Source of the DNA: Pseudomonadota bacterium
GTDB taxonomy: Bacteria; Myxococcota; JACRCW01; JAFGSX01
NCBI GenBank assembly: GCA_043821645.1
Contig: JBDRCO010000046.1
Span: forward strand, 32,001 to 96,000
Direction of reading: 5' to 3'
Length of the DNA: 64,000 bases
The position numbers were made by a program, and so were the translations under genes. The notes beneath the pieces are model-generated. The model did not search any database and was not told where the DNA came from. It saw only the letters and a list, made by a program, of their open reading frames with translations. Below, piece by piece: positions 1-64,000 of the stretch. Position 1 is the stretch's first letter; each line of letters starts with the position of its first letter.

Positions 1-2
1 CG

Positions 3-1547
3 CTCACCGTCGACGCCAGCACCGTCGTCTACCGCCGCGACTACAGCGCCACCGCGCGCCAGCTCAACCGGGTCGCGCTGGCCACGCCGGGGGTCGAGGT
101 CAAGATCAACGGCGATGGCACGGCCAATGGCGCCCAGGTGTACCGGGCCGCGCTGGCCAACGCGGGGCAGACCGTGATCTTCGCGGCCGTCAACGACAAC
201 AACAGCCAGACCCAGCTGTACGCGGTCGAACCGGACGCGCCCGGCGTGGTCCAGCGGCTGTTCCCGTGGGATCCGGATCCGGCGGTGCTCACCACCTGGT
301 CCTTCGAGGTCCTGCCGGCCACCAACCAGCTGCTGTACCGCGGCTACCAGGATGGCGCCTGGCTCCTGTTCCAGACCCCGCTGGACACCCTCGGACCGCC
401 GGTTCAGGTCGACCTCGCGCCGGCCACGGCCGTGTTCGAGCTGCTGGCCACCTCCCCCAGCGGCGAGCACGTGCTGTTCCACGGCGTCAGCGGGAGCACC
501 AGGCACCTGTACCTCAAGAGCCTGACCCGCAACGAGCCAGCGGTCGAGCTCAGCGCCGCGACGGTGGCCTCCTCGTACACACATCAGTTCTCGCCCTCGG
601 GGCGCTACGTCGCCTTCGTCGCCAGCGGCAGCCCGGCCCGCGCCTTCCTCGCCGACACCGCGGACCTGGCCAGCGGCGCGGTCGCCCTCACCCCAGCCGC
701 GCTGCCGGACCACCTGCCCCTCTCCATCGAGAACGGTACCCCGGTGTCGACCCAGGGGAGCCGCCAGGTCGTGTTCTCGCCGGACGAGGCCTGGGTGTAC
801 CTCGCCTACGACGAGACCTACGCCGCGCACTTGAAGATCGTGCGCAAGCCACTGCCCGCGCTCGACGTCGAGACGGTGGTGAACGGGCCTGTCGTCGACG
901 GGGACGCGATCGCCACCTGGGCGCTGAGCGGCGACGGTGGCCACGTCGTCTACCAAAAGCGCAGCTTCGATGGTCAGACCAGCACGGCGGACCGGCTCTA
1001 CGTCGTCGACGTGGACGCCAGCGTGGGCAGCGAGCGCTTGCTGGGCCCGGCCTTCCCGCATGGCTCGCCGGGCGTCCAGAGCTACCAGCTGCTGGGTGGC
1101 TTCGTGGCAATGCGCGCCACCGACGCCCCTCCCAGCGGGACCAACCTGCACCTCGCGGCTCTGGACGGCGCGACCCCGGCGTGGACCGTCAACGCCGCGC
1201 TGACCAGCGAGAACTATCTGGCGTTCCTGGGGGTCTCCACCATCGGCGCCGCCACCTACGTGGCCTACACCGCGCAGCAAGACGGGGACGCGGCAGCGCG
1301 TGTCTACATCGCGCGCCATGATGGCGAACAGGTGCGGCGGGTCGCCGTCAGCCCGGGTTCACCGGACAGCCCGCACGCCGCGGTCTCGGCCGACGGGCGC
1401 TGGCTGTGGTCGGTGCACGCCGCGGCTGGCATCAGCGATGGCCTGCATGTCACGGCGCTGTCCGATCCGGCGGCGGCGCGTCTGCGCATCGGCGGCGTGC
1501 CCATCGCCAGCGGCATGGCCGACCTGCCATCGGCCAGCCTGCCCTGA
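3..1547 (+). CDS. TolB/PD40-like beta-propeller protein (5'-partial)
   Basis: Frame of ORF 138..1547 is open back to base 3; repeated blade motifs FSPSGRYVAF, FSPDEAWVYL, LSGDGGHVVY, VSADGRWLW. Confidence 0.7.
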   Translation, partial: LTVDASTVVYRRDYSATARQLNRVALATPGVEVKINGDGTANGAQVYRAALANAGQTVIFAAVNDNNSQTQLYAVEPDAPGVVQRLFPWDPDPAVLTTWSFEVLPATNQLLYRGYQDGAWLLFQTPLDTLGPPVQVDLAPATAVFELLATSPSGEHVLFHGVSGSTRHLYLKSLTRNEPAVELSAATVASSYTHQFSPSGRYVAFVASGSPARAFLADTADLASGAVALTPAALPDHLPLSIENGTPVSTQGSRQVVFSPDEAWVYLAYDETYAAHLKIVRKPLPALDVETVVNGPVVDGDAIATWALSGDGGHVVYQKRSFDGQTSTADRLYVVDVDASVGSERLLGPAFPHGSPGVQSYQLLGGFVAMRATDAPPSGTNLHLAALDGATPAWTVNAALTSENYLAFLGVSTIGAATYVAYTAQQDGDAAARVYIARHDGEQVRRVAVSPGSPDSPHAAVSADGRWLWSVHAAAGISDGLHVTALSDPAAARLRIGGVPIASGMADLPSASLP

Positions 1548-1590
1548 GCCGGGTGGCGTAGGTCGCCGTGCCCGGGCTGCGGGGTTCGAC

Positions 1591-2100
1591 TCAGCGGGAG
1601 TCGTCGCCGGGTGGGGTGTAGCGGACCTCGACGATGGTGAACAGGGTCTCGCCCTTGGGCCGCTTCACCTTGACCTCGTCGCCCTCTTCCTTGCGCAGCA
1701 GGGCGCGCGCCATGGGCGAGTTCATGCTGATGTAGCCGCGGTCGGCGTCGCTCTCGTCCGGGCCGACGATGCGGTAGGTGGCCTCGTTGCCGTCCTCGTC
1801 CTCGAGCGAGACCCAGGCGCCGAAGAAGACCCTGTCCTGCTGCCGGGGCACCTCGGTGACGACGGTGAGCTGGTCCAGGCGCTTGCTCAGCCAGCCCAGG
1901 CGGCGGTCGATCTCGCGCAGGCGTTTTTTGCCGTAGATGTACTCGGCGTTCTCGGAGCGATCGCCCTGGGCCGCGGCCTCGCCGACCTCGCGCGTGACCT
2001 TGGGGCGCTCGACTTTCCACAGGTACTCGGCCTCGCGCGCCAGCCTCTGGTGCCCCTCGGGGGTGATGTAGACGGTGCTCTTTTCGTCCAAGGGACTCAC
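1591..2100 (-). CDS. greB: Transcription elongation factor GreB
   Basis: [55 protein letters not shown] start overlaps murA stop (GTGA). Confidence 0.93.
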
Positions 2101-3386
2101 GCTTCGTCGGAGATGCGCTCGATGCGCGCGCCCAGTCCCACCAGGCGTTGCTCGATGGCTTCGTAGCCGCGGTCGATCTGCTCGACGTTGAGGATGCGGC
2201 TCTGGCCCTTGGCGGCGAGGGCGGCGATGAGCAGCGCCATGCCGGCGCGGATGTCGGGACTCGACAGGGTGGCTGCGGAGAGCGGTGACGGGCCAACCAC
2301 TACCGCGCGGTGTGGATCGCACAGCACGATGCGCGCACCCATCGAGATCAGCCTGTCGACGAAGAACAGGCGGCTTTCGAACAATTTTTCGTGGATGAGC
2401 ACGGTGCCGCTGGCCTGGGTCGCGGTGACCAGGGCGATGGACGTCAGATCCGCTGGAAAACCCGGCCACGGTGCGTCGTCGATCTTGGGGATGGCGCCAC
2501 CGAGGTCGGCCTGCACCTCCAGACGCTGGCCGCCGGGCACCAGCAGATCCTCTCCCTCGCGCACGGTTCGCACACCCAAGCGTCTGAAATCCATGAGTAT
2601 TTTACGCAGGTCCGTGCCGCCCACGCCGCGGATACGCAACTCACCGCCGGTGACTGCGGCCAGGCCCATGAAGGAGCCGATCTCGATGTGATCGGGACCG
2701 ATGCGGTGCTCGACCTCGCCGTGCAGCGCGCCACCTTGCACCCGCAGCACGTTGCTGCCCACGCCGTCGATGCGTGCGCCCATGGCCTGCAGCAGGTGAC
2801 ACAGACCCTGCACGTGGGGCTCGCAGGCCGCGTTGTAGATGATGGTCTCGCCCTCGGCGGCAGCCGCGGCCATGACCGCGTTCTCGGTCGCCATGACGCT
2901 GGCCTCGTCGAGGAAGATCTCGGCGCCCTTGAGCGGGCCGCGCACGCTGAGCACGTACTCGGCACCCACCTCGATGGTGGCACCGAGAGCGGACAGGGCG
3001 AGCAGGTGCGTGTCGACGCGGCGGCGTCCGATGCGATCGCCCCCCGGGCGCGGCAGGCGGATGTGACCGCGACGTGCCAGCAGCGGCGCTGCCAGCAGGA
3101 AGCTGGCGCGGATGCGTGCGCAGAGCTCGGGGTCGGGCTCCTGATCGCCGAGGCTTCGCGGGTCGATGCGGACCGTGTGGGGGTCGAGCCAGTCGACGTG
3201 CGCACCGAGCTTCTCGACGATGCTGATCTGCCAGCGCACATCGCCGATGCGAGGCAGGTTGCGCAGGGTGACCGGGCCCGAGGCGAGCAGGGTGGCGGCC
3301 ACCGCGGGCAAGGCCTCGTTCTTGTTGCCTGCGGGCACCACGGTGCCCTGGATGGGCGCGCCGCCCTCGACCACGAATTCGATCAC
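2097..3386 (-). CDS. murA: UDP-N-acetylglucosamine 1-carboxyvinyltransferase (Asp-type active-site loop)
   Basis: [66 protein letters not shown] before GTG at 3386. Confidence 0.95.
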
Positions 3387-3632
3387 GCTGTTGCTCCTTG
3401 CGTCAGGGCCGCTCCGTCGACGGCGAGCCGAACGTTTGCGCGTGCTGTGCACTGTAGCCAACCTGCGCCAGCGTGTCATCTAGGGGTCGCCGACTCGACC
3501 GGGCCAGCGGCCGGTCCCTGCCGGTCCTGCTCAGGGTCTTTTTCCTGGCGCGATCCTCTTCCCCTCGTCGTTGCGGCGGAGTAGCGTGCCCCCGCTTTTG
3601 TCGTCGCTGCGGCGGCGGCACGGAGAGCGAGA

Positions 3633-5594
3633 ATGTCCATGGACTACGCGCAGGTCGGTCTCAAGGTCGGGCTCGAGGTGCACCAGCAGCTGCTCACCGA
3701 GCGCAAGCTGTTTTGCCGCTGCCCGGCCGGACGCTACACCCGCACCCACGACGGCGAGGTGCTGCGCCACATGCGGCCCACCCTGAGCGAGCTGGGCAGC
3801 TACGACGGCACCGCGCTCATGGAGTTCAAGACCAAGAAGAACATCATCTACCTGCTGCACAAGGACAACGTCTGCACCTACGAGATGGACGACACGCCGC
3901 CCTTTCTGGTCAACCAGCAGGCCATCGACATCGCCATCGAGCAGTGCCTGATGCTGGGCTGCGACATCGTCGACGAGGTGCACATCGCCCGCAAGCAGTA
4001 CCTCGACGGCAGCATCCCCACCGGCTTCCAGCGCACCGCCATCGTCGGCGTCAACGGACGCTTGCCCTTCGCGGGTCGCGAGCTGTCCATCATCCAGGTC
4101 AGTGTCGAGGAGGACTCGTGTCGGGAGGTCGAGGATCGCGGCCACCTGATCGTGTGGCGCGCCGATCGCCTGGGCATGCCCCTCATCGAGACGGTGACCG
4201 GACCCGACCTGCGCACTCCTGACGAGGTGGCCGAGGCCATCCTGCTGGTGGGCCGGGTGTGCCGCTCCACCGGCCACGTGCGTGTGGGCCTGGGCGCCAG
4301 CCGCCAGGACGTCAATGTCTCCGTGACCGGCGGCACCCGCGTCGAGATCAAGGGTGTACCCAAGGCCTCGTGGGCACCACGGCTGGTGCACTGCGAGGCG
4401 GTGCGCCAGGTCAACCTGCTGGGCCTGCGCGATGAACTCGCGCAGCGTGGATTCAAGACCGAGGCCGACCTGCAGCTGCGCTCGGTGGACATCACCCAGC
4501 TCGTCGACGCCAGCGAGCTGACCATGCTGCATCGCGAGGAATGGGAACGCTGGGTCGAGACCAGCGGTCGGCGCGCCGGCTTCGAGCTGGGCCGGGGCGA
4601 CTACTGCGTGCGCGCGGTGCGCCTGGTTGGCCTGCAAGGCACCCTGAGCTGGCCCACCCAGCCCGACCGGACCTTTGCCAGCGAGCTGGCCGGGCGCATT
4701 CGCGTCATCGCGGGTCTCGACCAGCAGCCCGTGCTCATGCACAGCGAGAAGTGGCCCGAGCACCACGGCTCGGTCCGCCTGCTCAAGGAGATCCGGCGCC
4801 GCCTGCGCTGCGGTCCCCAGGACAGCATCGTGGTGGTGTGGGGACCCCACGACGACACCCTGAGCGCGGTCGAGGAGATTCGCCTGCGCTACATCGACGC
4901 CCTGGCCGGTGTGCCTGCCGAGACGCGTCAGCCCTTCGTCGACGGCAGCACGGACTTCGAGCGCATCCTGCCCGGCCCCGATCGCATGTACCCGGACACC
5001 GATAGCCCACCCACCCGGGTGCTGCGCGAGCGGGTCGAGGGTCTGCAGCGCGGTTTGCCCGAGCCTCCCTGGACGCGCGAGCAGCGCTACAGCGAGGCCA
5101 GGCTGCCGCTCCCCGTGCTGCGCTTTTTGATCCGGCGTGGGGGCGCGGCGCTGGTCGACGAGGTGGTGCGCGTCACCGGCGCGGACCTGCGCTGTGCGGG
5201 GCTGTTCTTCGGCGCCCAGCTCAAGGGGCTCGGGCGCAGCGGTGTCGACATCCCCAAGATACCGGTGGGGCGCTGGTGTGAGCTGTTCACCGCTTTTGCG
5301 GCGCAGCCCGTGCTGTGGCAGGCCTGGCAGCCCATGGTAAGGGCCCTGGCGGCCTTCACGGATGCCAGCGTCGACGATCTCATCGCGCGCCAGGGCCTGG
5401 GCACGGCACCCGAGGACTGGCACCAGCATGTTCAGCGAGGCGTCAAGCAGGCGCGGATCGAGAGCTACGATCCGGGTGATCGCGGCCGACTGCACCGCCT
5501 GGCCCTGGGGCGCTGCATGGATCTGCTGCGCGGGCGCGTCGACGCTCGCGAGGTGAGCGAGGCCGTGAAGGCCGCGATCGAGGTGAGCGCATGA
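3633..5594 (+). CDS. gatE: Glu-tRNA(Gln) amidotransferase subunit E (archaeal-type)
   Basis: MDY..GLKVGLEVHQQL..KLFCRCP, DGSIPTGFQRT, EEDSCR, DRLGMPLIE, RQDVNVSV..RVEIKGV, GatE-type insertion (QPDRTFASELA, LMHSEKWP), GVPAETR..LPGPDRMYPDTD; 653 aa, longer than GatB. Confidence 0.93.
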   Translation: MSMDYAQVGLKVGLEVHQQLLTERKLFCRCPAGRYTRTHDGEVLRHMRPTLSELGSYDGTALMEFKTKKNIIYLLHKDNVCTYEMDDTPPFLVNQQAIDIAIEQCLMLGCDIVDEVHIARKQYLDGSIPTGFQRTAIVGVNGRLPFAGRELSIIQVSVEEDSCREVEDRGHLIVWRADRLGMPLIETVTGPDLRTPDEVAEAILLVGRVCRSTGHVRVGLGASRQDVNVSVTGGTRVEIKGVPKASWAPRLVHCEAVRQVNLLGLRDELAQRGFKTEADLQLRSVDITQLVDASELTMLHREEWERWVETSGRRAGFELGRGDYCVRAVRLVGLQGTLSWPTQPDRTFASELAGRIRVIAGLDQQPVLMHSEKWPEHHGSVRLLKEIRRRLRCGPQDSIVVVWGPHDDTLSAVEEIRLRYIDALAGVPAETRQPFVDGSTDFERILPGPDRMYPDTDSPPTRVLRERVEGLQRGLPEPPWTREQRYSEARLPLPVLRFLIRRGGAALVDEVVRVTGADLRCAGLFFGAQLKGLGRSGVDIPKIPVGRWCELFTAFAAQPVLWQAWQPMVRALAAFTDASVDDLIARQGLGTAPEDWHQHVQRGVKQARIESYDPGDRGRLHRLALGRCMDLLRGRVDAREVSEAVKAAIEVSA

Positions 5595-6985
5595 CGACCG
5601 CCGATGCACTGAAGGGGTACCGGGGTCGGGCCCGGGAGCGCTTGACCGAGCTGGGCGTGCGCGTGTGGAGCGATGTGCAGCTCACCAACGACGCGGGCAG
5701 CGTGTTCGAGGGCGTGATCCTGCCGCGCAGCGTGACCTTCGACGACCTGCACGTCGTGCTCAAGCTGAAGACAGGCTACAACGTGGGCGTTCACGTCGAC
5801 CGCATCACCAAGGTGACCGAGGTCGGATACAAGGAAGCCCACTACAAGATTCCCGAGCAGGAGTTCCCCAGGCGCGACAACCTGCCCAGCGTGACGCTGC
5901 TCGGCACCGGCGGCACCATCGCCTCGCGCCTGGACTACCGCACCGGCGCGGTGATCCCGGCCTTCACACCGGGTGAGCTGTATGGCGCCGTGCCCGAGCT
6001 GGCCGACATCTGCAACCTGACCACCAAGAAGCTGTTCGGGGTCTTTTCCGAGAACATGGCGCGCGAGGAGTACATCACCCTGGCGCAGGCCATCGGCGAC
6101 GAGATCGCGGCCGGCGCCGACGGCATCGTCATCGGCCACGGCACCGACACCATGGGTCATACCGCGGCCATCTTGTCCTTCATGGTGCAGGAGCCGCCGG
6201 TCCCCATCGTCATGGTGGGCAGCCAGCGCTCCAGCGACCGGCCATCGTCGGACGCGGCGCTCAACCTGATCCACGCGGTCAACACCGCGGCCTACAGCGA
6301 CATCGCCGAGGTCATGATCAGCATGTTCGGTCCGACCTCGGACCGCTACGGCCTGCTGCATTGCGGTACGCGCTGCCGCAAGATGCACAGCTCGTATCGC
6401 TCGACCTTCCGCACCGTCGGCGACATCCCTCTGGCCACCGTCAGCCGCGATGGCTTCACACCCATCACCGAGATCTACCGCCACCGCGACAAGACGCGGC
6501 GGGTGAAGATCGACGCGGTGTACGACGACCGCACCACCATTCTCTATTACTACCCGGGCATGCACCCCGACCTCGTCGACGGCCTGGTCGAGAAGGGCTA
6601 TCGCGGCATCGTCATCGCCGGCACGGGTCTGGGCCACATCAACAAGCCCCTGTACCCAGCCATCAAGCGCGCGGTGGACGCCGGTGTGCACGTCGTCATG
6701 ACCGTGCAGACCCTGTGGGGCTACGCCCAGATGTACGTGTACGAGACCGGCCGCGAGCTGCTGAACCTGGGCATCGTGCCCCTGGACAACATGCTCCCCG
6801 AGACCGCGCTGATGAAGCTGAGCTGGGTGCTCGGGCACGAGGGCCTGTCGCGCGACGAGGTCGTGCGCATGATGCAGACCTCGATCAACCGCGAGATCAC
6901 GCCCCGCGAGCCACACAACGGCTACCTGATCATGCAGGGCGGCCTGCCCGAGATGGACGAGTACATCGCCACCCACTGGAAGTGA
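5591..6985 (+). CDS. gatD: Glu-tRNA(Gln) amidotransferase subunit D (archaeal-type glutaminase subunit)
   Basis: GatD N-terminal domain (EGVILPR..VLKLKTGYNVGV) plus asparaginase core GTGGTIASRLDYRTGAV, HGTDTM, SQRSSDRPSSDA, RKMHSS, GTGLGH, VYETGRELL; ATGA overlap with gatE. Confidence 0.94.
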   Translation: MTTADALKGYRGRARERLTELGVRVWSDVQLTNDAGSVFEGVILPRSVTFDDLHVVLKLKTGYNVGVHVDRITKVTEVGYKEAHYKIPEQEFPRRDNLPSVTLLGTGGTIASRLDYRTGAVIPAFTPGELYGAVPELADICNLTTKKLFGVFSENMAREEYITLAQAIGDEIAAGADGIVIGHGTDTMGHTAAILSFMVQEPPVPIVMVGSQRSSDRPSSDAALNLIHAVNTAAYSDIAEVMISMFGPTSDRYGLLHCGTRCRKMHSSYRSTFRTVGDIPLATVSRDGFTPITEIYRHRDKTRRVKIDAVYDDRTTILYYYPGMHPDLVDGLVEKGYRGIVIAGTGLGHINKPLYPAIKRAVDAGVHVVMTVQTLWGYAQMYVYETGRELLNLGIVPLDNMLPETALMKLSWVLGHEGLSRDEVVRMMQTSINREITPREPHNGYLIMQGGLPEMDEYIATHWK

Positions 6986-6994
6986 CCGGGAGAC

Positions 6995-7011
6995 CGCGAG
7001 GCTGCCTCGCG
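6995..7011. terminator. GC-rich hairpin between convergent gatD and hydrogenase large subunit gene
   Basis: CGCGAGG-CTG-CCTCGCG in a 27-nt gap between convergent stops; no U-tract. Confidence 0.35.
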
Positions 7012-7012
7012 A

Positions 7013-8290
7013 TCAGTGCACCGAGCAGCTGATGCAGGGATCGTAGGCCCGCACCAGCATCTCGCACAGCAGCGTGGCCTTGCTGTCGTCGACGCCCTGC
7101 CCGGCCAGCCAGGGTGCGAGTGCTTGCAGGTCGAGGTGGATGTTCTTGTTGTTCTGGGTGGTGGGGATCACGCAGTCGGCCTTCTGGATGCATCCTTCGC
7201 CGTCGATCTCGTAGCAATGGTAGAGGATGCCGCGCGGTACCTCGACCGCGCCCACGCCGCGGCCAGCGCGAGGCTGCACCGGCACCTGGATCTCGCCCCG
7301 GGGATTGGCCAGCACCTCGTCGATGAGGCGGATGGTGTCGTGGGTGACGTGCACGCACTCGACCAGCTGCGCCACGCTGTTCATGTAGGGGTTGTGGCAG
7401 ACCGGCTTGAGCCCAAGCACGGCCGCGGTTTGCCGCGCCTCGTCGTGCAGCAGCGCGAAGTTGTTGTTGATGCGTGCCAGGGCACCCACCCCGAAGCTCG
7501 GCCGTGACAGAGAACACCACTTGCTGGTGTTGTCGTCGGTGACCACCTCGTTGGTCATGGCCAGGTACTCGGGCTCCTGCTTGAGCACGCCGTCGCTGGA
7601 AACCAGGTCGCCGCCAATCCAGGGGAAGCTGGCCGTGCCCTTGAGCGACACCCACTCGGTCTCACGCACGAAGTCCGGGATCGCGAAGGTGCTGAACAGG
7701 CCCACCACCGTGGCCTCGAGATCGGCCAGCGAGCTTTCGAGCTGATCGCGCAGGCGCTTGAGGGTGTCGCCATCCGGGCGCCGGGCCACGCCTCCGGGAA
7801 CCAGCGACACGGGGTGGGTGGTGCGGCCTGCGATCACGTCGCACAGCTGGTTGGCCATGCCCTTGAGCTGGCGCGCCAGGTGAAACACCTCGGGGTTCTT
7901 CTCCTGGAGCGGGAGCGCCGAGGGCAAGCCCAGGAAGTCCGGCGCGGCCAGGAAGAACAGGTGCAGGTAGTGGCTCTGCAGGGTCTCGCCATGCTTGGCG
8001 AGCAGCCGCAGCGTGTCCGCCAGGGGTGGGGTCACGATTCCCATCGCGTGCTCGGTGGCGCGCAGGCTGCACAGCGCGTGCCCGATCGAACAGATGCCGC
8101 AGATGCGCGCGGTGAGCTGGGCCGCGCTCGAGAAGTGCTTGCCCCGCAGCATGACCTCGAAGTAGCGGGGGGTCTCGACCACCTCCCAGCGCGCCTCGAC
8201 CAGCTGTCCATCCCGGACCTGAACGTGGATGTTGCCGTGGCCCTCGACCCGAGCCAGGTGATGCACATCGACGTTGAGATCGACCTTCAT
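7013..8290 (-). CDS. hydA: [NiFe]-hydrogenase group 3b large (alpha) subunit
   Basis: ARVEGHG, L1 motif RICGICSIGH, EVPRGILYH, IPTTQN, L2 motif DPCISCSVH at the C-terminus; ATG at 8290 overlaps upstream stop. Confidence 0.93.
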   Translation of the reverse strand: MKVDLNVDVHHLARVEGHGNIHVQVRDGQLVEARWEVVETPRYFEVMLRGKHFSSAAQLTARICGICSIGHALCSLRATEHAMGIVTPPLADTLRLLAKHGETLQSHYLHLFFLAAPDFLGLPSALPLQEKNPEVFHLARQLKGMANQLCDVIAGRTTHPVSLVPGGVARRPDGDTLKRLRDQLESSLADLEATVVGLFSTFAIPDFVRETEWVSLKGTASFPWIGGDLVSSDGVLKQEPEYLAMTNEVVTDDNTSKWCSLSRPSFGVGALARINNNFALLHDEARQTAAVLGLKPVCHNPYMNSVAQLVECVHVTHDTIRLIDEVLANPRGEIQVPVQPRAGRGVGAVEVPRGILYHCYEIDGEGCIQKADCVIPTTQNNKNIHLDLQALAPWLAGQGVDDSKATLLCEMLVRAYDPCISCSVH

Positions 8291-9081
8291 GCGCTCACCT
8301 CGTGCTCGGGACTGCCCATCCTGGTGGCGGGTGGCTGCGCCGTGAAGCCGCCAAAGAACCCCAGACGCTCGCCAAGTTCCGTGGTGGAGAACCCCCTGTC
8401 CAGGGCGATGCGGCAGAACTCGTCGACGTTGGCTTCGTCGCTGGGGCCGCGGCAGCCCCAGCACGCCAGGCCGCCGGCGGGACAGGGCGCATCGCAGCCG
8501 CCGCGGGTGATCGGACCCAGGCACAGCTGACCGCGGTCGAAGGCGCAGGTCACGAAACGTTGCTTGCACTCGACGCAGACCGGGTGGCGCGGGAAGCGAA
8601 AGGGGACGCCCCACACCAGGTGCTGCACGATGCGCTCGACCTCGCGCTTGCTCACCGGGCAGCCCGGTATGGCGAGGTCCACCGCCACCACCTCGTGCAC
8701 CGCGCGCACGGTCGTCGTGGGTTTGGGGTGATCGCCGTACACGATGCGGTTGGCCTCGTCCAGGTCATAGGCGTTCTTCTGTCTGGCCACCCCGCCGAAG
8801 CAGGCACAGGCGCCCAGGGCCACCAGGGTCTTGGCGCGCGCGCGCACCCGGGTGAGGCGTTCCACCTCGTCCGCGCGGGTGATGGCGCCCTCGATGAGCG
8901 CCACGTCGTAATCGTCACCGTGGGCCGAGCTCACCTCGCGAAAGTCCACCACCTCGATGAGGTCGAGGAAGTGGTGCAGGCTGTCCTCCTTGTTGGCCAG
9001 CTGCAGCTCGCAACCCTCGCAGGAGGTGAAGTCGAACACCGCGATCTTGATCTTGTTGGGCGTGATCCCCAGGTAGCGCAT
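8287..9081 (-). CDS. hydD: [NiFe]-hydrogenase group 3b small (delta) subunit
   Basis: FTSCEGC, IEGAI, GACACFGG, IPGCP, CVEC..CLGPITRGGCDAPCP..CWGCRGP; no Tat signal. Confidence 0.92.
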   Translation of the reverse strand: MRYLGITPNKIKIAVFDFTSCEGCELQLANKEDSLHHFLDLIEVVDFREVSSAHGDDYDVALIEGAITRADEVERLTRVRARAKTLVALGACACFGGVARQKNAYDLDEANRIVYGDHPKPTTTVRAVHEVVAVDLAIPGCPVSKREVERIVQHLVWGVPFRFPRHPVCVECKQRFVTCAFDRGQLCLGPITRGGCDAPCPAGGLACWGCRGPSDEANVDEFCRIALDRGFSTTELGERLGFFGGFTAQPPATRMGSPEHEVSA

Positions 9082-9109
9082 GCCTGAACCTCGTCGAGAG
9101 ACGGTGCTA

Positions 9110-10066
9110 TCAGATCGCTTCTTTCAGGTTCATCACGGTCCAGAAATCGAACACCGGACCGTCCTGGCACACATAGGTCGACCCCACGTTGCAGCGGCAG
9201 CACTTGCCCATGCCGCAGTGCATGCGCCGCTCCAGCGACACGAACATGCGATCCATGGGCATGCCGAGCTGGCTCAGCCGCTGGCACACGAACTTGAACA
9301 TCACCGGTGGTCCGCACACGATGGCGTAGGTGCGCGCCATGTCCAGGTCGAGGCCGTCGAGCAACTTCGTCACCATCCCGACGTGCCCCGTCCACTGCGG
9401 CGTCGGTTTCTCGACCACGATGTCGAGCTGCACGCCGTCGACGCGGCGCCACTGCTCGTACTGGTAGTCGAACAGCAACTCGTCGGGCTCGCGGGTGCCG
9501 TACAGGATGTGCACCTGCTCGTAGTCCGAGCGGTTCTCGGTGACCGCGTAGATGGGCGCGCGCAGCGGCGCCAGCCCCAGGCCGCCGGCAATGAGCAGCA
9601 CGCTGTGGCCCTTCATCTTGTCCAGGGGAAAGTGCGAGCCAAAGGGTCCGCGGAGGCCGACCCGGGTACCGCGCCGGGCCCGATGCAGCACGCTGGTGAC
9701 CAGGCCAGCGTTGCGGATGCACAGCTCGAGGTAGCCCTTGTGGGACGGCGAGCTCGAGATGGAGATGGCCACCTCGCCGTAGCCTGGCACCGCGACCATC
9801 ACGAACTGCCCGGGCAAGAAGCCAAAGCGTTGCCGCTCCTGATCATCGTCGATGCGAAGGTGAAACAGCTTCTCCTTGTCGGTGAGCGGGACGATGGAGG
9901 TGATGGTGGCCGGGTACAGGCGGTCCACGTGCTTGAGCCGGCTGCGCCGGTTGTAGTCCACCGGCTCGAGCATCTCGGTCTCGCGCTTGATGTCGAAGGC
10001 GTGCAGCACCGGAGTGTGGGGGGCCGAGGGCGGGGTCCCGGGCTCGCGCGGCGTGGAGCTGTTCAT
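9110..10066 (-). CDS. hydG: Group 3b hydrogenase gamma subunit (FAD/NAD(P)-binding, 2Fe-2S)
   Basis: [65 protein letters not shown]. Confidence 0.9.
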
Positions 10067-11106
10067 GTGCGATCCTCGTCTTGCAGGTCGCGGATGACCT
10101 CGGGCGGGTTGATGCCGGCCAGACAGGCGCGACTGCAGCGGCCGCAGCCCACGCACTTGGGCTCCTCGAAGCTCTCCACGAAGCCGCGGTGCTGGTGGTA
10201 GTAGCGGTACTTGAGCCGCGTGCCGCTCTTGGGCCTGAAGTTGTGGCCGCCCGCCACCTCGGCGAAGTCGATCAGGTTGCACGAGTACAGCTGCTTGACC
10301 CTGGCGCTGCTGCCGTGATCCAGGGCCACGCGCTCGTGGACGCCGTAGCAGTAGCAGGTGGGGCAGACCATGGCGCAGGCTCCGCAGCTCAGACACTTCT
10401 GCCCCCAGCGCGTCCACACCTCGCTCTCGAACTCGATGTCGAGCAGGTTGGGCAGGTTCTCGGTCTGCACCACCGTGTCGAAGCCCTCGCTGTTGTCGCG
10501 GCGCACGCGGAGGTACGCGTCGCTGTCCTCCTCGGTCACATCGCGGGGGCCGACCTTCTGCAGCATGGTGAAGGCGCGGTCCGAGGCGATGGCCACGAAG
10601 TAGCGGTCCCCGAGATCGGTGAGGAACAGGTCGAAGCCATGGGTCGCGCTGTCCGCGCCCATGGAGCGGCAGAAGCCGCCCTTGCAGGGCTTGTGGTCCA
10701 GGCCCACGACGAAGGTGTTGCGCCGCCGCGAGATGTAATAGGGGCTGGGGAAGAAGTCCCGGGCCAGCACCTTGTCCAGCTTGACCAGCGCGTTGATGTC
10801 GCAGGCATGCAGTCCGATCAGGGCCCGCGGCTGCAGGCGGTAGCGGATGTCCTGCTCCCAGCCGTCGTCGTCAAAGCGAAAGGTCGACAGGTTCTCCTTG
10901 AAGGGCAAGAAGTAGGTCTTGGCCGAGTACTCGGTGGTCTCGTAGTCCAGGTCCAGCGCGTCGAAGCTGGTCACGGGCAGGAACTGGTGAATGGGCTGCC
11001 CGTCGCCGCGCTGGCCTATACACCTGGGGCCAATGACCTCGTTGGTGCTCAGGATCAGCTCGACCAGGTTGCGAAACAGCGGCTTGTCCAGCACTCGGAA
11101 CAGCAT
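10063..11106 (-). CDS. hydB: Group 3b hydrogenase beta subunit (4Fe-4S dicluster, AsrA-like)
   Basis: [44 protein letters not shown]; start MLFRVL at 11106 with GGAG upstream. Confidence 0.9.
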
Positions 11107-11256
11107 GACGAACTCCACCGCGAGTGTGAACCCAGCACATCGTCCCAGGCGACAACCTGCAATGGGCAAATCAATGCATCTGGGCTCGCAATTATTGTGA
11201 TTCCGATGGCCGATCGTGATGCATGGTACACTGACCGTCATCAGCGTGGAGCAATT

Positions 11257-13347
11257 GTGACCGCACCCGCTCCCTCGACCCTGTGCCGTGCCCTGGGCAT
11301 GCTGGGCGTGCTCCTGGGGCTGGCTTGCCCCGGTCCCTCGCCACAGATCGTGTGCCGCGACGATCGCTCCTGCCCGACAGGGTACTTCTGTGCGCTTCCC
11401 GAGGGCCTGTGTCATCGTCGGGCGCTGCCCGGGGATGCGAGCGCGGGCGACGTCACTCCTGGCGATGCCTCGGGTCAGGATCACGCAGCCCTGGACAGCG
11501 CCGGCGCCGACCTGCTGACCGCCGATGCAGCCAGCACGGATTCGTCCCTGGCCGACGCCAGTGTGGACGAGACGGGTGGCCTGGATCGATCCCCCGCCGA
11601 TGTCACGACCGCGGATTCCTCGGGCAGCGATGTCCTCGCTGGCGACGCCGCGGGTGCAGACCTCACCGGCCAGGATGGGGGTTCGCCGCTCCCCCGCATC
11701 GCGGGTTTGCAGGCGGTCCCGGCCTCGGTGATCTACGGAGCCAGCACCGAGATCCGCTTCACTCCGCACGACGCCACGCAGTGCACGATCGACCAGGTCG
11801 CGGTGCTCATCAACGCGGGCGGGCAGGTCCAGCACAGCCTGGCACCCAGCGCCACCCGTCACATCGAGGTGTGCTGCACGGGGCCCGGTGGCCAGGTCTG
11901 CGCCAGCGTCGAGGTCGCGGTCGAGTGCACCAACCCGCAACCCGTGAACGGGCCTGTGATCATCCACGATGCGGCCGAGCTCGTGGAGCTCGGAAACTCC
12001 GTCTCGGGCTGCTGGAGGGTGCAGGGCCACCTGACCATAGGGCCCAGTGCCAGCCTCTTCGACCTGGCCCCTCTGCGGGGCCTGGTCGAGGTCACGGGCA
12101 CGCTGGACATCACCGACAACGCCGACCTGTCACACCTCACCGGGCTCGAGGCCCTGCACACCGTGGGCGGTGCGCTGTACCTGGGGCACTATGACAATGC
12201 GCAGGGGGTTCACCTGGGCAACGACTCGCTGCAGGACGTCCACGCCCTGAGTGGCCTGCGCCAGATCGGCGGCTCGCTCACCGTGCAGCTGTCGCCGGAG
12301 CTCGGCAGCCTGCACGGCCTCGAGGAGTTGCAGACCCTGGGCGGTCACCTGCTGGTGCAGCACTGCAACGACCTCGGCGATGTGCGGGCCCTGCACCGGC
12401 TACAGAGCATGGGCGCCTACCTCTGGCTCGAGGACCTGCCCCGGCTGACCAGCCTGGAGGGCCTGCAGAACGTGAGTCAGGTGGGCACGGACCTGGGGCT
12501 GGTGAGCCTGCCACAGCTCACGGATCTGCGCGCACTCGAGTTCCTGCACGCAGACCTGCACAGCCTGTACGTGACCAGCTGTCCGCTGCTGCAGGACCTC
12601 AGCGGACTGCAGAACCTGCGCATCTCGCAGTGGCTGCAGATCCGAAGCAACGACGGCCTGGTCACCCTGCAGGGCTTGCCGCAGACCGTCAGCGGCGTGC
12701 TCACCCACGTCGAGATCTACGATCATCCCCTGCTGCAGAGCCTGGACGGCCTGGACAGCCTGGTGCACGTGCGCCTGGACCCCGCCCGCGTCTGCACCCA
12801 GGCCCGCCGCACAGCCAAGAGCTGCGCCGGCATGCTCGCGATCCATGACAACGCCAGTTTGCCCGGGCTCGAAGGGTTGAACGCCCTGACCCAGGTCGAC
12901 GACTCCCTGGTCATCGAGGACAACGCCCGCCTGCAGCAGGTGGTCGCACTGAACGCCGTGCTGCACATCGGCGGCGAGCTCAGCGTGCAGCGCAACCCCC
13001 AGCTCATCAGCCTGGACGGGCTGCACCAGGTGGGCGAGATCGCGGCCGGCGTGATCATCGAGGATAACGACGCCCTGCTCGAGCTCGCCGGTCTCAGCGG
13101 CCTGGCGGTCCTGGGTGGTGAGGTCGGGCAGACACCCGACCTGTACTCCGGGGGCCTGGTCATCAACGGCAACCTGGTGCTGCACGATCTCGGGCTGCGT
13201 GCGGATTGCACCTTTGCAGGCAGCTTGTTTCAGATCACCAACAACGCCGCCCTGCCAACGGCCACGGCCTCGGCTCTGTACAGCGACTGGTGTGAGGGGA
13301 CCGGGTTGAACTGTCCGTTTGCGCTGATCGCGAACAACGGGCCGTGA
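11257..13347 (+). CDS. Lipoprotein with Cys-rich motif, Asp/Ala-rich linker and receptor-L-domain/LRR-like repeats
   Basis: Lipobox LLGLAC, CRDDRSCPTGYFC..C, repeats LxxLxGLxxLxxVGGxLxI; GTG start after GGAG (start uncertain). Confidence 0.75.
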   Translation: MTAPAPSTLCRALGMLGVLLGLACPGPSPQIVCRDDRSCPTGYFCALPEGLCHRRALPGDASAGDVTPGDASGQDHAALDSAGADLLTADAASTDSSLADASVDETGGLDRSPADVTTADSSGSDVLAGDAAGADLTGQDGGSPLPRIAGLQAVPASVIYGASTEIRFTPHDATQCTIDQVAVLINAGGQVQHSLAPSATRHIEVCCTGPGGQVCASVEVAVECTNPQPVNGPVIIHDAAELVELGNSVSGCWRVQGHLTIGPSASLFDLAPLRGLVEVTGTLDITDNADLSHLTGLEALHTVGGALYLGHYDNAQGVHLGNDSLQDVHALSGLRQIGGSLTVQLSPELGSLHGLEELQTLGGHLLVQHCNDLGDVRALHRLQSMGAYLWLEDLPRLTSLEGLQNVSQVGTDLGLVSLPQLTDLRALEFLHADLHSLYVTSCPLLQDLSGLQNLRISQWLQIRSNDGLVTLQGLPQTVSGVLTHVEIYDHPLLQSLDGLDSLVHVRLDPARVCTQARRTAKSCAGMLAIHDNASLPGLEGLNALTQVDDSLVIEDNARLQQVVALNAVLHIGGELSVQRNPQLISLDGLHQVGEIAAGVIIEDNDALLELAGLSGLAVLGGEVGQTPDLYSGGLVINGNLVLHDLGLRADCTFAGSLFQITNNAALPTATASALYSDWCEGTGLNCPFALIANNGP

Positions 13348-13377
13348 GCGGCAGTGGCAGGGCGTCGGCTTCTGCGA

Positions 13378-13554
13378 TCAGCTCGCACTTTGATGCAGCA
13401 CGCGGTCGGCCTCGGCCTTGGCCGCGTCGAGGCGAGCCAGGGCTTCCTTGAGGGCGCGCTTGGATTCGGCGTTGTGCGCTGTCTGGTGCTGCTTGAGGGC
13501 CGCGAAGTAGGCATTCTCGGTCTCGGTCAGGAGGTCGATCAGCTGGTCAAACAT
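13378..13554 (-). CDS. Small helical hypothetical protein (58 aa)
   Basis: Strong RBS GAGGAGG before ATG; MFDQLIDLLTETENAYFAALKQ...; host-like codon usage. Confidence 0.7.
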   Translation of the reverse strand: MFDQLIDLLTETENAYFAALKQHQTAHNAESKRALKEALARLDAAKAEADRVLHQSAS

Positions 13555-13691
13555 GGCGTCCTCCTCTGTCCTGTCTCGCGTTTCCCGCTTGTGTACTTCA
13601 ACGCACCGCGTGCTCGAAAATTTCATTCGCTCGCATCGTCTCCATCTTGTGCAAGCTGGGGGCCAACGCGTGCCAGCCGCCGAAGTTCTGC

Positions 13692-13814
13692 TAAAAGACT
13701 ATTAATATTATAGTTTTACTGGAGAGCGGCGAGTTCGCGAGGCAAAGGCGCGTGCTGCACAATGCGACAGTTTTGCATCACAATGGCGGTGATGGCGCCC
13801 ACATTGTGATGCAA
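13692..13814 (-). promoter_or_regulatory. AT-rich promoter/operator region: TATAAT inside a palindrome plus a 13-bp inverted repeat
   Basis: Minus-strand TATAAT at 13712-13707 within TAAAAGACTAT-TAATATT-ATAGTTTTA; TTGCATCACAATG (13773-13785) / CATTGTGATGCAA (13802-13814). Confidence 0.6.
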
Positions 13815-13897
13815 GTGCGCGCGCATACGTTTGATTTCTGGGATCTGTTTTTTGCAGCAGGTGAGGCCAGAAGTGGGCAGCCGGACAGGGCGGGCGC

Positions 13898-14692
13898 TCA
13901 GCCGCCGTACTGCCAGTGCCAGGGCTCGCGTGGAATGGTGCTGAAACCGTACTTCGAGGCGTTCTCGCGCAGCCAGTTGAGGCCCTTGCTGTTGACGTCG
14001 ACGTCGACGGCCAGTCCCCATCCGTGCTTGCTGGTGCCGGGCGTGGCAGCCAGACCGCCGTTCTTGTACAGACCCTTGCGCCGCGCCACGTCGACCTGGG
14101 CCTCGTAGGAGCGATAGGAATCGGTGACGCCGATGTTGACGCCGGCCTTGCGCGCGTCGGCGGCCATGCGCTGGAACGCCGCCGCAGCGGGACGCGCCAG
14201 GCGGTGATTGCCGACACCGATGGGGGACAGGGCCGAGCGTGGGATGCGCCCGTTGCCATACTTCTTGAGATCTGGCGGCACGCCACCACTCGTCCCCGAG
14301 CTGCCCGAGGTGCTGGTCGACTTTGGCCGCGGCGCGTCCACCCCGTCGCCCGAGCCGGTTGGCGCGCTCTTGGCCAGCATGCTGGTGCCCGGAGCCGCGC
14401 TCATGCCGTGCAAGGCAGCCCAGGTCTGCTGTCCGACCTTGCCGTCCACCTGCAGGCCCTTCTTCTGCTGGAACTGGCGCACCGCAGCCTGGGTCTTGGG
14501 TCCGAAGATGCCGTCGCTGGGGCCCGGGTCAATGCCGTTTTGCTTGAGCAGGTTCTGCAGTTCCTTGACCTCGGTCCCGCGCGCGCCGCGGCCCAGCATG
14601 TGATGGGTCTTCAGCGTGTCGGCAACGCTGGCAGAGCTGGCGGGGGTGCGCGAGGCGTTGCGGGTGGCGGTGGCATTGCTGACGGTGGTCAT
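13898..14692 (-). CDS. Peptidoglycan-binding domain + M15 (VanY-like) Zn peptidase
   Basis: PG_binding_1 (VKELQNLL..DGIFGPKTQAAVRQFQ..GLQVDGKVG), SYRSYEAQ, PGTSKHGWGLAVD, EPWHWQY. Confidence 0.9.
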   Translation of the reverse strand: MTTVSNATATRNASRTPASSASVADTLKTHHMLGRGARGTEVKELQNLLKQNGIDPGPSDGIFGPKTQAAVRQFQQKKGLQVDGKVGQQTWAALHGMSAAPGTSMLAKSAPTGSGDGVDAPRPKSTSTSGSSGTSGGVPPDLKKYGNGRIPRSALSPIGVGNHRLARPAAAAFQRMAADARKAGVNIGVTDSYRSYEAQVDVARRKGLYKNGGLAATPGTSKHGWGLAVDVDVNSKGLNWLRENASKYGFSTIPREPWHWQYGG

Positions 14693-14812
14693 GTCCTGCT
14701 CTCCTGGCGCGTTCGGTGTGTCTCTATGGAGGAGTTATCGCTCCCAGGTCGCCCGAGGTCGCGTCCATATGCATCGGTCAGTTGACGGATGGGGCTCGCG
14801 ATGTGAGCGGAA

Positions 14813-15568
14813 TCACTGCTGACGCAGCTCGACGCAGAGGCCACTGACACATGTCGTATGGGTGGGGCAGCCCTGGCCGCAGGCCACCCGCTCGCAACGG
14901 TTGGAGCTACTGCAACCATACATGGATACGGGGCATTGTCCGTTGATGCAGTCGGCCGCTCGACACAGCCCCGTGCCCGTGCAGGTCATCCCCGGCGGGC
15001 AGTCGGATTCGCCCGCGCACTCCAGGGCGCAGGCCCCATACTGCGAGCAGATGGCCAGACCCGGGCAGTGGATCTCGGATCCGCAGGGGCTGCACACACC
15101 ACCCGGGATGCTGCGCGAGCAGGATCCGGGTCCACTCGGGCAGTCGCCATCCACCGAGCACTGGCCCAGCGGGAGGTTGGCCCAGGGATCGGCGCCTGCA
15201 TCCGCGCCTGCCGTGGCGTCTGCTGCAGGGCTGCCATCGTGGGACGCGAGGGCATCTCCGGGCGAGGCCGCATCGCCCGTGGTGACAGCATCTGTCGCCG
15301 GGGCGCCGTCCGCCTGCGAGGTTGCATCCGCTGGCACGGCCCCATCGGTGACCGGCGCGCTATCCATGCCCGATGCCGCGTCCCGGGGAGCGAGGTCCAC
15401 GCCGGGATCCTGATCAGACACGGCGAGGTCGAGGACCAGGATGTCCTGGTGGGCCGCATCGATCTGCAGCGCACCGTCCGCGGTCGAGGCATCCTGCACA
15501 TCGACCGGCGTCGGACATCCGCTTGCCAGGACCAGGGCCGACAACAACCAGGGAATCTGCCTCTTCAT
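14813..15568 (-). CDS. Cys-rich lipoprotein with Asp/Ala-rich linker
   Basis: MKRQIPWLLSALVLASGC lipobox; DA repeats; C-terminal Cys-rich modules; GGAGG RBS. Confidence 0.75.
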   Translation of the reverse strand: MKRQIPWLLSALVLASGCPTPVDVQDASTADGALQIDAAHQDILVLDLAVSDQDPGVDLAPRDAASGMDSAPVTDGAVPADATSQADGAPATDAVTTGDAASPGDALASHDGSPAADATAGADAGADPWANLPLGQCSVDGDCPSGPGSCSRSIPGGVCSPCGSEIHCPGLAICSQYGACALECAGESDCPPGMTCTGTGLCRAADCINGQCPVSMYGCSSSNRCERVACGQGCPTHTTCVSGLCVELRQQ

Positions 15569-15666
15569 GCACGCCTCCGCGCCGATGGGAGGCCTGACCA
15601 TAGCACGGCGCCACAGCGGGCTCGCAGGCTGGCCAAAGCGCCGGTCTCCACGGTACAAGAAGGACC

Positions 15667-17076
15667 ATGAGTCGACGCATCAGCGGCCTGCGCACGTCCA
15701 CAGCTCGCCTGACACCACCTACCCGTCGCGAGAGCAGCTGGGCCACGACCCACGACCACCTCACACCTGACAAGGTCGCCAGCGATCGCATGGACAGGGG
15801 GCCGACCCGGACCCGCTCGACCTCGCCCAAGACCCGCGTGCCGACCCGGCACCCCGGCGAGTCGCGACAGGACTTCGTGCTCCGGGCCTTGAGGGAATCG
15901 CAGCGCACGGTGTCCAGGCTGGACCCCCAGGCTGCTGCCACCAAGCTGGACCGGCTGGAGCAGAGCCCCTTCGTGTTCTTTCGCGGCACGGCCTTCTTGT
16001 TTTACGCCGACCTCGCCAAGAGCGAGCGGCACAGGCCCGCGGTGCTGTGCAATGGCGACGTGCACCCCCTCAACTTCGGCACCATGCCTGGTCGCGATGG
16101 CAAGCCCGTGTTCGGCCTCAATGACTTCGACGAGGCCGCGGTGGCGCCCTTCAGCTTCGACGTCAAGCGAGGCGCCACGGGCTTTCAGCTGCTGGCTGCC
16201 GAGAAGGGGCTGTCGCCGGCCGAGCGCGGCAAGGTGGTGCGGGCCTTCGTCGACGGCTACCTGGACATGCTGGAGAAGGCGGACGGCAGCGACCGCGAGC
16301 ACAAGGCCCAGACCGAGAAGCGCACCAAGGGCCCGGTCAAGGAGCTTCTCGAGCGCGCCGCCGACGCCTCGCGCACAAAATTTCTCAAGGGCGAGGTCGC
16401 GCACGGCCGCTTCGTCGAGGATCCCGAGCTGCTGCCCTGCCGCGAGCGCATCCCCGAGTTCGAGCGCGCCGTGCAGCTCTATGTCGAATCGCTGCCCGAG
16501 GACAGACGGCCCGCGGACGGTTTTCTGAAGATCAAGGACGTGGTGCAGAAGCAGGGCAGTGGCACCGGCAGCCTGGGCGCCGAGCGCTACTACGTGCTGG
16601 TCGAGGGCCCCGGCAAGAAGGGCAAGGACGACCGCATCCTCGAGCTCAAGCAGAGCCTGCCCAGCGTGCTCGAGCCTTACAGTGGCATGGACGCGATGAG
16701 CCTGCGCGCCGGTGGCGCCCGCGTGGCCAGCGCCCACCATGTGCAGGTGGTGCACGGCGATCCCCTGTACGGCCACACCACCCTCGACCGCCGCAGCTTC
16801 ATGGTGCGCGAGCGCAGCCCCGAGTGGCAGCGCTTCGACGTCGAGGACGGTGACAGCGCGTCACTGAGGCAGTACGCGCGGAGCTGCGGCGAGGCCCTGG
16901 CTCTGTCCCACGCCCGCTGTGCCGATCATGCCGAGGACCGCATCCTGGACAGCCTGGAACCGGACCGCTTCACCGACGAGGTGGTGGTTCAGGCTCGCGA
17001 GCTGGCCAACAAGGTGGTCGACGACCACGCCCGCTTCGTGCAACTTCGCCGCGACGGTGTGTTCGACCCCGACTGA
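15667..17076 (+). CDS. DUF2252 family protein (kinase-like fold)
   Basis: SPFVFFRGTA, CNGDVHPLNFG, FGLNDFDEA, GTGSLG..RYYVLVEG, ILELKQ, ALALSHAR. Confidence 0.85.
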   Translation: MSRRISGLRTSTARLTPPTRRESSWATTHDHLTPDKVASDRMDRGPTRTRSTSPKTRVPTRHPGESRQDFVLRALRESQRTVSRLDPQAAATKLDRLEQSPFVFFRGTAFLFYADLAKSERHRPAVLCNGDVHPLNFGTMPGRDGKPVFGLNDFDEAAVAPFSFDVKRGATGFQLLAAEKGLSPAERGKVVRAFVDGYLDMLEKADGSDREHKAQTEKRTKGPVKELLERAADASRTKFLKGEVAHGRFVEDPELLPCRERIPEFERAVQLYVESLPEDRRPADGFLKIKDVVQKQGSGTGSLGAERYYVLVEGPGKKGKDDRILELKQSLPSVLEPYSGMDAMSLRAGGARVASAHHVQVVHGDPLYGHTTLDRRSFMVRERSPEWQRFDVEDGDSASLRQYARSCGEALALSHARCADHAEDRILDSLEPDRFTDEVVVQARELANKVVDDHARFVQLRRDGVFDPD

Positions 17077-17163
17077 CGCACGACGACGGACCAGTCCCCT
17101 CGTGGACGGTGCTCACTCCCTCCCCGCGATCCAGTTCATTGCTTGGGACCGCTTTTGGCGGGC

Positions 17164-18120
17164 TCAGCGTCCGAGCTCAGTGGGCGTCACCACCTGTCCC
17201 GGGGCAAACAGCTCCGCACCGGTGGGGCAAGGCTCGCTCCGGTCCGGGATGTCCAGCCGTGCCCCGGCCGGCACGCGTCGCCCGTCGACGGTGAGCTCGC
17301 GGTAGGCACCCTGGCCGCTGTCCAGGTAGTGGAGCACCTGTGAACAGTGCACGGTCGCGATGGTCGAGGGCCACTCCGCCGAGGCCTCGGCCGCCCGCTG
17401 CACGATCCAGTAATCGCTTCGCTCGGCGCTCCAGGGCCGCAGGGCTGGGAACTGCTTGGGCGAGCGGGACTCGAAGCTCATGCCGAGGCCGACCACGTGG
17501 CCGCCGTCGAGGTGGACCACGTGGTATTTGTAGCTGCCGCAGCAGTATCCTGTCTTGACCACCACGTACTGCTCGCTCAGCCAGCCGACGACCTCGGGCG
17601 CACCACCAGCGGGGTTGGCGGCCTGGGGGAGTTCGACCGCGCACGCCGGCGCGCGCTTCTGCTGCATCGCAGCCAGCAGCTCGTCGATCCTGTAGGCGCA
17701 GGCGGTGCCGACACCACCGGCCAGGACCCAGCCACTGGCCCCGTCCTGGCCAGGCGAACCACCCAGGTAGACACAGTGGTCAAAGCCCTCGGCGTCGGTC
17801 GGCACGGCGAAGTGGCCAACGACCTGGTCCGGCGCCGCGGCATCCGCCAGTGCGCAGCCCGCCCGCGGGTCTTCTTCCTCGCGCACCAGGTAGCGCCGCC
17901 CCGCGCTGTCCTGATGCACGCGGCTGCCCGCACGCAGGGCCAGCTCGGTCGAGCCGTACAGTTCCACCACGTCGCCGTGATCCGCGCTCACCATGGGCTG
18001 AGCCGTGGTCGAGCAGGCCATCTGGACAAGGGCAGGTGCAGCGACGACGAGGGCCAGGCGCTGCAGGTGCTGGCGAGGCCTTGCGACGGCGTGCCAGGGA
18101 AGGGTGGGTTGCTGGATCAT
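17164..18120 (-). CDS. Hypothetical protein, possible lipoprotein
   Basis: ATG at 18120 just downstream of the A2M stop; hydrophobic stretch ending QMAC; no family recognised. Confidence 0.5.
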   Translation of the reverse strand: MIQQPTLPWHAVARPRQHLQRLALVVAAPALVQMACSTTAQPMVSADHGDVVELYGSTELALRAGSRVHQDSAGRRYLVREEEDPRAGCALADAAAPDQVVGHFAVPTDAEGFDHCVYLGGSPGQDGASGWVLAGGVGTACAYRIDELLAAMQQKRAPACAVELPQAANPAGGAPEVVGWLSEQYVVVKTGYCCGSYKYHVVHLDGGHVVGLGMSFESRSPKQFPALRPWSAERSDYWIVQRAAEASAEWPSTIATVHCSQVLHYLDSGQGAYRELTVDGRRVPAGARLDIPDRSEPCPTGAELFAPGQVVTPTELGR

Positions 18121-18146
18121 GGCGGGATCTCTCTCCGCTTGAAAAT

Positions 18147-21100
18147 TCAGGGTGTGGCAGGGGCGATCTGCAGCGTGTGGCCCGCGGAGTAGGCGGCGAA
18201 TTCGGGTGCGTACATGGGTTGCACCGTGGCCGGACCGACGCGGAAGGTGCCGGCCATGGCCGCGCGGATGCGGTACTTGAAGGTGTACTCGCCGACGGGC
18301 AGGCGCTCGAAGAAGAAGTTGGTGCCGCTGTCGCGGATCTCCTCGTACCAGTACAGGCCCAGGTTCCACTTGTGTCGGCTGGTGTTGTCGACGGGCTCGA
18401 AGCCGGCGCCCCGGGGATCCCGCAGGTGCACGTACTCGAGGGCGTGCTTCGAGGTCAGCGAGATCTGCACCTCGACCTCGTCGCCAGGCTGCAGCTTCTG
18501 CTTCTCGGCCAGGGGCTTGAGCACCACCTCGCGCCCCGACTTCTCGCGCAGGAAGTACTTCCGGGTCACACCCAAAAAGTCCCCGCGCGCCTCGTCGGGC
18601 AGCTTCTCGGTCGAAAAGTGCCAGGTCGAGGAGGCGAACATCACGCCCTTGGTGTCCTTCTCGACCTTCACCGTCGAGGACGTCTTGGGCTTGACGTCGG
18701 GTCCCGCGATCACGATCTGGTTCTTCTTGCCCGTGTACTGGTCGGGCTCGAAGACGAAGGTCTTCTCGACGTCACCGACCTGCACATGCGCTTCTTCGCG
18801 CACGCCAAGAGCCCCGGTGGCCTTGAGGTAGTGGGCCAGGGAGTACAGCACCTCGGCGGTGGCGCGGGTGCTTTTCCAGTGGTTGAGCTTCTTGTTCAAG
18901 AACAGCCACACCACCAGCCCGTCGAGCTTGGGGTTCTGCGGTTCCAGCTCCATCAGCGTGCGCAGGGCAAAGGCGTGGGTCTCGATGGTGTCGTTGTACC
19001 ACAGCCAGGATCGGTCCTCGGGCGCCCAGTAGGTGCCCTGGTCCTCGCTGGACTTGGCCGAGTCCATGACGCTTTGCCACACCAGACGCGCGTCGCCTGC
19101 GCGATCCATACGCTTGAGGGTCAGCGCCAGGTAGCCCTTGAGGTAGGGCGCGTGCTGCTTCCAGTGCTTGAAGCTGAAGTCGAGCATGGTGCGGCGATCG
19201 GCGTCGGAGAAGGCACCGCCTGTCCACGCCGTGTCGGGGAAATTGCCTATGGTGTAGTTCAAGAAGCTCACGAACTCCCAGCAGCCGTCGTGGGCCATGC
19301 AGGTCTTCACGTCGTCGCTGAGGTAGTGAGCCTTGAGATAGCCAAAGGCGCGCTGCACCACCTGCTGCGGCACGTCGACGCCGAACTCGACGGCCTTGCT
19401 CAGACCGTAGACCAGGTACAGGGTGATGTAGGGCGAGGGTGGGCCGCCCGGGAACCAGGGGAAACCACCCGAGGAGGTCTGGCTCTTTTTGAGCTTGCTC
19501 AGAGCGCCGTCGCGCTGGGCCGTGGCGATCGTGGGATCCAGCACGCGCAGCAGCTCGAAGCCCGGGTCGCGGCCGCCCTGGGCCTGCTGCAGCCAGGGTG
19601 TCTCCTCGAGGGCCATCTTGCGATTGGGATCCGGCGCGTCCCACTGCTCGAGCTGGGTCGAGCGCTCGCTCATCTTCTTGGCCATGGTGGCCACCGCCGG
19701 GTACTGGCCATACAGCGAGGTGAGGATGCCCGTCGACACGAAGCGGTTGAGGGTCTGCTCGGTGCACTCGTAGGGGTAGTTGACCAGGTAGGGCAGGCTG
19801 TCGAGGACGGCGTAGAACAGCTGCCCGTCGAGGGTGACCACCAGCTGCTCGTCGATGCGGCTGGGGTCGTCGTTCTGCTTGAGATCCTCGAACACCATCT
19901 CGCGTCGCGCCTTGTCCTTGAGCACCACGAAGCGCGACTGCATCAGGTGCATGCGGCTGGGCAGGATGGGCAGGGCGCGCTGCTCGCCGTCGACGCGCTT
20001 GCCCGCGCGAGCCACCACCTTGACCGCGATGCTGCCGACGCGCGCCGGGGTCTTCAGGGTGAAGCTCAGGTTGCTGCCACCCTGGGGTTTGACCGCAAAA
20101 ACCAGGCCGCGCGCCTGCTTGGCGTCGAGGCCGAACTCCTTGAGCAGGCTTTCGTTGCTGGCCGGATCGAAGATGTCCAGGTCCAGCTCGCCGCGCAGCT
20201 CCTCATCCGAGGCGTTGTTGACCACGACCTTGAGCACGGCCTGGTCGCCCTCGCGCAGAAAGCGCGGCAGGTAGGGCCTGACCATCAGCTCCTTGACCGT
20301 GCGGGCCTCCTTCTTCAGCGAGCCCGACATCAGGTCCTTGGTCACAGCGTGCACCCACACGTTCCACGAGGTCACCGAGTCCGGAACCTCGAACCTTATG
20401 CTCGCGGTGCCGTCGTCGCCGGTGACCAGGTGTGGCTCGAAGAACGCGGTCTCGGAGAAGTTCGAGCGCACGGGCGCGGCCTCGTCTGCCGGTGGAGGCG
20501 GTGGTGGCGGGGGCGCATCGCGTCCGTCTTTGTCTTTCGCGCCGTCGTCGCTGCGCGAGAGTTCTTCGGCCGGGGCCTCGGCCAGTCTCTCGTCGCCGGC
20601 CAGGGACTCGGACTTGGCCATGAGCTTGCGCGCCGGAGCTGCCGTCGAGGGCGAGGGAGGCATCAAGCCTTCGCGGTAGCGCCCGCCGTGACCGCCGCGC
20701 GCCCCCGGTCCACCAATGCCATAGCCCGACGGGAAGTTGAGTCTGTCGCCGTACAGCGAGGGGTAGCCCGGCGGCGAGCCGAAGCTGTAGCTGCGCACCC
20801 AGGTGGCGCCAACCTGCCCGAGGCTGGTGCGCAGACCGACGACACCCGTGTGCGAGGGATAGAGCGCCAGGGGGGAGGGCGGATTGTGGGGGGCAAAGCT
20901 GTCGAGGCTGCGGTCGTACATGTAGGCCAGCACCTCGGCGGCGGCCACCGCGCTGTCCTGACCCGCGGGACCCGTGACTTTGACCGTCCAGGTCTCTTTC
21001 TGACCCGGTTCCAGCTTGTCGCGGAAGGTCGTGAGCTCGAGGTCGAGTTGCTTGGAGTCCCAGGGGACGAAGATGGAGGCGGACTCCTGGATCAGCTGGT

Positions 21101-24100
21101 GGTCGTGGACCAGCCACAGGGTCACCCCGAACCCTCCGCGGTCCTTCTCGGTGATGGGGATCTCGATCAGCGCCCCATCGCTGCCAGCCACCATCTCACG
21201 GCGCTCGCTGCGCGAGCCGCGGCGAAAGATGTCCACGATCACCCGCTGCTTGTCGAGGCCGCTCAGGGCGAGGATGCGCGCGGTGCCGCCGACCTGCACC
21301 GAGCTCGACTCCACCAGCAACAGCTCGGGCAGGTGCAGATCGTGGGAGCCACCGCTGACCACGAACTCGTGGGCCAGCTGGTAGCGCGCGCCGAAGGCGT
21401 CCTGGGTCTGGTAGCGCAGGCGATAGGCTCCGGGCTTGAGCATGCCGAGCTCGAGGCCGGAGATGCCCTTGGCATCGTGGCTCAGCTCGCCGCGCGAGAT
21501 CTCGGCGCCGTCGGACCAGCGTCGCAGCTCGGCCTGGGCAGTGTAGCCGGTGGCCCAGCGCGGTCGCTGGCCGTCGCCCGTGGTGCGCAGGGGCTTGACG
21601 TCACCACTGGCCCGGGGCTCGGGCAGGGGCAGGTCGGCAGGGCTCAAGGTCTTGTCCGGCTGGCGCAGGGCCAGCAGGCGCCACGAACCAGGGCCAGCCT
21701 GGGGCGCGCCGTCGAGGTCGGTGCGGACCACCCGCAGGTTCACGGCCTGACCGGTGCGCTCGAACGCGTGCTCCTGCTCGACCCGGGCCTCCACCGCGAC
21801 GAAGCCCAGGCGGAAGGACCGGCTCGCCGTTCGCGTCTCGCCACCCTCGTCGATCACCTCGACGCTGACGCCGTAGCGGTAGGTCACGCCTGCCTGATCG
21901 GTGCCGTCGCGCTCGTCCGCGCGCGGGGTGAAGCGCAGGGTGAACGCGCCGCTGTCGTCGAGACTGCTGGTCCCTGCGGCCACGGTCTGCGGTGCACTGC
22001 GGTTGCCGCCCCACCAGCTCCACCACCACGGATACTGCGGTGTGCGCTGTACGCGCCAGCGCACCTGGCCGCTGGTCACGGGCAGGCCAAAGTAATAGCG
22101 CGCCTCGCCACGAACCTCTGCCTCGCGATTGAGGCGCAACGCCTCGGCGGGCTCCTTGAGCGTGGCCTCGAAGGTTGGTCGCTTGTACTCCTCGACCTTG
22201 ATCGCGGCGTAGCCGCTGAGCGACGAGCGCAGCTGCCAGTTGCCGAGGAGGCGTCCGGTCGGGATGTCGAACTCGCCCGAGGCGGTGCCAAAATCATTGG
22301 TGGTCAGTTCCTGGGTGGCCACCACCTGATGGTTGGGGTCCATCAGGTTGATGCTGACCTTCCGCTTGGTCGCCACCTTGAACTGACCCTCGTCCTGCTG
22401 GCCGCTGTAGACCAGGACCTTGAACTTCAGCTTCTGCAGGGGGCGGTAGATGCTGCGGTCAGTGTACAGGAGCGAGGCGGTCACCTCCCCTGGCTTGCCT
22501 GACTGGTAGAAATGATAGGAGCCCGGATCCAGCGCTGCCTCGCCGCCGCTGCGCGCCAGCACGAAGAACGAGTCGCCGGGCTTGCGCACAAAGCGCACCA
22601 GGCCATTGGCGCCCGTTCGCTCGCGCGCGACGCTGTGGTGTCGCTTGCGCCAGTCGTACTGGTACAGAAAGACCTCGACACCGGCGCGCGGACGTCCGCT
22701 GGAACCGGACACCGCCATCACCTCGAGCTTGTCGCCCGCCTGTTGCTGGGACACCAGCTCGAGGTCGCCGAGGATCACGGGCACGGCCTGGAGCTTGTTG
22801 CTGCCGCCGGAGAAGTCCTCGCGAGCCGAGGCGATGATGATGTAGAAGCCCGGCTCGCCCAGGGGTGGCGTGACGAAGCTGCGGTGCATGCGGAAATCGG
22901 TGGTGGCCTCGAGCTTCTCGCTCCACTTCTTGAGGGGTTTCTTGTCGACCAGCACCTCGAGCTGACGCTGGTCGAGGTACAGGTTGTAGTCCTGCTGGGA
23001 TTCGAGGTGGGCCTTGAGGTCTAGGCGGTGGGCGCGGAAGTACAGGGTGGTCAGGTTCTTGTAGGTCACACCCACGGCGCGCCGCTCGACACCGTCCTGG
23101 CGCATGGCCTCGAGGTTGTAGTCGGGCAGCTCGATGACGGCGGCGATGTGGCGGCCTCGCTGGCCCCCCACGCTGTCGGGAAAAGCCTCGACGGCCTGCA
23201 AGGCGATGCCGCGGGCGCGCACCAGGGCGTCGGGAGCCGGCTCCTCGCGCACCATCTCGGCCAGGGTGGCCATGCCCAGGGCCCACCAGGGTTTGCCGTC
23301 GACGCCCTTGAGGGCCGCGCGCAGTGCGTCGCGGAGGCGCGCACGATCCGCGTCGCCGGAGAAATGGCGGTGCAGCAGCTCCAGTCGGGTGCGGCGGGCT
23401 TCGAACGCGGCCTCGGGCTCCTGGCGACCCTGGTGCCAGCGCTCGAGGTCATCGAGCACGGCCGCCAGCTTGAGCAGGGGGTGGACCGCGGCGTCGAGCA
23501 AGCCCTTGTCGTCGGGCAAGCTCCCCTCGGCGTCGGCAGCGCCGCCACCGATGAGCAGGGGGAGCGAGAGCTGGTAGATCTCGTTCTGGTGTTCGGGGCG
23601 CCAGCGTCCGCTGTCCGCGAACTGATCGGCGCGCAGGTAGCTCAGGGTGTCGCGCAGCGTGGGCCGGATGTGTTGCGGATAGTTGTTGCGGGCCACGTAC
23701 TCGCTCAGCTTCTCGACGGCGGAGGAGCCCAGTTGCTCGCGCAGGGGCCACAGCTCCTGCAGAGCGCGCTGTGCCTCGCTGTGGATCTGCTCGTGGGTCC
23801 AGGCCTTGAGGTCCACCGCGGCGGTGGACTCGACCTTCTCGCGCTGGCGGATCTCCCAGCTGTACACCTGGGCGTACTGCTCGAGCAGCGAGGCGTAGTA
23901 GAGCGACAGGGTGGTGTGGCTGAGCAGCTCCTCGGGCCACTGCTGTTCGCGCAGGAAGCGCACGCTGGTCTCGTAACCGTGCAGCGCGCTGCGCAGCTGC
24001 ACCCAGCGGATCAGGCTACGAACCTGCTGCGGGCCATCCTGGGTCTGTCGAGCCTTGGCTAGCAGCTTCTCGACCAGGGTCGAGGCCTCCTCGTACTTCT

Positions 24101-24323
24101 GCTCGTCGGTCAGGGTGTCGTAGGCCTTCCAGCCTTCCGCGAAGGTCCCGCCGTAGGCTTCCACGGTGGGCATTCCGGCATCCCCTGCAGAGGTACTTCT
24201 CGTCGTCATGGCATCCACCTCCTGCGGTCGGGTGTCCACCGTGCTGCGGTTGGCCGAGCACGCCGCCAAGGCGAGCGCGACGATCGCGGGGAGTCCACAG
24301 CGCGCAAGATTTCTGGGAGTCAT
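18147..24323 (-). CDS. Bacterial alpha-2-macroglobulin (lipoprotein, thioester type)
   Basis: Lipobox ALAAC; MG2 TDRSIYRP, VEEYKRPTFE; RSNFSETAFFEP; LPRFLREGD; YPYECTEQ; GGFPWFPGG; C-terminal MYAPEF. Confidence 0.93.
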   Translation of the reverse strand: MTPRNLARCGLPAIVALALAACSANRSTVDTRPQEVDAMTTRSTSAGDAGMPTVEAYGGTFAEGWKAYDTLTDEQKYEEASTLVEKLLAKARQTQDGPQQVRSLIRWVQLRSALHGYETSVRFLREQQWPEELLSHTTLSLYYASLLEQYAQVYSWEIRQREKVESTAAVDLKAWTHEQIHSEAQRALQELWPLREQLGSSAVEKLSEYVARNNYPQHIRPTLRDTLSYLRADQFADSGRWRPEHQNEIYQLSLPLLIGGGAADAEGSLPDDKGLLDAAVHPLLKLAAVLDDLERWHQGRQEPEAAFEARRTRLELLHRHFSGDADRARLRDALRAALKGVDGKPWWALGMATLAEMVREEPAPDALVRARGIALQAVEAFPDSVGGQRGRHIAAVIELPDYNLEAMRQDGVERRAVGVTYKNLTTLYFRAHRLDLKAHLESQQDYNLYLDQRQLEVLVDKKPLKKWSEKLEATTDFRMHRSFVTPPLGEPGFYIIIASAREDFSGGSNKLQAVPVILGDLELVSQQQAGDKLEVMAVSGSSGRPRAGVEVFLYQYDWRKRHHSVARERTGANGLVRFVRKPGDSFFVLARSGGEAALDPGSYHFYQSGKPGEVTASLLYTDRSIYRPLQKLKFKVLVYSGQQDEGQFKVATKRKVSINLMDPNHQVVATQELTTNDFGTASGEFDIPTGRLLGNWQLRSSLSGYAAIKVEEYKRPTFEATLKEPAEALRLNREAEVRGEARYYFGLPVTSGQVRWRVQRTPQYPWWWSWWGGNRSAPQTVAAGTSSLDDSGAFTLRFTPRADERDGTDQAGVTYRYGVSVEVIDEGGETRTASRSFRLGFVAVEARVEQEHAFERTGQAVNLRVVRTDLDGAPQAGPGSWRLLALRQPDKTLSPADLPLPEPRASGDVKPLRTTGDGQRPRWATGYTAQAELRRWSDGAEISRGELSHDAKGISGLELGMLKPGAYRLRYQTQDAFGARYQLAHEFVVSGGSHDLHLPELLLVESSSVQVGGTARILALSGLDKQRVIVDIFRRGSRSERREMVAGSDGALIEIPITEKDRGGFGVTLWLVHDHQLIQESASIFVPWDSKQLDLELTTFRDKLEPGQKETWTVKVTGPAGQDSAVAAAEVLAYMYDRSLDSFAPHNPPSPLALYPSHTGVVGLRTSLGQVGATWVRSYSFGSPPGYPSLYGDRLNFPSGYGIGGPGARGGHGGRYREGLMPPSPSTAAPARKLMAKSESLAGDERLAEAPAEELSRSDDGAKDKDGRDAPPPPPPPPADEAAPVRSNFSETAFFEPHLVTGDDGTASIRFEVPDSVTSWNVWVHAVTKDLMSGSLKKEARTVKELMVRPYLPRFLREGDQAVLKVVVNNASDEELRGELDLDIFDPASNESLLKEFGLDAKQARGLVFAVKPQGGSNLSFTLKTPARVGSIAVKVVARAGKRVDGEQRALPILPSRMHLMQSRFVVLKDKARREMVFEDLKQNDDPSRIDEQLVVTLDGQLFYAVLDSLPYLVNYPYECTEQTLNRFVSTGILTSLYGQYPAVATMAKKMSERSTQLEQWDAPDPNRKMALEETPWLQQAQGGRDPGFELLRVLDPTIATAQRDGALSKLKKSQTSSGGFPWFPGGPPSPYITLYLVYGLSKAVEFGVDVPQQVVQRAFGYLKAHYLSDDVKTCMAHDGCWEFVSFLNYTIGNFPDTAWTGGAFSDADRRTMLDFSFKHWKQHAPYLKGYLALTLKRMDRAGDARLVWQSVMDSAKSSEDQGTYWAPEDRSWLWYNDTIETHAFALRTLMELEPQNPKLDGLVVWLFLNKKLNHWKSTRATAEVLYSLAHYLKATGALGVREEAHVQVGDVEKTFVFEPDQYTGKKNQIVIAGPDVKPKTSSTVKVEKDTKGVMFASSTWHFSTEKLPDEARGDFLGVTRKYFLREKSGREVVLKPLAEKQKLQPGDEVEVQISLTSKHALEYVHLRDPRGAGFEPVDNTSRHKWNLGLYWYEEIRDSGTNFFFERLPVGEYTFKYRIRAAMAGTFRVGPATVQPMYAPEFAAYSAGHTLQIAPATP

Positions 24324-24498
24324 GGTGAGCCCCGATGCGTGGTGATGAGGAGGACCAGGCAACAGGCGCATTGTCCTGGCGTCGGCCTCCGGGTGCAACT
24401 GGATGCAACGGATGAGCGATGGCTGCGATCTGGTCGCCGCAACCAAGCTGCCCCCGGTGCCGTCGGGCCGTGTCCGGGAGTGTGGGCGGGCAGCGCGC

Positions 24499-26490
24499 TC
24501 AGAACTGGACGGCGAACAGCCCCTGCACGGTCTGGGCGAACTTGGCCTCGCGGAAGTTCTCGCTCGATAGGGCCAGCTCCTTGCGGTGGCTCAGGCCCTG
24601 CCACGGGAACAGGATGCCGTAGGCCAGGCCGGCCACGAAGCCGTCGTCAGACTGGTAGAACAGGTGGGCGTTGAGCTCGGTGCCGAGCAGGTTGGAGTTG
24701 CCCGGTGTCGATGAGGCGTAGTGCGAGAAGCTCTGGATCACCGCACCGTTCACGCCCAGGCCCTCGGTGATGTAGTAGGTGACGTTGGGCTTGAGGTAGA
24801 TGGCGTCGGTGACCGTCCCCAGCACCTCGCGGAACAGGATCAGATCCACGTGGTAGTCGGGGTCGAACTTGAAGTTGGTGATGTCGGTGTCGTAGCGGGC
24901 GCAGCTGCCGTCGTCGCGGAACTCGAGGCAGGCGCCGTACTGGCGGCCGTCGAAGTCGCCGGGCTCGGGATCCTTGGCGCCCTGGGCCGCAGGGCGCAGA
25001 CCAAAGCCCGGGGCGTCGTCACCCGAGGCCATGCCCAGGTTGAGGCCCACGATCAGGCTGTCGTGCAGGAAGCTGTACGAACCCTCGAGGGCAAAGCCCC
25101 ACTGCAGGATGGTGATGGGATCGGAGTAGACATCCTCGGCGGTGATGCCGCCGCTGGTCGACATGTTGCCGATGGTGCCGTACATGCCCACGGCCTCGGC
25201 CTCGAGCTTGAGCTTGCGCCACTGGAACATGCCCCACAGCGACAGGATGAAGGCGTTGGCGTCGCGGCGCACGTAGGTGCCGGGCTGATCGCTGGCCAGC
25301 TCACCGTAAGGGAAGCTCGGGCTCATGTACCACTGCGGCTGGTCGTAGGACTGGGTGCGATACACGAAGTAGCCGCCGTAGTTGGCCACCCAGCCGTCGT
25401 TGGCCATCTGCTCCTCGATGTCCTCGGGCTTGTCGCGGCGAGCCACGGCCAGGATCCAGCTCTTGACGTCGTCCCGGGGGTCGAGGTCGATGCGCTGGCC
25501 GCCCTCGTTGGCCTGGGCGCGCAGGTTGCCGTCGCCGCCCAGGCGTCCGTTGGGGCCGGTGGCGGTGAAGTCCCAGGCCGGCACGATGTAGTGCCCGTAG
25601 AGTCGCGTCACGAACATGATGCGGTCCGCGCTGTCGCCGTAGTCGCTGTCGAGCTTGTTGCCGTCGTTGGCCAGCAGCCCGAGGCCAAAGTTGCTGGGCA
25701 CGCGGCCGAAGCGCAGCTGGCCAAAGGGCGTCATGACCTCGGCCCAGGCCCGCTTGATCGCAATGGAATCGGTGACGCCGTTGAGTCCCGCCTGGGGCGA
25801 CACCATGGAGCCGGTGAAAGCAGGCAGGGGCAGCGTCGGGTTGCCGGTGAACCCGGGCAGGGACTCCGGGGTCGAGCCCAGCACCAGGTTGTCGAAGATG
25901 TCGATGGTGGCGTGCAGGCTGATGTCCTCGGACACGTTGAGGATGGGCTGCACCCGCAGGCGCATGTTGGCGCTGGTCAGGGTGTTGGTGTTCTCGGCGT
26001 TGCGCCTGAACAGTGTCGGCGGCGGCACCGATGACGTGGCGCGGATGCGCGTGCCGGCGTTGGGATCCGCGCTGTTGACCGGGGCCTGATCGTCGTAGGT
26101 GCCCAGGTGCAGGCGATCAAACAGGTCCATGCGCGCGCGCAGGTAGCCGTCGAACTCCAGGAAGTTGAGCTTGGGCTTGATCTCCTCGATCCAGCTCTCC
26201 TCTTTCCAGGCGCTCTCGGCCTTCTTGCCGATCTGCATCTCGTCTTGAGATTTCTGGACCTCGGCCTGCATCTCCTCGCGCAGCTCGGCCTTGATCTGGG
26301 CCTTGAGCGCGTCGATGTCGACGGCAGTCGGCGCCGGTACGGTCTCGGTCACGGCGGGAGCGCTGTCCGGGGCATCAGCAGGCGCGCTCGCGGCTGCCTC
26401 GGGCTTTTCCGGGGTGGCCGTGGCAGGTGTCTGAGCCCGGAGCAGCGTGGGTGAGAGCGCCAGCAGCGCGGTCACGACGAGTCGCTTCAT
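24499..26490 (-). CDS. TIGR04551-like myxobacterial outer-membrane beta-barrel protein
   Basis: Signal peptide; KRAWAEVMTPFGQLRFGR..GLGLLANDG..DSDYGDSADR, NFKFDPDYHVDLILFRE; terminal aromatic residue (VQF). Confidence 0.8.
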   Translation of the reverse strand: MKRLVVTALLALSPTLLRAQTPATATPEKPEAAASAPADAPDSAPAVTETVPAPTAVDIDALKAQIKAELREEMQAEVQKSQDEMQIGKKAESAWKEESWIEEIKPKLNFLEFDGYLRARMDLFDRLHLGTYDDQAPVNSADPNAGTRIRATSSVPPPTLFRRNAENTNTLTSANMRLRVQPILNVSEDISLHATIDIFDNLVLGSTPESLPGFTGNPTLPLPAFTGSMVSPQAGLNGVTDSIAIKRAWAEVMTPFGQLRFGRVPSNFGLGLLANDGNKLDSDYGDSADRIMFVTRLYGHYIVPAWDFTATGPNGRLGGDGNLRAQANEGGQRIDLDPRDDVKSWILAVARRDKPEDIEEQMANDGWVANYGGYFVYRTQSYDQPQWYMSPSFPYGELASDQPGTYVRRDANAFILSLWGMFQWRKLKLEAEAVGMYGTIGNMSTSGGITAEDVYSDPITILQWGFALEGSYSFLHDSLIVGLNLGMASGDDAPGFGLRPAAQGAKDPEPGDFDGRQYGACLEFRDDGSCARYDTDITNFKFDPDYHVDLILFREVLGTVTDAIYLKPNVTYYITEGLGVNGAVIQSFSHYASSTPGNSNLLGTELNAHLFYQSDDGFVAGLAYGILFPWQGLSHRKELALSSENFREAKFAQTVQGLFAVQF

Positions 26491-26511
26491 GAAAAAACTC
26501 CTTGTAGAACA

Positions 26512-28014
26512 TCAGCGGGCCCAGGCGCTCATGCGCTGGGAGACCCGCAGCGAGAATTGGGTGCGCAGCACACGTCCGGTGGCCACATCGAACGCTGACA
26601 CGGTGATGATGCCCTCGATGTCGGCGCGCACCGTGACCAGCGCACGCTCGATGGGGGTCCCGTCGACCGCCAGGGAGATGGCCCCCAGCGCCTCGTTGTC
26701 GGACACGTACTCGTTCTCGCCCTGGTACATCACGAGTTCGCGCGTGTCCTGGCCCTCGAAGGCAATCTCGAAGCTGCCCTCACAGGGCAGCATGGTGTTG
26801 CGCTTGATCAAGGGGACCATGGTTCCGCGCTCGCCGGCGATCCCCACGCTGGCTGGCAGCACATCGAGCATGCGCATCGCACGGTCGGTACCCAGGCTGG
26901 CGGCGAAGCTCGCGGCACCCACGGCCACCGCCTCTTGGGGGTGAACGGCGTGCGAGAGCTTGATGCCAAAGGCTTCCTTGAGGGCCTCGCGGACCCTCGG
27001 CACGCGCGTCGAACCGCCCACCAGCAGCACGTGGTCGATCTCCTGCTCGTGCAGCCCGCTGTCGCGCAGCGTGTTGCGGGCGATCTCGATCGAACGTTCG
27101 ATCAGGCGGGCGATGCGGGACTCGAAGGCCGAGCGTGTGTACATCAAGCGCACGTCCGAGCCCGGGAACAGCTGAGGCATCATGCGCTCGACCTTGTCGA
27201 TGTCGCTGAGCTCCCGCTTCATGCTCTCGGCCTCGAGCAGCAAGCGGCGCAGCGCCACGGGCTCCTCCCGCACGGCACGCCCACACTGCATCAGGATCTG
27301 GGACTCCAGGTCCTCGACGATGGCATTGTCGAAGTCGAGACCTCCGAGCAGCGGGTGGCCACCCACGGCCAGGATCTCGTGCACGTCCTCCTCGATGCGC
27401 AGCACCGTGACGTCGAAGGTGCCGCCGCCGAGGTCGTAGATCATGACCCGCTCGCCGGGCTTGGCGCGGGCGCCATAGGCCACGCTGGCGGCCGTGGGCT
27501 CGGTGAGCACGCGCACGACGTCGATCTCGGCGCGGGTGGCAGCGGCGTGAATGGCCCGGCGCTGGGCCGCACCGAAGTGTGCCGGGGCCGTGACCACGGC
27601 GCTGATCACCGAGGCCCCGGTGGCGGCGCGGGCGCGATCCCGCAGCTCGCTGAACACGGCCGTGGCGATCTCACCCGGCGAGTAATGCCGCCCGTCGACG
27701 GACACTGCGCAGTAGCGCTGGTCGTCGGGCTCGATGCTGTAAGCCACGGTCTGGCGGAACTGCTGCACCACGTGCGTGTCGAAGCCTCGTCCGAGCAGGC
27801 GCTTGACGCCCACGACGGTGCGGTCGGGCTCCAGGATGCTGCGCTGGACAGCGCGCTCGCCCACCAGCCGTTCCCCCTCCTGTCCCAGGTAGACAACCGT
27901 GGGAGTGACCCGTTCACCGCCCCCCGTCTCGATCACGCGGGTATTGGTCCCGTCGCTCACCGCGATGGTGCTGTAGGTGGTCCCGAAGTCGACGCCAAAC
28001 ACCAGCTCGCTCAT
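26512..28014 (-). CDS. Hsp70 family protein (DnaK-like, no C-terminal lid)
   Basis: GVDFGTTYS, TEPTAA, YDLGGGTFDV, LGGLDFD, LVGGSTRVP, EAVAVGA; 500 aa. Confidence 0.9.
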   Translation of the reverse strand: MSELVFGVDFGTTYSTIAVSDGTNTRVIETGGGERVTPTVVYLGQEGERLVGERAVQRSILEPDRTVVGVKRLLGRGFDTHVVQQFRQTVAYSIEPDDQRYCAVSVDGRHYSPGEIATAVFSELRDRARAATGASVISAVVTAPAHFGAAQRRAIHAAATRAEIDVVRVLTEPTAASVAYGARAKPGERVMIYDLGGGTFDVTVLRIEEDVHEILAVGGHPLLGGLDFDNAIVEDLESQILMQCGRAVREEPVALRRLLLEAESMKRELSDIDKVERMMPQLFPGSDVRLMYTRSAFESRIARLIERSIEIARNTLRDSGLHEQEIDHVLLVGGSTRVPRVREALKEAFGIKLSHAVHPQEAVAVGAASFAASLGTDRAMRMLDVLPASVGIAGERGTMVPLIKRNTMLPCEGSFEIAFEGQDTRELVMYQGENEYVSDNEALGAISLAVDGTPIERALVTVRADIEGIITVSAFDVATGRVLRTQFSLRVSQRMSAWAR

Positions 28015-28292
28015 GCGGGCCCCCTGGATGTCGCGGCCAACCTGCGCAGGGCGTCTCCCACTTCGCCCAGGCGGTCATACTGGACGAGGGATCGCTCGAT
28101 GTGCGGGACCAGATGCTCGACGTGCTCGGGCTGCAGGTGCAGGGGGTCGAGCTGGATGGCGTGGCTGGCGTACTTGATCACGGCCACCGCAATGATGCGC
28201 CCCAGGACCGGTTCCAGCACGCGCAGCACGTCAAGAGCTGTCGGGGACAGCGCCTCGAGCTGCGGTCGGACCGAGCGCACTGTGTTGGCCAT
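28011..28292 (-). CDS. Small hypothetical protein coupled to Hsp70
   Basis: MANTVRS.. 93 aa; stop overlaps Hsp70 ATG (ATGA). Confidence 0.6.
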   Translation of the reverse strand: MANTVRSVRPQLEALSPTALDVLRVLEPVLGRIIAVAVIKYASHAIQLDPLHLQPEHVEHLVPHIERSLVQYDRLGEVGDALRRLAATSRGPA

Positions 28293-28429
28293 CGGGATCC
28301 CTGAATCCGCGTCCAGCAGCCAGCGCCACCCGTCGCAGCACCGTCGAGCGGACGTGGCGTGCACGTCAGGCGCGCGATGTTGTCACAGCACAGACACGGG
28401 CGCTACCCCCGAGACGGGGTGGCGGATGT

Positions 28430-28834
28430 TCACGGACCAGGCTGACTCAGCTCGACCAGCACCCCTCCGCTCGCCTTGGGGTGCACGAAGCCCACGCGCG
28501 CGCCGTCGGCCCCGGGTCGAGCCTGGCGGTCGATGAGCCTGGTGCCTCCCTCGCCAAGCCGAGTCAGCTCGGCATCCACCGCGTCGCTGAGCAGGCACAG
28601 GTGGTGAAGACCGGGGCCGCGGCTGTGCAGCGTGCGGGCGATCTCGCTGTCCTCGCGGGTCGAGGCGATGAGTTCGAGGCGGGTGTCGCCCAGGGGCAGC
28701 ATGGCCACGCGCAGGCCACGCTCGGGCAGGTCCTCGACGTGGGTGACCTCGAGGCCGAGGGCGTCGCGCCAGAAGGCCAGGGCTCGATCCAGGTCCTCGA
28801 CGGCAATGCCGATGTGATCGATGCGGCGGGTCAT
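28430..28834 (-). CDS. mce: Methylmalonyl-CoA epimerase (VOC family)
   Basis: IDHIGIAVEDL, LELI, GPGLHHLC, GADGARVGFVHPKASGGVLVEL. Confidence 0.88.
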   Translation of the reverse strand: MTRRIDHIGIAVEDLDRALAFWRDALGLEVTHVEDLPERGLRVAMLPLGDTRLELIASTREDSEIARTLHSRGPGLHHLCLLSDAVDAELTRLGEGGTRLIDRQARPGADGARVGFVHPKASGGVLVELSQPGP

Positions 28835-28858
28835 CGGTGCTCGCTTGGGGCTGTGGGT

Positions 28859-29920
28859 CTAGCAGGCGCCATGGTTGGACAGAAATGGAGCCTCGCTGCG
28901 TTCGGTGAGGTTCAGGGTGCTGCCGCTGCCGCTGACGGACAGGTCCACGACATTGAAGAACTGGTCGCAGGCGGTGATCTCGCGGGTGTAGGTGCCGCGC
29001 AGGGTGGCGCCCTGGAATACCTTGACCTCGAAGGTGATGGGAAGGGGATCCGAATGCAGCGAATAGACATGGACACCGACCACGTAGCTCCCGCTCTCGG
29101 GCTGGTCCATGTTGATGTTCTCGGGGCCAAGGCCGTCGGTATCGTCGATGTCCATCAGAGGGTTGTTGACGGGTCCCGTCGGAGGCCAGTCCGGGGACGT
29201 CGTTTTGCAGTTCGCGTAGTAGCAGTCGTCGGTGTTGGAGAAGGCCACCCCGGTGGAGCGGTACAGGTGCAGATCGACGTCGGCGTGTGGCCCCGACCAC
29301 ACCAGTTGCACATGCAAGGCCTGAGCGGCCGCGGCATCGTAGCTGATGGTGCTGTCTGGCAGCCCCGAAGCATCCCGGCCGGCCCTATCCTGTCCCGTCG
29401 CCGCATCGGTGCCAGGAGTGGCGTCGTAGAAACCGCCGTCGAGGGGCGCCGAGGGATCGACCAGGCCGAACACGGAGAAGTGCAGCACCTGGCCGCTGAC
29501 CTTGAGCCCGTCGAGGTCGTGCATCGGGTTGCCAAGCAGTTGCCAGCGCGGGCCCTGCGCGGTGCCGACGAAGAGGCGCGTCAAGTCCGCCACGTCGCGC
29601 ACCATGCGCTCGGTGTAGCGGTAGGTGACCTTGACAGGTTCGAGAAAGGTGTAACCCTCGGGTTGCACCAGGTAGGCATCGGACACGTGGCCCTCGGGCG
29701 CGCCCAGGATCTCGTCGATGGTGACCTGGATGCGCTCGCCTTCGGGGATGGCGCCGGCGGGGATGCTCAGGGTGAGATTGCCGCCCTCGATGGTGCGTCC
29801 CGTGTGATCCACCACGGCGGTGGCCTTGCGCGGACTCTCGGCCGGTGGCTGTTCCGGCGGGACCGTCAAGCAGGCCGAACCCAGCACCAGCAGCACCAGC
29901 CCCCATGCATTCCTGACCAT
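28859..29920 (-). CDS. Lipoprotein: ZU5-like domain + YfaP/DUF2135-like domain (paralog 1)
   Basis: Lipobox LGSAC; GGNLTLSIPAGA..VQPEG..F..PV..HFSVFGL; LVWSGPHADVDLHL, DDTDGLGPENI, YVVGVH. Confidence 0.75.
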   Translation of the reverse strand: MVRNAWGLVLLVLGSACLTVPPEQPPAESPRKATAVVDHTGRTIEGGNLTLSIPAGAIPEGERIQVTIDEILGAPEGHVSDAYLVQPEGYTFLEPVKVTYRYTERMVRDVADLTRLFVGTAQGPRWQLLGNPMHDLDGLKVSGQVLHFSVFGLVDPSAPLDGGFYDATPGTDAATGQDRAGRDASGLPDSTISYDAAAAQALHVQLVWSGPHADVDLHLYRSTGVAFSNTDDCYYANCKTTSPDWPPTGPVNNPLMDIDDTDGLGPENINMDQPESGSYVVGVHVYSLHSDPLPITFEVKVFQGATLRGTYTREITACDQFFNVVDLSVSGSGSTLNLTERSEAPFLSNHGAC

Positions 29921-30041
29921 GATCTCATGCCTCTCATTCACGGCAATCACCCTCGCTCCTGGAACCCGGGTACCACCCCAGCATGTGCGATCTCCGTACC
30001 GTCTCTTGTACCCGACCGGACCCAGGGCGGCAACTCGCGCG

Positions 30042-31151
30042 CTAGAAGCAGGCACTCTTGCCGGGCAGAATCGGCGCGTCGCTGCGCGGCGAGGTGATGA
30101 CCTGGGCGCCATTGCTCAGCACCTGGAGGTCGAGCACAGTGAAGAACTGATCGCAGGTGTCGGCGTGCCCCGTGATGCGCCGCACTTCCCTGCCGTCGAC
30201 GAGCACGGCCACCGTGAAGGTCGCGGTCGTGGTCAGGTTCTTGCGGTCGTACAGGTGTACGCCCACGCTGTAACTGCCGCTGATCGCCTGGGGCAGCAAC
30301 GTGATCTCCGGTCCGAAGCCGTCGAGGTCGTCGATGTCCAGGATCGGGTTGTTGTCCGGTCCGGTGGGGGCCCAGTCCAGGTTCGCCCGGGTCGCGTAGT
30401 AGCAATCGTCGGTGGTCGAGAAGGCCGCCGTGCCGGCGTGGAACAGGTGCAGGTCGAGGTCGAAGCCATTGTCCCAGGTGAGGATGATCTGGACCGCGGC
30501 CCCGGGCAGGTCCGCGTCCGGTCCAACGCTGCTGTCGGGGGTGGGACCTGCGTCCGCAGGCGTGCCCGTATCGGGCGTGGTGCTGCCATCGGGGGAGGTT
30601 CCGGCGTCCTGCGCCGCGCTGCCGTCGGGAGAGGTGGAGGCATCCGGAGCTGGGTGGCCGGCGTCCAGCCCTGTCACCGGAGCCAGCGGGTCCACCAGGC
30701 CAAACACGCCGAAGGAGAACAGCTGCGCCGTGACGCGGCGGGCGTCGAGGTCGTGCTCCTGGTCGGCCACGGGCTCCCAGCTGTCAAAGCGAGCCTCGCC
30801 CAGGAAGAGCTTGGTGGCGTCGCTGGCGGCATCGCGGATGCGTGTGGTGTAGCGGTAGCTGATCGAGATCGGCTGGTTGAAGTGATAGTCCTGCGGCTCC
30901 ACCAGGTAGGCGTCATCGACATTGCCCGCGGGCGTGCCCCGGATCTCGTCGATGGTGACCCGGAGCCTGTCTCCCTCGGACACCGCGCCGGCCGGGATCA
31001 CCAGGGTCAGGTTACCGCCGCGGATGGTGCGGCCAGCGCTGTCGACCACCGCGGTGGCCTTGTGCGGATTGTCCGGCGCGGGCATCTCGGGCGGCACCTC
31101 GACGCAGGCGGTGAGTGCAAGAACCACGGCGAAAGCTGATGTGCGGGTCAT
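30042..31151 (-). CDS. Lipoprotein: ZU5-like domain + YfaP/DUF2135-like domain (paralog 2)
   Basis: Lipobox ALTAC; same architecture: LTWDNGFDLDLHL, DDLDGFGPEI, YSVGVH. Confidence 0.75.
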   Translation of the reverse strand: MTRTSAFAVVLALTACVEVPPEMPAPDNPHKATAVVDSAGRTIRGGNLTLVIPAGAVSEGDRLRVTIDEIRGTPAGNVDDAYLVEPQDYHFNQPISISYRYTTRIRDAASDATKLFLGEARFDSWEPVADQEHDLDARRVTAQLFSFGVFGLVDPLAPVTGLDAGHPAPDASTSPDGSAAQDAGTSPDGSTTPDTGTPADAGPTPDSSVGPDADLPGAAVQIILTWDNGFDLDLHLFHAGTAAFSTTDDCYYATRANLDWAPTGPDNNPILDIDDLDGFGPEITLLPQAISGSYSVGVHLYDRKNLTTTATFTVAVLVDGREVRRITGHADTCDQFFTVLDLQVLSNGAQVITSPRSDAPILPGKSACF

Positions 31152-31269
31152 GTGTTCTCTCCCCATTCGCGACTGGCTATCGAGTGCCTTCGTTCTTTGG
31201 ATGCCGCCACGGTGCAAAGGTCGCACGCTGTGCGCGCGATCACCCAACGGCGTCACAAAACAAGGCAGA

Positions 31270-32499
31270 TCAGGGCTTTAAAGAGATCTCGGGGATCGCG
31301 ATCAGGTGTCCATCGCGCACCATGCCGGCCTGTCCGGGCGGCCAGTCCGTGGGCACGTGGCTGAGCCCGTTGCCGGGCGGTGGCAGGATGCGGCAGCCGC
31401 TGGGAATGGCGCGGCCAGGATGGATGGTGACGTCGGGACCGACGAACACATCGTGGCCGAAGCAGGGGCCGAGCATATGCCCGGGCAGGGGCACGACCTG
31501 GTCTCCGTCGACGACGCGCACCGGCGCGCCCACCCGCAGGTCGAGGGGGCGCACGAAGGAGGTGAGTGCAGCGCGGCGCCCGGCCAGCGCGAACTGCATG
31601 CCGTTCACGCACATGTCTGCGTCGGGATAGCCGGCGCACATGATGAGCACGCTGTTGCGCGACACGAAGCTACCCGGCGACAGGCTGGTGAACTGGATGT
31701 CGGCGCGGTCCTCGATCACCGTGCCCGAACCCACCAGGGCGCCGCGGAGCAAGGCGAAGGGGCCCACCTCGACGTCGTCACCGAGCACCGAGTACTCGAC
31801 CCGCGCGGTGGGGTGGATGCGGCAGCGGCGACCGGTGTAGGTCAGGCGCTCGAGCAGCCGCGCCCGCGAGCCGAACGAGGTGAGCAGGCGCCACAGGGTC
31901 CCCAAGGGGTGGTCGGTGATGTGCTCGACCAGGCGCACCTGGGGCATGAGGTTGTTGGCCCACAGGATGTGCACCCAGTGGCGGATGCGCATGGCCACGG
32001 TCGTGGTCACCGGGTGCAGGTATTGCTCGAAGCCCACGATGTTGCGGGGCGCCCGGACCGGATGCCGGATTTCCTTGAACGGCGGCGACACCGCAGCGGC
32101 CTCGCGCAGCCCCGGGTCGACGGCTCCGCGGGGCAGGTACCACAGGTCAAACAGCCAGCGCCCGTCGTCATCGCGAGGGAGATCCTGCAACAGATGGTAG
32201 CGCTGCATCAGCAAGCTGTCGGGGAGTGCCAGCCGTGCGGCGCCGCGGTGGCGACGGGCCTGGCGCAGAAAACCGCGCAGCGTGCGACGGGTGACGAACA
32301 GATCGTCGTGCCACACCAGACAGGGCCGGGCGGCGTCGGGGATCGCGGCCAGGTCCGGCACCCGCTGCGGCTCCAGGCGCAGCCGCCGGCACACCTCGTC
32401 GTGGTGGGCGGTCAGGCTCTGGCCACCGATCACGGCCTCGCGTGCGGGCTCGTCAAAGGGCGCGATGCGATGTTCGCGGGCAACCAAGAAGACCTTCAC
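31270..32499 (-). CDS. GlmU-like protein with left-handed beta-helix hexapeptide repeats
   Basis: IHPTARVEYSVLGDDVEVGPFALLRGALVGSGTVIED; degenerate NTP-transferase-like N-terminus. Confidence 0.65.
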   Translation of the reverse strand: MKVFLVAREHRIAPFDEPAREAVIGGQSLTAHHDEVCRRLRLEPQRVPDLAAIPDAARPCLVWHDDLFVTRRTLRGFLRQARRHRGAARLALPDSLLMQRYHLLQDLPRDDDGRWLFDLWYLPRGAVDPGLREAAAVSPPFKEIRHPVRAPRNIVGFEQYLHPVTTTVAMRIRHWVHILWANNLMPQVRLVEHITDHPLGTLWRLLTSFGSRARLLERLTYTGRRCRIHPTARVEYSVLGDDVEVGPFALLRGALVGSGTVIEDRADIQFTSLSPGSFVSRNSVLIMCAGYPDADMCVNGMQFALAGRRAALTSFVRPLDLRVGAPVRVVDGDQVVPLPGHMLGPCFGHDVFVGPDVTIHPGRAIPSGCRILPPPGNGLSHVPTDWPPGQAGMVRDGHLIAIPEISLKP

Positions 32500-32635
32500 G
32501 CGAGCTCCAGGCGCCCCGGGGCGCGACAGGCGCCAGTGTACGGGCTGGTCCTCGGGGGAGCAACGGCGACCGGCACCCGCCCACGACGCATCGATCAGTT
32601 CGCATCCACAGCGCCAGGGATCGTCGGGACGGAGC

Positions 32636-33178
32636 TCAGGAACCGGGTGTGCCGAGCCAGGGCTGGAGATCGCGCTGCAGCAGCTCCAGGTCGACGGTGC
32701 TGGAGTACGTGCGCGCGATGGTGCCGTCGGGTGCCACGATGAAGGTCGTCGGAAAGCTGTTCACGCGGTAGGCCTGCTGTACCTCGTGGAAAGGCAGCAC
32801 CACGGCATAGGTCAGGCCGAAGCGCTTGACCATGTCGGACACCTGGGCGGGGGTACCGGACTCCACGGCGAGGCCATAAAAATCGACGCGGTCGCCCAGC
32901 AGGCGATGGGCCTTCTCCAGCTCCGGCAGCTCGGCCAGGCAGGGTGGGCACCAGGTCGCCCAGAAGTTGACCACGGCGGGACGACCCTTGAAACCCGACA
33001 GCGCCACGCGCTGTCCGTCGAGGCCCTGTCCGACCACCGGAGGCGCCGGCGTCCCCTTGGTCAGACCGCTGCCACTGTTCAGGATGGCCAGCACGAACAG
33101 GGCGATGATGCCCGCGAGTCCGACGCCACGAAGCACCGCGCGCAGGTGACCCATCCATTTCGAGCTGCCTTGTGCCAT
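32636..33178 (-). CDS. TlpA/ResA-family thiol-disulfide oxidoreductase
   Basis: N-terminal TM, VVNFWATWCPPCLAELP, FPTTFIV; start approximate. Confidence 0.88.
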   Translation of the reverse strand: MAQGSSKWMGHLRAVLRGVGLAGIIALFVLAILNSGSGLTKGTPAPPVVGQGLDGQRVALSGFKGRPAVVNFWATWCPPCLAELPELEKAHRLLGDRVDFYGLAVESGTPAQVSDMVKRFGLTYAVVLPFHEVQQAYRVNSFPTTFIVAPDGTIARTYSSTVDLELLQRDLQPWLGTPGS

Positions 33179-33330
33179 CTGTCCACCATAGCAACGGGCG
33201 CGGACGCCTGCCACGCTGCCCGTCAGAGCCAGGCGCAGCGTGCAGGGATTCAGACCTCGCCACGTCTGGACAAGCGGGGCACTTTGGGTGATACCACGGC
33301 TGGCGCGGACACGGCGCTTTGGCAAGGCGC

Positions 33331-33939
33331 ATGGACCTCTTCGAACTCCACACACCCACCGCCCTCGACGGCGCGCTGGTGATCGGCGCCTACCTGCTGG
33401 GGGCGATTCCCTTCGGGCTGTTGCTGGCGCGCGTGCTCGCTGGTGCCGACGTCCGCGCAGCGGGATCTGGCAACATCGGGGCCACCAACGTGGCGCGCGT
33501 GGCGGGCAAGAAGCTCGGCGCCGTGACCCTGCTGCTCGACGCCATCAAGGGCCTGACACCGGTGTGGGTGGCGCGCGGGCTCGGGGTGCAGGACGGATGG
33601 CTGGGCCTGGTCGCCCTGGCTGCGGTGCTGGGGCACTGCTACCCGGTCTACCTGCGCTTTCAAGGAGGCAAGGGCGTGGCCACGGGGCTGGGTGTGTTCA
33701 TCGCCCTCAGCCCGCTGGCAGGTGGCATCGGCGCCCTGAGTTACCTGGGCATGTTCGCCGCGACCCGCACCTCGTCTCTGGGGTCCTTCGCGCTGCTCGG
33801 TGGCACCCTGATCACCTCGGCGCTGCTGGCCCCGCCCTGGTGGCCGCTGTTCTCCGTGATCGCCATCGCCGCGGTGATCCTGCTCCGACATCGAGACAAC
33901 ATCCGGCGCCTGCTGGGTGGGAAAGAACACAGTTTTTGA
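33331..33939 (+). CDS. plsY: Glycerol-3-phosphate acyltransferase PlsY
   Basis: YLLGAIPFG, GSGNIGATNVAR, LLDAIKG, GHCYPVYLRFQGGKGVAT, RHRDNIRRL. Confidence 0.95.
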   Translation: MDLFELHTPTALDGALVIGAYLLGAIPFGLLLARVLAGADVRAAGSGNIGATNVARVAGKKLGAVTLLLDAIKGLTPVWVARGLGVQDGWLGLVALAAVLGHCYPVYLRFQGGKGVATGLGVFIALSPLAGGIGALSYLGMFAATRTSSLGSFALLGGTLITSALLAPPWWPLFSVIAIAAVILLRHRDNIRRLLGGKEHSF

Positions 33940-33961
33940 CGCGGCAGGACCTGGCTCAAAA

Positions 33962-33990
33962 TTGATCCCCGACGAAGCAACACATATACT
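33962..33990 (+). promoter_or_regulatory. Sigma70-type promoter upstream of FHA-TPR gene
   Basis: TTGATC-17 nt-TATACT in an AT-rich intergenic patch. Confidence 0.6.
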
Positions 33991-34114
33991 TTGATCGAGG
34001 GCTGACCTCGTCGCGCGGCCGGTGTACGTGCACAGGCTGTGCGTCGGGGTGTGTTTGCCCGGTCATCGCGCCCTGCGCGGTCCCGACGGCAGCTGCTCCC
34101 GGGTGCGATGGAAC

Positions 34115-35863
34115 ATGGCCAAGCGCAAGCGCCCAAAACCTGTCCGATCCAGCCGCAGCGAGGTCAGCTCGGGGGGCAATGGACGGAGTGCGCGCGGCGC
34201 GCGGCTGTCGGATCCGGTGTGGTCCGACGGTGAGCCAGACCCGGAACAGGACGACAGCCTCGACATCGCACCGCTGGTGCCGGGTGGACGCTCGGCCCGT
34301 TCCCCGGCGGCCCCGTCCGGGGTGTGGGCCAAGCCCGGGGACGACGTGCGCCCGCGCATGCATTCCGCGGCACCGGCAGCGGCCCCTGCACCCTCGCGTC
34401 GCTCCTCGCGCGCCATCCAGGAACAGGCTCCGCCCGACGCTGTCGGGGTGTTGAGCTGCGTGGCGGGACCCGAGGAGGGCAACGACCTGATGCTGACCGA
34501 GGGCGTGTTCGGCATCGGTCGTGGCCGGGACAACCACTTCGTGCTCAAGGACATCGCGGCCAGCCGCCAGCACATCGAGCTGCGCGTGCACCAGGGCGAG
34601 GTGCTGTTGCTGGACCTCGGCTCGGGCAATGGCACCAGGCTCAATGGCCGGCGCATCCAGAAGGCGGCCCTGCGCTCGGGCGATCGCATCGAGATCGGCA
34701 ACTCGGCACTGACCTTCACGGCCTTCGGCGGTCCCCGCCACAACACCGGCGAGATCTCGGTGGTGCCACCGCGCCCGGCACCGCGGCCCTCGGACCTGTG
34801 GCCGGAGACCGAGACCCTGCTGGCCGAGCTCGAGGCCTACGAGAGGCATGCGCGACGAGGCGGTCCTGCGCCGTCGCGACCCTCTGCGGCGCCCGCGCTG
34901 CAGCGCCAGCGCGTCCCGGCCGAAGCACCGCCGTCGCGAGCGCCGGCCCGCATGCCTCCCGTCGACCAGGCGGCCCAGGGCAAGAGCCTGACCGAGATTC
35001 GAGAGGCGATCGGCGCACCCGGGCGCTTTGGTTCGGTGGGCTGGCTGCTGGGTGGTGCGGTGATCATCCTGGTGCTGCTCGGCATCGCCGGTGCCGTGGT
35101 CTACGTGACCCAGCTCAAGAACAACCGGGCCGAGCAGGCGCGCGCCCTGGTGGTGGGCGGACACCAGGCCCTGGCCGTGGCCAAGTTCGACGAGGCACGA
35201 GCGCAGTTCGAGCAGGCGATCGCCCTCGATGCCACCAACGACGAGGCCAAGAAGGGTCTCGAGATCTTGCAGCGTACGCGGCAGAGCAATGCGGCCTTCG
35301 AGCGTGCCCTGCAGCTCCTCGAAGGCAAGGACTACGACGGGGCCCGCCATGCCCTCGAGGGCGTGCTGGCGGACACGCCTCGCTTCCGCGACGTCGAGGA
35401 TGCCCGGTCCCGCATCGACAAGGCCGAGGCCAGCGAGCTGGTGGCGCAGGCGCGAACCCTGTTCAAGGGTGGCCAGCTCGCTGACGCCGAGAAGATCCTG
35501 CAAAAAGCGCTCAACATGGTCCCGGAGCACAGCGCGGGCCAGGCCCTGGCCAAGGACATCGACAAGGCGAAGAGCACACCGCTGACGCCGGTGCAGGAGA
35601 CGCCTGCAGAGAACACCCCACCCAAGGTCGAGCCCGAGCGCAAGAAGCCGCCACCGGTTCGCAAGCCGCGTCGACGACCGCGCGCCAGCTCCGCACGGAT
35701 GAGTGATAGCGAGGCCAAGGGGCTGTACCGCGACGCCCTCGAGGCCTACAAGAATGACGACCGGGATCGTGCGCGGACGCTGCTCAAGCGCATCATCAAC
35801 GGCACGTCGTCGAGCTCGCTGTACCATGAGAAGGCGCGCTCGTTCATGATCCGCAAGCTGTGA
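34115..35863 (+). CDS. FHA domain - transmembrane - TPR protein
   Basis: FHA: IGRGRDN..SRQH..DLGSGNGTRLNG; TM LLGGAVIILVLLGIAGAVVYV; TPR-like helices. Confidence 0.85.
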   Translation: MAKRKRPKPVRSSRSEVSSGGNGRSARGARLSDPVWSDGEPDPEQDDSLDIAPLVPGGRSARSPAAPSGVWAKPGDDVRPRMHSAAPAAAPAPSRRSSRAIQEQAPPDAVGVLSCVAGPEEGNDLMLTEGVFGIGRGRDNHFVLKDIAASRQHIELRVHQGEVLLLDLGSGNGTRLNGRRIQKAALRSGDRIEIGNSALTFTAFGGPRHNTGEISVVPPRPAPRPSDLWPETETLLAELEAYERHARRGGPAPSRPSAAPALQRQRVPAEAPPSRAPARMPPVDQAAQGKSLTEIREAIGAPGRFGSVGWLLGGAVIILVLLGIAGAVVYVTQLKNNRAEQARALVVGGHQALAVAKFDEARAQFEQAIALDATNDEAKKGLEILQRTRQSNAAFERALQLLEGKDYDGARHALEGVLADTPRFRDVEDARSRIDKAEASELVAQARTLFKGGQLADAEKILQKALNMVPEHSAGQALAKDIDKAKSTPLTPVQETPAENTPPKVEPERKKPPPVRKPRRRPRASSARMSDSEAKGLYRDALEAYKNDDRDRARTLLKRIINGTSSSSLYHEKARSFMIRKL

Positions 35864-36273
35864 GTCCCAGCTCCACACCGCGTCGCAAGACGCGTTCAAA
35901 CAAGCGTCCGCGGCCCGCGGCCTGGCTCGCGCAGGCGGAGCTTGCACCCGGGAGCGCCGAGACCCGACGCGTCGAGCTGGTGGCGCTGGGTGCGCCGCGC
36001 GACCGCGACGACCTCGAGGCCCTGGTCCGCATCCTGGTCGGTCACCTCGCCTCGCCCGTGGACGATGTGCGTCCGGAGCAGGTTCCCTTCGACACCCGCT
36101 GTGGCTTTGTAGGGGACCGCTCGGGCATCTGGTCCTGGGCAGAACCCCTGGGCGATCGCAGACCGCGCTTCGTGGTGGTGGGCGACACGCTGCACGCGCT
36201 GTCCGTGGTGGACATCCTGGGCCAGGATCCCCAGGCTTGGCCGCGCCGCGAGATCGAGGCGCACCGGTCATGA
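35860..36273 (+). CDS. Hypothetical protein
   Basis: Overlaps both neighbours by 4 nt (GTGA/ATGA coupling). Confidence 0.55.
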   Translation: MSPSSTPRRKTRSNKRPRPAAWLAQAELAPGSAETRRVELVALGAPRDRDDLEALVRILVGHLASPVDDVRPEQVPFDTRCGFVGDRSGIWSWAEPLGDRRPRFVVVGDTLHALSVVDILGQDPQAWPRREIEAHRS

Positions 36274-37661
36274 CTGGCGCCCACCCCAGGGACCGGTCCC
36301 CGGGCAGAGGTGCAGGTCGCCTGCACGGGCTCCTCGTCCTCGTGGTGATGGCCGCCCCGGCGTGCCGGCCGCCCCTGTCCGCCACACCCTGTGACGCCGA
36401 CACGCCCTGTCCCGCACACTACCGCTGCGAGCCGCGGTGGCAGCTGTGTGTCCCCACCACGACGGCGCCACCGACGCCACCACCACCTTCCGACTGCGGG
36501 TACATGCGTGCCATGTGGGACGACTTCACGCAGTCCGGTCCGGTCCGGCCCTGGGGGCTGACCTGTCCGTGGGGGGACGACGGTGCGCGGGTGGAGCAGG
36601 AGGTGCTGCTGTTCGATGCTCAAAGTGGCAACAACCGCGCCTATCCAACCTGTGTGTCGACCTTCGCCGCATCCCTGCGCAGCGACGCGCTGAGCATCGA
36701 GTTCATGGCCGTGCCCGCCCTGCCGGACACCGCGGTCTATTTCGGATTGCAGGACCGATCCCCGCAGCACGATCTATGGATAGAGATGGCGCTGCAGGGC
36801 GGCAATCTGCGCGCCATGGCGAGCGCGGAGCTTGGCCCCCTGCCGGCGTCAGCGGTGACTTTCGACCCCGTGGCGCATCGCCTGTGGCGCTGGCGTGAAG
36901 AAAGCGGCGTGCTGGTTGCCGAGACCTCTCCCGGCGGCGACCCGTGGACCGAGCTGGTGCGACTGCCCGCACCCGACCTCGTCGACCACGCTCATCTTCA
37001 CCTCGGCCTGTCCCCTGCCGAGGGCCAGTCCGACGGGATCATCGTCGACAACCTGAACACGGATCGCACAGCCGGGTCGTGGTGTCCGGCCTCGAGCGTG
37101 CACGACGACTTCGAGGCCTCCGAGCTGGATCCGCGCTGGCGCCTGTACCCCGAAGACCTCGCGAGCTGCCAGGGCGGCATCGTCGATGGCCAGGCCGTGC
37201 TCACGCTGCGTCCTGGCAGCGGGCCGCAGTGCGACCTGTACCGCGTCGAGGGGTATCGAATTCGCGACAGCGAGGTGCTGGTGGAGTTCCCCGAAAGACC
37301 CCCGATCAACCATCGGCTGGGGATCGAGCTGTGGGGCACCCAGGGCTACTTCGTGACCTGGGCCCTGGGCCGGGATTCGGTGGTCGCCGAGGTGGCCCAG
37401 CAATTTGGCGCCGCGATCTTCGGGCCCATCGAGACCCCCGACATCGACACGCGCTGGTTGCGCTTGCGGCAGCAGGGTGAGCAGTTGCTGTTCGAGCGGC
37501 GCAGCGCGGCCGGTGCCAGCTGGACCACCCAGCACAGCGTCCCGGTGTCACCCGCCGTCCCGCTGGACCCGCTCAGCGTGGCGCTGCAGATCACCCGCGT
37601 CACCGGCAGCACGCCAGCCTCGGGCGTGACCCTGCGCGCAGACAACCTCAACCTGCCCTGA
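36270..37661 (+). CDS. Lipoprotein with Cys-rich motif and two internal beta-sandwich-like repeats
   Basis: MAAPAC lipobox, CDADTPCPAHYRC..C, repeats WDDF../HDDF.. each ending WRWRE/LRLRQ..WT..DNLN. Confidence 0.65.
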   Translation: MTGAHPRDRSPGRGAGRLHGLLVLVVMAAPACRPPLSATPCDADTPCPAHYRCEPRWQLCVPTTTAPPTPPPPSDCGYMRAMWDDFTQSGPVRPWGLTCPWGDDGARVEQEVLLFDAQSGNNRAYPTCVSTFAASLRSDALSIEFMAVPALPDTAVYFGLQDRSPQHDLWIEMALQGGNLRAMASAELGPLPASAVTFDPVAHRLWRWREESGVLVAETSPGGDPWTELVRLPAPDLVDHAHLHLGLSPAEGQSDGIIVDNLNTDRTAGSWCPASSVHDDFEASELDPRWRLYPEDLASCQGGIVDGQAVLTLRPGSGPQCDLYRVEGYRIRDSEVLVEFPERPPINHRLGIELWGTQGYFVTWALGRDSVVAEVAQQFGAAIFGPIETPDIDTRWLRLRQQGEQLLFERRSAAGASWTTQHSVPVSPAVPLDPLSVALQITRVTGSTPASGVTLRADNLNLP

Positions 37662-37733
37662 GCAGGGGTGGTGGCCGGATTCGCCGGTCGCGCTCTCGCG
37701 AGGGTGGCTTTGCCCACGCGTTGCGTGCCGTCA

Positions 37734-37771
37734 AAAAATGAAAAAGCCCCCGTTTCCGAGGGCTTTCTCAT
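37734..37771 (-). terminator. Intrinsic terminator downstream of tRNA-Ala (possibly bidirectional)
   Basis: Minus strand ATGAGAAAGCCCTCGGAAACGGGGGCTTTTTCATTTTT: hairpin followed by U-tract. Confidence 0.8.
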
Positions 37772-37797
37772 CTAGCTGGTGTCGCTAGCCTTTGTCG

Positions 37798-37873
37798 TGG
37801 TGGAGCTGAACAGGATCGAACTGTCGGCCCCCTGAATGCCATTCAGGTGCTCTCCCAGCTGAGCTACAGCCCC
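37798..37873 (-). tRNA. tRNA-Ala(GGC)
   Basis: GGGGCTGTAGCTCAGCTGGGAGAGCACCTGAATGGCATTCAGGGGGCCGACAGTTCGATCCTGTTCAGCTCCACCA; cloverleaf, G3-U70, encoded CCA. Confidence 0.97.
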
Positions 37874-37891
37874 ACAACCCTCCTCATCACC

Positions 37892-38488
37892 TCAGGTCTC
37901 ATCGTCCTCGGGGCCGCTCTCGGCGCCGGCCTCGTCCTTCTTGGTGCGCCGTCTTCGCCGTCGCCGTCGACGGGGGGCGGCGGCACCCTCGGGATCCTCT
38001 ATATCGCCGGTCGCGGCCACGGCGTCAACAGCGGAAGCACCGTCTTTGCCAGCGCCGTCCGCGGTCTCCATCTCACCCTCGGCCGCAGCGGCGGCGCGTG
38101 CCACGGGCTGACCGTCGGCATCCAGAGCCTGCGTCTGCTGCGTGGGCTCGTCATCGTGGCCGGTCTCCGGGGATCCGAGCTTGGCCAGGCGCGAGATCTC
38201 GGCCTCCTCGGTTTCGATCTGACCCAGGACCTCGTGCACGCGCTCGACCAGGCGCTGGCCCTCGGGGTTGAGCACCAGGGTGCTGGCCTGCACCTGCTCG
38301 AACACCGACTCTCCCAGGTCCTGCAGCAGCCGATCGCGCTGGCGGCGCAGAAAGGCCGTGTCGAGCTTCTTGCGCCCGACGTGCGAGTTGCGCAGGATGA
38401 CGTCCTTGATCTCGTCGAACTGGTCGACCGTGGTCTTCCACAGTTCGTTGAGGTGCTCGCGCAGATCCCGGTTGCCAACCATCGCCAT
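37892..38488 (-). CDS. Hypothetical coiled-coil protein with acidic/poly-Arg tail
   Basis: Helical N-terminal half; low-complexity tail PRRRRRRRRTKK. Confidence 0.7.
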   Translation of the reverse strand: MAMVGNRDLREHLNELWKTTVDQFDEIKDVILRNSHVGRKKLDTAFLRRQRDRLLQDLGESVFEQVQASTLVLNPEGQRLVERVHEVLGQIETEEAEISRLAKLGSPETGHDDEPTQQTQALDADGQPVARAAAAAEGEMETADGAGKDGASAVDAVAATGDIEDPEGAAAPRRRRRRRRRTKKDEAGAESGPEDDET

Positions 38489-38635
38489 GCCTCGTCTGAG
38501 AGGATGGCGGGAGTAGCAGACGGTCTGCGGGGCGTCAACGGTTTTGGCGCGTCCTTGACAGGGCGACCGACCCCGGATAGGTCCGTCGACATCCGTCGGA
38601 GCGAGTCGACACCCGCAGGTCTGAAGGAGACCCCC

Positions 38636-39934
38636 ATGTCCCGGGCTGCTGTGCTGATGGCTCTGCTGTGGCTGGTCGCCTGTGAACGCACCCTGGCCGT
38701 GCGCACCGTGGAGCCGCCCGGCGTGCAGCCCGTGGCGGTCGAGCTACCGGCTGACGACAAGGGCGAGGTTGGATGGTACCCCGCGCTGCGCCGCGGGAGC
38801 ACCGGTACGCTGCACCTGGCCTACTGCGACAAGAGCAACGGGGATGTGCGCTACGGGCGCCGCGGCGACGATGGCGTGTTGCGACTGGAGACCGTGGCCG
38901 CCTACGGCGCGGTGGGCAAGTACATCGCCCTGGCCGTGGACGACGCGGACCAGCCGCACCTTCTGTATCACGACCAGGATACCAAGTACCTCAAGTACAC
39001 CCTGCGCCAGGCTGAGGGCTGGTTGCAGGTGCCGCGGGTCGAGGGTGAGCTGACCAGCCTGCCCGACGAGGCGGAGCGTCACGAGCGGCTGGCCTGGGGT
39101 GCCGAGGTCGGTATGGGCTCGCGCCTGCTGGTGCACCAGGGCATCGCCTATGCGCTGTACTACGCCAACCGCCGCGATGGCGGCCAGCTGTTCATGGCCG
39201 TGCGCAAGCCGCTGAGCGAGGCGCCCTTTGGCAGCGAGGGGGCCTGGCACGAGGAGGAGATCGACCGCGCCGATGGCTCGTGGTCGATCTGGACAGACCT
39301 GGTGATATCCGGTGACCAGCTGGTGGCGAGCTATCCGCACTGGAACTGGGTGGACAGCGAGCTGCGCCTGGCCCAGCGGCCCCTCGCCGGGGGGGCCTGG
39401 TCGGTGCGGGTGGCGTACCCGCTCAAGAAGATGACACCCGGCTGGATGTCGAGCCTGGTGCCGACGCCGGACCAGGGCCTGTGGATGGCCTTCACCGGGC
39501 TGCGCCGCGAGCGCATCTTCGTGGGTCCGGTCCCGGTTGACGACGACATGGTCGACACGCCGGTCCTGGGTTACTTCATCAATCGCATCCGCATGAAGCG
39601 CGCTGGCAACGGCGATTTCGTGCTGGCGGCGGCCGAGACCGGCAAGGGCAGCCTGGGGGACAGCATCCTGGCGCTGTTCCGTCGCCACGACGGGCAATGG
39701 ACGCGGTATCCCGTCGACACCCGTCGCCCCGTGGCGAGTCAGATGGACCTCGCGGTGACGCCGGAGGGCAAGGCCATCATCCTGTATTACGGGGACGGCA
39801 CCCGGGGCCTGTGGCTGTACGACGAGAGCCAGTCCACCCGCGTCGAGGACTCCCGCCCCGCTCCCGCGAGCGCGCCGTCATCCCGGCCCGCGTCACAACC
39901 GGCGTCGCAGCCGGCCTCGCGACCTAGTCGTTGA
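38636..39934 (+). CDS. Lipoprotein, probable beta-propeller
   Basis: MSRAAVLMALLWLVAC lipobox after AAGGAG; blade repeats VGWYPAL/VGKYIAL..HLLY..D. Confidence 0.75.
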   Translation: MSRAAVLMALLWLVACERTLAVRTVEPPGVQPVAVELPADDKGEVGWYPALRRGSTGTLHLAYCDKSNGDVRYGRRGDDGVLRLETVAAYGAVGKYIALAVDDADQPHLLYHDQDTKYLKYTLRQAEGWLQVPRVEGELTSLPDEAERHERLAWGAEVGMGSRLLVHQGIAYALYYANRRDGGQLFMAVRKPLSEAPFGSEGAWHEEEIDRADGSWSIWTDLVISGDQLVASYPHWNWVDSELRLAQRPLAGGAWSVRVAYPLKKMTPGWMSSLVPTPDQGLWMAFTGLRRERIFVGPVPVDDDMVDTPVLGYFINRIRMKRAGNGDFVLAAAETGKGSLGDSILALFRRHDGQWTRYPVDTRRPVASQMDLAVTPEGKAIILYYGDGTRGLWLYDESQSTRVEDSRPAPASAPSSRPASQPASQPASRPSR

Positions 39935-40925
39935 CCACGGCGCCCTTGACCGATGGGGCTGCGCCGCTCTTGGCAGGCTTTTTCTTGGCCTTGTCCAGGG
40001 TCTCGGTGCGGGGCAGCAGGGGCACGATCTCGATCTCGGCGATGTAGGTGTCGTCTTCCTTGTCACCCAGGTAGACGCTGTCGAGCTTGATGATCAGGTT
40101 CAGGGCCTTGCGCCGCTTGAGCTTGAAGTAGCGGAACTCGGGCTTGTTCTCGAAGGCCAGCTCCTCGGTGTCGCCGGCGATGTCGATGCCGAGGTCCGAG
40201 AAGTCCAGGGCCGAGGCCTCGTCACCCACGTCGGACTCGGTCTGGATCTCCAGGGTCGCCCGGTGTACCCGGTTGGCTCGCTTGAAGGCCTTGTCGTCGG
40301 TGTTCTTGCCCGGGAACATGCCGAGCAGCCCCACGCCGATGGGTCGCGCCAGCTTGAGCGTGATGCTCTCGCCCACACCCGTGCCGCCGACACCCTCGGC
40401 CCAGGCCGTGTCCAGGTCGTTGTCGATGGCGTTGGAGGCATAGGCCGAGCCGCCCTTCATGGTCGTGGTGGCCGAGGCCTTGAGGTTGCGCAGCGCTGAG
40501 CGCTCGTGGCCATTGAACACGAACTGCTCGCCGTACTTCCACTCGAGCAGCCGCTCCTCGTCGCCCGCGGCACTGGACCGCACCAGGGTCAGCTCCAGCT
40601 GGCCTTTTTGACCCGCCAGTTCACTGGCGTAGGTGCTGTCGAAGAACACGTGAAACACCGGTCGCCAGGCTCCGCCCGTGGGCTTGAGCACCAGCAGGCC
40701 GCCCTCGGGTGTGGCACTGGAACTCGAGGTGCGGTAGGCCACCGCCACCTCGTCCACCCTGTCCTCATCGAGATCGGCGGTCACCACCGAGGTGACGCGG
40801 AAGTTCTCGGACAGGGCTCGGTATTCTGGCGTGGATTTATAGTCGTCGCTGGCCGCACGGGTGGACGCCGCCGCCAGGACGGTCATCAGCACGCTTGCGT
40901 ATCCTATGGCGTCTCGCGCACGCAT
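39924..40925 (-). CDS. Secreted protein with discoidin/F5-8-like (NADase-type glycan-binding) domain
   Basis: Signal peptide; SNAIDNDLDTAWAEGVGGTGVGESITL..NR..DSVYLG..DTYIAEIEI. Confidence 0.7.
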   Translation of the reverse strand: MRARDAIGYASVLMTVLAAASTRAASDDYKSTPEYRALSENFRVTSVVTADLDEDRVDEVAVAYRTSSSSATPEGGLLVLKPTGGAWRPVFHVFFDSTYASELAGQKGQLELTLVRSSAAGDEERLLEWKYGEQFVFNGHERSALRNLKASATTTMKGGSAYASNAIDNDLDTAWAEGVGGTGVGESITLKLARPIGVGLLGMFPGKNTDDKAFKRANRVHRATLEIQTESDVGDEASALDFSDLGIDIAGDTEELAFENKPEFRYFKLKRRKALNLIIKLDSVYLGDKEDDTYIAEIEIVPLLPRTETLDKAKKKPAKSGAAPSVKGAVVND

Positions 40926-40989
40926 GACAAATGCGGGGCCTCCCGCGACTTCACGGTACGTGAGGTGCCGCAGCGAGTCAATTTTATGC

Positions 40990-41604
40990 CTACCACCAGA
41001 CGGTGCGGGCCGATCGAGTTGTGATCATACGCACGGGTTGCAGGAACAGGTCGCGGTCACCGTAGCGGGATCGCCGCACCGCCTCGCCGGTGAGGACAGG
41101 GCGCTCCAGCCAGCAGGGAAGCAGCAGCTCGCCATCGTGCCCCAGGGGCGCAAGGAGAAGGGGATCCAGCTGCCGCAGCGCCTGGCGACACAGCCGGGCC
41201 ACCTGCTGCGCCTGGGCCCGGTGGCTCGCGTCGTGGTGGCGGTGGGCCGGGTCCAGCGCGCCTGTGCCGCGGGCGCCGATGTGCCACAGTTCGTGCACCA
41301 GGGTGCGCAGTCTGTCCTCGACGCCACCGTGGCGAAACCACGGCGGGCGCAGGGTCAGCTCGAACTGCCGACGCTGGCCGCGCACCACGACCCGCGCGGT
41401 GGCGACGCCCTCGACGAGGGAGCGGATGGAGGCCCGGGCCGGTCCGCGCGCCTGTCCGTGCACCACCAGCAGGGTCGAGGCATCGATGTGCGCCAGGGCC
41501 CCGATCTCGCGGCTCAGGCTGTCGAGGAGCTTGTCCAGGGCGGGTCCCAGCTGCGGGCGAGGATCCGGGTCTCCGAGCTGGGGTCGCGGTCGCACCGTGG
41601 CCAT
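40990..41604 (-). CDS. Putative HEXXH metallopeptidase
   Basis: RLRTLVHELWHI; GGAG RBS before ATG at 41604. Confidence 0.65.
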   Translation of the reverse strand: MATVRPRPQLGDPDPRPQLGPALDKLLDSLSREIGALAHIDASTLLVVHGQARGPARASIRSLVEGVATARVVVRGQRRQFELTLRPPWFRHGGVEDRLRTLVHELWHIGARGTGALDPAHRHHDASHRAQAQQVARLCRQALRQLDPLLLAPLGHDGELLLPCWLERPVLTGEAVRRSRYGDRDLFLQPVRMITTRSARTVWW

Positions 41605-41775
41605 GGGCGGGGTCTCCTGTCGCGCTGTCCTTGTATCACGTCGTGGCCCGCGCTGCCTCGCAGGCGACGGGAAGGGATGCTCGCGGTGACTCTCGCGACC
41701 TTGACTTGAACGGGTCTGGCCGCTACGGGTAAGCGCATCGCCTCTCAGGCGGCGTCCATCACAGGAGATCGCGCG

Positions 41776-42762
41776 ATGCATTTTCCCGACTACCGTCCTC
41801 GTCGCATGCGGCGAACCGAGACCCTGCGGCGCATGGTGCGCGAGACCCGGCTGTCCGCCGACAATCTGGTGCTGCCGCTGTTCGTGGTGCCCGGTCAGGG
41901 TGTGGAGCAGGCGGTGGCGTCGATGCCCGGCGTCCGTCGCGGCTCCCCCGACAAGGTTGCGGAGCAGGCCGCGACGGCCTTCGACGCGGGCGTGCCGGCG
42001 GTCATCCTGTTCGGTATCCCGGACCACAAGGATGCCCAGGGCAGCTCGGCCTGGGACGACGAGGGCGTCGTGCAGCAGGCCATCCGCCGCATCAAGAAGG
42101 TGCGGCCCGAGGGCGTGGTGATCACCGATGTGTGCATGTGTGAGTACACCGACCACGGCCATTGCGGGCAGATCACGCGCGGCCCGGGCGGCCAGCTCAT
42201 GGTCGACAACGATGCCACCCTCGAGCTGCTGGCGAACGAGGCCCTGAGCCACGCCAAGGCCGGCGCTGACATCGTGGCACCGTCGGACATGATGGACGGC
42301 CGGGTCGGTTTCCTGCGCGAGGCCCTCGACGAGAAGGGCTTCGACCAGGTGGCGATCATGGCGTATGCGGCCAAGTACGCCTCGGCCTTCTACGGCCCCT
42401 TTCGCGACGCTGCCGAGAGCGCGCCACAGGAGGGCGATCGCCGGGGCTATCAGATGGATCCCTGCAATGCCCTCGAGGCCATGCGCGAGATCGCGATGGA
42501 CATCGAGGAGGGCGCGGACCTGGTCATGGTCAAGCCGGCGCACACCTATCTGGACATCCTGTACGCCGCCCGGCAGGAATTTGACCACCCCCTGGCGGCG
42601 TACCACGTGTCGGGCGAGTACTCGATGATCTGCGCTGCGGCCGAGCGCGGCTGGCTGGACCTCGAGCGCGCCATGATGGAGGCTCTGTGCTCCATCCACC
42701 GCGCCGGTGCGGATCTGATCTTGACCTACTGGGCCGTGGAGGCGGCGAAGCGTCTGCGCTGA
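41776..42762 (+). CDS. hemB: Porphobilinogen synthase (Zn-type)
   Basis: RPRRMR, DVCMCEYTDHGHC, APSDMMDGRV, KYASAFYGPFRDA, YQMD, VMVKPA, YHVSGEY. Confidence 0.97.
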   Translation: MHFPDYRPRRMRRTETLRRMVRETRLSADNLVLPLFVVPGQGVEQAVASMPGVRRGSPDKVAEQAATAFDAGVPAVILFGIPDHKDAQGSSAWDDEGVVQQAIRRIKKVRPEGVVITDVCMCEYTDHGHCGQITRGPGGQLMVDNDATLELLANEALSHAKAGADIVAPSDMMDGRVGFLREALDEKGFDQVAIMAYAAKYASAFYGPFRDAAESAPQEGDRRGYQMDPCNALEAMREIAMDIEEGADLVMVKPAHTYLDILYAARQEFDHPLAAYHVSGEYSMICAAAERGWLDLERAMMEALCSIHRAGADLILTYWAVEAAKRLR

Positions 42763-42780
42763 GGCCGAGGGTCCTGCCCC

Positions 42781-42984
42781 ATGATGTTCACGGAATTCAA
42801 GGTTGTCGAGTGCATGACCGTCACCGACGATATCCTGGAAGAGGTGCTCAACACCTGGTCGCGCAAGGGCTGGGTTTTTGACACCCTGAGCTTCGTGCCC
42901 AACGAGGGCAGCAAGCGACCCAAGATGGCCTTCGTGATCTTCACGCGGCAGGTCGAGGCGCCGGACGAAAAGGGGGCAGCGTGA
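42781..42984 (+). CDS. DUF4177-like small protein
   Basis: EFKVVE..LEEVLNTWSRKGW..FVIFTR pattern. Confidence 0.7.
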   Translation: MMFTEFKVVECMTVTDDILEEVLNTWSRKGWVFDTLSFVPNEGSKRPKMAFVIFTRQVEAPDEKGAA

Positions 42985-43853
42985 ACGAGCGCGAGCCAGA
43001 GGGCGTCGAGCAGACCGCCGACGAGCGCCAGGCTCCGGAACAGGCGGCTTCCGAGGTGGGGAGCAGCGGGGACAGCCCCGGCACCGAGGTCCGCGCAACC
43101 GATGGCGGAGCCGCCGAGCCATCCGTCGAGCAGCCGGCCGCAGACGGTGAGGACGCGCCCACGGCCGGGGCCGAGCCAGACGATGTCGCCGAGACGGAAC
43201 AGGACAGCCAGCCCCTGCACCTGCGGGGCCCGAACGGACGCTTCGAGCTTGTCACCGCTGAGGATTTTGTCCGTCGCAGCACCGCGCTGGGTGACCGCAC
43301 AGCGGGTTTCAGCGACGAGGCCGGGGCGCCGGGCTCGGGTCCGGGCCAGGCGCGGCGCCCGCGGTCGCCCCGGTCGGCAGCGGATCCCAGCCGCGCGGAT
43401 CTGCGCCGCCGGGTGCTGGCGCGCGCCATCGACGTGGCGATCTTTGCCCTGCTCTCCGAGAGCATCACCTACGTCGGACCACTGGTGGCCCTGGTCTACC
43501 TGCTGCTGGCCGATGGCCTGTTCGACGGCGCGTCCGTGGGCAAGCGTCTCACCAAGCTGCAGGTGGTGCGGGGGCGCGACGGCAAACCCGCCAGCGTGTT
43601 CGACTCGCTGCTGCGAAACGCACCGCTCGGGATCGCGGGCCTGTTCGTGCTCATCCCGCTCATCGGCTGGGCGCTGTTCCTGACCCTTGGCATGGCCGTG
43701 GTGCTGTTCGAAGGCTACATGGTGTTCAATGATCCCAAGGGTGTACGTGCTGGCGATATCCTTGCCGGCACCCAGGTCCGGGACAGCGCGCCCGCGCTGA
43801 ACGCCTCGAGTCCCGGGGGGCCCCCACCGCTGCCAGGTTCCCGCGACGCCTGA
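42981..43853 (+). CDS. RDD family membrane protein
   Basis: RRVLARAID, GASVGKRLTKLQVV, LLRN, RAGDILAGTQV. Confidence 0.85.
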   Translation: MNEREPEGVEQTADERQAPEQAASEVGSSGDSPGTEVRATDGGAAEPSVEQPAADGEDAPTAGAEPDDVAETEQDSQPLHLRGPNGRFELVTAEDFVRRSTALGDRTAGFSDEAGAPGSGPGQARRPRSPRSAADPSRADLRRRVLARAIDVAIFALLSESITYVGPLVALVYLLLADGLFDGASVGKRLTKLQVVRGRDGKPASVFDSLLRNAPLGIAGLFVLIPLIGWALFLTLGMAVVLFEGYMVFNDPKGVRAGDILAGTQVRDSAPALNASSPGGPPPLPGSRDA

Positions 43854-43870
43854 TCACGAGCACGCGCAGG

Positions 43871-45175
43871 TCACGAACGGCCACCCGAGAGCACGGCGGC
43901 AGGGTCCTGCTGCGCGGCGCGGCGGGCGGGCCCGAGCCCACCCAGCCAGGCGGCGAGCAGGGCGGCGCCCAGCGGCAGTGCCACCACCCAGGGGTCCCAG
44001 GCCACCAGCCTCGTCAGCTCGAAGGGCGAGCCCGCGAGCTGCGCGCGGAGCATGTTCGATGCGGCCAGGGCGCCCCCCAGACCCGCGGCCTCGCCGAGGA
44101 GTCCGCCCAGCACGCCCACGATCAGGGCTTCTCCGGCGAGGAGCCAGCGGATCTGCCGCCGGGTCGCCCCCAGCGCGCGCAGCAGCGCGATCTCGCGACG
44201 CCGGATGCGCGCCCTGGCCTCGAAGGTCTGCGCGGTGTGCAGGGCCGCCACCACGAGGATGAGGGCGGCAATCAGCGACAGCAGTGCCGTCACACCCCGG
44301 ATCAGGGCACCGGCAACCCGCGCGCTGTCGTCGACACTGAGGCCCAGGGCATCGGCCTGGCGCACCACGGCGTCGACCTCGCGGGCGGACCGCGCCACCA
44401 CGTAGGCGGCGCTGTAGTGCACGGCGGTGCCCGACGCGAAGCGCTGGTTCCAGCGCTCCACCACAGCCAGGGGAAGGGTGATGCCGGCGAGCGGGACCTT
44501 GCCGGAGAGGCCCGCGACGCGTGCGATCACGCGATGGCGCGTTCCTCGTCGACCCGAGGCGTAGCTCTCGCCGAGAAACAGCTCGAACTCGAAGCCCTGG
44601 GCCACCTCCGCGGTGAGGCGCGGCGCGCCTATCGCGGGTGCCACGGTGCGGTTGTAAATCTGAAGCAGCTGCGTCGAGGCCAGCACCGGCACGGTCTCGA
44701 CGGCCCCCTCCGCGGGCGGGCCGCGATCGGCGAAGCGATCCTTGGGAACCTCGTCGGCGACGAAAGCCGGGTCCACGCCCACCGCAAACATGTCCATGTA
44801 GACGGTGCGCCCGAGGAAGTTCTGACCACCCTGGGCGCGCATGGGGAACTGCGCCGGGGTCAGGGGGTACACCGCCTGCACGCCCTCGATCCGTCGCAGG
44901 GCCTGTACCGCTGGCTCGTCCAGCGCCGGGGCCAGCAGGCTGCCGGCACCGAGTCGCAGCGGACCCAGGGCGACGCCAGCGCGGGGCTCGACCTTGACCA
45001 CGTTGACCGGCAGTCGCACCAGCAGATCGTCCAGCACGGCTCTCTCGACCCCGCGACCGAGAGACAGGAAGAAGGTGAGGGCCGCCACACCGGCTGCCAC
45101 GCCCAGGGTCGCGAGCACCACCTCGCGGCGGTCGCGCCGCAGATCGTCAAGAATGGCGCGCAGCACCGGCATCAT
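43871..45175 (-). CDS. ABC transporter permease (MacB/FtsX family)
   Basis: N-terminal TM, periplasmic domain, RRREIALLRALGAT, PARRAAQQDP. Confidence 0.88.
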   Translation of the reverse strand: MMPVLRAILDDLRRDRREVVLATLGVAAGVAALTFFLSLGRGVERAVLDDLLVRLPVNVVKVEPRAGVALGPLRLGAGSLLAPALDEPAVQALRRIEGVQAVYPLTPAQFPMRAQGGQNFLGRTVYMDMFAVGVDPAFVADEVPKDRFADRGPPAEGAVETVPVLASTQLLQIYNRTVAPAIGAPRLTAEVAQGFEFELFLGESYASGRRGTRHRVIARVAGLSGKVPLAGITLPLAVVERWNQRFASGTAVHYSAAYVVARSAREVDAVVRQADALGLSVDDSARVAGALIRGVTALLSLIAALILVVAALHTAQTFEARARIRRREIALLRALGATRRQIRWLLAGEALIVGVLGGLLGEAAGLGGALAASNMLRAQLAGSPFELTRLVAWDPWVVALPLGAALLAAWLGGLGPARRAAQQDPAAVLSGGRS

Positions 45176-45867
45176 GGCGTCGCCACCTCGCGATTCTCGA
45201 TCTCGGTCAGGCGCCCCTGGTGCAGGCGCAGGCACCGATCGGCGGCCCGGGCGAGCGACGGATCGTGAGTGGCCACCAGCACCACCGTGCCTTCGGTCGA
45301 CGCGGTCTCGCGCAGCAGCTCGAGGAGGCGCGCTCCGGTCTCACCATCCAGGTTGCCCGTGGGCTCGTCGGCGAGGAGCACCCGCGGCTGCCTCAGCAGG
45401 GCGCGCGCCAGGGCCACACGCTGGCGCTCGCCGCCGGACAGTGAACTTGGCGCATCGGCGGTCCGCGATTGAAGCCCCACGCGTTCGAGCAGGTGCAGGG
45501 CGTGTTCGCGCAGGCGCTGGCGCACCGCTGTGTCGTCAAAGCGGCCGGCGAGCAGCACGTTGTCCAGGGCGCTGAGGTGGTCGAGCAGGTGAAAGTCCTG
45601 GAACATGAAGCCCACGGTGTCTCGCCGGTAGCGGGCCAGCTCGGGCTCGGTGCGATCGCGCAGGGCCACACCCGCGACCTCGACCTCGCCGCTGAAGGCG
45701 CTGTCGAGACCGCCCAGGATGTGCAGCAGGGTGGTCTTGCCCGCACCCGAGGTGCCGAGCACCGCGCACAGCGTGCCCGCCACCACGTCGAGGAACACCC
45801 CATCGAGGACGTCGCGCGGCGCGCCGTCGCGCGTGTAGTGCTTGCGCAGTTCGCGCAGACGGATCAC
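45172..45867 (-). CDS. ABC transporter ATP-binding protein (LolD/MacB-like)
   Basis: GTSGAGKTT, LSGGERQRVA, LLADEPTGNLD, VATHD. Confidence 0.93.
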   Translation of the reverse strand: MIRLRELRKHYTRDGAPRDVLDGVFLDVVAGTLCAVLGTSGAGKTTLLHILGGLDSAFSGEVEVAGVALRDRTEPELARYRRDTVGFMFQDFHLLDHLSALDNVLLAGRFDDTAVRQRLREHALHLLERVGLQSRTADAPSSLSGGERQRVALARALLRQPRVLLADEPTGNLDGETGARLLELLRETASTEGTVVLVATHDPSLARAADRCLRLHQGRLTEIENREVATP

Positions 45868-47504
45868 GGAGTGGTTCTCGGCTCGGATGGCGCCTCCACG
45901 CGCAGCCGGAGCCGCAGCTGATCGCCCTCGATCTGCAGGTGCGCCGCGAGCTGTCCGAGGGCCGCCAGGGGGCCGGCAGCCTTGACCAGGGTCGAGCGCA
46001 GCGCAGGATCGGGGAACTCCGGCATGTCGCTGAGCTGGCGCAGGCGGTCCGCGAGGGCGCGGAAGGACAGGTAGAGGCGGCCGCCACGTTCGGCTTCGAG
46101 CAGCTCGCGAAGTCCCTCGGATAGCCCCTCGCGCAGTCCGCCCCCGGCCGTGCCAGCCCGGCGCTGGACCCAGGCGTCGAAGCGTTCGGCCGGCGCGTTG
46201 CCCACCAGCAAGTGGTGCTCGCGCACGGCATAGTGAAAGTCCTGATGGCTGCCGTCGCTTCCCGCCATGCTGGCGGTGTGCACCTCGCCACCGGCGACGC
46301 TGCGTGCGCTTGGCTCCAGCTGCCGCTCGCGAAAGTAGGTATCGAGCGTGGCCAGTGCTCCGTCGCTGCCCTGGGGTGTCAGCTCGGCCACAGCCTCGAC
46401 CTGGAGCACGCGTCCGAGGACCTGTCCGATGCGTCGCGCCGAACCGAGGTGGCGGAGCAGGGGTGCCGGATCCTCGAGATACAGCACCACGCCCAGCCCA
46501 CCGGCCAGCCGACCCAGCACATCGCGGTTGAGATCCAGGCCGACCGAGCGCGCCAAGGCGTCGAGATCTCCGCGCCCGCGCTCCGCCTCGAGGCGTTGCA
46601 GCATCCGCGGGACGTCCGCGCTGCCGGCGGCAAGCAGCACGGCCTCCGCGCTCGCGCTGCGCAACAGGTCAGGAGGCTTCACCTGCGAGGCGAGCAAGGC
46701 CTGGGACTCCTTTGCCGCCTCGGGCCGGAGCCGCGCGCGTGCCTCCAGCCACAGCGCACCCTTGTCGACACCGAGACTGGCCACCGCGCCAGACACCTGC
46801 TTGGCCACCGCCTGCAGCTGTGCAGGAGCCGTGTTCTGGTCGCCGATCTGCGTCCACAGCAGCACCGCACCCTGACGCACCAGGGCGCGGTCTTCGGCAA
46901 AGGCCGCACTGCGCGCCAGGCTCTGCGCGGGCTGGGTCGCCAGGACCCGGCCCAGGGCCTCGCTGCCGGCATCGCCATTGGCCGCCAGCACCAGCTTCGA
47001 CGCCGGGTCGAGCACCAGCAGACCAAGCACCACCTCGCGATCGCCGAAGCTGCGTGCCAGGCGCAGGCCCGAACGCCCTGCCACCTGCACCTGGGTGACC
47101 TTGTCCGCACGCCACAGCTTCGTGGCCAGACCGCGGGCGTTCTCGAGCACGCGCGGCCCGTCGAGCATGGGCAACAGCCACACGGGCTCGCCGGCAACGG
47201 CCACCAGCGCGGCAGGGCGCGCGGGATCCAGGCCGGCCTGCTGCCAGCCCTCGACGGTGGTCGGGTCGAAACCGAGCGCCTGCTTGAGATCCTCGACCGC
47301 CTGCGCTCCCTCGGGCTGGCTCTGGGTCAGGTTCATGCCGCCGCGCAAGGCCACCGCCACGGCACCGAGCGGCTGCAACAGCACCACGGCACTGGCGTCG
47401 CCAGGAATGCTGTCCAGCAGCGAGGCCTCCGAGCGTGCGCAGCGCTGGCAGCCCGCGCTCCCCAGGACAAGCAGCACCAGCAAGGCTCGCCGTGCGCGCT
47501 TCAT
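45864..47504 (-). CDS. Lipoprotein (DUF3352-like), first gene of the ABC operon
   Basis: Lipobox GSAGC; LLDSIPGDASAVV, GLDPARP; overlaps ATPase gene. Confidence 0.6.
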   Translation of the reverse strand: MKRARRALLVLLVLGSAGCQRCARSEASLLDSIPGDASAVVLLQPLGAVAVALRGGMNLTQSQPEGAQAVEDLKQALGFDPTTVEGWQQAGLDPARPAALVAVAGEPVWLLPMLDGPRVLENARGLATKLWRADKVTQVQVAGRSGLRLARSFGDREVVLGLLVLDPASKLVLAANGDAGSEALGRVLATQPAQSLARSAAFAEDRALVRQGAVLLWTQIGDQNTAPAQLQAVAKQVSGAVASLGVDKGALWLEARARLRPEAAKESQALLASQVKPPDLLRSASAEAVLLAAGSADVPRMLQRLEAERGRGDLDALARSVGLDLNRDVLGRLAGGLGVVLYLEDPAPLLRHLGSARRIGQVLGRVLQVEAVAELTPQGSDGALATLDTYFRERQLEPSARSVAGGEVHTASMAGSDGSHQDFHYAVREHHLLVGNAPAERFDAWVQRRAGTAGGGLREGLSEGLRELLEAERGGRLYLSFRALADRLRQLSDMPEFPDPALRSTLVKAAGPLAALGQLAAHLQIEGDQLRLRLRVEAPSEPRTTP

Positions 47505-47540
47505 GTCGGATCTCCTCGACGGGACCTCAGGCCCGTGGTG

Positions 47541-48086
47541 TCAGGTCAGCAGCACGCCCTCTCGCGCCAGCAGCTGCACCTTGAGCTCGGTGCCCCCGGC
47601 AAAGCCGGTGAGTCCGCCGCTGTGTCCGACGACGCGGTGACATGGGATCAGGATGGGCAGGGGATTGGCGCTGCAGGCCTGGCCAACCGCGCGACTCGCC
47701 TGCGGCCGTCCGACCTCCTGCGCGACGTCCTGGTAGCTGCGCGTCTCGCCCCGCGGGATGCGGCCAATGGTGCTGAGCACCGCGCGCTCGAACTCGGTGA
47801 CGTCCATGTCCGTGGCCGGAAGCTCCACATCTCGACCCGCCAGGGCAAGCTCCAGGGCCTCCAGTGCAGGTTCCAGCCAGGGGGTCGGACCTCGCACGTG
47901 CACCATCTCGAGGTTGGCGTGGCGTTTCAGGAAGGGTGTGAGGACCTGCTCCACTGTGCCGCCCGGGAGCTGCAGGCGCGCCACCCCCCGCGCGGTGGCC
48001 GCCAGGATGATGGTCCCCAGTGCCGTCGAGTGCGTCAACACCTCGACCCGCAGCGGCTTGAGCACGGCCAGAAGGGAATCGTTCAT
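47541..48086 (-). CDS. ogt: Methylated-DNA--protein-cysteine methyltransferase
   Basis: IPRGETRSY, RAVGQAC..NP..IPCHRVV, GFAGG..K..LL..EG. Confidence 0.92.
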   Translation of the reverse strand: MNDSLLAVLKPLRVEVLTHSTALGTIILAATARGVARLQLPGGTVEQVLTPFLKRHANLEMVHVRGPTPWLEPALEALELALAGRDVELPATDMDVTEFERAVLSTIGRIPRGETRSYQDVAQEVGRPQASRAVGQACSANPLPILIPCHRVVGHSGGLTGFAGGTELKVQLLAREGVLLT

Positions 48087-48090
48087 CGGT

Positions 48091-48897
48091 TCACTCGCGA
48101 AATTGGACCAGCAGGGCCGTGATGTTGTCGTCCCCACCGCGACCGTTGGCGTACTTGATCATGACCTGCAGCACCTTGTCGAGCCGCTGGCGTGCGTCGT
48201 CAAGACTCCCATCGGGCAACCCGCTGCTCTGCACCAGGGGCTGCATCAGCTCGAACAGCTTGCGATCCGAGGCCTTGTCCGTGAGACCGTCCGAGCACAG
48301 CAGGAACAGGTCCTCGTTCTTGATCCGCAGCGTCGTGACGTCGGGCTCGACGTCGGGGGTGGAACCCATGGCGCGGGTGATGATGTTGCGCTCGGTGTGA
48401 CGATAGGCCGTATCCGGATCGAGCTGCCCGCCGTCGATGAGTTCGTTGACGTAGCTGTGATCGCGCGTCACCTGGCTGAGCTTGTCGCCGCGCAGCAGGT
48501 AGCAGCGGCTATCTCCGACGTGGGCAAGGTGGAGGTCGCGGCCGTGGCCCAGGATGGCGACGGCGGTGCTGCCCATGCCTGCAAGGGCCGGGTTGTGCAC
48601 GGCGGTATCGTAGACCTCCCGGTTGGCGGCGCGAATGGCGACATAGAGGCGGTTGGCTTCGGGCGTCAGATCGGCGCGCGGCGCGAAGGGGAGCGGCGCG
48701 GTGGTGCCGGCGCGGGTCGTGGTGATGAACTGGTCCATGCACTCGACCACCAGGCGACTGGCCAGCTCGCCACCCGCATGGCCCCCCATGCCGTCGGCGA
48801 CGACGAAGAACAGTTCGGCCGGGTTGGCCTTGAAGTTGTCCTCATTGATCTGTCGCTTGATACCGACGTCGGAGCGACAGGCCCAGATCGCACGCAT
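48091..48897 (-). CDS. PP2C-family Ser/Thr phosphatase
   Basis: SDVGIKRQINED, VADGMGGH, HVGDSRCY, LLCSDGL, GGDDNIT. Confidence 0.93.
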   Translation of the reverse strand: MRAIWACRSDVGIKRQINEDNFKANPAELFFVVADGMGGHAGGELASRLVVECMDQFITTTRAGTTAPLPFAPRADLTPEANRLYVAIRAANREVYDTAVHNPALAGMGSTAVAILGHGRDLHLAHVGDSRCYLLRGDKLSQVTRDHSYVNELIDGGQLDPDTAYRHTERNIITRAMGSTPDVEPDVTTLRIKNEDLFLLCSDGLTDKASDRKLFELMQPLVQSSGLPDGSLDDARQRLDKVLQVMIKYANGRGGDDNITALLVQFRE

Positions 48898-48958
48898 GGG
48901 CCGAGTCTAGCTCGATTCAAGGTGGAAGGGTCGACCTGTGTGTCGGACCCGGGGCCGG

Positions 48959-49429
48959 TCACTGGACCTGAATAGGGATCTCCAGCGTGCCATGACCCGA
49001 GGCCACGGTCTCGAGCTGCTCCAGGGTCATCAGATGGTCCGCGCGGCCTCCGGTGATCTGGACCACGGTGCCGGACACGAACACGGTCTGCGTGCCGAAG
49101 GTGATGAAGGAGCCGCAGAAGCTCAAGCACAGGTCGAGAAAGGTCCAGGTGACCTTGTAGTGCAGGTCTCGCACTCCATTGCCGCCCATCTCGCGCACCT
49201 TCTCGAGGATGGCGCGGGCGACCTTCTCGTCGCTGCCCTTGGCGTAACCCCACAGCCAGTACTGCTCGCCCACCTCGATCTCGAAGGTGCCGACCTCGCG
49301 GTAGGCCAGGCTGCCCTCGCCGACCAGGGCGCCGGGCAGGGTGGTGTAGCTCATGTGATTGCAGCCGCTGGTCGCCAGCAGGGCGAGCACGAGGGCAACC
49401 GGGAGGGTGAAGCGGTGAAGGTGTCGCAT
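48959..49429 (-). CDS. Small lipoprotein (Bor/TRL-like)
   Basis: Lipobox TSGC; YWLWGY..ITFG pattern. Confidence 0.6.
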   Translation of the reverse strand: MRHLHRFTLPVALVLALLATSGCNHMSYTTLPGALVGEGSLAYREVGTFEIEVGEQYWLWGYAKGSDEKVARAILEKVREMGGNGVRDLHYKVTWTFLDLCLSFCGSFITFGTQTVFVSGTVVQITGGRADHLMTLEQLETVASGHGTLEIPIQVQ

Positions 49430-50148
49430 CAGTAGCTCCCTCCGCTCGAGGGCGCCAGGGGGGCGTCAGGCTGCGAAGGCACGGGGCCTGTTGGTGTCGG
49501 ACCCGGAGGGGGTGCCACAGGTGTTGGTGGGATCGCTGGCGACGGCGGAGCCACCGGCGAAGGGAGGGCCTGCGGGGAGGCCGGGGCGCGCTCGACGTAG
49601 GCAATCACCTCGGTGGTGCGGGTGGGGACCAGGGACAGCAGACCGACGATGCCTGTCCACGAGAACAGCTGCGCCACCACGGCCCGGCCGAAGTCGATGA
49701 GATCCATGCCCGAGGTCACGCGAACGTTGGTGATGCGCGTGCCGGGAGTGGCCAGCTCGGCCTTGAGATCCGTGGTGACCGCCGCGGGATCCGCCAGGAT
49801 GGGGAACAGCCCGATGATGAACCACTGGCGCAGCACGCGGCGGTAGATCTCGGCGTCGGCGGGCTTGGCTGGGGTGGCCCACTCGCCGACCTTCGCCTGC
49901 GTGGGCTTCACGTACTCGCCCTGGGTGGGCTGGTCCGTCGCCTCGGTCAACACGAAGCCCTCGAAGTACGAGTCATCCATGTCACCGAAGGCGGGCCGCT
50001 TGGGCTCGACCGGCGCGTCCTGCGGCTTGGCGAGCTCCGCGCGCATGTCCAGCACACCGGGCATGGTCGTCTCGAAGGTCATGCAGCCGAACAGCAGGCT
50101 GAGGCTGCTGCCGAGGACTGCCACCTGCACCAAACTGCGCCTGCGCAT
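49429..50148 (-). CDS. Lipoprotein with Pro-rich tail
   Basis: Lipobox LFGC; QWFIIGLFP; Pro-rich C-terminus; GGAGG RBS. Confidence 0.6.
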   Translation of the reverse strand: MRRRSLVQVAVLGSSLSLLFGCMTFETTMPGVLDMRAELAKPQDAPVEPKRPAFGDMDDSYFEGFVLTEATDQPTQGEYVKPTQAKVGEWATPAKPADAEIYRRVLRQWFIIGLFPILADPAAVTTDLKAELATPGTRITNVRVTSGMDLIDFGRAVVAQLFSWTGIVGLLSLVPTRTTEVIAYVERAPASPQALPSPVAPPSPAIPPTPVAPPPGPTPTGPVPSQPDAPLAPSSGGSY

Positions 50149-50321
50149 GGTCCATGCCTCCTTGTCACGGGCAGCACACGCCCGCTGGCGGCGCATCATC
50201 CGCGCCGGCTGTGATCCAAGGCAAGCGAAAACACTCCGAGCGTGATACCTCGAATGACGACGGGGCTGTCAGGGTCTCGCCAGCGCGCTAGGATGTTCAG
50301 ACTTCGTTGCGGGAGGGCCGC

Positions 50322-52262
50322 GTGCTGCAGATCCGTCGCTGCGTTCTGGGAACCGCCGGTCACGTCGACCATGGCAAGACGGCCCTGGTGAAGGCGCTGA
50401 CCGGCGTCGACACGGACAGGCTCGACGAGGAGAAGCGCCGCGGTATCACCATCGAGCTTGGCTTTGCCACCTGGCCGCTGCGCGAGGACCTGGTGGCCAG
50501 CATCGTGGATGTCCCGGGACACGAGCGCTTCGTGCGCACCATGGCGGCAGGTGCCAGTGGCCTCGACGCGGTGCTGCTGGTGATCGCGGCGGACGACGGC
50601 GTGATGCCGCAGACGCGCGAGCACCTGCACATCTGCCAGCTGCTGGGCGTGCGCCGTGGGCTGGTGGTGATCAGCAAGTCGGACCTGGTTGACGCCGAGC
50701 TCCTGGAGCTGGTCGCCGAAGACGTGAACGAGACCGTGCGTGGGACCTTTTTAGAAGATGCGCCGGTGCTGGCGTGCTCGGCCCTCAGCGGCCAGGGACT
50801 GCCGGCTGTGGCGGACGCCGTGCGAGCGACCCTCGACGGATTGTCCCAGCGCCCGGACAGCGGGCCGGCCTACCTGTCGGTGGACAGGGTCTTTCACAAG
50901 GCAGGGTTCGGTTGCGTGGCGACGGGCACCCTGCTCACCGGTCGCGTGCGGGTCGGGGATAGTCTGGAGGCTCTGCCGGGTCCTCGCGGCGAGCTGCTGT
51001 CCGGTCTGCGCGTGCGCGGACTGCAGGTTCAGGATCGCGAGGTCGAGCAGGTGCCGGCGGGCGTGCGGGTGGCGCTCAACCTCCGCGGCGAGGGCTCGGA
51101 CGTCATCTCCCGGGGCATGGCTCTGGCGAGCGCAGGCTGGCAGCAGCCCACGGCCCAGCTTCACGTCGAGATCCAGCTGCTGGAGGGGGTCGAGCCCGTG
51201 GATGGCGAGGCCCGGTTGTCCCTGCACCTCGGCGCCGACGACGTGCTGGTACGCGCCATTCCCCTGGGCCAGCGCCGGGTCGAGGCGGGAGCGCGCGCGC
51301 CGGTGCGGCTGGTGGCCGATCGACCGGTCGCGGCCTTCGCGGGCCAGTACCTGGTGCTGCGCCAGCCCGGGCGGCACGGCATGGGTACGGTGGGAGGCGG
51401 TCGTGTCCTCGATCCGCACCCCGCCGCCGGCAAGGGCAGCCTGGCGCGCTGGGCACGTGTGGCCACGGCGCTGTCCCATGGCGAGCTTGCACAGCGCATG
51501 CACGCCTTGTTGCAGGACGCGCGCGAGAGCGGGGCCAGTCGTGGAGAGCTGGCGCGACGCCTGCCGCCCGACGAAGACCTGGACAAGGCTCTGGCCGAGC
51601 TCGAGAAGCTCAAAGCAGTGGTGAAGATCGACGGAGGCGCCACGTCGCGCTGGGTGGATGGCGAGGTCCTGCAGGGCATTGCCGCGCGCGTGCTCGACGA
51701 GGTGGGCTCCTACCACGCCGCTCACCCCGCCCTGGCCGGGGTGACCGCGGCAGAACTCCGCGGTCAGGTCCCGCAGCTGTCGACGTGGCTCGTCGAGCGG
51801 GCCGTGCAGCTTCTCGTCGAGGAGGGCCGCCTGGAACGCCAGGACCAGGTGCTGCACCGGCCGGATCACAAGGTGGCGCAGGGGGCCGCGGGCGCCTCGG
51901 TCGACGCCCTGGCCGCGCTGTACCAGGAGCGCGGACTCAGCGCCCCCCTCGATGACGAAGCCCGGGAAGCACTGCAGCTCTCCGCAGCCTTGTTTCGCGA
52001 TGCTCTCAACGAACTCAAGCGCCAGGGGCGCCTGGTGCGTCTCGCCGATCGCCTGCATGTGGACCGCCAGGCGCTCGACGCGATCCGGGGCCGTGTCCTG
52101 GACCACCTGGCGCATACGCCGCAGCTCAGCCCGGCGGACCTCAAGCAGCTCAGCGGGGGACTCAGCCGCAAGTACATCATCCCCTTGCTCGAGTGGCTCG
52201 ACACCGAGGGTGTGACCTTGCGCCGCGGCGACGTCCGGGTCGCTCGCAGTGCGCGTCGATGA
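50322..52262 (+). CDS. selB: Selenocysteine-specific elongation factor SelB
   Basis: [57 protein letters not shown]-terminal winged helix [19 protein letters not shown]. Confidence 0.95.
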
Positions 52263-52289
52263 GACAGCCGTCCGTGCGGACGGGGCCGC

Positions 52290-52871
52290 TCAGCCGGTGT
52301 TCGCGGGGCCGGTCCACGGCGTGCCCTGCATGAATCGACTGCCGCCGGCATGGTGCAGGGTGGGGAAGCGCGCGCTGTTCCAGCAGCCCTCGGCATCGAG
52401 CACACCCGGGCGCGCCCACGCCGCCACCACCTGCGCGAGCACGAGGTCGTGGTCCGCCAGGCCCGTGGCCTCGGTCCGTCGACACTCGAGCCAGGCCGCA
52501 GCGTCGCGCAGCAAGGGCAGCCCGGCGATGGCACCACCCTCGTACAGACCCAGGCCGCGCTCGGCCACCTTGTCGACGTCGTGACCCGAGCAGCTCCCGA
52601 AGTAGCGCACCAGTTCGACCTGGTCGGCGGTGGGCACATTGATCCCGAGCACGCCCGTGCGCAGGATGTTGCTGTGGGTCTTGTGTCCGGGATCCATGGC
52701 CAGCAGCACCAGGGCCGGGCTGCGGCTCAGGGGCATGTTCCAGGCGATGGTGCACACGTTGGCACGCTCTCCGTCGTGGGTGCTGATCAGGAGCAGCGGC
52801 CCGGGATTGATCAGGCGGTAGGCGCGCTCGAGGGGGACCGCGACGCGTTCGGGCTCAGGAGGCGATGCCAT
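52290..52871 (-). CDS. Flavin reductase family protein
   Basis: YRLINPGPLLLIST, HKTHSNI..INVP, GSCSGHDVDK, AWLECR, TLHHAGG. Confidence 0.88.
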   Translation of the reverse strand: MASPPEPERVAVPLERAYRLINPGPLLLISTHDGERANVCTIAWNMPLSRSPALVLLAMDPGHKTHSNILRTGVLGINVPTADQVELVRYFGSCSGHDVDKVAERGLGLYEGGAIAGLPLLRDAAAWLECRRTEATGLADHDLVLAQVVAAWARPGVLDAEGCWNSARFPTLHHAGGSRFMQGTPWTGPANTG

Positions 52872-55437
52872 GGGGCGCTCCAGGGGTGTGGCCGGGCTCG
52901 AGGGAGTCGCGCACCGCGCGCAGGAGCTGGTCCGGGGTGAAGGGCTTGGGCAGGCGGTACACTGGGCCCAGAGCGGTCTCCGCGTCGGCCGTCTCGAGGT
53001 CACCGCCGCTCATGATCAGGCACGCGATACCGGGGTGGAGATGCCGCGCCAGCCTCAGGACCTCGGCGCCGGAGCCGTCGTCGAGACCGAGGTCGGTGAG
53101 CACCGCGAGCGGTGATTCCTGCTCGAGCACGCGCCGGGCTTCGGTCACACCGCTGGCACCGTGGACTCGAAAACCCTCGTTCTCGAGGGCGCGCGTGATC
53201 AGACGCATTAGGGCCGGCTCGTCCTCGACCACGAGCAGAGCCGGGGTGTTATCGGCAGGACCGACCTCGCCGGCCAGGGCGCGGCGCAGGGCCTGGATCA
53301 GCACCTCGGGGCGGAAGGGTTTGGCCACGAACACCTGGCGCCGGTCGGCGAGGCGCTGCTCGGCCAGCAGGTGCCCCGACATGAAGACGACGGGCAGATC
53401 CTTCCGCCGGTCCCGCAGTGCCCGAGCCAGCTGCTTGCCGTCCATGCCAGGCATGGCGAGATCGGTCAGCACCACGTCAACGCTGGGGGCGGCCGCATCG
53501 AACATCTCCAGCGCTTGTTCGCCGCTGTGTGCGCTCAGCACCTCGAAGCCGGCCCGCTTCAACATGCGGGCCACGGTCCGCCGCACCGGATCCTCGTCGT
53601 CGACCAGCATCACCTTCTGCACCGGACCCGGGTTCGCAGGTGAGGTCGTTGACTCCATGGGATGGGGCTGGACGGGGTAGACGGGCAGAGGGATGCGCGG
53701 GAAGTTCAGGACGAAGGTTGCGCCCTCGCCGGGGACGGAGTGGACCGTGATGCGGCCTCCGGCTGCGGTGACCAGGGCATAGACCGTGGCCAGACCGAGC
53801 CCTGTACCCATCTCTCCCTTGGTCGAAAAGAACGGCTCGAAGGCCCGGGCCTGGACCTCGGCGGTCATGCCCGTGCCGGCGTCCTGAACCTCGAGTACGA
53901 CCTCATCAGGGTCGACACGGACCCGGAAGGTGATTCTTCCACCCTCGGGCATGGCGTCGCTGGCGTTGACGACCAGGGTCGTCAGCACCTGCTCGAGCTG
54001 CACGCGGTCCATGCGCAACCAGGCAGGCTGTTCCGAGGCGACGACCTCGAGGGCGATCTCGGGTCCGACCATGCGGCTGAACAGGCGCTGGATCTCGGCC
54101 AGGACCTGATTGAGTTCGAGATCCTCGGTGTGGGTGGGCTGCTTGCGGCCAAAGCTCAGGAGCTGCCGGGTCAGCACGCTGGCGCGCTCCGCGGCTCGCT
54201 GGATGTCGAGCAGATCCCCATGCAAGGCATGCTGGGGCCCCAGGCTGTCCGCGACGAGGGTGGCGTTGCCCAGGATCGCGGACAGCTGGTTGTTGAAATC
54301 GTGAGCGATCCCTGCGGAGAGTCTGCCTATGGCCTCCATCTTCTGGGCGTGCAGCAGCTGGGCGCGCTTGTCCTCGAGCTCCGCCTCGACCTGCTTGTGC
54401 GCGGTGAGATCGCGAAGGGTGAGCAGCTGCGCCGGCTGGCCTGCGTAGTTCACTTGCTGGGCGTGAAGCAACAAGGTGCGCACGGGTGCGCCCACAGGCC
54501 AGCTCAGTTCGTGTCCATCCTGCAGCATTTTTTCGGTCGAGCGCTGCACCTCCTCGAGGATTTCCCCGGGGAGTGCCGTGCACCCCTCGTCGAGGTCGAG
54601 CAGCAGGCAGAAGTGTGGATTGCTATACAGCAGCGCGGTGCCGTTGCGCTCGGCGATGGCTACACCCACCGACAGGGCGCTCAGCACCTCCTCGCGGCGC
54701 TCGAGCTGGGCGCGGGCCAGGTCGCGCTCGCGGCGAAACACATCGACAGGTGCGAAGTAGTCCCGCCGCAGCATGCCCACGCCCGTGATCACGAAGGCCA
54801 CCGCGAGCAGCACGGAGGCCGCGAAGGGCAGGTCCACACCGAGCGGTGACAGGCCGCCATTGATGATGCCAGCCAGCAGACCCATCGGCACCACCACCTG
54901 CGCCACGAAACGACCGCTGGTGCGAAAGGCGTCGACGCCCTGGCGGCGCGCGGCGAGCAGCAAGATCGCGGCCGCGGAGATGACGCAGGCGCCATGGTAG
55001 AAATTGATGGCGACCTGCCAGCCGGTGGATCGCGACTGGAAGTACATTCCATTGACCGAGGCGGGCAGGAACTCCCGGTACAGCAGGCCGCCCTCGACCA
55101 GCACCACGCAGCCCACCGCCGGAGCGAACAGCAGCAGCAGCGCGGCGGGATGGCGCAGCCAGCGCGGCCACCTCGTGTAGTTGCTCACGCCCTCCAGCAC
55201 CAGGGGAGGCACGGCTGCCCACACGGGTGCAAAGAGCAAGGCCAGCCAGCGCACCTGCGCGGCGCTCGACGAGAGGTTGGACAGCAGGTCGGCCAGGCAC
55301 CACAAGGTCATCAGGGCGAAGAGGACGATGACGCGGCGCTTCTCGGCGCTGGGAGGAGACGCCACGGTGTACAGCGTGGTCATGACGAGCATGACGCAGA
55401 AAGACAGCAGGTAAAGGTAGGTCAGCGGGTACTGCAT
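52855..55437 (-). CDS. Hybrid histidine kinase: 7TM sensor, PAS-like region, HisKA/HATPase, two receiver domains
   Basis: AGIAHDFNN, DAGTGM..FEPFFSTK..GTGLGL; REC1 VDDE..TDLAMPG, REC2 VEDE..TDLGL..KPF. Confidence 0.92.
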   Translation of the reverse strand: MQYPLTYLYLLSFCVMLVMTTLYTVASPPSAEKRRVIVLFALMTLWCLADLLSNLSSSAAQVRWLALLFAPVWAAVPPLVLEGVSNYTRWPRWLRHPAALLLLFAPAVGCVVLVEGGLLYREFLPASVNGMYFQSRSTGWQVAINFYHGACVISAAAILLLAARRQGVDAFRTSGRFVAQVVVPMGLLAGIINGGLSPLGVDLPFAASVLLAVAFVITGVGMLRRDYFAPVDVFRRERDLARAQLERREEVLSALSVGVAIAERNGTALLYSNPHFCLLLDLDEGCTALPGEILEEVQRSTEKMLQDGHELSWPVGAPVRTLLLHAQQVNYAGQPAQLLTLRDLTAHKQVEAELEDKRAQLLHAQKMEAIGRLSAGIAHDFNNQLSAILGNATLVADSLGPQHALHGDLLDIQRAAERASVLTRQLLSFGRKQPTHTEDLELNQVLAEIQRLFSRMVGPEIALEVVASEQPAWLRMDRVQLEQVLTTLVVNASDAMPEGGRITFRVRVDPDEVVLEVQDAGTGMTAEVQARAFEPFFSTKGEMGTGLGLATVYALVTAAGGRITVHSVPGEGATFVLNFPRIPLPVYPVQPHPMESTTSPANPGPVQKVMLVDDEDPVRRTVARMLKRAGFEVLSAHSGEQALEMFDAAAPSVDVVLTDLAMPGMDGKQLARALRDRRKDLPVVFMSGHLLAEQRLADRRQVFVAKPFRPEVLIQALRRALAGEVGPADNTPALLVVEDEPALMRLITRALENEGFRVHGASGVTEARRVLEQESPLAVLTDLGLDDGSGAEVLRLARHLHPGIACLIMSGGDLETADAETALGPVYRLPKPFTPDQLLRAVRDSLEPGHTPGAPHGIAS

Positions 55438-55685
55438 CCGCGTCCATCGCCAGCTTGCGACCGTGCGTCGAACACCTGCGCCTCGTGCAGGGCCGTCACG
55501 TGATCTCGCTCATTGTACGCTGTGCGACGGGATCGCCGAAGGGTGTTGGTACGCACCGGCTTCGGAGCGAGAGAGCCTCTCTGTGCGGCTGCAGGCACAA
55601 ACCATAAGCATTCCGTCCATGAACCGAGCTCTGGGAGGCCGACTGCCAGCGCCAGCCTTCGAGCCTCGCGGCCTTGAATCTCGGT

Positions 55686-58600
55686 CTAGGGGGCTGCGGA
55701 GAGTACCAGCTGGGTCGAGGTTCGCGCCTCGACGCGCTCGCCCAGGGCTCGCAGTGCAGGTTCCTGCTCGACCTCGACGCGGCCATAGGGCACGTCGATC
55801 TCGCGCTTCACCTCCAGGGCGTCGCCGCGCAGGTGGGCGTGCTGGTGGTAGCGGCCAAAAGGCCCTTCCTCGGCCAGCTCCGCCGGCATGCTGCGTGGGC
55901 GCAGGCCTGCAGGGAGGTGCAGGATCACCTGCGCTGTCTCGTGATGGGGATCCATCAGCACGGCCACGCTGCGCTGACCCACGCGCAGGTAACTGGCGGG
56001 CGCAGCGCGTTCGCCGCCGAGAACCAGCGACAGTGACGGCAGAAAGCGGGCGATGACCAGGTCACCGTTGTTTGCCAGGGCATAGCTCGCCACGTCGAAG
56101 CGCGCGCGGAGGGCCAGAGGCTGCAGGTCGTCGTCGAGAGCGTCGATGGCGAAGTCGTGCAGCGCGGCGCCAGGGAAGATGCTGCCGAACCAGCCCTCGA
56201 TGGCGCGGGCCGTATCGTCGAGGGGGACCGCGCGCAGGCGCTGCCGCAGGTATCCCGCCAGCGGAGACTGCACGACCATGTGCAGGGATCCGTCAAGCCG
56301 TCCGCTCCCGTCGAGGGTCGCCTCGACGTTCATCCGCGAGGGGGCGCGGCACACCCAGGTGTCGGGCACCGGCTGCGCGCGGCCGAGCTGCGGCGCCGTC
56401 GCCAGCACGGGGTCGACCTCGACCCAGTGGCCTCCCCGAGCCTGGGCAAACCACCCGTCGAGAGCCACGTTGCGTCCCGCCAGCACGAGCGGCCGGTCGC
56501 CTCTGGCCGTGTGGTGCAGCAGCACGCGTTCGGGCAGCTCGCTGTCCGGCCAGTCCACGACAGGTGCAGGCGAGGCGCGGTGCAGGGCGACCCAGCGAAG
56601 GTCGAGTCCCACCTGGCGGCCCGCCGCTCGCAGCAAGGCCTGGCGATCGCCACGGCCGGCGGCCAGGATGGTGACCGGGTCGCGTTCCGGGCCAGGGTCG
56701 CGGACCCGACGCACCACGGCCTCGACCAGGGCGCGAAGCCGAGAATCGTCCCCTCGCTTGCCGGCAACAGCGTCGCGGGCGAAGCGATCCAGGTCGGCAT
56801 TCGTGCGCTCGGCCTCGGCCAGGCTGCGCAGCGCGCGTCGCGCGTAGAGTCCGATGTCGACACCGTGGCTGGCGGTCACGTGAGGCAAGACCTCGACCGG
56901 GGAGGGGGCAAAGGGCTGCGTGCGATGGGCTGGCACGTCGCGGGCTTCGAACTGAAGGCGCACCTGGTCGTCGTCGACCTGGCGCTGCGGCGGTGGCAGG
57001 CCGAGGGAGTGGATCTGAAGGCGGCTCATCTCGGAAGAGGGACCCACCAGCACGAGCTGGCTGCAAAAGATCGGGACCTGGGTCGCAAAGAAGAAGCGCA
57101 CGAGCTGGTCGTGATCGACGGCATCGGGCCATTGCTCCTGGATCCAGTGCAGCTCGATGAAGTCCCCCACGTCGATGCCGGACAGCGACACGTCGCCACT
57201 GCTGTGGGCCGCCTCGGGTTCGATCACCCGGCCATCGGCCTTGATCACCCGCAGGGCGCGCAGCTCGGCACCGGCGGGTGGCCGCACCTCTCCGAGCTGG
57301 CTGGCGGCTTCCTTGCTTTGCACGCGCAGGATCTGGTGGGTGATGCGCAGGCCGCCGCCGCCACCGGTGAAGATCTGCGCCGCAGCGTCGAGAACAAACA
57401 CGAAGGGAAAGCCCGCGTAGAGCTCCGGGTGGGCGCTGGAGTGCGCGCCAAAATCCGCGACCAGCGCGGCGGTGTCGACGCGAAGGTGGCGATCCGGATC
57501 GAGCCCGGACGCGCGCTCGCGCAGGTGTTGCCACGTGGGGAGACCGAGCCGGATCGCCTCGGCGCGCCGCAGGGCCGCCTCGAGGTCACCGCGCGCGCGG
57601 CCGGCGCGAACGAGCCAGCGCGCAGCGAGCAGGTCGCGTGGGAACATCTGCAACCTGTCGTCGACGCGCCGCTGCACGCCATCCCAGCCCTCGACTGCCA
57701 GCGCGACCTCCAGCAACTGTTCGAAGCCCGGGCGATCCGGGGCCAGCTCAAAGGCCTGTTCATAGGCCTTCAAGGCGCCGGCCAGGTCACCCTGCTCGCG
57801 AAGTCTCTGGCCGCGGCGTGCACTGAAGAGTGTGGTGCTGCTGTCGAGCTGGGCCTGTCGCGCCTCGACGGCGCGCTGCACCATTCCCCGACGTTCGAAG
57901 AAGCCCACCGCGTAGCCCAGGCTGGTCTCACCGGGGGCCAGGGCGAGGCTGCGATCGAGAGCCGCCAGGGCCGGAACGGGGAGCCCGCGCCGTGACAGCA
58001 TGTCGTGCACGCGGCGCTGTCCCCAGGGGTAGTCAGGGTGCGCGGCGACGAGGTCCTGCATGCGTTGCAGTGCCTCGTCCTGGCGCTCATCTTGATCCAG
58101 AAGGGCCAGGCGATAGCTCGCGATGAGGTGCTGCGGCTGGTGCTCGAGGGTCGCGGCCAGGGCACTCCGCATGTCGAGCTGGCGACTGGTCTCGGGCAGG
58201 GTGGGGTCACTGCGCGTGCCCTCGGCCAGGGCGAACCAGGCTGCAGCGCTGTCCGGGAAGCGTGTGGCGAGCTGCCGGGCCAGCACCCGGGCGCGTTCAC
58301 CGTCGTCGAGCAGGTCGCCAGTCCAGGCGCCGACCAGGCGCAGCGCTCGCCAGGGATCGCGATCCACGTCCAGGCCAGCCTCGAGCCAGGTCGCGGCCGT
58401 GCTCGGCACGGGTCCCAGCTGCGACAGGGTCGTCGGTCCGTCGTCGGGTGGGTGCGCTTGCCAGCGATCCACCGCGCTGCGACCGCTCCTGTCCAGGGCC
58501 CAGAGCGACAGGCTGTCGCCCGAACCGGCGGGCAGCACCAGCGCCCGAAGGTGGTGCCAGCCCTGTGCCAGCTGCAGGCCGACCAGCACACTACCCGGGC

Positions 58601-59477
58601 GGGCGCGCAGCCACCTGTCCCTGTCCACCACCACCAGTCCGTCGACCAGGATGCGGGCAGTCTGCGGCACCTGCCACAGCAGGGCCGCGCTGCTGTCGGC
58701 GGGAACATGAACCCAGCTCTCGACGAGCTGCACCCCGAGCGGATCCGCGGTCGCCAGCATCAGGCTGGCTTCCCCGGTGCGCCTTTCACGACAGGCGGGG
58801 TGGTCGACGGGGCCCTGGGCCAGGTCCTGGCGCGCGCGCCGAAAACTCTCCACGCTGTCCGGGGCCATCTCGGGGCACACGCGCCAGGTGCGGATGGCAC
58901 CCGCGCGGTCCAGGACCTTCTGGTACGCGGCGACATCCTTGCGCTGGGCGGCCACGGTGAGGCCTGCCCGGGTGGCGGCGATGGCTAGGCCGAGGCAGCT
59001 CGCGGTGTTCTCGACCTGCTGCGCGCAGCGCTGGCGGGCCCGCTCCAGCGCAGCCGCGACGGTGGCGTCGGTGTCCCGGGTTTGATCAAGGGTCAGCAGC
59101 AGCTGGCTCGCCGCGAGTTCTGCCAGCGGGCTGCCTGGGACCCATTCCAGGACCTGAGAACAGCTGGTGAGGATGGCCGGGTAGTCGCGCCGAGCTGCTG
59201 CCAGCTCACAGGCCAGCAACGCGCCGCGTGGCGGTGTGGCCGGAGGCGCAGGCAGTTTGCCCAGCAGGGCCCGGGCGTGATCGTCATCGCTGAAGAAGGC
59301 GGCGAGCTCGGCGCGCTCGACGAGAGCGACGACGTCCCCAGGCGTGCGCGTGAGCAGCTGGTCCAGGACCTCGGCACGTCGGCGTGCCGCCGGGGACTGT
59401 GTGCTCGCCGGGTCCAGGTGCTGCTCGCTGGCGCAGGCCAGCAGCAGGCTCGTCAAAAGCACGGCGCTGCGGGTCAC
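55686..59477 (-). CDS. TPR + DUF3857 + degenerate transglutaminase-like lipoprotein
   Basis: Lipobox LLAC; TPRs; LRVIKADG..VGDFIE; GRGDRQALL without the catalytic Cys. Confidence 0.75.
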   Translation of the reverse strand: MTRSAVLLTSLLLACASEQHLDPASTQSPAARRRAEVLDQLLTRTPGDVVALVERAELAAFFSDDDHARALLGKLPAPPATPPRGALLACELAAARRDYPAILTSCSQVLEWVPGSPLAELAASQLLLTLDQTRDTDATVAAALERARQRCAQQVENTASCLGLAIAATRAGLTVAAQRKDVAAYQKVLDRAGAIRTWRVCPEMAPDSVESFRRARQDLAQGPVDHPACRERRTGEASLMLATADPLGVQLVESWVHVPADSSAALLWQVPQTARILVDGLVVVDRDRWLRARPGSVLVGLQLAQGWHHLRALVLPAGSGDSLSLWALDRSGRSAVDRWQAHPPDDGPTTLSQLGPVPSTAATWLEAGLDVDRDPWRALRLVGAWTGDLLDDGERARVLARQLATRFPDSAAAWFALAEGTRSDPTLPETSRQLDMRSALAATLEHQPQHLIASYRLALLDQDERQDEALQRMQDLVAAHPDYPWGQRRVHDMLSRRGLPVPALAALDRSLALAPGETSLGYAVGFFERRGMVQRAVEARQAQLDSSTTLFSARRGQRLREQGDLAGALKAYEQAFELAPDRPGFEQLLEVALAVEGWDGVQRRVDDRLQMFPRDLLAARWLVRAGRARGDLEAALRRAEAIRLGLPTWQHLRERASGLDPDRHLRVDTAALVADFGAHSSAHPELYAGFPFVFVLDAAAQIFTGGGGGLRITHQILRVQSKEAASQLGEVRPPAGAELRALRVIKADGRVIEPEAAHSSGDVSLSGIDVGDFIELHWIQEQWPDAVDHDQLVRFFFATQVPIFCSQLVLVGPSSEMSRLQIHSLGLPPPQRQVDDDQVRLQFEARDVPAHRTQPFAPSPVEVLPHVTASHGVDIGLYARRALRSLAEAERTNADLDRFARDAVAGKRGDDSRLRALVEAVVRRVRDPGPERDPVTILAAGRGDRQALLRAAGRQVGLDLRWVALHRASPAPVVDWPDSELPERVLLHHTARGDRPLVLAGRNVALDGWFAQARGGHWVEVDPVLATAPQLGRAQPVPDTWVCRAPSRMNVEATLDGSGRLDGSLHMVVQSPLAGYLRQRLRAVPLDDTARAIEGWFGSIFPGAALHDFAIDALDDDLQPLALRARFDVASYALANNGDLVIARFLPSLSLVLGGERAAPASYLRVGQRSVAVLMDPHHETAQVILHLPAGLRPRSMPAELAEEGPFGRYHQHAHLRGDALEVKREIDVPYGRVEVEQEPALRALGERVEARTSTQLVLSAAP

Positions 59478-62400
59478 GGTGCACCTCCGACGGTCTGAGG
59501 GGACCTGACCAGCTCGAGGCGCTGCTGCATGGCCGCGTCGGCACGAAGGCAGGCTTCCCGAAATCCCTGGTAGTCGGCGACGGGAACGCGACGCGAAGGC
59601 AGCTCGGTGACCTCGTCGACGAGCACGCCCTCGGCCGTGGCCTCGATGCGCTGCTCGAACACGAGATGCGGGGTGGTGATGCGCACGGGCTGGGGGAGTG
59701 CGCGACCCCGCACGCCCGGGGGGAGGGTGTAGTGCATCACATTGCGCGTGCGCCAGGGGTGGTCGAGGACGAGGTCAGTGCGGCGCTGCGGGCTGGACGC
59801 ATAGGCCGAGGCCAGGCCGTGGGGATACAGCGATATCGGAAGTCGCCAGCCGCCATCGACGGGCTGGGCGCGCGCGGGCAAGCTGGCCTCGAAGCGATAC
59901 CAGACCTCGGCATTGAGATCGTCAAGATCCGAGAACTCGACCGCGTGCACCACGGCTCCGGCAAAGCCCTCGCTGACCTCTCGCTCGAGGTGTTCCTGGC
60001 GCGTGGCCGGGTCCTCGAACTGCCGGCGCAGGCGGGCGGCGCGGGCACCCCAGAATCGTTCCGTGCCGCTCAGGCGTGCCGTGCCCTTGTCATCGAGGGC
60101 GATGCGGTACTCGGAGGTGTTGAGGTTGCGCGCCGCGGGCTGCAGCGGGATGTGCACGAGTTCGCCGCTACCGTCGCGACCCACGCGCAGGGCCATCGCC
60201 CCCTGGTCGACGGTCGGCAGCTCATCGAGGCCGGAGAATTCCGCCGTGCCGTCGAGGTACAGGTCCAGGGCCGGCACGTAGGCGATGGCGTGATTGAAGG
60301 CCCACATGGACGCGGGCTCGCGGGCCAGCTCGCCCAGGTTGACCGTGCGCAGGAGCACCAGCCTGGCCTCGACGCCGACCTCACCCAGCATGGCCACCAG
60401 CAGCGTCGCCTTGTCCTTGCAGTCGCCGTAGCCGCGGCGATGCACCACCGAGGCGCGGTAGGGCTTCCAGCCATGGATGCCGAGCTCGATGCCCACATAG
60501 CGCGTCTTCTTGACCACGTGGTCGTGGATACGCCGCACGCGCTCTCGCGTGTCGTCGAGCGCGACTCCATCGACCAGGTGCTGCGCCAGGGCCCGGGTAC
60601 TGTCGTCAAGCTGGTACTGATCCTCGATGAGCTGGGCATACCAGTGCAGCATCTCCTCCCAGCTCTGGTAGGTGCTCACCGAGAACCAGGGAACGGTCTC
60701 GAGCCAGGGCGGCATCAGCGGCTCGATGGGATGGCCGGGCAGATTGTCGACGGTGAAGTGGTGCGCGATCCACGGTCCTCCGTCGTCCTCGACCTCGTGC
60801 CGGAGACCCTGCACGTGGACGTACAGCGGGCGCGATCTCGGGGCCAGGACCGTGTGACTGTAGTGAAGCACGGGCCACTGGCGCTGCGCCGTGAGGATCT
60901 GCCCGAAGAAATCGCCGAACAGGTTGACCTCGCCCACGGCCTCGACACGGCTGCGCACGCGCACGATGTCACCGGTCTGCAGTTCTCCGAACTCCACGAC
61001 CATGGCCGCGCGATCGCTGTAGACGCCTTGGCTGCGGCCACTCGAGCCGCTGTCGCGCACACGGTCTGGCGGCAAGGAGAGGCCCCGGGCATCGATGCGC
61101 TCGGCGAGCTGCACCGAGGCGATCTCGCGCCCCGGGGAGTAGGGCACGCCTTGCTTCCGCAGCACCTCGGCGCGGCCTGCGTCGAGCAAGCGCAGGGAGA
61201 TCTCCTCGTCGGTGCGGTAGAGCCCATTTTCGAACAGACGGGTGACGCTGCGCTGCTGCAGCACCACGGCGCCAAAGGCCCGGGCACTGTCGGGAACCTG
61301 CAGTCGACGCAACGCGGTGACGTCGATCGCGGGAAGCATCGAGGTGTCGGACGCACGCGTCAGGGCCTCCAGACGCCGGCGCAGCTCGGGTTGTTGCGGA
61401 CGGCGCGCCAGGCTGCGTTGCCAGGCACGGGCCGCACCATCGCGGTCACCCGCCAGCAGCCGGGTCTCGCCGAGGGCTTGCGAAAACTCCGCATGATCCG
61501 GGAAACGCTGCGCCATCTCCTCGAGCAGTCGCGTCGCCTCGTCGTGGCGGTCGTTCCAGGCCAGGCGATGGGCCAGTCTCAGGCGCGGACCAGGAGCCTG
61601 GGGATCGCAGGCGATGAAGCGCCGCTGCAGGGCCAGCACGCGCTCGAGATCACCGGCCACCTCGGCCCCGTGGAGCAGGACCCGCAGCGCACCGCTGTCC
61701 GTGGCGTCGTGCTCGAGCATCGCGGTTGCGAGCTCCCGGGCTTCGCGGTGCCGTCCGGCCTCCTCGAGGTCATGCATCCAGCGCCGGGCGACCTCGGGCC
61801 CTCCGGCCACACCAGTGGTGGTCCTGTGGGCGTGGACAAAGCGCTCGATCAGTTCCCGGGCCTCGTCGTCATCGGGATCCCGCTCGCGCAGGGTCTCGAC
61901 GAGGGTCAGCAGCGCCAGCGGATCCCCTGGCTCCAGGGTGTGGGCTTGCCGCAGCGAGGGCAGCGCCTCGTGATACAGCATGCGCCCCTGGCGGTGCTTG
62001 CCCAGGGCCAGGTGGGCAGGACCCAGCTGTGGGTTCACCCGCAGGGCGCGCTCGAAGGCCTCGCGGCCGGCGTTGGGATCGTGCACCGAGAGCGCGTGGC
62101 CGAGCAGAAGCAGCACCCAGGCATCGTCTGGACGCAGCGTGAGGGCCTGACGCAGAACGACGGCCTGGGGCGTCGGGTCCGCCCGCAGGTCGGACGCGTG
62201 GAGTGCGGTCTGGGTCCTGGCCAGATCGACCAGGGCGTCGGCGCGCTGGTTGCCTCGACGTCCCTGGGCGCGAGCCTCCAGGGCCGGGATGAGATCCAGC
62301 ACGGACCGCGCAGTCACTGCATGCCCCTTCATCTGCAGCGGGGTCGCGGGTTCCGGAAGCGCGACCCGCACGTCGGTTGGCACTGCGGAACCATCGAGGG

Positions 62401-63202
62401 CCGTGAGCCGCACCGTCGTCTTGAAGCCCCGGTCCAGGCTCCCGAGCTGCACCAGCACGGGTGTGCGACCCGCGGCCACATGCAGACCCACCGCGTGCTG
62501 CTCGAAGCTCCAGGCGTGGCGCTCGTCGAAGCAGCGCCGGGGCAGGGTGCCGACGTGCAGGCACAGCTGATCGGTGGTGCCCAGGCGCAGGGCCAGGTCG
62601 ACCGCGCGCGGCGCCTCGATCTCGAACAGGAGCAGGGCCGCAACCTCGTCCGCAGGATCGAGCAGGGCACCGAGATCGAGGTAGCCCTCGGTGTCGCCGG
62701 CTTCGACCCGGCGCCAGGACACCGGACCGAGCTTGCCAGCCGCGGGCGCCGACAGGTCCAGCAGGTCCGGGTCGACGGGGAGTCCGGCGAGACCCGAACC
62801 TCCGGTGTTGTCCAGAGGTCCCAGCAGCCAGAACCTGGTGACCAGGCCGGTGTCGGCGAGCAGACGCCGGGCCCGGGCATCGTCGCCGGCGCGTCGGGCC
62901 CTCCGGGCGGCCAGGGCGCGGGCGTGGTCGCGCAGCGCCGGGAAGCTCCGCGGGTCCTCGGCGATGTGGTCGACGAGGGCGTCGAGGGCCGTGGTGTCGA
63001 CCAGGTGGGCGCGGAGCCACAGCAGCCGATGGAGGTCCGCGAAGCCATCGAGGGTGCGCGAATGCGCGCGGAGGGCTGCCAGGGCAGAGGTCCACTCGCG
63101 CTCGAGAGAGGTCGGCGTGGTGCTGGGGTGCGCGCCGACCAGCAGCAGCGCAAGGGCCAGGGTCGCGGCGAGACGGCCGGGTACGCGGTGGCGGGGCGTC
63201 AT
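59474..63202 (-). CDS. TPR + DUF3857 + transglutaminase-like protein
   Basis: Signal peptide; RYVGIELGIHGWKPY, GYGDCKDKATLL, FNHAIAY, YLDGT. Confidence 0.88.
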   Translation of the reverse strand: MTPRHRVPGRLAATLALALLLVGAHPSTTPTSLEREWTSALAALRAHSRTLDGFADLHRLLWLRAHLVDTTALDALVDHIAEDPRSFPALRDHARALAARRARRAGDDARARRLLADTGLVTRFWLLGPLDNTGGSGLAGLPVDPDLLDLSAPAAGKLGPVSWRRVEAGDTEGYLDLGALLDPADEVAALLLFEIEAPRAVDLALRLGTTDQLCLHVGTLPRRCFDERHAWSFEQHAVGLHVAAGRTPVLVQLGSLDRGFKTTVRLTALDGSAVPTDVRVALPEPATPLQMKGHAVTARSVLDLIPALEARAQGRRGNQRADALVDLARTQTALHASDLRADPTPQAVVLRQALTLRPDDAWVLLLLGHALSVHDPNAGREAFERALRVNPQLGPAHLALGKHRQGRMLYHEALPSLRQAHTLEPGDPLALLTLVETLRERDPDDDEARELIERFVHAHRTTTGVAGGPEVARRWMHDLEEAGRHREARELATAMLEHDATDSGALRVLLHGAEVAGDLERVLALQRRFIACDPQAPGPRLRLAHRLAWNDRHDEATRLLEEMAQRFPDHAEFSQALGETRLLAGDRDGAARAWQRSLARRPQQPELRRRLEALTRASDTSMLPAIDVTALRRLQVPDSARAFGAVVLQQRSVTRLFENGLYRTDEEISLRLLDAGRAEVLRKQGVPYSPGREIASVQLAERIDARGLSLPPDRVRDSGSSGRSQGVYSDRAAMVVEFGELQTGDIVRVRSRVEAVGEVNLFGDFFGQILTAQRQWPVLHYSHTVLAPRSRPLYVHVQGLRHEVEDDGGPWIAHHFTVDNLPGHPIEPLMPPWLETVPWFSVSTYQSWEEMLHWYAQLIEDQYQLDDSTRALAQHLVDGVALDDTRERVRRIHDHVVKKTRYVGIELGIHGWKPYRASVVHRRGYGDCKDKATLLVAMLGEVGVEARLVLLRTVNLGELAREPASMWAFNHAIAYVPALDLYLDGTAEFSGLDELPTVDQGAMALRVGRDGSGELVHIPLQPAARNLNTSEYRIALDDKGTARLSGTERFWGARAARLRRQFEDPATRQEHLEREVSEGFAGAVVHAVEFSDLDDLNAEVWYRFEASLPARAQPVDGGWRLPISLYPHGLASAYASSPQRRTDLVLDHPWRTRNVMHYTLPPGVRGRALPQPVRITTPHLVFEQRIEATAEGVLVDEVTELPSRRVPVADYQGFREACLRADAAMQQRLELVRSPQTVGGAP

Positions 63203-63999
63203 GGTGCCGACGGCGCAGTCACGGGTGTGGCACGACGCCGCGAACGCGTCAGGGGGCCTTCGAGCACACGCAGGGTCGACCTCATGCGGGGGTTGGCGAG
63301 GAACCCCGCGAGCATCAACTCCGGCCTGATGAGCGGATCGAAGCGCCGGATCTCCGCCGGGCGGTGGGTCAGCACGAGCTTCTCGATACGGGCCGCGAGC
63401 CGGGTCGTGGCGACGAGGAGCGAACGCCGGGGTCCTATCTGTAACTGGATCTTTTCCTCGGGCAGGAAGCTCAGCGGGTCCACCGCGAGCAGATCGCGCT
63501 CGATGGCGTCGAAGTAGGGTGGTGGCGCGCCGAAGCGGCGAATCTCGCTGGTGTCGAGCACCGAGCTATCGTGACTCCTCGACGAGGAGAATGCGGCGCG
63601 TGTGTGCTCGACCAGTTCCCGGCACATGGCCTGCACTGTCGCCGTCTGATCGACCTCGATCAGATCCTCGACCACCTGGCCAGCCAGGTTCTGTTCGAGC
63701 GGCGCGCCGAGCATGGCCAGTACGCTGGGTCCGAGCTGCAGCAGATCGACCTGCACCTCGCTGGGCGGCGTGCCCAGTCCTCGGATCCACATCGCGGCAC
63801 TCCCGCCCAGACCTGCCGGGTGACCGTCGTCGTCGAAGGTGATGCCATCCTCGGCCACGATGGCTAGGGCAGAACCTGGTTCCAGCTCGAGGAGACCGGC
63901 AACGCGCTTCACTGCGGAGCGCCAGGGCCCGGCCTGGGTGGCCCACAGATCCGCGGCATGGAACCGATCACCGCTCAGGGCGTCGCCATCCTTCTGCAG
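63199..63999 (-). CDS. Hypothetical protein (5'-partial)
   Basis: Frame of ORF 63199..63912 stays open to the window end; stop overlaps next ATG. Confidence 0.6.
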   Translation of the reverse strand: MQKDGDALSGDRFHAADLWATQAGPWRSAVKRVAGLLELEPGSALAIVAEDGITFDDDGHPAGLGGSAAMWIRGLGTPPSEVQVDLLQLGPSVLAMLGAPLEQNLAGQVVEDLIEVDQTATVQAMCRELVEHTRAAFSSSRSHDSSVLDTSEIRRFGAPPPYFDAIERDLLAVDPLSFLPEEKIQLQIGPRRSLLVATTRLAARIEKLVLTHRPAEIRRFDPLIRPELMLAGFLANPRMRSTLRVLEGPLTRSRRRATPVTAPSAP

Positions 64000-64000
64000 G

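Follow-up and report, generated by a model that had tools for sequence, protein, structure and literature searches.

The window analysed here, a 64,000-nucleotide stretch of a contig from a bacterial, myxobacterial-type genome, carries adjacent gatE and gatD genes, and the explanation towards which we lean, taken as a whole, is that they form an operon of two genes, intact and long resident, that would encode a tRNA-dependent amidotransferase of the GatDE type, within a bacterial clade that would descend from archaeal GatDE. The substrate is most likely Glu-tRNAGln, with Asp-tRNAAsn as the main alternative. The operon is an ordinary member of a large bacterial GatDE family that is already labelled in databases and neglected in the literature. 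Passages of reviews up to 2022 call GatDE archaea-only (PMC9499178, PMC2330236), and the initial annotation of the window, which described the enzyme as regarded as archaea-specific, gave this view correctly.

Both open reading frames of that annotation and the overlap that joins them were recovered (Table 1), and the overlap implies translational coupling of gatE and gatD. The murA and greB flanks named there pass their profile cut-offs. The downstream neighbour of gatD is a NiFe hydrogenase gene in convergent orientation, and the hairpin between the two genes is possibly a two-way terminator.

Table 1. Features of the gatE-gatD locus, in window coordinates
Feature	Position	Strand	Remarks
greB	1591-2082	-	NF002506, 228 bits (cut-off 188); upstream of murA
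murA	2097-3479	-	TIGR01072, 447 bits (cut-off 392.7); upstream of gatE
Shine-Dalgarno-like GGAGAG	3622..3627	+	5 nt ahead of gatE ATG; read from sequence
gatE, 653 aa	3633..5594	+	Predicted tRNA-dependent kinase/amidotransferase subunit; cradle core, insertion domain (~290-424), C-terminal tail
ATGA overlap	5591..5594	+	gatE TGA with gatD ATG; sequence GCGCATGACGACC
gatD, 464 aa	5591..6985	+	Predicted ammonia-releasing subunit; GatD N-terminal domain and type I asparaginase core
G+C-rich hairpin CGCGAGG-CTG-CCTCGCG	6995..7011	.	Between convergent gatD and hydrogenase genes; from sequence

GatD and GatE form a textbook complex, in which GatE is a paralogue of GatB with a common core fold and chemistry. 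The window GatE passes the cut-offs of the GatE models NF003107 (460.3 bits, cut-off 456) and TIGR00134 (395.3 bits, cut-off 319.55). It falls far below those of the GatB equivalogs NF004012 (128.6 bits, cut-off 338), the best GatB model, and TIGR00133 (109.7 bits, cut-off 314.8), which rules out an assignment as GatB. Residues 3-649 align near full length with the archaeal chains 1ZQ1_C (residues 8-627, E = 4.7e-89) and 2D6F_C (residues 1-615, E = 1.4e-83), and residues 89-271 match GatB structures. The GatE-specific insertion that had been read from the sequence is confirmed by residues 41-77 and 290-424, which have no counterpart in the GatB of the same genome. Pfam names only GatB_N at E ≤ 1e-3, and at this threshold neither the GAD-like insertion nor the GatB_Yqey tail; both the insertion and the YqeY-like tail lie within the full-length alignments to the NCBIfam models and PDB chains. 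His15, Glu157 and Glu184 are given as the Mg2+ ligands of the Methanothermobacter thermautotrophicus GatE in a section of PMC2330236, and their counterparts in the structure-sequence alignment are H17, E159 and E186. E159 and E186 are among the 42 columns that are invariant across 54 GatE rows. Only four columns of this alignment tell the bacterial clade and the archaeal side apart, and the catalytic core of GatE accordingly looks unchanged.

The GatD equivalogs are the best profile matches of the second protein, with 480.6 bits for NF003217 (cut-off 310) and 477.9 bits for TIGR02153 (cut-off 324), and they score higher than the asparaginase subfamily model TIGR00519, which is also passed (345.2 bits, cut-off 260.5). 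A free-standing type I L-asparaginase (AnsA) was rejected, with the AnsA equivalog NF006998 below its cut-off (117.4 bits against 376) and the GatD_N domain present. Pfam places GatD_N at residues 29-76, Asparaginase at 101-287, and Asparaginase_C at 316-428, and the aligned span with 1ZQ1_A (E = 5.8e-113) and 2D6F_A (E = 9.4e-109) is 15-446. All the Thr, Thr-Asp, and Lys motifs expected from the initial annotation, together with its SQRSSDRPSSD element, are found (GTGGTIAS at 105-112, HGTDTM at 183-188, SQRSSDRPSSD at 211-221, and RKMH at 263-266) and line up with their counterparts in the two archaeal chains, with conservation of the Thr nucleophile and the Thr-Lys-Asp triad. The window pair, known from its sequence, therefore has the same two subunits in the same domain order as the archaeal enzymes of M. 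thermautotrophicus (2D6F) and Pyrococcus abyssi (1ZQ1), with full-length alignment, Mg2+ ligands, and catalytic motifs kept. It differs from bacterial GatCAB in the two extra GatE regions and in the partner subunit, which is an asparaginase-type GatD and not an amidase-type GatA.

The operon lies 35 kb inside a contig of 151,559 bp, where murA, greB, and a gene of the TIGR04551 family are also found. It resembles the contig in nucleotide composition and codon bias, and its GC3 values (0.90 for gatE and 0.94 for gatD) are like those of the neighbours, at the highest level among nearby genes. Three other studies yielded contigs that cross the junction between gatD and the hydrogenase gene (X2, 6770-7124; X4, 6885-7132; X5, 6914-7136) and are exact save for two differences in X5, while contig X1 (3198-3848) spans the junction between murA and gatE. 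The gap between the murA start and the gatE start (3426-3516) has no bridging contig in the non-source runs. All of these are short Logan contigs, and the whole operon lies within no single piece. Another genome of the same family, G001, also has the operon, with 69% identity for GatE and 80% for GatD.

The database searches returned at least 8,000 candidates reaching E ≤ 1e-20 (8,000 of 8,000 scored), and those with names among the best 120 of the 8,000 are all proteins from bacterial MAGs that carry the label GatE, except for one labelled gatB. Species-representative genomes contain at least 589 stretches encoding close relatives; among the best 80 of these, 78 are bacterial by title and represent about 20 phyla. 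The idea that this lineage is special in having GatDE is not upheld by these numbers, nor by public annotation, which already says GatE. The copies of Acidobacteriota and Myxococcota are 63-73% identical in GatE and 74-84% identical in GatD, and in 67 of the 86 related loci gatD comes after gatE, encoded on the same strand; this conservation speaks for selection on the pair. The window pair is a typical member of this bacterial clade, which includes Acidobacteriota, Myxococcota, Ignavibacteriota, Bacteroidota, Zixibacteria, and others, and whose copies are annotated in MAGs as "Glu-tRNA(Gln) amidotransferase subunit GatE/GatD".

An IQ-TREE quick tree of 54 hand-picked GatE rows contains a 42-row clade (SH-aLRT 100), whose stem of 0.44 sets the window sequence apart from the archaeal enzymes. 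All 27 named bacterial rows of the clade are found on one side of a branch with a support of 93, and the window GatE nests with the bacterial GatDE copies with a support of 99. The sister group consists of four rows, two of them Thermoplasmatota, a Heimdallarchaeota protein branches next outside it, and the outgroup has 11 rows, of which the three named ones are all archaeal. Most rows on the archaeal side are unlabelled, because only 5 of the 20 queried clusters carried names. Five Acidobacteriota rows (L029, L031, L042, L046, and L087), placed on a 3.98-long branch in an earlier FastTree tree, are probably wrong-frame ORFs and were left out of the 54-row tree. In the trees, the bacterial sequences form a single, well-supported clade nested among archaeal GatE, in keeping with an ancient transfer and later dissemination across phyla. 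The inter-domain transfer put forward in the initial annotation fits the trees in so far as an archaeal ultimate origin is concerned.

The gene neighbourhoods were surveyed by all-against-all ORF clustering of the 86 loci and a Pfam search of the upstream neighbours (73 proteins). The only recurring clusters are gatD and shadow frames, and the next-largest cluster spans 8 of the 86 loci. Glutamine synthetase is located directly upstream of gatE in 3 of the 72 upstream neighbours scanned, two of the 86 loci have tRNA-Gln some 130 nt upstream, GlnRS adjoins gatE in G037, and asnA adjoins it divergently in G059. The presence of glutamine synthetase, tRNA-Gln, and GlnRS near gatE in some relatives favours a link to Gln/Asn metabolism. 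The murA, greB, and NiFe hydrogenase neighbours are peculiar to the window among the 86 loci and give no functional hint for GatDE.

GatDE is not the only Gln-tRNA route of the cell, because GlnRS (contig C63, 728.9 bits, cut-off 425.8) and a gatA-gatB pair (C43:30797-33663; GatA 565 bits, GatB 527 bits) are also encoded. The genome profile search further found AsnRS (455 bits), three AsnB-like genes, and a single, bacterial GluRS, and it gave no match for an archaeal-type GluRS. The two tRNA-Gln genes, CUG at C23 and UUG at C134, both have a U1-A72 pair, the archaeal A1-U72 pair being absent from both. This survey of synthetases and amidotransferases agrees with the bacterial host deduced earlier from the flanking genes and does not support an archaea-like Gln-tRNA pathway replacing the bacterial ones; judged by gene content, GatDE is accessory in this genome. 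The setting is unlike that of archaeal GatDE, where GlnRS is absent and GatDE with its non-discriminating GluRS (ND-GluRS) partner is the only route. The Arg358 residue of Thermus thermophilus GluRS, described as a discrimination marker in part of PMC2978374, was mapped via a 1J09 alignment and scored in 30 GluRS sequences. Arg occupies the position in 29 of the 30, the sole exception being a second GluRS copy in G009. We rejected the residue as a discrimination test, as Arg is also found in five controls with GatB and without GlnRS that were expected to be non-discriminating; the marker is uninformative here because Arg does not separate the groups.

We compared 151 genomes of the phylum, 15 with GatE and 136 without. 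GatB is encoded by 4 of the 15 carriers and by 124 of the 136 other genomes, but these counts, like those for AsnA and AsnB, are small and not independent, because they come mostly from one family (f4), in which 2 of 17 genomes have GatB and 11 have GatE. GlnRS and AsnRS are present in all 15 carriers. Among the 50 GatE carriers sampled in other phyla, GlnRS occurs in 40 and AsnRS in 46; 29 have GlnRS without GatB, and 14 keep GatB, as the window genome does. GatDE is rarely, if ever, the sole formal route, because its carriers nearly all have both direct synthetases. Four f4 carriers from two genera (G015, G031, G049, and G095) have no match for AsnA, AsnB, or GatB, while AsnA or AsnB is found in the other 7 of the 11 carriers and in all six f4 genomes without GatE. 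Genome G098 has no match for AsnA, AsnB, GatB, or GatE, so that the phylum must contain either auxotrophs or a further route.

By analogy with the solved archaeal enzyme, GatD would hydrolyse Gln or Asn, freeing ammonia, which would pass through a tunnel to GatE. GatE would bind the misacylated tRNA via its acceptor end and D-loop, phosphorylate the side-chain carboxylate with ATP and Mg2+, and then amidate it. For the most likely substrate, Glu-tRNAGln, the supply would depend on the single GluRS charging tRNAGln. Against this role stand the encoded GlnRS, the GatA-GatB pair, which could do the same job, and the wide occurrence of GlnRS and AsnRS among carriers. In addition, the archaeal GatDE reads A1-U72, according to passages of PMC9499178 and PMC2330236, whereas the host tRNA-Gln genes have U1-A72, and the archaeal-type GluRS partner is without a match. 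The literature searched contained no activity data for a bacterial GatDE.

A possible but rather doubtful alternative is that the bacterial enzyme took over the job of GatCAB where GlnRS and AsnRS exist, amidating Asp-tRNAAsn and perhaps acting on both substrates. With about the same reserve, the clade might be seen as a GatCAB replacement adapted to U1-A72 tRNAs, making Asn, perhaps also Gln, on tRNA, which would explain the presence of GatDE in genomes that lack GatCAB and sometimes AsnA and AsnB as well. The inverse occurrence of GatB and GatE in the phylum and in f4, the carriers elsewhere with GlnRS and no GatB, the four f4 carriers without AsnA, AsnB, and GatB, and the divergent asnA in G059 all point in this direction. 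Sections of PMC2330236 describe bacterial tRNAGln and tRNAAsn as both having U1-A72, read by bacterial GatCAB, and the abstract of PMC4206432 describes a GatCAB that is kept next to GlnRS and AsnRS. Thermus, Deinococcus, and Bdellovibrio keep GatCAB in this way for tRNA-dependent asparagine synthesis. The window genome resembles these in keeping an amidotransferase beside both direct synthetases, but the enzyme is GatDE, and there are only hints that it makes Asn. The takeover is harder to reconcile with the many f4 carriers that have AsnA or AsnB, with the three AsnB-like genes and GatA-GatB of this genome, and with G098, and its counts are those limited above by size and shared descent in one family. 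The same parts of PMC2330236 state that archaeal GatDE rejects Asp-tRNAAsn and model a clash of the archaeal insertion domain with AspRS; this insertion is kept in the window GatE, and only four columns are specific to the bacterial clade.

The formal redundancy with GlnRS, AsnRS, and GatA-GatB would also suit a recruitment of GatDE outside translation, for example to amidate a different carboxylate, or a carrier resembling a tRNA, in secondary metabolism. We consider this improbable, as the tRNA-binding parts are full length, the catalytic core looks unchanged, and the loci have no recurring biosynthetic neighbour, the neighbours that do recur being glutamine synthetase, tRNA-Gln, GlnRS, and AsnA. 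Scarcely different, and if anything a shade less probable, is a redundant leftover that is out of use in this genome: other genes cover every step that GatDE could perform, and a search for RNA data sets containing the stretch listed none, but both frames are open with intact motifs, the ATGA coupling and high GC3 are maintained, and G001 keeps the pair. The least credible reading is a recent archaeal transfer specific to the lineage, or an assembly or binning chimera with an archaeal fragment, a risk raised at the outset. The assembly has 140 contigs and an estimated contamination of 3.95%, yet this reading is already contradicted by the bridging contigs, the composition, and the position of the operon within its contig, and by nearest relatives that are bacterial and 63-75% identical, the nearest archaeal loci being 40-42% identical. 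An intact, long-resident GatDE operon remains the explanation that we favour.

Evolutionary scenarios for the genetic code have been built on an archaea-only GatDE in parts of the reviews cited above (PMC9499178, PMC2330236), while the bacterial copies in public genomes number in the hundreds to thousands. The locus is otherwise ordinary, but the window is a clear case of full redundancy, with GlnRS, AsnRS, GatA-GatB, and GatDE together, and at the phylum level GatDE appears where GatCAB has been lost. Bacteria either keep a costly two-subunit second route to Gln-tRNA, or GatDE does something else, such as making Asn on tRNA, and either answer bears on the persistence of indirect aminoacyl-tRNA pathways. 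A replacement of GatCAB, if true, would imply that an enzyme regarded as strictly archaeal and strictly a Glu-tRNAGln amidotransferase has altered its range of substrates.

The gatE-gatD pair forms a genuine and intact GatDE operon, carried by a bacterium. The window GatE exceeds both curated GatE cut-offs (NF003107, 460.3 bits vs 456; TIGR00134, 395.3 vs 319.55) and GatD exceeds both curated GatD cut-offs (NF003217, 480.6 bits vs 310; TIGR02153, 477.9 vs 324), whereas GatE passes no GatB model, the top score being 128.6 bits against a cut-off of 338. Pfam places GatB_N on GatE, and GatD_N, Asparaginase, and Asparaginase_C on GatD. Each protein can be aligned along its full length to the solved archaeal GatDE enzymes: GatE residues 3-649 match 1ZQ1_C (E 4.7e-89) as well as 2D6F_C (E 1.4e-83), and GatD matches 1ZQ1_A (E 5.8e-113) as well as 2D6F_A (E 9.4e-109). 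The Mg2+ ligands of the Methanothermobacter (M. thermautotrophicus) GatE kinase site, given in a review as His15, Glu157, and Glu184, have the counterparts H17, E159, and E186 in the window GatE. The motifs GTGGTIAS, HGTDTM, and RKMH are present in GatD in the alignment with the archaeal enzymes, and GatE carries extra segments at residues 41-77 and 290-424 relative to the GatB of its own host genome. What the initial annotation observed of this pair is correct on every point checked.

Features of the gatE-gatD locus (window positions) and tRNA-charging genes on other contigs of the host genome
Feature	Location	Strand	Evidence or remark
greB	1591-2082	-	NF002506, 228 bits vs 188; upstream of gatE
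murA	2097-3479	-	TIGR01072, 447 bits vs 392.7; upstream of gatE
GGAGAG	5 nt ahead of gatE ATG	+	sequence
gatE	3633-5594	+	open frame, 653 aa
ATGA overlap, gatD ATG on gatE TGA	5591-5594	+	sequence
gatD	5591-6985	+	open frame, 464 aa
G+C-rich hairpin, between gatD and convergent gene	6995-7011		sequence
NiFe-hydrogenase genes, sulfhydrogenase alpha/beta-like	7013-8614, 10063-12030	-	well under equivalog cut-offs; convergent with gatD
GlnRS	contig C63		728.9 bits
AsnRS	contig C23		454.7 bits
gatA and gatB, adjacent	contig C43		565.4 and 527.5 bits
GluRS, bacterial, single	contig C6		477.3 bits

The host assembly comprises 7.07 Mb in 140 contigs (94.7% complete, 3.95% contamination), and contig C46, which carries the window at 32001-96000, has 151,559 bp with 68.5% G+C, the genome mean being 67.0% (s.d. 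1.9). The GC3 values of gatE (0.90) and gatD (0.94) fall inside the span of the neighbouring genes, 0.79-0.94. A TIGR04551 family gene lies farther downstream, past the hydrogenase genes. Two ORFs with gene-like codon bias, at 18147-24446 (minus strand; 2099 aa) and 138-1547 (plus strand; 469 aa), match no NCBIfam model at E<=1e-5.

The joins on either side of the operon were checked by matching contigs of public sequencing runs onto window positions 2900-7600. The gatD/hydrogenase junction is bridged by contigs from three studies apart from the best-matching one, namely X2 (6770-7124, exact), X4 (6885-7132, exact), and X5 (6914-7136, two differences). The murA/gatE junction is likewise spanned, by an exact 651-bp piece in X1 (3198-3848), which may be the source sample itself. 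A chimera is effectively ruled out, and so is a recent insertion of archaeal DNA.

GatE relatives are widespread in bacteria. A word-indexed search gave at least 8000 candidates, and the 8000 that were scored all reached E<=1e-20. The best 120 of these 8000 have 68-75% identity, and the named ones among them are all bacterial MAG proteins (Eisenbacteria, Acidobacteriota, Vicinamibacterales, Deltaproteobacteria, and Pseudomonadota), labelled GatE except for one gatB. An exhaustive profile-free search of 50%-identity representatives yielded 622 clusters at E<=1e-30, and a scan in which a single genome stood for each species yielded at least 598 stretches, at least 589 of them confirmed. Bacterial titles account for 78 of the best 80 of these loci, with phyla including Acidobacteriota, Myxococcota, Planctomycetota, Ignavibacteriota, Bacteroidota, Zixibacteria, WOR-3, Cloacimonadota, Fermentibacterota, Calditrichota, Omnitrophota, and others; the remaining two are titled Thermoplasmatota archaea (40-42% identity). 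With this distribution, the pair is not a lineage-specific oddity. In 67 of 86 loci, gatE is followed by gatD in the same orientation; gatD is divergent in one locus and not seen in 18, for several of them because the contig stops there; apart from gatD, these loci show no conserved neighbour of gatE.

The origin of the bacterial sequences was addressed with two trees. A FastTree covers 192 rows, made up of the window GatE, 77 locus ORFs, 113 representatives, and the host's own GatB; the other is an IQ-TREE quick tree under LG+C20 PMSF, its 54 rows picked by hand. The two trees place all named bacterial rows in one clade (SH-like/SH-aLRT 100, stem 0.41-0.44). In the 54-row tree, a branch with support 93 has the 27 named bacterial rows all to one side, the sister group consists of four rows including both Thermoplasmatota loci, and the next row outward is a Heimdallarchaeota protein; the three named outgroup rows are from Thorarchaeota, Parvarchaeota, and Thermoplasmatota. 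One Thermoplasmatota locus (L074) is truly archaeal, having a glycerol-1-phosphate dehydrogenase in its flank (497 bits vs a cut-off of 413). The window GatE falls within a subclade mixing Acidobacteriota and Myxococcota rows (support 99). The inter-domain transfer proposed by the initial annotation agrees with these trees, which fit a single old archaea-to-bacteria transfer that would have been followed by exchange among bacterial phyla; their rooting depends on a small number of labelled rows, and a brief search supplied the support values.

Both Thermoplasmatota MAGs with a bacterial-clade GatE (G195 and G196, loci L074 and L076) also have a GlnRS match that exceeds the cut-off, at 733 and 728 bits, where bin contamination is possible. 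According to a review, no archaeon has acquired GlnRS.

GatDE had also been suggested to provide the Gln-tRNA pathway of this organism, a view that the survey of its other charging routes does not bear out. GlnRS, AsnRS, gatA-gatB, and three AsnB-like genes are also encoded in the host genome, and GatDE is therefore formally redundant there. The genome further has one bacterial-type AspRS, on contig C113, and gives no match to AsnA or to an archaeal-type GluRS; its single GluRS occupies positions 5907-7304 of contig C6. ARAGORN finds 48 tRNA genes, with U1-A72 in both tRNA-Gln genes; no tRNA-Asn gene is found in the assembly, which is probably an assembly gap, and one tRNA has no determined identity.

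Most commonly, carriers combine GatDE with both direct synthetases and lack GatCAB. In a phylum sample of 151 genomes at least 90% complete, host included, GatE is found in 15 (14 over the cut-off), GatB in 128, GlnRS in 111, and AsnRS in 148. Each of the 15 GatE carriers has both GlnRS and AsnRS. Only four of them (the host, G037, G080, and G087) have GatB, vs 124 of the 136 non-carriers, a contrast that is not a set of independent events because a single family, f4, supplies 11 of the 15 carriers; GatE occurs in 11 and GatB in 2 of the 17 f4 genomes. A second sample of 50 GatE-bearing genomes from the 80 best loci, in other phyla and of unreported completeness, contains GlnRS in 40, GatB in 14, and AsnRS in 46; 29 have GlnRS without GatB, 11 both, 3 GatB only, and 7 neither, maybe through missing contigs. 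One carrier, an Ignavibacteriales genome (G178, locus L059), has no GlnRS, GatB, or AsnRS match, being either an incomplete MAG or a case of GatDE as the sole route to both amide aminoacyl-tRNAs. In G080, whose genome of 11.6 Mb belongs to the phylum of the host, the GatE match (C41, 40096-41994) includes a single in-frame TGA, which could reflect a sequencing error, recoding, or a pseudogene.

We consider a putative accessory role as Glu-tRNAGln amidotransferase the most likely function of GatDE, at somewhat better than even confidence. The main rival, which we regard as rather unlikely, is a putative Asp-tRNAAsn or dual role replacing GatCAB. GatDE may stand in for asparagine synthesis, as hinted by a search for AsnB (TIGR01536) and AsnA (TIGR00669) in 29 genomes of the phylum: in f4, AsnA or AsnB is present in all six genomes without GatE and in 7 of the 11 carriers, the other four (G015, G031, G049, and G095, from two genera) lacking AsnA, AsnB, and GatB; the numbers are small and the genomes related. 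Among genomes with neither GatE nor GatB, 11 of 12 have AsnA or AsnB, the exception being G098. Two observations speak against an altered substrate: the bacterial clade differs from archaeal sequences in only four alignment columns, and GatE still has the insertion domain for which a clash with AspRS is predicted. A GluRS discrimination marker failed on control sequences and carries no information here.

The gene context of the relatives points broadly to the metabolism of amide amino acids. Among 72 upstream neighbours scanned, glutamine synthetase immediately precedes gatE in three cases and an aspartase/fumarase-like gene is found upstream in two; asnA adjoins gatE divergently in G059 (L139, contig C540, 1611-2555; Pfam AsnA, E 1.5e-104), as does GlnRS in G037 (L140, contig C53, 4755-6341; TIGR00440, 734 bits), and tRNA-Gln is found upstream of gatE in 2 of 86 loci. 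The glutamine synthetase genes, on the gatE strand, are located at L104:5374-6939 (Krumholzibacteria), L106:5913-6941 (a bacterium), and L066:113-1678 (Fermentibacteria). The lyase-like genes, which shortly precede gatE in a Rhodothermaceae (L093:4939-6834) and a Melioribacteraceae locus (L048:4826-6697), encode a cNMP-binding domain fused to Lyase_1 and FumaraseC_C. The tRNA-Gln(CUG) genes of L034 and L084, from related Deltaproteobacteria-titled MAGs, lie at 6801-6872 on the minus strand, about 130 nt upstream of gatE and opposite to it.

GatDE is termed an "archaeal signature protein" in a 2008 review (PMC2330236), and another review (PMC9499178) likewise confines it to archaea. The literature searched yielded no description of GatDE in bacteria, and the exact phrase "bacterial GatDE" is absent from it. 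The bacterial GatDE clade, undiscussed in the literature searched, is already named by databases, and the window pair is one ordinary member of this very large clade.
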